64,000 nucleotides of DNA from Pocillopora damicornis (GCF_003704095.1 NW_020846109.1:372001-436000); one strand, 5' to 3'. Counted from the first letter of the stretch, positions 1 to 64,000 are shown. A program made the numbers and translations. Notes: a model not told the origin generated them from the letters alone.

Positions 1-2
1 GT

Positions 3-1205
3 TGCGATCCTCAAACCCTTCTTCTGATCTCACTGGACGGATTCCGCTGGGATTTTGCAAGCAAGGCGAAAACTCCTAACCTGGATATGCTGGTAAAAAC
101 AGGCGTCACAGTGCCTTATGTTAGATCTGTTTTTCCGACAGTCACTTATGCAGGGCATCATAGCATAGTAACCGGCTTATACCCAGAAAGTCACGGAATA
201 GTCAGCAATACCATGTACGATCCAGTTCTTAAGGAGTGGTTTGGGGCATCTCAGACAGATCCACGATGGTGGAATGCAGCAGAGCCCATTTGGGTAACGA
301 ACCAGAGACACAAAGGAAGAAGTGGATTGCTTTACTGGCTAGGGGAACGCGTCAAAATAAAGGGAATGTATCCTAAATACAAAATTGATTCTGCCTCGCC
401 ACATATTGACTTCACGAACAGCACAGGGAAGGTAATGAGCTTTGAAAAACGCGTGGAGAAACTAATTAGCTGGTTGACTGGTCCAAAACCGCCGAATTTT
501 GTGGCTGCTTACTTTGAAGAACCAGACAAAACTTGTCATCACAAAGGGTGGCCAGATCTACCTCTTGCTATACAGCGAGTGGATAAAACCATCGGCTTGG
601 TCGTGCAAGGTTTAAAAAAACATCATCTGTTCGATAAAGTTAACATCATAGTCACAGCGGATCATGGCATGGCTAACACGTCATGCGACAAAGTGATTGA
701 TCTCGACAAGTACGTCAACCCAGACAACTTTGAGTTTTGGGATTCCTGGTTTAATATGATGCTTGCGCCGAAAGCTGGCAAGACAGAGGAGGTGTACGAG
801 CGGCTAAAAAATGTCTCACATTTGCACGTTTATCACAAGAAAGACGTTCCCATGGATTTACACTGCAGAAATAATCAACGCATTTCACCGCTTGTGCTCA
901 TTCCATCAGAGGGCTGGCTTGTGAGTTCCAGAAAGGGCAGGCTTATAAAAATCTCAAAGGACATGCACTGGGTAGAACTTAACCACGGTATTAGTTGCAA
1001 ATGCAAGTCAATGTCTACTTCTTTTATTGCGCACGGGCCCGCATTCAAAGTCAATTTCACAGGCAAACCGTTTGAATCGGTCAGCATATACCCACTAATG
1101 TGCAAGATCTTGGGAATTCCCCCACAGCGGAATAATGGTAGTTTAGATGAGACTAGAGATTTATTAAGGCCCAAAGTGTTGTCAAATAATAACGTAAAAA
1201 TGTGA
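3..1205 (+). CDS. Ectonucleotide pyrophosphatase/phosphodiesterase (ENPP4/5/6-like), 5'-truncated by the window edge; no introns in the visible part
   Basis: Frame is open from position 3 (CDPQTLLLISLDGFRWD...). Motifs: LISLDGFR, FPTVT (catalytic Thr), TGLYPESHG, EEPDxxxH, ADHGM, NHG, FIAHGPAFK. No C-terminal hydrophobic anchor before the TGA ending at 1205. Confidence 0.93.
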   Translation, partial: CDPQTLLLISLDGFRWDFASKAKTPNLDMLVKTGVTVPYVRSVFPTVTYAGHHSIVTGLYPESHGIVSNTMYDPVLKEWFGASQTDPRWWNAAEPIWVTNQRHKGRSGLLYWLGERVKIKGMYPKYKIDSASPHIDFTNSTGKVMSFEKRVEKLISWLTGPKPPNFVAAYFEEPDKTCHHKGWPDLPLAIQRVDKTIGLVVQGLKKHHLFDKVNIIVTADHGMANTSCDKVIDLDKYVNPDNFEFWDSWFNMMLAPKAGKTEEVYERLKNVSHLHVYHKKDVPMDLHCRNNQRISPLVLIPSEGWLVSSRKGRLIKISKDMHWVELNHGISCKCKSMSTSFIAHGPAFKVNFTGKPFESVSIYPLMCKILGIPPQRNNGSLDETRDLLRPKVLSNNNVKM

Positions 1206-2077
1206 GGGTTTCTCCAATCATTTGCAGTCCATATTTAACGCTGTGCAAACCTACCCCGGAGGTGGGGCTGGCGTATTTATTTGTAGGCATTAAAAAAAGA
1301 GGCAGTGAAAATAGGGAGGGGTTGAACGCCCTTGAGTTGCTCACAGTCGGGGTTAAACATCAGAGATGCAGCGGAGCGACAACTTAAGAAAGTTTGGGAA
1401 AGCGCTAATTGATCATTTTTCCTTTCCTCTCCTTCTCATTGTTTTACGATCGAGAGCCCGACACACTAATGCTACGACAGAAGAAATTCTTCATAATGTG
1501 GCCCTGCGTCAAGCAATACCGTCTCCGTTCATCGGAAAGCCCACATAATTAAAAGCTTTCACATACACTTGTCAAGGATAGGGGGATTACTAGCAACTTG
1601 AAGCTCCAAAACGTGGGAGAGGGAGAGGGAGGGGGAGGGGGCACCTATTATAGCGTTATGACTCGACTCGGCTCCAATCTCCTATGACAAGAATTAGATT
1701 TTACTGTTAGATGAGGTCATAGCATAGCGCTCCAATAGTAGATGGATGCAAAGAGCAACAAACAAAACAACCACAAGATCAAAATTAATGCAGCTTTAAT
1801 ATGAGGTACTCTTCCATGTTATTCCTATTTGCAGTATAGCGGTGCTTAGATCACCGAACCGAGGTAACTAACTCTTTAGAAAGCAACAAATTCTGCAGTG
1901 AATAAGACAAACCAGTCTTGTAATATTAAGCTCTTTAACCCAACACAAGGCCTTTTTAATTTTGCATAAAAACGAGTGTGTGTGCAGTTTAACGTAGGTT
2001 AACCTTACTTCAAACATTTTTCAAGCCACCAACTTGTTTTGGACAACAACTTAAACCAGACCCTGGAAAAAGTTTCC

Positions 2078-2125
2078 AGTGTCAGCTAATACTAAAATGA
2101 AAGTGTCAGCTAATACTAAGATGAA
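2078..2125 (+). repeat. 24-bp tandem duplication
   Basis: AGTGTCAGCTAATACTAAAATGAA / AGTGTCAGCTAATACTAAGATGAA. Confidence 0.9.
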
Positions 2126-2835
2126 AGTTACGGACGGAGCGACTGTTTCAACGACCTCTGAATATAATGAAAAATCCTCTAAACTACAACGCAAAGCAAT
2201 TATGAATAAGGAGACAGAGAATAAAACAAAACAAACATTACCAAAAATAATATAAAAGTAGTTCTTTCAAACCCAATGTTAGCAACAAGTTCTCTAAGAT
2301 GACCTGAGATGTTGTCCCTCACAACATGAGAGCTTTCCGAATCTCTCTCTCCCTCTCTCTTTCTGCCGCTGAGGCTTTTTCGAAGATGTCCGCTGAACAC
2401 GATAAGTGCAGGCTGGCACGTTCCAATTGCACTCACACTTATCAAACTTCCGTGGATGTATCTTTAAAAAGCTTCTATCTTCAAGAACGTTACATTTAAA
2501 GTTGTCAAAAGAAAAAACCCTCGTGGTTGAATAACGTTCACTAGTAATGAAATCTATAGTCGCAACAAATTGAAAATCCATTTATAAGAAATATAATAAG
2601 AAAAAGGTGTCAAAATCTTAAAATAACACTTGTGGACAACAGGGAATAAAATTTAATGCGTGCAGAAATTCCGAACAATTCATGGTAAACTCAACTAAAT
2701 CGTGGCATCGCCATTTCAACATGAACGTTGCGTCTTATAACAGTATTTTTTTTTCTTTTTTTCGTTTTTGGAAAATTAATTAAATAAAATCAGATGTCAT
2801 GGTTGTTGCTGGCGACTTTTTCGTTATTTGGTAGC

Positions 2836-2959
2836 AGTCTCGTTCCCAGGCAGTCTCTTCCTCTTATTTCCTTAGATACACGTGACCAGGCCGAAACTCC
2901 CATTCCCTGAAACACACGCCCTAAGGGTAACGCGGAAGAGTGAGTCTGGGTACGAGCTT
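2836..2959. mobile_element. Palindromic MITE (AGTCTCGTTCCCAG...CTGGGTACGAGCT)
   Basis: Imperfect inverted arms including CTCTTCC/GGAAGAG and CCTTAG/CTAAGG. Confidence 0.58.
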
Positions 2960-5311
2960 GACTGGGCGGTTTGGTTGTCTTAGCGTTCGCATATAAATGA
3001 ATCAAATAACAATTCGTTATACCAAACTCCACTAAAATATGTTTTGGTAATTTTAAGTTCATAATATTTGTCTTCTACTTTGTGGTGTTAAATGGGGATA
3101 TTTGCCTCTCTCTTTTCTTAAATTCTATAACCTATAATATGTACAACGTTATTGAAAGTTGACCTCTATGAGTGATTGAACATGTGCGACGAATTATATT
3201 AAAAACCTCTTTGACTCAGACCATGTAATTAAATTATTTCCAATTAAAAATTATGCATTCAGGACCCCGTACAAAAAGTCCGAAAGAACAAAAATTCAAT
3301 GTAAGCTTAACAATTCTGTATCTGACTCTTTTTATGTGGTTTGTTCACACATGTGTGGGATTCGATTATTTGAAATATTTCCTAACATCTTTCTCTCTCT
3401 CTTTTTAAATTGGAACAATTATTTTTCTGTCGGTCCACACAAAAATGTATGTCCTCTTTTTCCTTAGGAAATTAATTATAGTTTTGTTTCGCGGATGAGA
3501 ATTTTCATAATTTTCCGAGCGTTAAAGACATTAAGGTGGCTCTTTACAGTTTATGACGAACCGCCGTTGCTAGGAAACACAACTGATGAGAATCTGACCG
3601 GAAAAAAATAACTGTACGTTATAACAATATATTTTTTTCGCTAAGTACAAATTATTTGAAAAAATAAGGCAAATATAAAAGCAATTTCAATAAGTCTAAA
3701 ATTTCTTTAAAAGTCATTCGAGGTTAAATTGAATATGAATAAAAATTCTGATATTTTCCTTTAACGACCTCATGTTCCCCGTTGCTTCCTGCAAGGGTAG
3801 TTGCTGCACAGAACTGCAAAGAAAAAAGCTCTAACAAAAAAAAATCAGCGGTACCAAGGAGTATCTGATATTCATTGGAACATCAAAACACTAGAGACAA
3901 AAATATCAATTAAAAACATCTCTCGAGTGTGGCAAAAAAAAAGCAGTAGCCAAATATTCTAACCTAACCCTAATTTGCACTAGCCATTTACAAATTGAAG
4001 CTACTTCAAAAGAAGAAAAAGGCTCAAAATTTTGGGATCAAGTAAAAGGAATTACGCCCATAATCACCAAACGAGAACAGTATTAGTATTCAAATAAATT
4101 CTCCCCACTAATTAAAGAAGACATGTATGCAAATAGGTCAGGAGAATTTCCGTACTGATAACACAGTAAAAGTATTAAACAAGGGGGTGCGTACGCTGTG
4201 GAAAACATCTTAAATTATAAATACCGACTTGGTGTGTTTTAAGCTTACTAACAAATGTAAAATAAGACACCACTTGTGTGTTTGGTGTAAGGCATACACA
4301 TTTTACAAAACAACGCGTCGCATTTGCTACCTTAAAACCTGATAACAATTGTTGACGCACATGTCAAGGGAGAAGGTAAATTTATCTGAAAGCTGCCGCT
4401 TTTGAGATAAGGTGAACAAATTTTAACTACAAAAGTAGATCGTGCAGAGGAATCAATACTCCAAATACTGAGTCAAAGTATGAAAAAAACAACAACAAAA
4501 ACACAACTTATTCTCTCGAAAAGGAAAACATTTCCTTGAACAGTTGTCAACAATGTGTCAACAGTTTTGGGTAGCAATTACGGTTGCAATAAAATTCAGT
4601 GGAAAAATGTAAATTAGATGGAAAAAAAAGTTACCATAAGTAATAGATAACTTGTTTTTTAACGATATCATTTGCTCAGGAGCCTGTGAAGTTTGACTTC
4701 TCTCCACGAGTTAAGATTTAATATATCTATGATGTAGGAAAATTTTGTATATGTAGACAAAAGGAATCTTAGTTTAGACTCACTGCGCATACGAGTTTTG
4801 AAAAAATTACTCTAATATTCATGTTGTAAATATTTATGTAATATATTTATATATTTTGGGCTGGCATTTCAACCGCTCAACCTTGGGTTATTAAACGCTG
4901 GTTTTTACCAAGGCTTTCATCACCTCAGTGCATTCAATAAATTCTTAATGTAACGAGGGAAAATTATTAAACCTATAACTACAAATTTGAACCATAAACC
5001 TAATGCATGAAAAGGTGCCTTTAACTAACATTGTTATTCGAACTTTTACAACTTCTAAGCATGCTCATCACCAACTGTTCTGGGAGAGCGAAAACAAAGC
5101 AGTCGGCGAACGACAATACAACATTTTTGTTGACTTATAACGACCTAATGTATTTTTTTTAACTCTTCCCATTGATTAATAATTCATTTACCTGGGAGAT
5201 TTCTCTTCATTCGAAGTTGAATCTGTGTTTTCATTTGAAGTCCTTTTAAGCATCGTGAATTACCGCTTTACGTTATCACAGCTGGTTGATGCTGTGTGCC
5301 AGTCTCCCTCC

Positions 5312-8300
5312 CTAAAGACTGGTACCTGATAAATGCTCTGGACTCAGCCCATTCCTCTCGGAGTCACCGTTTAATTCCTTGACACCATTCGTCACAATGC
5401 TGATGGGGCTTCCCGCCATACATCGAGGGTGCACCGGCGAACCGATAGGTCCCAAAGGATTGGCACCATTGCTGACGGCGACTGCAGCCGCAGCAACTGC
5501 AGGAGCAACGGTCGGAGCCGTTGGAGATATTGAGGAGCTTGGGGAGAAGGCCAATTTCAGGGTATAGGATCCGCCTCCTAAGAACAACAAAATAAAGAAT
5601 GTTTGAACGAGTTTTCTTTTACACCATACAGTTTTCGACATAACCTTAACAAAAACTTCAAACACAACAAACCAAGGAAAATCCCCTCCTTTAAAACAAT
5701 TTGGTGAATGGGGCTTATAATGAAAATATGTTTTACCTCTACAAAAAGTTGTTTCGAAACTATAAATGGTGGGTTAAGGCAACCTTTACCAGGAGGAAAA
5801 AGTTCCATCCAATAATAAATTAAAATAAAATAAATAAATAAATAACCAAAGAGTTTTATCACCTCATCTAACCTGGATGGGACAAGGACTTGACTTTACT
5901 AATCCCTTTTTATTATACAGTGCACAATGCTAAGACCGTCTGTCATGATGACGACAGCGGAAAGTCACACCACGAAACACAAATCCTATACAAACCCATC
6001 CCGCGTGGGGTGGGCGGAGGGTAAGGGTCCCACAACCGCACAACTACCACTAAAAGTACAGTCTCCCCACCCAACGGAAGATCGTTTTAGGGGGGTCCAC
6101 ATGGTGCACTGAAGGGCGACTTAAGTTTGTTACCTGGTGGGTTTATGGTGAAGTGGTTAGTAAGAGTTAACGCTTCCATGGCTGAACGAATATCCGGCAT
6201 CTCCAGTAACCCCGCTGATGATTTGGCGTTCGCTAAAATTTGTACAAAAAATGAAGAAAAAAATATTTGTAAGTTGTTACTCTGCTTGGGTCTGTTACTA
6301 TAAATACAAGGAACAGTTGTTTTGACTCAAGTGAACGCGAGATTTTGAAAAATGTCGTCATTCCAGAGATCTTCCCCAACCCATTCCCGTGAAATCTTCA
6401 AAGAGCAATCTTCGAGTTACATCTGTTCACAATTCTGTGATAACCAACACTGGTGTGTGGGGGGGAAGAAAGGGTTGGTGGGGAGGGGAGGCTGGAGGTG
6501 CTGCAGCTTACTATGAAAGTTTTCTACCAAATTGGACGTTTCTCTTCCACATTTTGTCTCAGACTGTAGGTGTGGCAGGGTCAGGGTAAAAAGTTGTTCT
6601 TGAAAAGAAGACAGAGCTCAAGAGAGCATGTTTAAATACAATACCAATAACATCTTAACTGGTCTTGCCTTTTGAAAAGAAAGTGCCTTTCAGAGGAGAC
6701 AAAGATCCGGCAGTGATGAAGACCTGCAAATTAGATAAACCAATCAATTATTCCCAAAGACTGGCTAAGAGAACAGGGGCAAGGAGCGAGAAAAAGCTGA
6801 ATGAAACATGACCCCTTGCCAGATAGCAGGAAATGCTTCTTTAACCTTACTCCCAAAACGTTATCGGGCAAATCAGCTCATTGTAACGTATACCTGTTGC
6901 TAGAGACTCACAACAAATTTAACCCAGATAAGACTCGAGCTCTGTCTTAGAGTCGGAGGTTCGCTCACGCTTTGAGAGTTGGAAATTCTTGGGCAAATTT
7001 CGGCATCAGTGAACGAAAAGCTGTTCTCAAATAACTGGTAAATAATCTTTGTAGACTGACCTCCTTAAGCGTTTCCACAGTACAGTTTGGAGGGGCATTG
7101 AAGAAGTGAAGCATTCTTGTTGGTGGTTGGTATCCTAGTTACAAGTTAAGGAATTTACTAACTACCTTTTTATCTCAATGGACAAGAGACTTGTCACATC
7201 CCCAACAAACGACTTATAATATCGAATGCCCCTTTGCTATGAGTACGTTCCAAAGAAAGGAGTTTAAAGGGGACCTTTTCATCGGTAAGTTAAACCCACG
7301 CGTAATCAACTTCCAAATTGACGAATGCCCAGAATTCTGCATTAAAATAGGAGCTCACAGCAAAAACCCTTTAACCTGTGCCAAGCGCAGAAAAGAGCCG
7401 TAACTTCATCGCGAGTTAGTTTTGGTTGGTATCTGATTGTTTTGGAAAGAATCATTAGAGAATTTGAAAAGGATACTATTCTTGAGACTCTGACCCTCAG
7501 GAAGACTACGAATAAAACAAAGAAACAAAATTAGAGAAAGGTAAGGTAAAGTTGTACCCGAGTCAAGAGGACTACAAGGCGCAGCAGTCTACACGAGAAC
7601 AAAGGAAATGATCACCAACTAAAGAATCTCTTAATTGTTAAACAAGTTCTCCTTGTCAGCAACTTAAGAAATGTGTAGAGAACATGCATACTGATGTTAG
7701 GGTGCAAAGGATTCATACTCTTGTTTAGAGAGAAGCATAATGAGAGTTAAGGTGTCTTGCCCAGTAATACAACACAATGACCCGACCAGGTCTCGAACCA
7801 GGGCCTCTCGATACGGAGTTTAACGCGCTAACCATAAGCCAAACGCGTCACCTTATATGGGAATTGTGTAGCGGTATCAACTACTCATTCCTGTAAAGAA
7901 TATGAATCAAGTTCGCTGCTCTAGGTATTGTAGTCTCACGTTGAAGATTTTAATACTACTATCACATTTGGAAAGATATCATGTGAAGACTGAGCCTGCT
8001 GAAAGCTATTTTTATCTGCCAGTAGTCCGCAAGAATAAAAAAGTGAAAACTTACTATTTAAACCGGTTGTTTCGGTTGTCAGCAAAATTCATGGACGAAG
8101 GCGTACCATCGGGTAAAGTCGTCACCACCGATGAATCTGCTATGAAAGGATGCTTCGAAAATCTGCAAGTAGTACAAAAGTTGCATTAGGTACACCCTTT
8201 TTTTTTTTTTGAAAGTAGTGCACTCAAGACACTGCTTCATAGTATAGAGACTGATAAACAATTCTTATTGTGTCGTTGATCGTGTTGGAAAGCACTGGTG

Positions 8301-11300
8301 ATAGAAAAGTTTCACAACAAGCTTACATGATGTTGATTTTGGAATCGAAAAGCACGGCACCACTCAAGTTTCGGATGATCATTTCTGAAGCAACTTTGTC
8401 CGACATTTGTACCATGGCCGCTCCGAGTTTGTTGGTGAGGAATTTAACCTAAAAAACACAACCTTAAGTTTAGTTCAAGAAGTTTCTATTGTCTGCTTTT
8501 GAACCCTACATGGACGGCTTTTGCCATTCAACAAGTATACTTTTCCAGACTGAAAATTTGACCAAGTTGTAACACGAACATAACGCAGCCGACAAGGTAG
8601 CAATGCAAACCTACTATAGCACTTACTAGGTTGGAAAACGTTCTAAATATTCTGCAACACAGGTTAACCCAGACAAAACGCCTTGCTGGCTACAAGACAT
8701 TTAGCCAAGTAATTGAGTGCTATTTACGGAATAAGAGAGAACTTTAAACTTTTCCTTCAATTCAAACTTTACCTCTATTTTTGTTCACTAGCAAAAAGAA
8801 AATGACAACGTGTGTAGTTTTTGTTGAGTATGTACTCTGAATGGGTGGTTACGTCAGGATTTGATGGTAGAATCACCTGGTTTACCCCGATTACTAGACT
8901 CGTCATACCCCAAGGTTTCCTCGAAAAATTTGACTTTGAAACATTAGACACATTTTGAGCCACGTTTCCCACAATTTTATAACTTCATTTGCCATCTATT
9001 TACCTTGACGACGTTGCCATATAGACAAAACAAGTTAAAGATTCTCTCACAGTTCATTTTTTCAGCATTCAGTCCGTAAACCATCAACACACAGCCAGTA
9101 CCACCTTAAAACAGTTGGAATTTGTCAGTCTGAGTAATTAAAACTTAAATTTATAATTTAAGTGACCCTAAACATCATGCAAAGAAAATGGCCGTTGGAA
9201 AGTGGATTAAGACAGATTTGGCAAAGAGGAGGGTTTCAGCTAACAATTGTCAGGAAGCGTCTCACAAACCTGCGTTCAAAGCGCTAGAAATGCCATTCAT
9301 CTGTTGCTGCTGTTGGGCCAGGCCTGGTAGAGCTCCTAAGAGTCCACCCTGAGGTAACTGGTACGGCGAGCTTCCAAGAATACCCAACTTTTTCACTACA
9401 TTCTCCACAGGTGAGTTGCTACCTGATGTCACAGAGAAAGCAAATGTAGGTTCAGCAAACAATATTGTTGTAATTCTACGAATCAAGATTACGACAGCTT
9501 GTCGTTGCTATTTTAAATCTTCATTGTAACTGGTGACCACAGATATCTTGGGATTCAGTCCTCAAGCGATATCCACCCTCACTGCCAAAAGGAGAGGTAA
9601 CACAAGAGCATGAAACCCCACTCAGGCTTTAACTTACGACCAACTGAACTTAAATTGACATCATCAAAATCTTGAACTCATCTTACTCTGAGCAATCGTT
9701 ATTTGGAATCCTTCAAACACAATCCATCCTCACATTCGTTCATTTTAAAATGTGTTGACGCATTAAGTGTAAAAGGAAAAGACGAATAAGAAAAAATAAA
9801 TTCTATTGTCTAAATACCTGATGTTGGACTCTTAGGCGGGTTCCCATGAAGAGATGCAACTTTGGCTAGAATACCTGAGAAGTGAGAAGACAGTTGATTC
9901 CAATGAGTTGCCTCTTTTATTCACGCAATTCCTTATTTTAGTCGATATATAACAGCATCTGTCTATGTACCCCTAACAACAGACACAGAGGAGCATACAC
10001 AACAACCATTGTCTGGAAGAATCCTTTAAAATTAAAGTTATTGATGTGAAGGAGGCTCTGTTGAAAATTTTCCAGGGCTATTTAAGACGTATAAAATCAA
10101 ATCCAACCAGACTCAGACATTCAAATTCATGCTCCATGGATCTAGAATAACATCTCATGAGAACTCACAATGAAGGGTAAACAAGTCTGAGGATGGTTGA
10201 GGGAGATTACACTGACCATCCACGGACACTTGAGATATTTGGGCAGAATTGTACTTGATGCTCGACTCAGACATGTGAAAGTTCCCTATACATTGATCAC
10301 CTATGTGAGGCGTGGTCTAATAATACAATAAGTTATAAAATAAAATTAAATCAATCTCACTCTGTACAGTGGGAAACTGCGCTGCTCTTGCAATAGCCTC
10401 ATTACTGATGGAAATTGGTGATCCATTCACACCTGACGGAGAAATTTAATGACATGAGACCACTGAATGTGATGAACACGTACTGTTTTCCTTACTTATA
10501 CTTCCCCCAATATTAATATTCCTCCTTGAATCCATGACCCAATACCAAGACTTAAAAGGCCTGGGAAATGAATTATTGAATTAAAACTTTCAGAGATTTG
10601 CAGGAACCTTGACGTAACGGCAAATCATTAAACAAGACTCATGGCATGTGTACAATTGTTACTCAGTCATATTACCATTAAGAGTGACAGTGTTCGGTGG
10701 TGAACTTGACAACTGCGTCTCACTGGCATCATTTCCTGGAATCATAAAATGAATGAAAATTTCATTGTAAAATTAAAAGATTCAGTTACAATGTACTTGT
10801 AGCATGATAATGCATAAAGTGCAAATGAAAGTTCTGCCTCTGTTGGCATGTTTGTTTATGAAAAATAAAATGACACATCTTGTCATAATTTGTTACTACT
10901 AGTTTCCAGCTACTGTGAAAATCCTGCATAACCAAAGGAGGACAATACCATGATACTCATTGTAAAAGGGAGTATGGGAAAGGGAAGGTTCTTCTCCCTC
11001 AACATTATATAACCCCTTGTAAAACTGGCCCAGTATACATTCAATACTTGCAACAATGAGGGGGACTGGTAAAAAAGGTGAGAGAATATCCTGTCTTGCT
11101 TTGTCATCCCCAGGTTTCCTTTCAACTCATCATTCCCCTTTTCTTTAGGACTTTAGGATGGGGGGTGAGGGGTGATTACTTACTTCTAAAGCCTCTCAAC
11201 CCAAAGATTTTTTGACCCTTGAAGTTCTTGTTTTCTCTTTTCCTCTATTTGTTTTACTAATTTTTTCCTCACTCTTTCCCTAAATTGTTTCCTCCGTGCT

Positions 11301-14300
11301 TGTGTAAAAAGCTACAAATGAATGCAGTTACCAGTGCTTACCTGAAATTGCAGACAAGAGCCCAGACCCAAGAAGAGCTGTCTTGCTTGGGATCCCTTGT
11401 AAGTGTAGAAAATAATACGTTAGTATGAAGGTGACCGAAAATCATTTCCCTTTTTCTGGTCAGCAGGTAACATCATTTCCTATCCTACCAATTATTTCAA
11501 ATGAAAAATGTGTGCTTGTAATAAGGTCACCACACTAAGCATTAATTCACAGGGACAGATAATGTTGTGCATATCCTTCTTAACTTGTGATTGTTTCAAG
11601 GAAAACCTAACTCCGAGGAACAAAGTACACAAAAATTATCCATGTTACCCAAAGCAAATTGCCTGCAACTTGTCCTCGCATGAGGTTCCATAATTCTTTG
11701 TATATTACTTGTGTTTGCTTCTAAATTTTGCTCTTACGAGATCCTTAAGGAAGTAGCTTCTTGCTGGAAAATTATTGACATGGGTCAGGTAGGTCTCTTT
11801 GTAAGACGTTACCTGTTGATCACTTGTCTAAGTTAAATCTTACAGTTCTTTGGCTACTCAGAGAAGTGGTAAGAGGATTCTAGCCAAAGGTTTAAGGTTC
11901 TACTGCTTTTACAAACCTGAGTTATTGTTCAGTGCTCCAGTGTAATCCCATGTTTCATCATCATTTTTAAAAACATTTAATTTTTTAGCTTTCTGTTGAG
12001 AAAAGGGAAAAAAATCCATGATATGTCATCTGGCACCAAAGAGTATTTGAGGATGTTGTATCCAGTTTGTCCTTGCTATCTTTGCATCACCTGAACTGGT
12101 TGAGAATCATCTTTCAGAAATGCAGTTAAAAAGTTAAATAGTTAAATTTGAATTCTATAACCAATCACAGATGTGCACTGAAATGGGAAGAAGCCCAGAA
12201 GGACCCATAATTCAAAGCTAATTACCTTTGAATAATCAATCTTCAGTGTGCAGCATCCCGCATAAATATCTTGTCCATTGAGTGTTGCAAGAGCTCGCTG
12301 AGCTGCCTCGACATTGTCAAATGTGAAAATGGTCAAGGATAGGATATTTGTTAAATATATAGATTCCACATAGCAGTGCCTCTGTTCAGCAATTGATCGA
12401 TGATTATGTCAAAATGGGGTAAAAACAAAAACACAACCCACGAAAATGTCACCAATGTTCTTACCTCAATTTTGACGCCTTCTGAGATCTTCCACTGAAG
12501 ACGCACCCCACCATGGAGTCTACCTATTTTATTTTATTTTTTTTATTTCTATTTTTTTATTTTATGACAAGGAGAATTTGTTTGACAATCAAGAGCTGCT
12601 TTCGTTGGTAATCATCTCCTCTATTCTTGTGACTTTCATGTTAGATTCAGGGGTGATATTGTAAAGTGAAATTGGATGTTAGTCTCTTAGGGGCTAAAGA
12701 GTTAACACATTAACTGAACAACACATGACCTTATCCATCACTTTTAACACAGTTATGTTTTGGGGCAGATAAAGTAGATTTTTTCATTTGAAATAATGGA
12801 ATTTATCAAAGGATATTCAACCAAAGCTTGCAATCCATTCTTGTGAAAGATCACAATTCTTAAAACTTTTCCATGAGGGCTGCATATTTTATGAAGTACT
12901 TTCTAGAGACAGAAACAAATTAAGGAGAGAAATGTTGTTAAAAATACATCAAACATCTGGCAAATATAAAGCAGTCACACCTGAAAGCTGAATTTTCATT
13001 TCCACTGCACAACTCTCATTTGAGAGAAACTGAACAGGTGGAATCTGGAGGAGAGGGGAACCTCTGTGTAATAAAGTGCCTCTAAACAGTAAAGGAAAGA
13101 AGATTACAAAACAAAGCACAGAATGCAGTGATCACCCTAACACAGGCTGTGCTGGTGAAATTGTTATTTCACCCTCTGAAAAACAAATTTCAAAATTCTA
13201 CTTGTTTTTGAGTAGAAATTTTTGAATCTGAAAAATAAAAATCTCCCTAGCTTCAGCAAATATGCAAATCTTTTTGTTTATGGTTTTCTTTTCAAACATG
13301 TTTGTCTGTCCACAGAAATTCTAATAAAACACCAAAATCTCATTAAGATTTTCTGGCCAAATCAGGTTGTCACCTTGGATGTTCTCTACATTGTGTTTGA
13401 TAAAAGTTCAGAAGCTAATCAGATATAAATTTAAAATCTCAGTGAGTTAGGTTTCCCAAGGTCATAATCTGTGGAATGTCTAACATTCCTAGAGTACTGC
13501 TTTTCTGTTATGCATAACAAAAAAATAATTTCACACCAAGATTTCTTTGATAAAGATACTTCTTATAATCTGTGATCAGTTTAATCAACTTATCGTCAAA
13601 AATGATCAGAACATCTTTTATCTGGAGGTTTGAGAAATAAAATTTCTAAAAAAATGAAGGGATTCATTTCAACTAAGCCTGCTCAGATAAGAAATAAATC
13701 TGTCTTAGAATTAACATGGAAAGTCCTTATCAAAAATTTTGTTGGAATATTTCCAAATTTAATTACAATCTACTGAAAATCATGAAAAGCAAATAATTTG
13801 TGTTGTTCTTTGAACCTACACACTTTCTTGTTGTTTTAGTAAACAGTTAGAGATATCCAAAAAATATGCTAATCAGTGTTGAAATGCACGCTGTGAAAAC
13901 TATTACAAGTACACAAAAGCTTTCTAGAGGAAGAAATTAAATTATACTATTTTGCTCAAGGTGTTTTCAACATAAAGCCCATAATAATTAGAGTTATTGT
14001 GATTAAAATACCTTGTAAACAGATTTAATTATTGAAATAACCACCACCTGTCAATCAGACAGTTTTCATTAAATTTACTCAATCAATAATTGATGAACAA
14101 TTGGAATAATTTTTGTTCATCATCAGTGAGGGAAGAAATTTAAAACCATGTACTACATCAACTGTGTGTTTCATAAATTTAAGTCTATTCCAGAAGCCAG
14201 TTAAAGAAAATCACACCACTATCTCTGCACCGGAAGACATAGGCACAAAGCCACTTTATCCACTCTAAATGTTTCATGCAAAAATGAGAAAAATTTAATG

Positions 14301-17300
14301 GTCATTTTGTGCTTAGTGTAGCCTCCATTTGTAGCAAAATTTAAACTTTCTGTTTCCATGAATTGTACAGCCAAAAGTATACCAACATCATTGGTGAAAT
14401 TTAAGTTTTGTTTCAAAGACATATAAAGTTAGAACCATGCTACGTGAGCTTGACAGACTACAGTCCATGCAATATTAAGCTTCTCTTGTCAAATACTTGA
14501 AATAAAAAGCCACTAGCCTTCAGAGAATGCAGAATGTCTGGGCAGAAAAGGTGTTTATGAGCTCTTACATGTAAATGCCTTAAAATATTTTTTGATTTTG
14601 AAGATCATATTACTCTAGGAATATAACCTTATCAGCCCAAAAGGTTAGTATGGTTAAGTTTGACCAGAATTTAGCCTATTAGAAAGACATATGCATGGAT
14701 TACCCAATACTAGTTTCTTTAACTACATTAATTTATAGACAAGTAACCTTGCCAATATATATGAAGTCTAGAAAATAATAATGAAGGAAAACTGATCTTC
14801 TAGCATGCCTGAAACAAAAAAAATTTCATTTTTGCATGTATGCTAACAACACATTCCACAAGACATTAAATTACTAAAAATTTCATGATTCTTAAAGAAA
14901 AATCTATGCACCAAAATTTTTAAACTTTGCAATCTTCAATTTTGATTTTCTCTTGGATCTTTATGACACTTACCACTGTGATTGGATGTAAAGGATTGAT
15001 TATTGTGAGAAGGAGAATATTACTAGCTTCTGAAGAGGCTCCATTACTTTCACCATTGAGAACTTTATCCCTGTAAAAGGAAAGAGATTCTTGATTAGTC
15101 ACAGGCATGATATGCACACAAAGTTTCTAAGGTTAAACACAGTTTGAGTAGGATTTAGCGCACATTTTAACAGTGTCAGAAAAACCAAACAATAGAGCTG
15201 TAGGTTCAGACCACACCCAGACCTCTCAATCTAAGGTTGGAAGCCCAGGGTCACTATTCAGCCACTGTTTATCCCTTTAACTCCCAAGATCTCATTAATA
15301 ATTCTCCTTACTGTCTACCATACAGTTCTTGTCATGTTAGTTTGGAGAATTTGTATTGGGTCAACTTGTAATTCCCTCATTAATATTTTTTTCTTTATTC
15401 TCATCAAGTGTCTACTTGATATTGCGTTGATATTTTAAGGCAAAATTCTGTCTTGCTCACTCATGGGAGTTAAAGGATTATGAGAAAAAAAGTCAAGTCT
15501 TTGCAAGTGGCCCATCCAGCCTGAGCTAGTCCCCATTTCTGTTGCATGAAGCAGTCAGAAGTGTTGCTAGTACCCCTAGATGAGGTACACGTCCGGCCCA
15601 GGTTACCACCCCCCTCCCCCTCTCCTTCTCCCCTTCCCCTGTATTTCCACAGGCTTCAATGATAGTTAACTAGTGCCCATTTGTACATGTGGATGGAGAG
15701 AGGTGCTGATAGAGTAATGTCTCTTGTCTAAGAACAAAACTCAATGACCAGACCAGATATCGCACATGGACCCTTTGACCCAGAGTCCACCATCCTAAGC
15801 ATTATGCTGCTACATCTGTTGCACACAGCCAATTTTACAATCCCTGAGAAAAAAACTTTAAAATATGGGACTGAAGAAAATAGAGACTACTGAGTCAACA
15901 GGAGAAAGGTGCAAAGTTTCCCTAATGTGTTTTGGTTTCATGTTTTGGATACAATGTAACAAACGATTCTTTGTTATCCATTTTACACATTATGGGTTGC
16001 AACATTTGATTAAAAAATATATTATTACAATTACTATTTACCTCTTTATTTCTTGACTTTTGGAGTAATTCACGAACATTTGTCTACCAAGTACAGTGAG
16101 TGTATTTGACTGTACAAGAAAGAGATGGTCATAGTTATAATTATTCTGATTCAAACAAAATGTTTTGGCTTCAATCAACCACACAGGGAAAAGCATATCC
16201 TTGCAAGCAACTCCTTTCTTTCGACACACTGTCACAGGGCAGAAACTTTTTCCCTGCAATCTGCACAATCTTTCAAAGAAGTTTCCAATAAATCTATCAG
16301 ACAAGGCATTTCTAGATATGGGCGTCTTTTTCTACGGACTGTCAAACTGAGTTTCTGTAAAAGCAAGGCATTTTCCATTTGTGTACATCAACCTCACTCA
16401 TTTTACCAGAGTTAAATCCTAGAGACACAAGTTACTAATGCTTTAATGTAAAGAGAATGCACATTGCTGAATTGCCTCCTTGAAAATGTACACAATCACA
16501 TACGTCTCACCTGTGAAAATGAAACCAGAGCTACAGCAGAATCAATATCCTGTGGAAATAATGAAATACAAATATTTGAGCTGTTACATGCAGCTTTCTC
16601 TAACATCTTTCGCCTAAAAATCACACACAAACTCCACAAATTTAGGCATTGAGGTGTGTATTTTGTGGTTCAAACCAAAAGTACATTATTCAATTCATAA
16701 TCACAGTTTTTAAATGAAAGAGAACAAAATCAAACTGGTTTGAAAACTTTCTGACCAAAATATATATATTATTTTTTACCAAAATTGATTGATATAAATT
16801 TTTTACTTATCAAGTAAGAAAAATGCTTATTTTTCCTCGTAAAATAAACCTAGAAATATACTTAGATCTGAAGTAATTGCCACTCCTCAATGCTTCTCTC
16901 GATGACAAATGATATGAAAGGCGAATGCTATAAAAGGCTTGGGAGTGACTGCTCACAAAGGAAATATCTTTTGACAGGTATCGAAGATTACCACACTAGT
17001 ATCCTTGGGTTGGTGCCAGACACGAACATTTTACATAGCAGAATGTCAAATTCAGCAGGTAAAGATACATACCTACCTGCATAATCTCAAAGTTGCTTAA
17101 TTACAAGGTGTGGTATATGTACATTTGTCATGAACAGGAAGCCAGTTTTAGTCATGCAATTTCTCCATCAACCGGGGATGTAATTAGATGCAAGAGCAAG
17201 TGGTTCAAAATGGAGTAAATACAAAAACTTATTTTGTTATTGTTTGACTTCTGTTCACTGCTGTAGTCGTGCCTTTTAACATGTTGTACTCCGATTTTCA

Positions 17301-20300
17301 CAAGAAGAAATTTATCAAACAAAACCTGCCTTAATATTCACAACTGAGTTCCTAAATTTTGAATAAATTTAGAAGAAAACAATAAAATTTGATCAAAAAC
17401 ACATCTTGGCCCTAGAAAATTTCAACCACCAATAACTTAAAGGAAAGAAAACTTTTCAACCCTCATCCATACTTTTCCACCACAAGGAACTCAAAATGTG
17501 GAAAAAATTCCAGACATACAGATCTACATGCTTAAGTAAGGTTTTTAAGATGTCTAGATATTTAAGGCTGGCAAACCTACATGGATTTGTCAAAATGTGG
17601 TAAAAATTTCCCAACATCAAATCTACATAATACATGCTGAAGTAATGTTTCTTAGACGTCTTCACATTTATGGCTGACAAACCAAAATGGATTTAGTGGA
17701 CTTACACAAAATTCCTTGCTGAGATTCAACCTCTTTATCAGTCCCACCTTTGGAAATTCTAAGCTCACAATCTTATTGCCAGTCTAGGCAGATTAAAAAC
17801 AGTCCGCAACCAATTCTAAACATAGCAGATTTCAGTTTCCTAACTTAAAAATACATTGGCAACAGTGCTGTTGCTTTTATGCCAAAATGGTAATTTGTTT
17901 CATTTGTACAAAGGAAAGCGAGTTTAAATTGGACATTGAAATAATTCACTGCTCATTTGAATTTACATGTACTTCTCACCATATCAACAGAATAGTTGTA
18001 AATATCAAACTTGTCGCACATTAATTTCCTTAACATAACATAACATTACATTACCTTAAAGGGGGCAGAGAGCCCTAATTTAAATGTATACTGCCTTTAA
18101 TAAGTATCTAAATTATGTATTACTTGGCTTTGCCAACTTACTTCAAATTCCACCAATGCTTGTCTAATTTTTGGCAATAAAGTCACATATCTGCATTGAA
18201 AAAGAAAAAACATATACATCAGGCATTGTCACATGATATGCATCACTAGATAATGCAATGCATTGAGTAGAGGTTAAAAGAGAAAACTATTTTAGCACTT
18301 CAAAGGAATTCTTAGATGTTACCGGTCTGTGACTAAGGGTTAGGGTTAAGGGTGCACATGCAAATTTCCCTTTAAAGAGTGATGTGAACATACTGACAAA
18401 CCAACAAGACTATTCTCGACTAATGATAACAGACCAAATTCTACAAAACTTATAAACAAGGACATTTAAAGTGGTAAGAAATGACAATTGTCAAATATCA
18501 TCCAAGGCGTCAAGGGGATAGGCTCATTTTCTCCTCCCTTTATTACTGTTAAATCTCTCACAACTTAAAAAGGCACATCACCATTCAAGCTCCCCACCCC
18601 TGGCCTCAGAACAACATTTCAAAAACCTTGACATCATGGACCACAGGTAGTTTTAGTTTACATGTAGAAAGTAAGAGGATGATGAGTACCACAATATTGC
18701 AGGCAACATTGAGATTGTCGAACAGAAATGAAATTGTGAATCAAAATGAAATTGTCTTCATCATGCCATTTTAGTTTCAGGTGAGGGCTTTGCTTAATGA
18801 CTATCCAATGCTTTTAGCCAAATGGTTCCTGACTTCAGTTTCAATCTAAACTCCTTTCTACAAGATTCTTACCCTAAAAAGTTGTTTGACAAAGAAAAAA
18901 GAAAATCCTCAGGGAATTCATGTGGAGATAAAATGTTCCCCAAAATAAGTAACCACCCAAACACATGGGGTGAATCTTGTCCTGAGTAAGCAGCATCTAC
19001 ATGTGTAATTTTAGGAATGATTCCTGGCTCAAGAGCCAAAAGTCTCCTCTTGTGAGAGGACAAAACTGTTGATCTAATGTTCAACTTTCCAAGAAACTAT
19101 GAGGCTAATTGCCAAGTTCACAACCAAACAAATTCTGCTTGTGACACAAAAATTAGGAGATAAAGGTTGTCTTAATTAAGAGACACACCTACAGAGATGA
19201 GAGAATCATCTATGTAAGACATGATAATAGTCCTCTTAGGTTTTATTCCTATCTCTTTGTGGACTATGCCCCAAAGTGTTCATAAAATTTTTCCAAACCT
19301 ATACAATGATGTTTGTTAATGAATTGCTCTAACACGCAGTAGTTATTCTGGGGTGGCACAAAACTGAATAAATACAGTACCATTGATAGGAAACAAACTC
19401 TTGAAGGTCCCATTCTCTTTGAAACTCAGAATAGTTAAAATATCTTTTACTGAGCTCATTTATATCCTGGATGTAACATTTGTAACTTGTAAGTGATCCT
19501 CTGCCTTTTGCAAACAATATGTTGACAGCCACTATTAGTAGATGAAGTCATCTACTCAAAGAGTGAAGTAACTTTTCCTGTTATTAAATCCATGCAGGGG
19601 TTTCAAACTGTTTTAGACCTCAGAATCTGAAAAAGTAGGTGACTGTGCATAGTTCACTAAGGGCTAAAAGGTAATTATTTTGAGCACAATAACTGACAAC
19701 ATGTTATCACGTAGCCAGCGGAACTCCAACAGTCACCACACTTGTTTTGAAAACCCCAGCCATGGCACAAGTTGTCTTCAGAGCAGAGTCCACTCCACTA
19801 ATTGTTCAGATACCATACCTTGACACCATGTGATGAACATTAAGTAGACAATTATGTATAGTGGAAGTTGCACAATTAATGCTGCAGGGCATTTTGTCTT
19901 TTTCACTCAGGAAAAAAGTTTTAAGGACATTTAGGGTATAAACTTTTACCTGATAGTAATGGTCAAATGTGAGCTCTTACAGGCAGTCACTAAAAGTATT
20001 ATTTGAATCAATCCTTGACCTCCACAATTTTTATGTGAAAAAATTCCAGTTATGCCAGTTATGAAGTTTGGGAGTACCAATTCAAAATTTTTCAAGTGGG
20101 CCTTGTAGAGCAGTTGACTACAAACAACCAGCTTTTATTGAAACTCTTGTGGTCAGACAGGGAAGAGGCAAATAATGTAAGTTGTAATTTTGGCAGGGAG
20201 GCAAGGTGTTTGTAATGGACATTGGAGATCTAATAATTCTCTACCTACTAATTCACAAAATTCAACTGCTAAATTTCAGTGTGCTGAGCCATTACTTTTT

Positions 20301-23300
20301 CAGACACAGAGATTAGTTTCCTTCAACTTTGTTACTAAAAGAGAGTCCTTCTTATGCTGAATATGCAAGTATGGGAGCATTCTTCTCCTCTGCCATTTCT
20401 TGAGAATGGTAACAAGTTATTGAAAGAATATATATTGTTACTCCAGAATCCTTGGACTTTATGCTTAATTGTATATAATGAGCAATCTTTACTGCAGGAG
20501 GCTCCTGTACAATGTGATTAACTACAGTTGCTAATTACTAAGCTTTTAACCCGGCGCCACAACGGAAATATTCTCATTAACAGAAAACAACCAATTTCAG
20601 ACAAAAATAATCCTGTACAAATACCTTTTAAATCAAGTTGGATCTTACATCAACCCCAAAAATATGAGCAGAAAATAGAACTTGACCTTTGCCTTGTCTA
20701 ATTTGTTTTGTCTCTTCCAAAATTCATAAGCAGTGGGTGCACATACCACATAAATTCACCGACTCTCAGCTAATACAACAACATGATAGCCACAATTTTA
20801 AAGTATGTCAGACTAATTAGCGAGTCCATTAGTACTTTATTCTCAGGAACATGTTCCCGGGTGAGAAAAAGGAACACATTTAAAACTGCCATGTGCAGAC
20901 AAAGAGAAGCTCCATGTATACATAAAAGAACAAAGCATCAGAAGTCATTTAGTAGATCTGTTTTTAATTGTGGAGGGTTCTAGCACTTTCAGCTAATCAA
21001 AGATAACTTGGAGATTATTTTAAACCCATCCTCAAAAGCTGACATTCTCCAAGGCATTGGCAATTCCATCATCCCCCCTAGCACCTTACGGTTTCCGGTT
21101 GAGATGAAAGAAAACAAAGCCGCCTGTTTGGACACAACATGAAAGGTCAATGGAAGAGAACAATGTAACATCTCCACATTGAACAAATTTCCTAATTGAG
21201 ATAAGTTTACTATTCAAAATACGAATTGAAAAATAAATACACAATTGAACTTCTCACATCACAACAGAGAACAGCAGTGTCTAAAGTACTCCTACTACAG
21301 ATTTACATTCAGTGTTAGGCATTAAGTTACACTATACTAGAAATTAAGGTGTACTTGAAAAGGCACGAAGAACAAGACACGTAAAGGCGAAATGCCACCC
21401 TTAAATTTGCCAAGATGAGGAAAATAAGTTTAAAGGCTGTCTAAATATATCTGATTGCTAACTCTTTAAGTCATTGTGTTTACAACTCTGATTGTGGCAA
21501 AAATTTTCATCTGTCTGAACATATGCAAAGGAGTGGCGTGACCTTTTACATGCAAATGAACATGTAAATGACGTATGTACATTATCTTGTAATCAACAAA
21601 ACATCTGCATGTCATATCCTGTTACTGAATTCACAAACTATAATAATCATATGCTGCATGAACAAAAGTTTTAATAATAACAAAAAGTTCAAATAGATTG
21701 AAGTATTACAGCCATTAAAACCTGACAAAATAATGATATAGCGACTAAATTTTCCTTGGGTCAGCATGGCCACTTACAATAATATTCTGTTGATATCAAA
21801 GGTCAGAAGAACAAATATCAAAGTACTAAGTCTGCTATACTATAGTGGTGATTGACATCCAAGCTATTGGAGCAAAAAAAAACTGCCCTAGTGTGGGAAA
21901 AAAGTAAACATACATATGTACTGAGATTCTGGAAGAATCTTGCATAAATGCCAAAGATTTGAAATTTCTACATTTTGAAAATGTTTGATCTTGCCAGTTG
22001 ATAAAAATCCACTGACAATATTCCAACTACAATCTTGTAGCTGCAAATACTGGCTTGACAGTGAGATAATGATCTGTTTTTAATCTCCAAGGAGTAGTGA
22101 AATAAGAAAGCCATTAGGATCTGTCAGTTGCCTCACGTAATTTTCTGACAATTCCAGGTATTTAGAAGATTAACATGAACTTTGGTTGCAGAAAAAACAG
22201 CTATCACTGAAATAGACAGCTGCATACAATCAATTATTTGAAGCGTGACTGAAATTATTTGAAGAGCAAGCATTGGGGACAGATATTTAAAGCCTTCCTT
22301 GGAGCAATGCCAGAATTCTTATTCTTAGCTATGTGTTGAAAATGTTCTCTCACTTTAGTTTCAAGATTGTTATTTTGGATCTATGACACACACATGAAGC
22401 TTTCAGAAAGACCAACACCACTTCAAAAGCTTTTTAGATTATCCTTTAGCTGTAAAAACTTTCCTCATAATACTCAGAATATAGGTCTATGCCATGGAAT
22501 GAACAGACAGAGAGGAAGCAACTTTAGGAGATCAAAACACAACAGAAGAGTTTTACATTTTACAAGCAATTAACAAAAGGAAAAACTCACATTCACCCAA
22601 AGGCTTGCAGCTGACAAAACATTTTAAAAGCAAGGCATAATACATTTTTTAAGACAATTTGGTGCCATTTCAAAAATATATCTGGCACAAAAAAGGAGTT
22701 ACATGAACTATATCTTGAGACAGAAGTCTGAAGGGTAGTAGTAAATTATGCCTATAACTTTAACTAAATGAGAAGTGATTTATGTTCTCGTTTCAGCAAA
22801 GCTCAGAAAATTGGCATTTTGGTTCAAATAAGGTCCATGTGGTATTAAAATTCATGTTTTGCTACCTGAACAAGCCCTTGTTATTTTAAAGCCTTTGACA
22901 AGGAATTTCCGGATTTTTCAAAATTTCATTTAGTTGCACACTGGAATCAAGCACGAAACAGTCCTTTTTCATAGAATACCTATTCATAATAAACACTATC
23001 AAAGAATCAACCTGAAAACTCTTTAAGGCTGCAAGATTATTCTATCCGAAAAATTTAGACTGAGAATGAGTAATCTATGACCCTTTAACTCCCAAGATCT
23101 TATCCAGAAACAGCAATTCTCCTGTCTAGCTCCAACAAATTTCCTTGTGAGTATGTCTTGAGAATTTGGTACTACATCACAAGAAAACATGATAGTTGGT
23201 AAGTTTGTACATACTCAACCCTTTTTGTTGGATAATATATAGAGTTAAAGGTAAGATTGCTTATCAGAATTAAAGAGTCAAATGCATTTCTGCAGAAGGC

Positions 23301-26300
23301 AAAGAATTTTTTTTTTTCAGAAAAGTGTAAAATGTCTGATCTTTGACCCTTTTTTTCCATGAAATTCAGACCTCTGTCAGCTTTCAGCCTTAAAAGGATA
23401 TCAAACTCTCAATTTTCTTTCCACTGGTAATGAACAGGGCAAAGAGAATGATTTCAATGCTGAAGAAATGCTTTCCAGCAGTAAAAGTGCTAAACTGAAG
23501 AAATATCAAACATGGTTTCAAATGTAACCTACAACTTATGTTTTTGATCAGTTCATTTTTCCAGCTTTACCCAACATGCAGCATTATTTGGGATTGGAAA
23601 TATAACAACGCCTTACCCCCCCTCCTACCTCCCCATCATAAATGGCTATATAGCACAATATTTCCCATTCCTGATGCCATATATCAGCAAAACCTTTCAC
23701 AATTTTGCCAAAATATACTTTAATATGACGCCTCACTTGAAAAAAACATGCAACCCTTATTGAATGCTAAATTTAGAACGAAAATGAAAAGGTGACATTT
23801 AATGTAACATCAAGAAAGTATTGTGCAATCAAAAGGAGACACATGTTTTACTAGGCAAGAAATTCAAGAATTATTAGTAACACAATAAATTAAAGACATA
23901 TTCAATGACTTCTTTTTCATTGAAAAAGTCTACCTTCTATAAGCAGGAGTAAAAGCAGAAATATTCAGTGGATTACAACTCAAACTTTGATTAAACAATT
24001 GTAATGAACAATGATTAAAACAAACTCATAGAAAAATGCCAAAAAGTAATTTTCACCGCATCATAATCAGTTTGAAACACTTTTATACCATGAAAACATT
24101 CCTTGTCAGTAACTTCCTACAAAAAGAACATCTACTGGATAAAATATTCTCTTTGTACTTACGTAATTTTCCCAAATGGCTGAAGAACGTTTATCAAGTC
24201 TGTTTCTTTACAACCGTCTGCAACTGCTCTACAGTGAATAACACGCGAAGGAGGTGTATTGTGATGTGCCGTAGAATTTAATGTCAATGATTGTGAAATA
24301 TTGAGACTTGAAGTTGATGTCAGCGCAGAAACAGATGAGCTTGGAGATAATGAATAGTCTGAAAAGAAATAGGTGCAATAATTATTTATGAACCCAAGAG
24401 CTCAAATAATGAAAACTAAATACATACAGATCTTGCTTGCCACACTCAAATCTTCTGTGTGGATGAACCCCCACAAATCTGTAATTACTAAGTAAGCAGT
24501 ACAGTGAGATGCAAAAGTCTTCACATTGATCAAGAACAAGACATATCTGTTTACAACTTGTTATTTCTGAAAAGAAGACTAAGCAGTAAGCTTTTTTTTC
24601 CTGAGAAAGAGTCAACAATATTTCTGAATAACAGGATTTTGTAATCAAGTGTATTTCTGGTTTTCATAATATTCTATAGATCTGATGACTTGCATTGTAA
24701 TTTTGGCAGAAACCACCACAACAAGCATACAGCTGTATAAAGCATCTAGATTCTCTGCAGGCTACTCAAGAACATTAAAATTTAAGCACTGTACACACTA
24801 AAGAAAAAATCCACTTTTACCTAAAAAACATTTTTCTGCCTGAGGCAAGCATTTGGCACTTAAATATAAAATCACTAAGTATTCATTTCTATCCAATAAA
24901 TGGAAGTTGAATGGGCACATGAACAATCACAGAGCTACAAATCAAACCAGTGCTTTAGAAACATCTGCTCAAAAAGCAATCAATTTTTACAGCCAAAGTT
25001 TTGTCTGAATAATGATATGTCTTGAAAGCAAAATTAAGACATAACTTGCACTTCTTCTTTTTTTTTTAACTGGCACATTTGCAAAGTGTCTAGAGCAGAC
25101 ACCAGTCACATACAGCTTCCTTTTAATTTAGAATTCAGATACATGTCAGAAGACTGGATATTAGAAATAATTTTTTATGAGGTCTTACATAAAAAATTAT
25201 GTACTGGGTATGAGAGATGAAAATAATAATAATAATAAAATTATACACTGGATATATAATTCTAGCATATTTGCAGCAAGTATAGAATGTATATTCCCCT
25301 TAAACATGTTCTTCATTACGTAAAAGACTAAAAGAAATTCAAAGTAATGGCCAAATAGTATACAAAAAAAATTGTGATAAAAATAATTGAACAAAATTGG
25401 TAACACCTGCACTATTCACTAAAGGAGCCAACTTCCCAAGTCAAATGCTATATAATGGGCTGTCACAAATTTTATTGATGGTCTTGACGAAAACGTTGGT
25501 TCTAGATAAGTTGGAAGAATTAAAGGCCATTTAACCGTGGACCATGACAAATGTGAATAATTTCACTTTCTCTTGTTCACTATTTCTAACCAGGGGGCCA
25601 TAATTACTGAGAGTACAACTGCATTTTTAAGTTTACCTAATAGATCCTTCTAAATGACAGAATATTGATTTTCTATGGTAGAAGCATAAGCAAATAACAT
25701 TTCTGAACAAATGAAAGTCTGAGACAAATGCAAATTTAGAACAGTCTGAAATAAACAGACTTTCTATTGGTTGAAGGATTCTGATGATTAAGTAATGCCA
25801 TTTGTCCCAGCATCCTATACACAGCAAGCTTTTCTTTAGACTGAATGACTGCAGTAGTGTTAGCACCAAGCTTAATTATGTATCATCTTAAAGGAAATCT
25901 TCCCTTCTCATTTCAATACAACATTGTTTTCAGAATGCATTCCTTGTGGTCAAAACTATATTGTGGATTAAATATAAGGAAATATTACCTGACTAAAAAA
26001 AAATGTACCTCTTTGCAAAAGACTGATAACAAGCAATGGTGCTTACTGGTTCACCAAAAAAAAAAAGGAAGGAAAACAAAACAAAAAAAGAAATTAGGTT
26101 TAGGAAAGGTCTAATTGAAAGGCCAAAAGCAAGTGTTCAAAGACATTCTTAGAGAGGAACAAGACACAACATCTAGGTTCTCTGGGGAAGAGCCCAATAT
26201 TTCCCTTTATCTCATCGCAGAGTCCTTAATTAACAAAACCATTTCAAGAATACTTATGCATGTGTTTTGATTACCAGAAGTCATTCAAGGTAAAAAACAA

Positions 26301-28077
26301 AATAATTCTGATAATTCTCTTCTAGAGAAAAAATTGAAACACCCTTTAACCGCTGAATTTTGATTTTTCAGTAGGATTATTTAAAAAAAAAAAAAAAAAA
26401 AGAAGGGAGACAGAATCAACCATTTAACACACGCAGGATAGATTTTTTTAAAAGTCTCTAATCAAAGTCAATTCATATTGATGTGGTATTTCGGAGCCAT
26501 AACAGAAGTGAAGATAAATGACATTGTAGTAAATCTCTTTCCATTCACGATTTAAATAATTTCCATATTCATGAATTCAAGTACATGCACATTCCAGGCC
26601 TATATTCCAAATATACACTCGTCGATGTGGATCGAAGAGTTTTATTATTCCTAGCCGGACATAGTTAACCAATAATTTCACGCTTTAGCTGTTGTCTTCT
26701 ACGGACTTAGAAACGAAAACACAAGTGCTAACAATTATCTGCTCGAGCAATAATTGTGTTCAATGGCTATAGAAGTGGATTTCCTTTATATTTTAATCAA
26801 AGTAACAAGAAAAGAAACAGCATTGTCAACAGAGAAAAATAACGGTTATCAGGACGCCGTGGAAAAAGGTAGAGTTGCAGAGCTTACGAGCCAGAACAGC
26901 GGCCCGTAAATTTATACTAGTAGATTAAAAACCCCGATTACTCAGCGAGAAAAGCCTCCACGATTTCTGCATGAAAGTAAACACGATATTGCTTTAAAGC
27001 TCGCTCATTAACATTTCCATTCATATCAGCAAGGCTAAAGAAGTGTACCATGTACAATTCACACGTCAGGCGATCTGCGATCTCTTTTGACTAAAGCAGA
27101 TTATCAGAAAATAAACAGACGCATTCCACGATTCGTTGTACAGCTGGTTTTCAATCCACGTATCAGTGAAATATATCCTTCTTACAACCTTTCAGGAAAA
27201 GCCGTGCCAGACATAGCGTGGTCATTGAGTCCGTAATAAATGACAAGGCACAGTAACAGCCTTCAATAGTGACATTTCCTCACGAATGAAACACGCACCG
27301 CTAAAGGTTCGAATGCGCCGGGTCCCAGAGCAAGCTTTTACTTGTTTTTTAGCCAAAGCGGTACAGCATTCATAGTTTATTGACTAAACGTGACATTCAT
27401 TTAAAAATAGATGAATTTCAAAGTTTAACAACAATATTAAGACAACAGACTAGGAGAAGCAGACGCGCTCAAAGGTAATAGTGTCCTAAGAACATTAAAC
27501 TCTTCTCGTGCACGCCCTTACTCAAGAACACATTACAGAGCTAATTTCCTCTCACGAATTCATTCTTGTGCCTAAAAGCCTATATGTTCGGCCGCCAAAA
27601 TGACGCTACAAAACAGATTACCCTCCTTTTACGATGAAACTGAGTACGCCATCTGAAATATTTATGACTTCTCGAGTAACGCATTAAGCGATATCAGAAG
27701 CGCAAAAGCTAAAAGGAAAGTCGCATACCGCTACCTGACGTCGAGGAATATTCTGTGCTGAAGCCATTCAGTGCGGTGTAAGGAATGCCATAAGATGCGG
27801 GATATGTGTACAAAGCTGCTGCGTCTGTTTGTCCACAAGGATACGTGTATGATGAGAAAGAATTCGAGTACGTGTAGGGGTATGAATAATATGCTGATGT
27901 ATCACTGACAACTGGTCCGGAATGTGAGCTTACGGGAGAGCTCACTGTGTCCGTTCTGTAATATCTAGCGAATTTAGATTCATCGAAGTTAGTTGCTGTT
28001 AGTCCACTATCCATTTTCGCCCGCTTGTTCGGGCTTTCGATTCCTGGAGTCGCTATCATAGCTCCAATGTCAGCCAT
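5312..28077 (-). CDS. HNRNPL: hnRNP L / hnRNP LL-like 4-RRM splicing regulator, 22 coding exons, ~766 aa
   Basis: Phase-consistent exons (5'->3'): 27735-28077, 24163-24358, 18142-18190, 16511-16549, 16042-16109, 14974-15070, 12817-12902, 12226-12322, 11917-11992, 11342-11395, 10676-10735, 10361-10432, 9818-9874, 9270-9422, 9004-9104, 8327-8448, 8055-8162, 7477-7505, 7061-7134, 6669-6723, 6134-6232, 5312-5577 (sum 2301 nt). Diagnostic hnRNP L peptides: PSRVIHCRAVADG..QALVEFE; RIVIFHKNGLQALVEFD..LNGQDIYAGCCTLKIDYSK..LNVFKNDDETWDYT; VLMVYGL..MNCERIFNLFCLYGNVVKVKF; MLHFFNAP..SSAGLLE..YTLKLAFS. Confidence 0.93.
6233..6668 (-). other. GC-AG intron (intron 20 of the hnRNP L-like gene, within RRM4)
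   Basis: Donor AAG|GCAAGA matches consensus at the other key positions. It gives FFSK-ANAKSSAGLLE, collinear with vertebrate FSGKSERSSSGLLE (recalled). The only nearby in-phase GT donor (CCA|GTTAAG, 9 nt downstream) is weak. Confidence 0.72.
7135..7476 (-). other. U12-type GT-AG intron (intron 18 of the hnRNP L-like gene, just before RRM4)
   Basis: Donor ATA|GTATCCTTT and consensus branch TTCCTTAAC followed by ttgtaactAG, with no long polypyrimidine tract. Splicing restores KN-RYQPP. Confidence 0.92.
7537..7852 (-). mobile_element. tRNA-derived SINE remnant interrupted by a MITE fragment (hnRNP L intron 17)
   Basis: Minus-strand head GGTGACGCGTTTGGCTTATGGTTAGCGCG..GGTTCGAGACC (A and B boxes) followed by TTGTGTTGTATTACTGGGCAAGACACCTTAACTCTC. 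MITE-like sequence occupies ~7593-7713. Related decayed copies at ~15505-15810 (-), ~33830-33925 (-) and ~45580-45675 (+). Confidence 0.62.
12323..12816 (-). other. U12-type AT-AC intron (intron 7 of the hnRNP L-like gene, within RRM2)
   Basis: Donor GA|ATATCCTTT, branch site TCCTTGAC, acceptor ..cattttcAC|ATTTGAC. Splicing restores the conserved QALVE-FDN. Confidence 0.93.
15269..15481. mobile_element. Same TTAA MITE family, hnRNP L intron 5
   Basis: CCCTTTAACTCCCAAGATCTC...TGGGAGTTAAAGGATTA; the body aligns by eye to the 36773 and 42913 copies. Confidence 0.75.
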
Positions 28078-28332
28078 GTTTTCACTGAAAAGTTTCCTTC
28101 TAATAACTACGATTACTCGAGTCAGCGGATAATAACAACAAAAATGTCTCGTTCCAGGCCCGCACATCTGTGTGTTACAACAATTGTGATTGGCTTAAAA
28201 TTGCTCGAGAATATTAACCAATGAGAGGTACTAATTAATGGAGGCAGTAGCCAGACATTTTGCTCGGATAAAAAACGCGCCATTTTGAAAAGACAGAATC
28301 ATCAGGCTGATTCATAAACAATCATAAAGGAC
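28078..28332. promoter_or_regulatory. Bidirectional promoter between the hnRNP L-like and RING genes
   Basis: 255 bp between divergent ATGs. Oppositely oriented CCAAT boxes (ATTGG 28189-28193, CCAAT 28218-28222), a YY1-type CGCCATTTTG at 28278-28287, and retained CpG. Confidence 0.7.
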
Positions 28333-31300
28333 ATGTCTCGTCCTTCAAAGGCCCGGAAAAACGCGGAAACTACAAATGGAGATTCCAAACACACTGATGA
28401 GCCGTCTAACTGTATAATTTGTTTGGAAAAAGTTATCTGTCGCGGAAAATTAAGCGTTTGTAATCACTGGTTCTGTTTCCCATGCATATTGGAGTGGTCA
28501 GAGGTCTAGACATTTTGTGAAATTTATTCATCGTGATGCTCTGAAATGTCAGGAGAATGATATCTGACTTATTGGATTCATGGATAAATGCAAATCAATT
28601 ATTTAAGCTTTCGCTAACGCCGAGCATGTTTTTATTTCTAGAACACAAATACCTGTCCGATATGCAAGGCCCGATTTCGATGCATAACAAAGGTAATACC
28701 ACCAAACATGCAAAAATCATGATTCGATTAAAAATAAATGTTTGTTCTATCAAGATCTTACACAGTGGTGAAGTTATTCTGATTCAGGAGCAAACAACTT
28801 AAATTGTATCGGATCTTCTAGATCGTTTTAAGCTCGCGGCATGTAAATTTGCTAAAGAATTTTGTTTCTTGTGCTTACGAGGTAGTTATTGATGAGTTAA
28901 CACTGGTGACGAACGTGTCGAAGAAGCGATTTAAGATATGTAACAGATGTGGGCCGATGCAGGTGTTACCCACAGGGAATGATTGAAATGAAAGCATATA
29001 GTTAATTAGTGGGAATACCTTTAAGTCAGTTTTACTTCAAAAGCCATTAACATCTCAACTTTAGTATTTTACTTTTACGTGGAATTAAGATTGCCGTGAT
29101 TATTAGTGGTCAAAGCCGTTGCCTGTTGTAAGTGCATGCTTTTAAACACTTTCCTTTTTGTTACCAATTAAAATGGGATGGAAAATTAATCCCAAGCCAA
29201 AAAGCTTATGTATATTAAATGAGTTTTAAAGCAAGCAGATGCTAGAAGTGTCCTCTTGCTTCTGAATGTATTCATAATGAAAAAAAATTACTGGATTTTT
29301 CAAGTGCAAGGTTTTTTTTGAGGTTTAAGCTAACCTCCTTTTTGTTACCACAGCTGTAGTTAGACATAATTCCTCAAGTGTGTTTGTAGTTAACTGTTAA
29401 AAATAAGATCTACTAGAAATTGCCTCACACCAAAGTGTTTCATTATGCATTTCAGGTTCATCTGAGCCCTTTCAGATCCCCACCAACAAAGGTCCGTGTA
29501 GGAGACAAGGATCAGAGAGTTTGGAATGATGATGATGAGTTAGTAGAGGAAGATATATTTGGTGCATTTGATTTGGATGATTTTGATGATGATTATGAGC
29601 CTTCTTCTCACTACAGTAACCCTTGGACAAGACAATCCAGGCAACAGGTTTGAAAACTTGATACCTTGAAGAGAAACTGACACTTCACTCTGTCATTTGC
29701 TTGATTTGACAGGTGTTTTCTCCTAATTGCCTGTAGATGACATTTTAAATTTTAAGTGATGGAATTGATTTAGTTTTCTTTATCTCACAATATCTGTTAT
29801 GCCACAAAATTAAACAAATTTATTTTGAAACAGTGATTACTGTGAAATTTGGATTTCAAATTTTAAACTTCAACTTTTTTAGAGTTCCAATGTGAAATTA
29901 AGGTAACAAAGTAGACTTTCTATTTATGAAACATTTGAATAGATTAATTAAATAACTCTTCATTTGTGACTCTAAGATGAATACCAATTTAGAGAGTTCA
30001 GGAGGAAGTCACATATGTGCTTCAAGCCAGCTGCATCTTAATGAGTATGACCTTGAAGATTCCTTTATAAATGATGACAACGATGATGATGAGCCCCTGT
30101 TTACAGCATATCACAGTACTGATTCTGAAGAAAGCAATGGCATAAGTCCATTTATAGAAAGAACCAGCCCATATCAGTTCCGAAACAGGCATGATCCAAG
30201 AACAAGATCTTCTAGAAGTTCAAGTGACATTAATAACAGGTATTAAATTGTAGTATATTTGTTTGAGACTTACAAAAAAGCTGCTACTCTTTAGGTAAAG
30301 AGTTCACAGCATTTAACTTTGTTAGACCTTGATAATTATTGTTTTACTTTTGAAATTACCTGTAAGATTGTTTTGAAATTTATGAAGGGGTTCCCTTTTA
30401 CACTTTTTTTTATTCAAAATGCATTTTTTTAATGAATAAAAAAATAGATAAGGTATTTTATAGTTCCATGACAAGAAGCTGGTATGATTTTCCAGTGTTC
30501 TCCTTTTCAAGCAGTAACCAGTAACATTTACCGCCTTTATTACCTCTTATTACCATTTAAAATTGCTTGGAATTCTTGAAAATTCGACTTGTAAAAGGAT
30601 TGCTTTACCAGTTTGAAAATTTATTTTACTTGTTATGCTTAAAATAGGGGAGAACACTGTTCTTCACCTAACCATCCATACTGTTAGAAATTTATTTTTT
30701 TAATGTAATTTTGTTATTTTATCAGAACTAGTGTCATAGTATACCTAATTGTTCAAAATAATTCTTAAATCTTAAGTTTTCCCAAAATTGAAGATGCATG
30801 CTCATCCCAAGCAAGTCTTGGAAGGTTTATAGTTAGCAGTGATGATTCACCAGGTAAGTGCACAGCCAAAGTAAGTAGTATGAAATATGGTCTTCACTAT
30901 AGTCTCCTCTAAAGATTCTTCAACTCTATTAGGGCTTCCCTTTTGTGATATCAAAGTTGTCTTTAGGATGTGACAGATAAAAAAAAAACTGTATCCCCCT
31001 GAGGTTTAGAACCCTACCCATCATCAGGCGGTCTCCTAACCAAGCTTCAGCAAAAAATGGGCTAGTTAGGCCATATAGGGTTCATACGTAGAAATAATCC
31101 TGCCTGCCACCAGGGTCAACAATATCTAAATTGAGTCCTGTCTGGAGATAGAGAGAGGAAGATGGTCTCACTCTTGATGAGCTCCTCACCCTCACTAGAA
31201 GAGGGGGAGTTTTTCATTTTTGATCCATTACATGTCACAAACAATGATTGCTAAGTTTAAATACATTAGAATCATCACATTTTCATGTTTGTAAAAAAAT

Positions 31301-33212
31301 ATTTTCAGACTTTAAGATTTCAGTCTCAGAAGTTTTGCTAGGATCCTTTTTTCATGTCACTTTTTCGTGTTTATAAGGGTTTCTTTACTGCAACTACATT
31401 TGTTTCTAGCCATCGATTACAACCATTATCTTAAAGCATTTCCTATCATGTTTTATTTAGTGATTTGTTGGTACTATAAAAATTTTACTCTTTGGTTAGA
31501 TGAGCTGAACAGTGACTGGGTACCGTTTGGCAATATTGGAAACAATTCAAGGACTAAAGGCAAGTCAGACAAGGTGAAAGCAAAGGAATGCTGTTCCAAG
31601 AGAACAAGAGCCTTAAGGAAGTCCAGAGCAAAAACCCCTAAGAAACACAAAGGCTGCAAGCAGAAAAGTAGCAATGGCAAAAGGAAAAGACAGGTTAGGA
31701 CAGTACTGTTGCAATGTTTGTTTTCTCAAAATAGTGAACGTCCAAAGGCAAACTTAAGTCTTTAAATCCCAGAAGCTATATAACCAAATTAACACAACTT
31801 CTCTCCAAACAAACACAGGTAACGAGAATAGACATACAGGCCAGTGATCTTGATAGTCAGTCATAAGCATCTATCTACTTGAAATATTACTACCTAAAGT
31901 GTGACTCTGCTGTAATTATCAATTGACTGACTTCTCATAATTTACCTCGGGTAGTTAGACTAAATAGACACCTTTGCATGTAATATCTTTAGTGGCTAGT
32001 TTTGTTCTCAGTAACATTATCTTACATGAACTGACTTAATAATATACAATACAGGTGGATGAGGAGGATTTATCGTTGTATTTTTTCTTTCAATTGTCCT
32101 TTTTTTCACAAAAGTACTAACCCAAATGTTGAATTTGATACATTTTGTTGGGTGCTAAAAGGTGGTGTAACCATGATTTGAAAATGTGCCAATAACTTTA
32201 ATTCCATTTTATTTTGTTCAACAGCAGTCTACAACTAGGAATGAAAGGACATCTTTAAGTCATGGAGAACCCGGCCAGTGTTCTATGGATGGCTGGATCA
32301 GCATGGCTTCGAAAAATGGAGAACGGCTTCCTTTGTCTTCATTGTCAACTAATCTAAGGACTCCTAAGTAAGGCAAAGATTGATTACAATATATCCTTAC
32401 TCAAAATCTGTAAAAATGGCTCTGTGATAACTATTCTGAAGGATAAATTCTCAAGAAAAGGGCAATTTCAAACACGTTTTGTTGAGCTGATATGTAAACA
32501 TAACTTTCTTGTACATGAAAAGTCATGAGATATTTATTATTAACTAGTAATAACTATTTGCATATTCTGAAATTCATTTGAATTTTAATCATGCAGGAAA
32601 AGGACTTACAAAGGAAAGAAAGCCACTAAAAATGAAGATAACTCAAATTATGGTGAGGTGTATGACAGAAGCAGTGCTTCTGAGGATGAATTTTTGATTG
32701 ATCGAATCAACAAAGGAAAAAAAATCAAGACTTCTGTGCATAGCTGGCAGGAAAGGAAACCTAAGATCAAACCTAAGATCAACAAGTTATACTCCAGATG
32801 GGCACAACAACAGGAATCTATCCCTTCTGCTTTAATGCCATCATCCAGTGTGACAAGTGATGATAGAGGCAAAATCAACTCTGTCGATGAAGAAGATTAT
32901 TCAGATGTTATATTTGTACACCCCACTCCTCAACCAAATGAAAAACGATCAATATTCACCAGAAGGAAACACAGGTCTCCTGGTACATCATTTGATAACA
33001 TGGATGTTATTACTAATAATCCTCCACATTCACAAATTCAGACACAATATGGACATAAAATTACTGACTCTCAGAGTGATACATGTCGTACTCGTGGAAG
33101 AACAGAGGCTAAATCACGACAGAAGAGTCCTATCAAGGCTACTATCTCTCCTGCTATTAAGAAGAGGAAAAAACCAAGGAGGGTGCTATTGCTCAGCAGT
33201 GACAGTGATTGA
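28333..33212 (+). CDS. N-terminal RING-HC (C3HC4) protein with a long acidic/basic low-complexity tail, 8 exons, ~568 aa; probable nuclear E3 ligase
   Basis: Exons 28333-28503, 28642-28692, 29456-29647, 29977-30239, 30777-30853, 31500-31693, 32225-32367 (NAGNAG acceptor), 32597-33212; phases consistent (1707 nt). RING: CIICLEKVICRGKLSVCNHWFCFPCILEWSE|NTNTCPICKARF, of PHRF1/SCAF11/TOPORS type. AATAAA at 33289-33294. Confidence 0.85.
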
Positions 33213-36200
33213 TTGAATGCAAGTTTTGTTTATACAGAAAAAATCTTCAAGTTAACAGCTCTCATTATGGGTGTCCTATTATTAAAGCAATAAAAAAAAA
33301 TTACTAATGAACATCATTGATCATACAATACATTTTCCAAAACTCATATTTTGAAGTACTTCTTTCCTTTATGTTAACAATTTGTTAATTAAAAGCTACT
33401 TCTGCCAATTTGATGTTTCTCTCTGGAAGAGATAAGTAAGTAAACTAAATTAAAGACTTTAGGCTCAAAGGTTATTATCAAAAATTCTTCTATTTTGATA
33501 ATATGTAAGATATGTAACAAGATCACAACACAGTAATGCATCAAGGCTTTGAACTTGAACAAATCTGTGTATTATTGCTTTTCCTTTGAATTATCGCTTA
33601 GGATCAATGATATTTGAACATGTGCTGCATTTCCTTGGTTAAAAAAGCAGCTACCGTAATTAGGGAGGAAACCAACGTAGAGTTTCAGATACAAGGATGT
33701 TTTGAAATGAAATGCTACCCAAATGTACTACAATATTACAGTATAACCATCTTCCAAAAGCAGTATTACTGAAACCAGCGTTTTTATTTTAAGGTTTTTG
33801 TGCAAGGTGGGGAGGGGGGGAAGGAGGAGAGAATGCTGCAGTAGTCCATTACAGGTTACCCTCTCGATTGGCCAGCACTCAGTTGTACTCCTTCATAGGG
33901 AGAGGTAGTGTTACAGTAAAGGATATTTTGAATCCTAAGTGACTAGCATCTAATTTCTCACAATATCACCCCTGAATCAAACATTAAGGTCATGAGAATA
34001 AAGGAAATGAATACTAACTCAAGAAGCTCTGGACTGTTGACAAATTCTCCTCATAAGCACCACAGGAAATGTGTAGAGGACAGTTTGGAGAATAATACAT
34101 ATCAATTTAGGGGGTTAACTGAGGAAAAAAAAACATACTGTGCCTATGAACAAACCTGAACCTTATTAAGGAAACAAAACTCCATTGCTGGGACAAAGAA
34201 AAAAACAATTTTTAAGGTACTGTCAGTGATTGCACTTGGTTTGATATTTCAGACAAAACCAAAGAATTTTTTTAATAAGCAAACATTGACCAGTCTTTCC
34301 CTATAAATTTCTTTATTTGTGCAGCAAACATACTCTGCATTTAAGCATAAGAATATCAAATATACAGTCATTTAGCTTATGCAAATTTTTTAGTGCAGAC
34401 ACAATCATTACAGCTCTTTACTGAAACCAGACATGGATATTATGTACATCATATTCACTAGCTTTAAAATTTTGGAACACTTTTATTTCAGTTCTACCCA
34501 CTGATTAGATTTCACCGTCTGACTAGTCCTGGAATCAGTAAATGAACTGTAAGTTTTCTACCACTGAGAAGTATTGTAATAACTCATTTACAGTAATATT
34601 TATCATGAAATTATCTATGGTTAGTTTTGCTATGAATGAAATAGCTGCAAGTATAGCTCTGATAATGACAATTTTTAGAGCAAAGAAACAAAGTATAAGG
34701 ATGCAAGTTGAGGTAAGTATCACTTTCAGACCATAGGTTTACAAAAAGGAAGAGACTTAAATTTCATGAGTTGACATAAAAAAAAGGAAGTGAAAAGGAA
34801 AATTGACACCTAAGAGGGTCTCTTGGTAGTTACAGAAGTAAAGAGAAAGGTGTATATCTGCTGCTTACCTTAAAAGCAACATTTCTTTTGTCTTGTTACA
34901 AGATGTTAAAGAGATGTCAGTGGTGTTTCAAAGTAGGCATGTTTAGGAATACCATTTTCCATCAAAGAGTATGAGAGAGATATAGTCATGAGTGGTATTG
35001 GTATATAGAAGTGTGGTGGTTTTGATAATCTGGGGGAGCAGCCCAGTGAATACCCACCCCCTCTGACTAATTTGGACTTCCAGATAATGTCCACCTTGGA
35101 GAACTTTACACAGATTTTACAAACTTGTGTTCAAAGACCTGTTTCCTTAGATAGAAGGTGAAGCTGGTTCATACTGCAACCAGAAGGGTTTTGAAAACTT
35201 AATAGAAAGTTTGAGTAATACCTCAAACTTACAGAAAAAAGCTATCCTTTACATATAGCAAAAACAAAATTTAAAAAATTACTATGAAATATGAGCTGAG
35301 TTATCACTATGGAGCACCGGCCACAAATGCAAAAATACAATAATTACAACAGCTTTAACTAAACTTGTATACCACTAAGTAGTTGGATTTGTATGACAGC
35401 AATCATGCTTCTGTTAAAATGTACATAACCTTAAAAAAAAAAAAAAAACACTTATTTTTAATTACAATGTAGCATTATTCTGAAACTGGATTCAAGTTAA
35501 TCAAATATTGTAATATTATAATATCTTCCTATTAGTAATTAAAGAAATCAACAGTTCATGATTTTTTGTTACAAGTGACAAACAAATCAATATTATATTT
35601 AATTATTAGTATATGTAAAGTTGCCTTAAGATTCTTTCTTTATTGCAATGTGTGTGTTGTAGACCATTATCTTGAAAATTGGAAAGTGTTCTTTCACAGA
35701 ATGTAAAAAAAAAAGGGCACTAAGTGGTAGGTGTCACTTAGTGTCAAGGTTCTTTTGTTCAGCAGAGAACTTTTGAGAGATTTTGCAAATGGCAGAATTT
35801 TTTTGTTGATTTTTTTGGCTACAATCTTATTCCAATGTGTACCCACAATTTTTATAAAGCCAGATTGATCTTGTGAAAACAAATTTCATATATAACACAG
35901 TAGCTAAGATGACAAAGAATGGAGTTAAGCCTTCTCATGTCATGATATTCTCTATCTGTCATTACGTTGCTCAAATTTAGGTCAATAAAAAATTAAGGGT
36001 TATTATTCATGTGGCTTCACCATCTTGTTACTACAAGGTGTGAATCTAGATTACTTGTTGGCATCAAAATGATGTGCTGTAAGCAAGCCCCAAGCAGGTG
36101 AGCTACATACTACTTCATAACAATGAATATACAATAAGCAGTGAAAAAATGTATATCACCATGAACAGATACAATGTACATGCAAACATTAATATTTCAT

Positions 36201-36462
36201 AACCTCTATCCTACACTTCCAAATGAATAATTTTACAAGAAAGTTACACACTTAATGCCTTATTATCAATTTCTTATCAAATCTGAGATATTTTTTCAAT
36301 TTGTTAAACAGCAGTAATCAGCTCACAAGAGTGCTAGTAGATACATAACCCTTTAAAACCCTGCTAATGATAAAGAACTTGTAACAGAAAATATTGGAAT
36401 AACTAATATCAAATTTTAGAGTCGACTCTAGAAGCAATAACATACTACAAACTCTTCAGAAG

Positions 36463-39323
36463 TCAACATTCTTGACTTTTCCGTACACACTGTTTTACTT
36501 TTTTCTTAAAAACTCCATTGTAATCTTCCCTCCAATCTTTCTGCAAAATAAAACAGGAACAGAGTTAAAACTTCCAAGTGGATATCTGCAAAAAAAATAA
36601 CTACACTGTATCCTTCTAAAAGTTTCAAACCTAGCTTTGCTTGCTTATTATGGAAATCTTCAAGGTTTGCTACCCTATATATGAAATCAGGGGCTTGGCA
36701 TGTCCTCAACAATACACTCCAGTCACCACCTTACTTCATACAGTCTGAGTTTATGGTACTGGCCAAAAGTTGTTAACCCTTTAACTCCCAGATCAAATTT
36801 GTAATTCTCCAAACTGTCAACAATACAATTCTTATAATATTGGATCAACGAATTATCCCCAAATTGATATTTTTCTTTATTCTCATCACTTCTCTAGTTG
36901 ATATTGTAATAATATCATAGGGAGAAATTCTCTCTTGGACACTCATGGGAGCTAAAGGGTTAATGGTCTAACACTATCTTAAAGAAGGTATGAGAAGGAT
37001 GAATACAAACAAGACTAAACAAGACACAGTCTTACTCACATAAATCAATAAAATTAAATTATTATAATTAGTTTATCTCACAGTATTGTTGATGGATTTA
37101 ACCACAATTTTACTAGTATCAAGATGGTTATGTTACTTTGCAACTCTGTAGCCTGCACTGCAGACATCTTATTAGGGTGAAAAGACACCTGCCCAAAGAT
37201 GCTTTTAAAAACCAAAACTCCCCCTGATTAGTTATGCATCACGGCATTTCTTATGTACATAGAAAACCTAACAATGGATAACACGCTAGAATGGGTTCCC
37301 TTCAACATAGTAAGCAGTCAAATGACTAGCGATGCACCGTGGAAGTAAGATGAGGTATTTTTATTGAGAATTTGTCTTATTTTTTTCATTCTTAAGAGTG
37401 GTCGTAAATATTCCCATACAAACTCTTATAATTTCACCATGACCATTATTTTGCAACATGATCATCTCATAGCTAGAGCTTAGGCAGCCTGTGGCTGAGG
37501 CAAACTAGGACAACTACACTTGAAGGTTTCCCTGTCATAATTTCTTTCATACAAAACCAACACATGAAGTATCAGGCTAGTCCCAAAGCCAGTGTAAAAA
37601 TTGCTTCTTTTTGTTTCGATTTTAATGCAGGAGACATATTTTAATATTCCAAAAGACACTTTAGAGCTTCCTCAAGAGTGCAATTAATTGAAAATAACAA
37701 ATTCACCATTAACAGAGTTTGCCATCTTTCACATTTTCCTGTAGGATCACAATGTCCAAATGACACATTTGGCTTGTGATTGACAGCTGGAGCTTAAAGC
37801 ACCAATCAGGAACTCTGGTCGTGGGCCAACAGAGTTTTGCAAAATAACAATAACCTCAGGAAGGTGTAATCTTCACTCCCACAACCCCACCACTCTCCTT
37901 ATTTTTGACCATCAACTGCCTCCTTAGTACAAATTTCTTTCCCAACCCTGCCTTCTGCTGCCATCAAAATCAAAGATGGGAACCATAATTTCGCACTTGC
38001 TGGCCAAAATTACGCCTGCTCTACAGGCTAGCAACTCTGATAACTATAATTGCCTATTAATTATCCTGTTTCACAAAAAAACATATATCGAAACAAACGT
38101 TGCAGAAAAACTGCAATTCATTGAACAGATGAAGGAGTTATACTTACTGCAGCATCCACATTAGCTGGGGATTCATCATTGGGTTCTGATATCATGGAGA
38201 TAACACTTATCAAGATTGTTTCAACAGTATGGATTGGAAGCCAGCGCTCTGATGCCTTCTCATAGCCATATTTGTCTTCACCAGGTTCATGAAGAATAGA
38301 AATGCAAACTTCACCATCCTTGTGAACTACAAAGAGACAAAAACTACAAGTCACTGCGTTTCAATTTACATTCTATTATTCACTCATAGCTAACCAATAA
38401 GATTGTTCCTTATTGAAGTTAGTAACTAATTCTCTACTGATTAAACATAGGGAATTATTAGGAAGTATAAAACTTAAAGTTAAGGAGAAATGATGTAAAA
38501 AAACTTGTGATCAACGTAGGAATCTATCTCCTGATGTTCTTGAATTATCATGACATTAAAAAATACTACATCAAAGCGAAAACTTACAAGGTGAAAAACA
38601 TTGTTTCATTGCTTAATCAAGTTAATTCTTCCAAAGGTGAGGCACTTCGTTGATAGAATTTATATCAAAACGCTTCATCTGTCACTAACTTACCTTTTAA
38701 AAATTATTTTCAATATGACGATGACAAGAATGGCTTTAACAAACACTATTACGACACAAAACAAAGAGCAAAACAACGTGTCCTGGGAAGTCATACATGT
38801 TCTTCAATTCGTACCTACATAAGTACCTACCATTTGGGTGCCAGAATTCTGATATAAATCTCATTTTTGGTGGTTTTTGCGGATATTCCCTAGGAAAATA
38901 CAAGTGTGCCTTGAACAGACCTCCCTCACTATAACAAATAGTAAACAAAACGACAAATTTTAGTGTTACGCATCATATAAGGGGGATGATGAATACGCAT
39001 AAGTGCGTGTTGGCTAACAAAGTGTATGTATCGCAAATCACGAGTGTAAAATTATAAAAATAAGACTTACTAGAAAGTATCAGGAGGTCCTACCACCATT
39101 ATTTCCCATTTGAACAAATTATCATCATCTATAAGGCCAGCAGAAAAGCCCTCCGAAGGGTTCTTGTCGAGCTCTTCAGAAAGAAAACGACGCCATAAGT
39201 ATGCATTGGATTGGTAGAAACATCGAACTGAAATGCCGGGGTTTTGGGAGCAAGGACTAAAATAGATCGTATACCTGCAAGCTGTCTTTTGAGGAGAAGG
39301 GCACCTTGTTCAACTGAGTTCAT
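36463..39323 (-). CDS. UBE2G1: Ubiquitin-conjugating enzyme E2 G1, 5 exons, 168 aa
   Basis: Exons 39275-39323, 39071-39173, 38831-38928, 38148-38326, 36463-36540 (507 nt). Peptides [60 protein letters not shown] (catalytic Cys plus acidic loop), [25 protein letters not shown]. Confidence 0.96.
36773..36963. mobile_element. TTAA-flanked piggyBac-like MITE (best-preserved copy), in UBE2G1 intron 4
   Basis: TTAACCCTTTAACTCCCA...TGGGAGCTAAAGGGTTAA: inverted termini with one mismatch, TTAA target site and CCC/GGG ends. Confidence 0.8.
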
Positions 39324-39833
39324 CTAGATGGCCACAACGAGAATTAAACGGTAGGGCAATTGGATCTCTCAAAATTTTTCGAACTTCTCACGCACACTCG
39401 GTGAAAATTTTCGCTCATTTTACCTCGTTTTCACGCTTTTCGCAACCGGAAGTAGCTCGCTTTTCCTGTGCTCCTGAAAAATGATAAATATTTCCATGCA
39501 GTCAGCGAATTGATCAAAAAGGGTTCAGCAAACAGACAAAAAAAAATAATGGAACAACATTAGAAACTAAGAGAATAAGAGATTTTTACTAAGAAACAAA
39601 AACTTTTAAAAGCTGGAAATAAGCAACCTCAGGCAACTTTGTGTGTTAATCATATATGACGTACTCACATGCTCACCTTTGCACTGCTTGCCAGAAACCC
39701 CAAGGGCACGTAAAGGGAGAGATTTTCTGCCAGTTTTATGCTTTAATACCAAACCTTATGTGTAATCTCGAGGTCATACGCTCCAATTTCACTGAAAGGC
39801 GGTTCTTCTCGATGAAATTCGATAAATACGCAG
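39324..39833. promoter_or_regulatory. Bidirectional promoter between UBE2G1 and the RRM-F-box-LRR gene
   Basis: 510 bp between divergent ATGs, ETS motif ACCGGAAGT at 39445-39453, locally CpG-retaining. Confidence 0.6.
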
Positions 39834-42800
39834 ATGAGCAAACAGTCTCCAAACTTACAAAAACTCAAAATTCTTCATCACCAGAAACTTAATTGTGGTT
39901 TATCGGAAATAGCTCTTGTAGCAAATGGGTCCGTTGTAACAGATAGTCCAGACGAAGAGATACCTAAAAAAGACACAAAACCTACAAGCTCTGCAACACT
40001 GATACAAAAAGCCGAAGAATTTTGCCGAAAAACCCGTGTAGTTGCCAACAAGTGCAAGGTTTTTGTTGGTAACGTTAGCTACAGAGTGAAGTCCAGAGAA
40101 CTGAAGGAATTTTTCACCTCTTTTGGAAAAGTTATATATGCCCAAATCATCACGGATCGTATGAAAAAACGTTCTCGGGGGTGAGTAATTTCATCCCAAC
40201 AAATGTTGATGTAAAAAAATATATATATATACATATATGCAATCAAGCACGAGAATGTGTAGGTGTCCTTCAAATTTCCTATTTACCCTTCTGACCTTTG
40301 AGGATTTGCACAGAAGAATGGATTTGTTTGTTTTTTATTTGTTTGTTTTACTATTATTTTATTATCATACATTGATTTGTTGGCTGATAAGACAATTTGA
40401 TGTTCATTAAAATGTAATTCTGTGTTCGATTAATCTTGTTAACCCTTCAAATTACAAGAGTGACTAAAGTATGCATAATTTATGTATTTGTTACAATTTT
40501 TATAATGATGTTCTGACATGTACAAATTGTTGGGGCATCATAGTCTGGATATATGAAGACCAACATAAAATTCCCATGATCAGCCAATAAAAAAATGCTT
40601 CTTTTTATCATTGCGAAAATTGCTGCTCACCACCAAGAATCATTGCTTTACTTCATTTTCATCTGCAGGTTGAGTGAAATTTAGTTATTTAGTAACAGTC
40701 GTGATCAGATTCCTCAACCAGTGAGGAGAACCCTCTAAAATTTGCCTTGCCCCTAACAAAGCTTCTCTTCTGCAATTGCTAAAATTGTAACTATTTCTGG
40801 AAGGATCATTGCTTTACATGTTATGAGTAATTTAGGTTTAAAATGGAAGAACTATTATTTCAAGGACTAAATTTTAAACTGTAAATAAATATTTCCTAAG
40901 GGTTTTTTCTTTTTGATGTTAATTGGTTTACTCGTGTATTTTCTTATTGTTTATTTGTTTGTTTGTTTAGGTTTGGATTTGTGACCTTTAGTAATGAATG
41001 GGAAGCACAGAAAGCCAAAGATTCTTCAGATGATGAGAGAACTTTAGAAGGAAGGTATTATGATTATGATTTGGATGTAACATGAGATGTGGCTTAGGGA
41101 TGAGCTCTTTTTTTCTCAGTTTTATAGACCAAGAAAAAGTCAACATCTATCAATAACACAGATAAAAGAATGAAGCTCATTTCAAAGCAATTAGTACAAT
41201 CAAAATCTTCACAGTGTATATAGTCATAAATCAGAAATCATTCTGTCTCCTATCTTTTTGAATGATGGTCTGCATGTTTTTTTTTTGTTTTTTTTTTGTA
41301 TGGCTTCAGAGTCATGAAAGTTTGCACTCCAGAAAGAAGGAAGAAAGGTAGGTGTACAATTATTTGTTTTAGGGACTGTTTTGTGCTGATAGGTTTAATA
41401 ATAATATAGTAATAATATAATTAATATTATTAATGGATGACGTTTTGTATTATTGAATATAATATATCATATTCATTTGATAAGCACCCATCTTGAGTAA
41501 GTACCCACCCTCCCCACTTCTCCCCCTCTCCTCCCTCCCCCTCCCAAAAAAAAAAATAAAACTGAAATGGACAAGAGAAGTATTGATTAGTATTTCTTTA
41601 CTGGCAACAATCTCTAAGTTCCCTGTCTATGTTACATCTTCATATTTTGTTATTTTGTTATTGCTTTGTTGCAAAATAGAGTTACTCCCTTGAAAGCGGG
41701 GAAAATTCAGCAAGCATTCACCCTCAAATTCAACAATTATGGGTGTGTTATGAAATAAATATGGTACTTAAGGTCACACTTGAATTATTTTAATAGAAAG
41801 TGCCTATAAAAGTATTCAGTGGTTGCATTTGTTCAAAGCATAGGACTTTTAATTTACCCTTTAACTCCCAAAAGTGACCAAGACATAATTTCTCCTTACA
41901 ATATCAACACAATATCAGTCAGGTAAGTGATGAGAATTAAAAAAAAGAGAAAAAATATAAATTAAGGGACTATGTGTTGATTTAATACAAAATTCTTCAA
42001 ATTAACATTACAAATATTATATAACAGACAGTTAGGAGAGTTTGTAATGAGATCATGGGAGGGATTGAGTGTTAATAGACTAGACTGATCTATTCTAGAA
42101 AGAAGTTATAACTATACTTCTTTACTTACTATAGTTGTAAGAAAATAATGTATATATAATCTAGTTGAGAATGTGAAATGGATTATGCTGAAATGCCTCA
42201 CAATAAGAATCTTATGTTTTTTTTTAATTTTTCTTTTCCATTTTCGCATGACAGGTTCTAAAAATTTCATTCAGGAAAGCACTATTGAGGTGAGGATGTA
42301 TATTCATTTTAATGGCCAGTTAGCATCTTTAATAAGAGATAAATTCTTCATGTGAGATTGATGCACAAAAACTGCAGTTGTTGCTTACCTTGGTTTCTGC
42401 TGCATGAGGTACCAGCAACAGGCTGATTAATTACATTTGTCGAAACATAACAGTCCTATATTTAAATATGGCATTTGGAATATAATAATAACTATTAATC
42501 CTAGGATTTTACATTTGGAATGCTTATTTTTGGAGAAGAAGGGAAACTCAAAGGCAAAAAAAATGTTATTTTCAATAAATGTTAGCTTCACGTTCAATGA
42601 TGATGCAAAATTAAAGGTTGTCTTGAGGAGAATGTGCACCAATTCTGGATTTAATTTTCCATTTGGATTTCTCTCTTTTTGTGTATTGTGGTTTTAAACC
42701 ATTGACAGATCAGGTTCTATGCATAAGTAGTAATTGACACTTGATTTGTGATTGTGTTGCCAGGAGGTACTTGAATCTTATCGTGAGAATGGAAATGACA

Positions 42801-45800
42801 AGAAGGAAGCTGGTGAAGAGGCAATGGAATCTTGTGATTGCACTATCAGTGGATCCAATGAACTCAGGTCTTTGTATGTAACAAATCGTGGCCTAACTTT
42901 TGATAATAACTATTAAGTTTTCACTCCCAAGATCTCATTAGTTTAGTCACTCTCCTTACTGACTGGTGTATTACTTTCATAATGCAAGTTTGGAGAATTT
43001 GGTATTAGATCAACTTATAATCCTCTTAGTGGTATTTTTCCTCATTCTCATTACTTGTCTCCTTGATTTTGTATTGATGTTGTAACAAAAAATTCTGTCT
43101 TGGTCACTCTTGGGAGTTAAAGGTTTATGATTTTCAGGTAACAACTCCTGTTCAGTATAGAATCAGTTCTTGAATAATAGCAGTAATATTGTATGATATG
43201 ATTAAGGAATCTGTAAAATAAAAGTTAAATGAATCCTCCAAAACCAGCATCCTCAATTGAAAATTCTCTAAATAAATATTAAAAAAATGGAAATAACAGA
43301 ATGATACGAAATAAAATTTACATTGAACTGCAATGAGCTTTACATGGTTAACTATATCAGTTTAAAGAAGTGATTTTTCATCCACAGGCCAGAAATTTTT
43401 AAACTGAATGAGTACACCATGCTCCACATCTTCTTGTATTTAAGTCCTAAGGATAGGATCAGGATTGAAAGAGGTACCTTCAGTACATCAAATTATTTCC
43501 TTGCCAATAATCAGGCTGGACGACATATATATGTTCAGTTTTGCTTTCCAATCTAAATAACATGAGATTCATAGTACTTGTAGCAGTTGAATTTTTCATA
43601 GCTCTCCACTCAGCCAGTAGGAACAAAGGTTGTTCTCTTGATCATGGCCATGGGCTTCTTCCCTCTTCTCATGACATGTTATCATTGAATTCTTTATTTC
43701 TCTCTGGTCATGCCTTGTAGGTTTTGTAGAAGGGTATAGAATGTTGTATCTGTGAGGGGTGGTCTAGCCCTACTCATGGTCCCAAATCACACAAAGATCC
43801 AGTCTAAATCACTCTCTGACTCAGTCTCATTTTTAATGTGCTGAAATAACATAGGACACCCTGTCATTAGCTAAATATGTCAGTATTCCTGAGAATGCTA
43901 TGATGTTACAAGGAAATGGATAGCCATGGGGAATTGGATTGGAAATGTCTAAGACCTAGTGGACTTGGTGGACCAAAAAAGTTGCCATGCAATAAAATGA
44001 AACTCTTTAGGCTATGATCAAGATTGCTAATTGATTCTGAGGTAGTTTCTATATTCATTAATATTGTCTTATTTCAGTATGCAGAAGATGGAGACTACTG
44101 GCCATTAAGTCATGGCATCGCATAACCCATCTTGACTTCCAAGGAGTGTTCACATCATTTAAAGGCATGGGAGGTACAACTATTAAGCTCTGTCTCTCAT
44201 TTCCTTGTTGTTTTTGGTGTACTTTTTATAATTTTAAAGCTTCCAACTCTTCAGTCCTTTGCTTATTGATTACTGCTGTGCTCTGCTTTTCAGGCCTTAC
44301 TGATGAAGTTCTGTGGTCCATTTTAAGACGAGGATGCCAGAATCTGACTTCTCTTGACTTGTCCCAATCACCTCACTTCTTGACAGAATTTGCAGTCCTT
44401 TGTATTGGTAGGTCCCTTGATATTTTTCTCCCACAGAATTCCTTTTTACTCAAGGATGGCAATAGTAACTGTGGCATGCAGTTTATTGTATGTGCTAAGC
44501 CTTGGTACAATAACCTCACCAAGGTTTTATCCCAGACCTTTTGATGTAGGATTAAGCATCCTTACCACAGGCCATCACATCTCCTCCATAGTTTGCTACA
44601 CCAATCACAGAACAAAATAAAACACAAAGCCATGCTTTTTAAACTCAGTTGTAAGCAATCTTCAAATGTTGCTGTGAGAATTATTTCAAAAGGTAGCCAA
44701 AAAATGACACAACTGTTGCTCTAGTCAGTGAGGATGCTGGTGGATTAAGATGTTTCTTTATTTATCCAACAATTTATCTATTTATTTGTTTATTTTATTA
44801 AACAGGCAAACAATGCAAGTTGTTGACAGAGCTTGATTTAAGTGGAGTTAAAGTTAGTACATCATCATTAAAGAACTTGTCCCAAAGCTGTAAACAATTA
44901 GAGGTACATGTTTACTCATTCTCCATAATTTATTCTTTTATATATTTGAATTTGTAATTTTCTGGATATATCCTTTTGGTGGATAACTGTCTTGTTGAGT
45001 AACAATGATTATTACTTTTTCATATATTTTGCCTATCCTGCTTTCATGTTAGTACAATTCATTCAGTTTTTCAATCAATCAATCAACCAGTCAGCTTTTC
45101 TTTTAAATTTACTTACCCAACACCAGACAGTTTTAATGGACTGAATATTAAATTACATGACTTAGTTTCTTTCACCGAAGGATAATTTTTACCTCAACAG
45201 AAAATTACTCTTCATAGATGTCACAGAGTTGGCGAAAAAGCGTAAGTTTCCTAAAACATGTTATGTACATTATATGGCAAGAACATTCTCCTTGGATCAG
45301 CAAAGGAGTTTGACTGAATGAAGTAGGGATCATAAATTTGTAGTCTTGGTTTTATCAGCATTAATTTTGTTTGCCTTTTTATTTTCAAGATAAATGTTTT
45401 GTCCTGATTTTTAGCTTGCATATATAACAGGTCCTTGTATTTAGGGGAATGTTTTTGGTTCCAATTTATTTTTGGATTTAATCTTTTTGAACTAGTTTAA
45501 ATTTTTTCAAATGTCTCTGTCAGGAAGCTGTTCATGGGGTTACTTTGCTCCATTTTCCTGTGTGCTGGGTGTGGGGATGTAGTGGTCCAGTGGTGAGTGA
45601 TTTGAACTCCAGAAAAAGAGGCACTGGTTCAAGTTTTGGCTGCATCGTGTTTTCAGACAAGATGCTTACACTCAATCTGCAGGCTTCAAAATGTAGCGTT
45701 GTTGTGTAAGGACACCGTGAGTTGTACTGTGAACATGCTTAGCACATTCTGCTCATTTTTCAGACTCTGGTGGCTCTTCAAGAATTGTCAAAAACTGCAT

Positions 45801-46900
45801 CATGTCAATTTGGAGGGAAACAAAAGTGTGAGGGGACAGGTAATGTGTTTACTTAGTAATTAGTTGCAGTAAAAGAGGGCAAGGTGATCCTTAGATTATC
45901 AAAATAACTTAAGATTATTCTTTCTTTCCTAGTGTTTCTTTATGCTACCACCAGCTTGTGAAAATTTGTACCTGAATGATTGCACTCAGGTAAAGTTTTG
46001 AGGGAATGCTTGTTTAGAATTTATGAAGCCTTTGCATAATGTCAAACAACATGATAAGTTTACTTCTCAAATTGTTGAGTTTCTTTGTTGCTATCACTGT
46101 TGCTTTATGTACATCATAGTACTCTCATTTGTTTGATTAGGTATGATTTGTATGGCAATATGGCAATGCCAGAGCATACATTCTATATAGGACTGAAGGT
46201 GTGTGTTTTGTTTTGTAGTTGACGGACAAAGGAATGATATACATTGGTGATAAATGTAAAAACTTGAGAATCATCAATGTATCAGGCTGTATCACTTTGA
46301 CTGATGAGGGCATCCTTCAGTTGACACAGGTTATTTCTCCTTTACTTGATTATAGTTAAAAGAGAAATTTTTGTTTCCAATACGCTGTGTGTCTTTACTT
46401 TGACATATCAGGTCTTTAATAGCCTGCCAGCAAGCTCTAACTTTGGCACTGTAGTGTACATGACAATCCAAGTCCTATGAAGAGACAAGCTAACCAGTGA
46501 TGTTTGGCTTTCTCTCTTACAGCCACTCATTTAGCAGTACCAACTAGAGCCTATTTGCTGGCTAACTTCACAAAGAGCTAGATATTACTTGTTGCCAATA
46601 AGTTCTTTTGTGTTGCTTTATTTGACTAAGTACTGCATCATGTGATTTTTGTTTCAGCACTGTTGTATGATAGAGTCATTAGTTTTCTCACAAGCAGGAC
46701 ACAATGGTAAGTGAGAAAGAGTCATTTCTGTCTGGGCTGTTCTTTGTTATTTGTGCTGTGGTCAGAAAGAGAGGTGATATCTTGATTACACATTATCAGC
46801 AAGGTGGACCTTGGATGGAGGTTCTGCTACAATATGATTTGAAGGTTAAATAAGTAAATTGTCCAGAAGTTGAGTTTTTTGTAGCTGTTGTAGTTTTTTG

Positions 46901-46931
<31 letters not shown>

Positions 46932-49900
46932 TGTTTTTGTTTTTGTTTTTGTTTTTTTTAACAGTGACTGTCAATTATCTATTTCTGTTAAAGGGACTCT
47001 GACTCCTCATGGCCATGTTACTTTAAAAAGTTTGAACCCAAGTTGATTTCCGCAACCACTTTAATAGGGTTGAACTAATGTGCTTGAATTATATTTTTGT
47101 TTTAAACAGTGACTAGTCAAGGACTACAGAATATTGCTAATTTGTCATTGCTGGTAAGTTTGGAATATGATTACCAGTGACCTACAACTTCTCCCACATC
47201 TTATGAAATACACAAGCAAACAATTGTCGCCACTGATGATTTTTTTTAAACTCAACTTAATTTTAAACTTCAATGCTGAAAAAATCTAACACTGATATTG
47301 ACCATCAGAGCATTTGTTTTACTATTTCAGGTAATCCAATGCAAAAATTTTATTATTACTGCTCACGTTTTGCTGCACTATGTACAAGCTATCGCCAATA
47401 GCTAGTGCCAAGTTTTATTCAGATGTATACCCTAAAACCATCATTTTGTCTAATTCTTTTAGAAAGAGTTGGATCTATCAAAGAACGCTGTGGTCAACGA
47501 TGAGTTGCTGTTTAGCATTGGAAGAAGTTGCATTCATTTGAAGTAAGTGTATTTGTTTTCTTCAATGTTAAAAGTATGCATAAATGTATGGTGACTGTTA
47601 GTATATGTAATTGCCCAGTAGCAATGAGCTGTAGTACTCTGATTGGGTGTTCATACCCTATTTCGGCACAAAAAAGCGCGTTTCTAGCGAATGTCGCCGG
47701 AACAAGCATACTCATCACAACAGCCAATCACAACAAAGGTGATATTACAAGGAGCCAATGAGAGCTCGAAGTAAAAACAAGTGAACCTTCTAGAAAACGC
47801 GTGTGACCAAACGGGACTAAGTTTTGCATGTGATTGGTCGAATGGATGGCACGAGTTAACTAGCCAATGAAAGAGCTTGTTAAAGCAAAACCAACGCAAT
47901 CCCATATTAAAATCAGCACTTGTTAAAATCTAGTTTCTTCAGTTCTCCTCTAGTTACCCGTATCAAATAGTTAAAAATATTTAAAAGTCGGTTACCTAGC
48001 AGCCGTTATGATTCTTTTTATAGGTTTCTCAACTTGGACTCCTGTGAAGGAGAAATAACGGATGCAGGATTACAGTGCTTGATCTCTTGTTATCAGTTAT
48101 TTTCTCTTGTCATCAGCTACTTAACAAGGGTAAGGTCCCTCTGACACAAGCTGTCTAATTTGGGAGAGAAAAAGTTTACCATTGGTGGGTAATATAAGCC
48201 TTTGCCTCAACTTTAGAGGAAGAACCAGTTTTCCTTGTTTTGTTGAGTAATATGTGATTCAGGTTGATTCCGACTTTTGTTTCACTCAAAGCTATGATAT
48301 GTGACAATTCAAACCTGCGCTAAGTTTTTGTGAAGTTTCGCCTTGTGGTACTGTGTATCCTCGCACACTAAGTATTTGTACAATTTCCTTCTTGCCTGAA
48401 ACTGTTAAACAAACTTCAGCAGTACAACTTTAAATTTTAACTGATTCGTTAATTTTCCTTACCAGATTACAGACGAGAGTGTAATACACTTGTCCTCTAA
48501 CGGAACCTTGGAGAGGCTGGTGGCTAGGGCGTGCCCAGGACTCACGGACAAATGTAAAGAATGAAGGCCTTGAGAACGAGTTTTCCCAAAAGAAAAAGTT
48601 TAGGCTATATTTAGAAAACCAGAAAAAACAATTCCACAAGGCTTGAAAACGAAAGTCTGACTAACTGATGGCGCCTCGAGCACCACCTACAATTTGGCCA
48701 CATAAAACTGTTTGAAGTTGGGTTTTGTCTTTTTTGAGGCTTCTGTATATCAAAGATCATCTGAAGCTTTCACTACGAAACGTTTCCAAATTAACCTCCA
48801 TATATTTTGTCCACTTACCAACATTTAACATGCGTCGTTGTATTCCGTAAGTTTGGTTTCTATTTGATGATCTTATTGATACAGTAACTTGATTGATACG
48901 AAGTCTCTTAGGGCCCCAGGTGACCAATTACAAGTATTTAATAACAAAACGCTGTTATTGGCCAGTTGTAAATGCACGTCCCTAAGATAGTGTAGAACCA
49001 ACAAGAATCAAAAACTTTGTAGTTGGGGTAAAGCTGTTAGTTTCGTGTAAATGTTTTTCAGTCCATATGACACGTTTTCCTCTGTTTTTGTTTTTGTTGT
49101 TGTTTTACAGCTATCGAGAGTCTGTTACAAAGTTGTGGCCAATTGACTATTCTGGACGTTAGTGGCTGTAGTGGAATCACCAACGCCTCTCTTGAGCTGC
49201 TGAGTCTGCATTGCATATCAGAGGACCGACCCGTCATCAACTGCACCGTTGGAGGTAAGGACTTGGAAATGAGATTAGGCAATAGAACTGTGGCGTTTTT
49301 TTTTCAGTTCATAAGAATTATACGTGGCTGTGAGTAATTATTTTTGTCTTCTGGTGTGTTGGTTTATTTTGGCTCTTGAATTAAAAAGGCAAAGGGAACC
49401 TTATTTCTTTGAGCTAGAATCGAACCTGAATATTTAACGTACACTTAAGTGGAACTCTCAAGCTGCAATTATGATGTCTCCCAAGGAAACAGTACAAATG
49501 TTATTTTTTTCTCTTTCGACCTACTCTCTGCAGTGGCACATTCCGAAGCCGAGAGATAGATACTGAACCTGAAAATTGGCGGGAAACCTTAGCGACCGAG
49601 TCCTCATTGGTTTTAATTTTGAATCTGATTGGTCGAAAAGGTGGGGCAAGTTTTCTAGACCAACAACAGATTGCAGTCAAAGAAGACCAATGCAGTTCCA
49701 GATTAATTTCAGTTCTCAAAGGAAATTGGTTCCCTTCGCTTCGATGTCCCTTCACACTGAAGACTCACTAAATTTTGTTAAATAAAACCTTTAGGTACAG
49801 CCATAGACGAAGAAGCAATAACTCGATTTCGGGAGACATCTTATCGATGCTTTGTGTTTTGCATCGACTATTCTGTTAATCCAAGGATTGATGCTGTTCC

Positions 49901-62814: not shown

Positions 62815-63482
62815 TTCTGTGTTGCGCTCAAAGGCACTAACAGACAATTAAGTTGTTTCGTGGAGTCTTCAGTTCAACACGGCAGCTGCCTCAAATTCAG
62901 AGATAATTTTGCGTTTAACTGGTAGATTAATGAATGATGCCAAATTATTACTCGGCGTTATTCTTACTTAAGTCAACCAACACCTGTTTATTTACAAATA
63001 ATCGCGACAGTCAACCAACTATATCACTGTAGCTAATTTAATCAGTTATATGAACGAACCATTCCTTGGATGATTTCCGCCGAGAGCCTCAAAAGTAGTA
63101 GCTGAGCTGATCTGGGGGCTCGCTAAGACTCTTGTAGCTTCTGCTCCCCATAAAGCATTCCCGACTCAGCAAACCACACGGTCTTCATAATTATTTTGGA
63201 ATTTTGATTTGCATTCTACAGGACACCTGTAGTTTTCCTTTAAGAACAACTTCGGAACTGATTGTTTAATCACTGACTTATCTGCTCTGTAATGAACCTG
63301 TTAATGTTCCTCTAATTACAAGATTTTTCTGTCTGTCTGACTCACACTTTCAAAGATACACACAAAGAAAGGAGTCGAGCTCCACTAAGCAATGAAAAAA
63401 GAAATTCAAAAACCGTGTAGCTGTTCCTGTCGTATGCTTATCTGAATAATCTAAAAAAATTATAAGAAAGAAAATTCTGCAC

Positions 63483-63551
63483 TTAATAATTAACCACGCT
63501 ACCGACTGCGGTATTCTTACAACCGCAGACGGTAACGTGGTTAATTATTAA
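63483..63551. repeat. Near-perfect 69-nt inverted repeat (30-bp arms, 2 mismatches, 9-nt loop)
   Basis: TTAATAATTAACCACGCTACCGACTGCGGT-attcttaca-ACCGCAGACGGTAACGTGGTTAATTATTAA. Confidence 0.9.
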
Positions 63552-63699
63552 AATAAACTCGGTGTAGATATGAAACTGCATCTCTGCAAGACGAAAGTAT
63601 CCTGGCTGGGATTCATTGTGTAGGTCACACAACAGTGCTCGGAATGTTGTTTTAAGGCAAGTTCAGCGGACGGCTGTCGGGAAAATGCTCCTGAGACTA

Positions 63700-64000
63700 A
63701 CCAACAACGACTTCGATTTCCTATGACGTATAAGGTCCGAAATCGGACAGGTCCGACCGAAAACAGACGGAAGCGTCCAAAATTGTAGTACAACATCCGA
63801 AATCGGAGGCTAGCCTGATAGCTTTCTAGGTCAGATGAAAACATCCTAAATCGGACAAAAGCGTCCGAAATTGGATGAGAGCGCCTGAATTTGGACAGTA
63901 GCCTCAAAAATTGGACGATAGCGTGCAAAACCACGCGATCTCGACCAAAATCGGTCGGAAAAAGACGAAAACGCCTAAAATCGGAAGAAAGCGTCCGAAG
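63700..64000. repeat. Degenerate tandem array of (CGTCCG)AAATCGGA(C) units running off the window edge
   Basis: Recurrent GTCCGAAATCGGAC, CATCCGAAATCGGAG, AAATCGGACAAAAGCGTCCGAAATTGGA, AAATCGGAAGAAAGCGTCCGA. Confidence 0.7.

Follow-up and report, generated by a model that had tools for sequence, protein, structure and literature searches.

Two minor-type introns in an expressed coral hnRNP L gene

We find that an expressed hnRNP L gene from a Pocillopora-type coral contains two RNA-confirmed introns with signals of the minor (U12) type, one with AT-AC termini (intron 7, site A) and one with GT-AG termini (intron 18, site B). Both probably go back to an early animal ancestor, and their persistence is better ascribed to the difficulty of losing introns of this kind than to a dedicated switch. 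The gene lies on the minus strand of the 64,000-nucleotide stretch of DNA that was analysed, G000:C2744:372001-436000, hereafter the window, and its exons, set by coordinate, number 22 and encode 768 amino acids without an internal stop. Its 21 coding introns comprise 18 ordinary GT-AG introns, one GC-AG intron (intron 20, site C), one U12-type GT-AG intron and one AT-AC intron. The hnRNP L-like identity given to the gene in the preliminary description, which was made from the sequence, is borne out by the P. verrucosa hnRNP L-like X1 protein (P0004), identical to the window protein at 765 of 768 residues, and by PDB matches to hnRNP L (E 6e-48) that exceed those to PTB (1e-19), the four RRMs being nearer to hnRNP L. 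The P. damicornis model P0005 is identical at 715 of 716 residues. Pfam searches of single exons returned RRM_5, RRM_8 and RRM_10, with RRM_5 alone passing the cut-off.

All three unusual introns were confirmed on the minus strand with the coordinates and termini first proposed for them (Table 1). The 5′ splice site RTATCCTTT occurs in introns 7 and 18 only among the 21, and CTTRAC is found in the final 30 nt of exactly the same two introns (2/21). Each has a CCTTRAC-type branch site within the range of some 10-20 nt before the 3′ end, the predicted branch A being 12333 (at -11) in intron 7 and 7146 (at -12) in intron 18. The probability of a donor 8-mer together with a branch motif arising by chance, estimated from the motif frequencies of the window itself, is ~2e-7 for any given intron and ~4e-6 over 21. 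Site A splits the Glu codon of QALVEF within RRM2 and site B lies directly ahead of RRM4. Intron 20 is positioned inside RRM4, has a pyrimidine-rich 3′ end and lacks a U12 branch motif; in these respects, and in its GC donor, which follows a strong exon end, it resembles known U2-type GC-AG introns, from which we found no difference. A repeat is present in intron 7, near 12520-12690.

Table 1. Positions in the window of the gene, the three unusual introns and their flanking exons and signals
Feature	Position	Strand	Length or extent; basis
hnRNP L-family gene, coding span	5311..28077	(-)	22 exons, 768 aa, four RRMs
Exon 7, first half of RRM2, ends within Glu codon of QALVEF	12817..12902	(-)	86 nt; model and RNA
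Intron 7, site A, U12-type AT-AC, phase 2	12323..12816	(-)	494 nt; sequence, model, RNA
U12 donor of intron 7, ATATCCTTT	12808..12816	(-)	motif; 6-bp helix with the 5′ end of the genome's U11
Predicted U12 branch site of intron 7, TCCTTGAC	12332..12339	(-)	motif; complementary to U12 snRNA branch-binding region
Exon 8, second half of RRM2	12226..12322	(-)	97 nt; model, Pfam, RNA
Exon 18, end of RRM3-RRM4 linker	7477..7505	(-)	29 nt; model and RNA
Intron 18, site B, U12-type GT-AG, phase 1	7135..7476	(-)	342 nt; sequence, model, RNA, coral conservation
U12 donor of intron 18, GTATCCTTT	7468..7476	(-)	motif; 7-bp helix with U11
Predicted U12 branch site of intron 18, TTCCTTAAC	7145..7153	(-)	motif
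Exon 19, start of RRM4	7061..7134	(-)	74 nt; model, Pfam, RNA
Exon 20	6669..6723	(-)	55 nt; model and RNA
Intron 20, site C, major-type GC-AG, phase 1	6233..6668	(-)	436 nt; sequence, RNA
Exon 21, second half of RRM4	6134..6232	(-)	99 nt; model and RNA

RNA contigs join the exons at all three sites

The RNA material consisted of five runs out of the 22 listed, all of them contigs, which reveal neither expression levels nor rare isoforms. The junctions 12817^12322, 7477^7134 and 6669^6232, proposed beforehand as a check, were each joined by RNA contigs in four of four runs. The joints 6232^6669 and 7134^7477 came from three studies; the 494-nt skip at site A came from four, one of its runs being merely guessed to be RNA. 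Joints of this kind have a register play of 1-2 nt, which was settled by motif: the alignment gives the site A joint as 12320^12815, free to shift by 2 nt, and AT-AC termini arise only in the +2 register (12322^12817). In three of the runs its short side measured 28 nt; in the fourth it reached 88 nt. Among the joints listed, at least 15 of the 21 model introns appear, introns 1-2 lying outside the stretches examined. Both U12-type introns proposed from the sequence are thus upheld by donor and branch motifs together with RNA joints, and what had been called a probable GC-AG intron proves to use its GC donor with a U2-type 3′ end.

It could be objected that the junctions were misread and that ordinary GT-AG sites are used instead, for which an in-frame GT 9 nt into intron 20 (6659) is available and which would accord with the different joints of model P0005. 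The skips nevertheless measure exactly 494, 342 and 436 nt in every run, and protein P0004 is the same across all three sites. We give this objection almost no weight, and for the main mRNA the skips refute it; minor isoforms might escape notice among RNA joint rows beyond those listed or drop out of contigs.

Components of the minor spliceosome

Rfam searches of the genome recovered U12 (100 bits), U11 (92.7) and U6atac (104.6), all above their cut-offs, and a U4atac that is complementary to U6atac and scores 52.2 bits against a cut-off of 53, 0.8 bit short. The 5′ end of U11 forms a helix of six bases with donor A and seven with donor B, compared with three to five for the other 19 introns. 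The sole U6atac found carries the CC variant of the donor-pairing AAGGA box, whose usual form is described in PMC8283771, and pairs poorly with donors A and B, a point against the explanation preferred here. This altered box was set aside as a novelty, being the CC variant that PMC2396436 reports for cnidarians and leaves unexplained. Scoring introns by their longest helix with U12 snRNA failed to tell the minor ones from the major (4-11 bp in every case), since pyrimidine tracts pair via G-U, and the motif test was used in its place. Introns 7 and 18 most probably behave as ordinary U12 introns and are excised by the minor spliceosome, with U11/U12 presumably recognising each donor and branch site.

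Site A probably matches the minor intron of vertebrate HNRNPL and HNRNPLL

In the MIDB lists, HNRNPL and HNRNPLL have one minor intron apiece in both human and mouse, and its AT donor follows xGA (PMC6717393). The statement in the preliminary description that HNRNPLL is a minor-intron gene was therefore correct, and the same is true of HNRNPL. The vertebrate intron resembles coral site A in its donor ATATCCTTT after xGA and in its U12 branch site, and the donor 12-mer listed for HNRNPLL is identical to that of site A (PMC6717393). Site A thus appears to match the human and mouse HNRNPL/HNRNPLL minor intron as its orthologue, a match made on three donor exon bases and the aligned VEF motif. The two differ in length (494 nt at coral site A, 811-1672 nt in vertebrate HNRNPL and HNRNPLL), and at coral site A the RNA contigs show no counterpart of the nested U2 intron that PMC3564746 and PMC8329584 report within HNRNPLL.

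The vertebrate genes further differ in having one listed minor intron each against two in the coral gene: site B is absent from the accessible human and mouse lists and is apparently an unlisted old minor-intron position (PMC6717393). Literature searches found no paper on site B, and no HNRNPL rows were present in the supplements of PMC7507305 and PMC6865273. The novelty of the pair is accordingly halved, since site A is catalogued while site B is missing from the human and mouse lists. The finding itself holds; it is of modest evolutionary interest and adds to the history of hnRNP L a second minor-intron position beyond those lists. To our knowledge, vertebrates have no intron whatever at site B, human HNRNPL included; the lists show merely that none there is classed as minor. 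A survey that includes P. damicornis favours neutral processes for much of minor-intron evolution (PMC10639083), and introns A and B may already sit in the data underlying it.

Minor introns had been described as usually occurring one per gene; two per gene is uncommon yet not exceptional, with 770 minor introns in 714 human genes (PMC6717393). Members of the SCN and CACNA1 families likewise carry two U12 introns amid many U2 introns (PMC2831892). The coral gene differs from these and other two-minor-intron genes in being a cnidarian splicing regulator whose minor introns are one AT-AC and one GT-AG.

A second hnRNP L gene shares both U12 positions

The same genome holds a second hnRNP L gene (G000:C787:752116-762658), identical to the window gene at 210 of 477 positions. 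The two copies are old paralogs, and the pairing of vertebrate HNRNPL with either one falls at the base of the tree, which lacks resolution. Of the 14 introns modelled in the paralog, 11 agree with the window gene in alignment column and phase, the model possibly missing linker exons near an N gap. At site A, the sequence model places a GT-AG intron (755427-756067) with a U12 donor and a full branch site; at site B, an intron (761303-761743) with a U12 donor and a branch site one base off consensus; and at site C, a GT-AG intron. A Stylophora protein (P0129) runs through sites A and B of the paralog as modelled.

At site A, then, AT-AC termini in the window gene are opposed to predicted GT-AG termini in the paralog, which on sequence is a subtype switch between paralogs. 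Both vertebrate genes share AT with the window gene at this site, so that by parsimony the GT-AG form would be derived; the site would originally have been AT-AC and would have switched in the paralog. The case resembles the 36 U12DB clusters with both U12 subtypes (PMC2831892) in that codon and phase are the same, U12 signals are present in both genes and the termini differ. It is distinguished from them in that the coral pair are two paralogs in one genome, each with a second U12 intron. PMC3291851 reports that U12 subtype switches were not seen in insects. The coral genes would offer a clean in-genome example of AT-AC and GT-AG at one intron.

Age of the two positions in corals and other cnidarians

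A metagenome scan yielded 29 loci, 18 of them with the 3′ end of intron B, and these are redundant, with about four distinct exon-19 sequences per paralog. The 11 loci outside the site B count are spliced (L009, L018), begin at the exon (L011, L012), lack this intron (L032) or are non-cnidarian (L031, L033-L037). CTTRAC stands 11-12 nt before the AG in 18/18 loci with the 3′ end of intron B, and the site B donor, visible in 13 loci, is GTATCCTTT in ten and GTATCTTTT in three. Intron A terminates in AC in two near-identical loci (L024 and L025). At site C the donor is GT in nine of nine orthologous coral loci with the intron and in seven of seven paralog-type loci; the intron is absent from L027, at a contig end. 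Introns 17 and 18 are both missing from an anemone-like genomic locus (L032) that keeps their neighbours, and neither A nor B is found in an arthropod-like locus (L031) that retains other introns.

The tree of 35 rows groups the window gene with anthozoan and medusozoan proteins (support 100/98), with the paralog outside this clade. A single cnidarian clade of both paralog lines was rejected by the AU test (p-AU 0.010; 24 rows, LG+G4), though this rejection depends heavily on P0068, a single sequence with a long branch. Site B would accordingly be at least as old as a duplication predating the anthozoan-medusozoan split, and possibly older. The suggestion that the gene keeps an ancestral state can be retained for the two U12 positions, which look ancestral from paralog sharing, the other corals and the AU test, but not for the GC donor, since orthologues have GT. 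That donor appears to be recent and lineage-specific, probably a T-to-C change that the major spliceosome would tolerate owing to the strong AAG on the exon side, and the occurrence of four intron classes is therefore not an ancestral design.

The hnRNP L tree has long branches and a base without resolution, which leaves room for a gain of site B on the early cnidarian line. In that event the intron would have arisen later, on the cnidarian stem before the paralog split, and never have existed in bilaterians, a history that we consider possible but doubtful. In its favour, the scan found no bilaterian genomic locus with site B, the arthropod-like L031 lacks it, the accessible human and mouse minor-intron lists do not contain it, and the four proteins with a damaged site B model, among 121, are all cnidarian-type. 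Those protein traces cannot be read for absence, since correct models leave none, and L031 also lacks site A, which points to general loss; moreover, the AU test rejects a cnidarian-only paralog clade and new U12 introns are rare (PMC2831892). A cnidarian gain would affect nothing but age and would leave most of the explanation preferred here intact; under that explanation, with early-animal inheritance of both introns, site B would have disappeared from vertebrates and from one anemone-like lineage.

Evidence bearing on a regulatory role

Translation through the unspliced introns would reach a stop at amino acid 316 (A), 628 (B) or 652 (C), and failed splicing of the U12 introns would probably be followed by decay of the message. 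Early stops of this kind mean that any slowdown of splicing would lower mRNA, as is the case for most introns. The preliminary description had proposed that the gene is gated twice by the minor spliceosome, which our data do not support: intron-bearing RNA contigs occur for introns 7, 18 and 20 but also for 15, 17 and others, major introns included, and L032 has lost the second U12 intron. Such contigs were rejected as evidence of retention because they carry no levels and may be DNA.

A selected double gate would tie hnRNP L dose to minor-spliceosome activity via retention and decay, perhaps replacing the poison-exon loop through which human hnRNP L regulates itself (exon 6A; PMC7547044). Consistent with such a replacement, no CA-rich autoregulatory cluster was found in any window intron (maximum 8 CA per 40 nt) and the RNA contigs contain no extra exon joint in 11850-15150. 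Also in favour of the gate, retention yields early stops, both positions persist in both paralog lines, and slow minor splicing has been proposed as rate-limiting, with SRSF10 as a precedent (PMC8329584). Perturbation data for the HNRNPLL intron (PMC11347168, Table S6) can be cited on either side, the intron being responsive in one of nine human and one of six mouse minor-spliceosome conditions and unresponsive in the remaining eight and five. Set against the gate are the loci that lack site B (L032) or both sites with other introns kept (L031), the contigs that span major and minor introns alike and give no levels, and the efficient splicing of many minor introns (PMC6717393). Overall we judge a selected gate unlikely, and similarly improbable is the fuller version, in which two minor introns already sat in the hnRNP L of the ancestral animal and survive in both ancient coral paralogs as a double throttle under selection. 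If true, the throttle would link a master splicing regulator to minor-spliceosome output, and AT-AC and GT-AG forms in one nucleus with a CC-variant U6atac would provide a natural test of subtype switching and donor reading; were gating shown, minor-spliceosome control of splicing factors would reach cnidarians.

Inheritance of introns that are hard to lose is the explanation we prefer. That one anthozoan-type locus has lost site B and that the GC donor is recent both speak against a four-class arrangement by design. As a counterweight, selection for function might equally well explain why A and B have been kept for so long in the two paralog lines.

Annotation of the three junctions

Automated annotation had been predicted to mis-model these junctions. 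This is true of P0005, which breaks all three, but five of eight hexacoral entries (P0004, P0006, P0007, P0010 and P0011) are correct at every site. Among 121 aligned proteins, P0005, P0008, P0053 and P0115 are damaged at site A, and P0005, P0009, P0014 and P0053 at site B. The practical cost is illustrated by P0005, a public Pocillopora model that loses residues of both RRM2 and RRM4 at U12-type junctions: seven residues of RRM2 are deleted at site A, and the skipping of exons 19-20 removes 43 residues at the start of RRM4.

Minor-spliceosome snRNA genes and the hnRNP L paralog

The sole U6atac copy found in this genome carries the CC variant of the donor-pairing box, the expected partner of U12 donors, and canonical U12 donors are spliced in this coral despite this variant. 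The CC form has been reported for cnidarians and is left without explanation there (PMC2396436). The degenerate second U12-like copy is probably a pseudogene.

The inverted duplicate of the paralog's 3′ part, with 92-98% identity and interruptions by N gaps, may be a genuine duplication or an assembly artefact. At the U12-type intron before RRM4, comparison of the paralog (L003:3172-3330) with P0125, a read-through protein of the paralog, revealed His in P0125 in place of Arg, which would imply a donor starting with AT in that paralog copy; as a single sequence, this could be an error. In the anemone-like genomic locus L032 (1506-1715), the neighbouring introns 17 and 18 are both absent, the pattern expected of loss via a cDNA copy.

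Splice forms, intronic repeats and neighbouring genes

Exon 1 of the window gene ends in an in-frame donor pair spaced 6 nt apart (27728-27734), and the P. verrucosa model P0004 and the P. damicornis model P0005 each use a different one of the two. The last three residues of P0004 differ from those of the window gene (5311-5330), which indicates an alternative final splice; the RNA contigs compared are continuous and unspliced over 4500-5576. The long RRM2-RRM3 linker (9270-11395) comprises five small exons of 54-153 nt, each phase-1/phase-1, that could be skipped in frame; none of the RNA-contig joints listed skips them.

A high-copy repeat family lies inside several introns (12520-12690, 7595-7710 and 15270-15480), its members including one in the AT-AC intron (the first of these) and one in the paralog's corresponding intron (72% over 147 nt). 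Genes neighbouring the hnRNP L gene were read from open frames and named by inspection.

Coordinates of snRNA genes, the paralog duplicate and neighbouring genes
Feature	Location	Strand	Remark
U6atac	L008:1501-1625 = G000:C1986:362277-362401	-	
U12-like copy	L006:1501-1665 (G000:C280)		41 bits; 5′ end damaged
Inverted partial duplicate	G000:C787:768748-770480	-	in L004
Plus-strand gene	within window 28300-64000	+	apparently head-to-head with hnRNP L gene
RRM exon	window 39816-40184		
F-box/LRR-like exon	window 44062-44544		
Multi-pass membrane protein	window 51942-53039	-	
Two-pore potassium-channel-like gene	window 60715-62847	-
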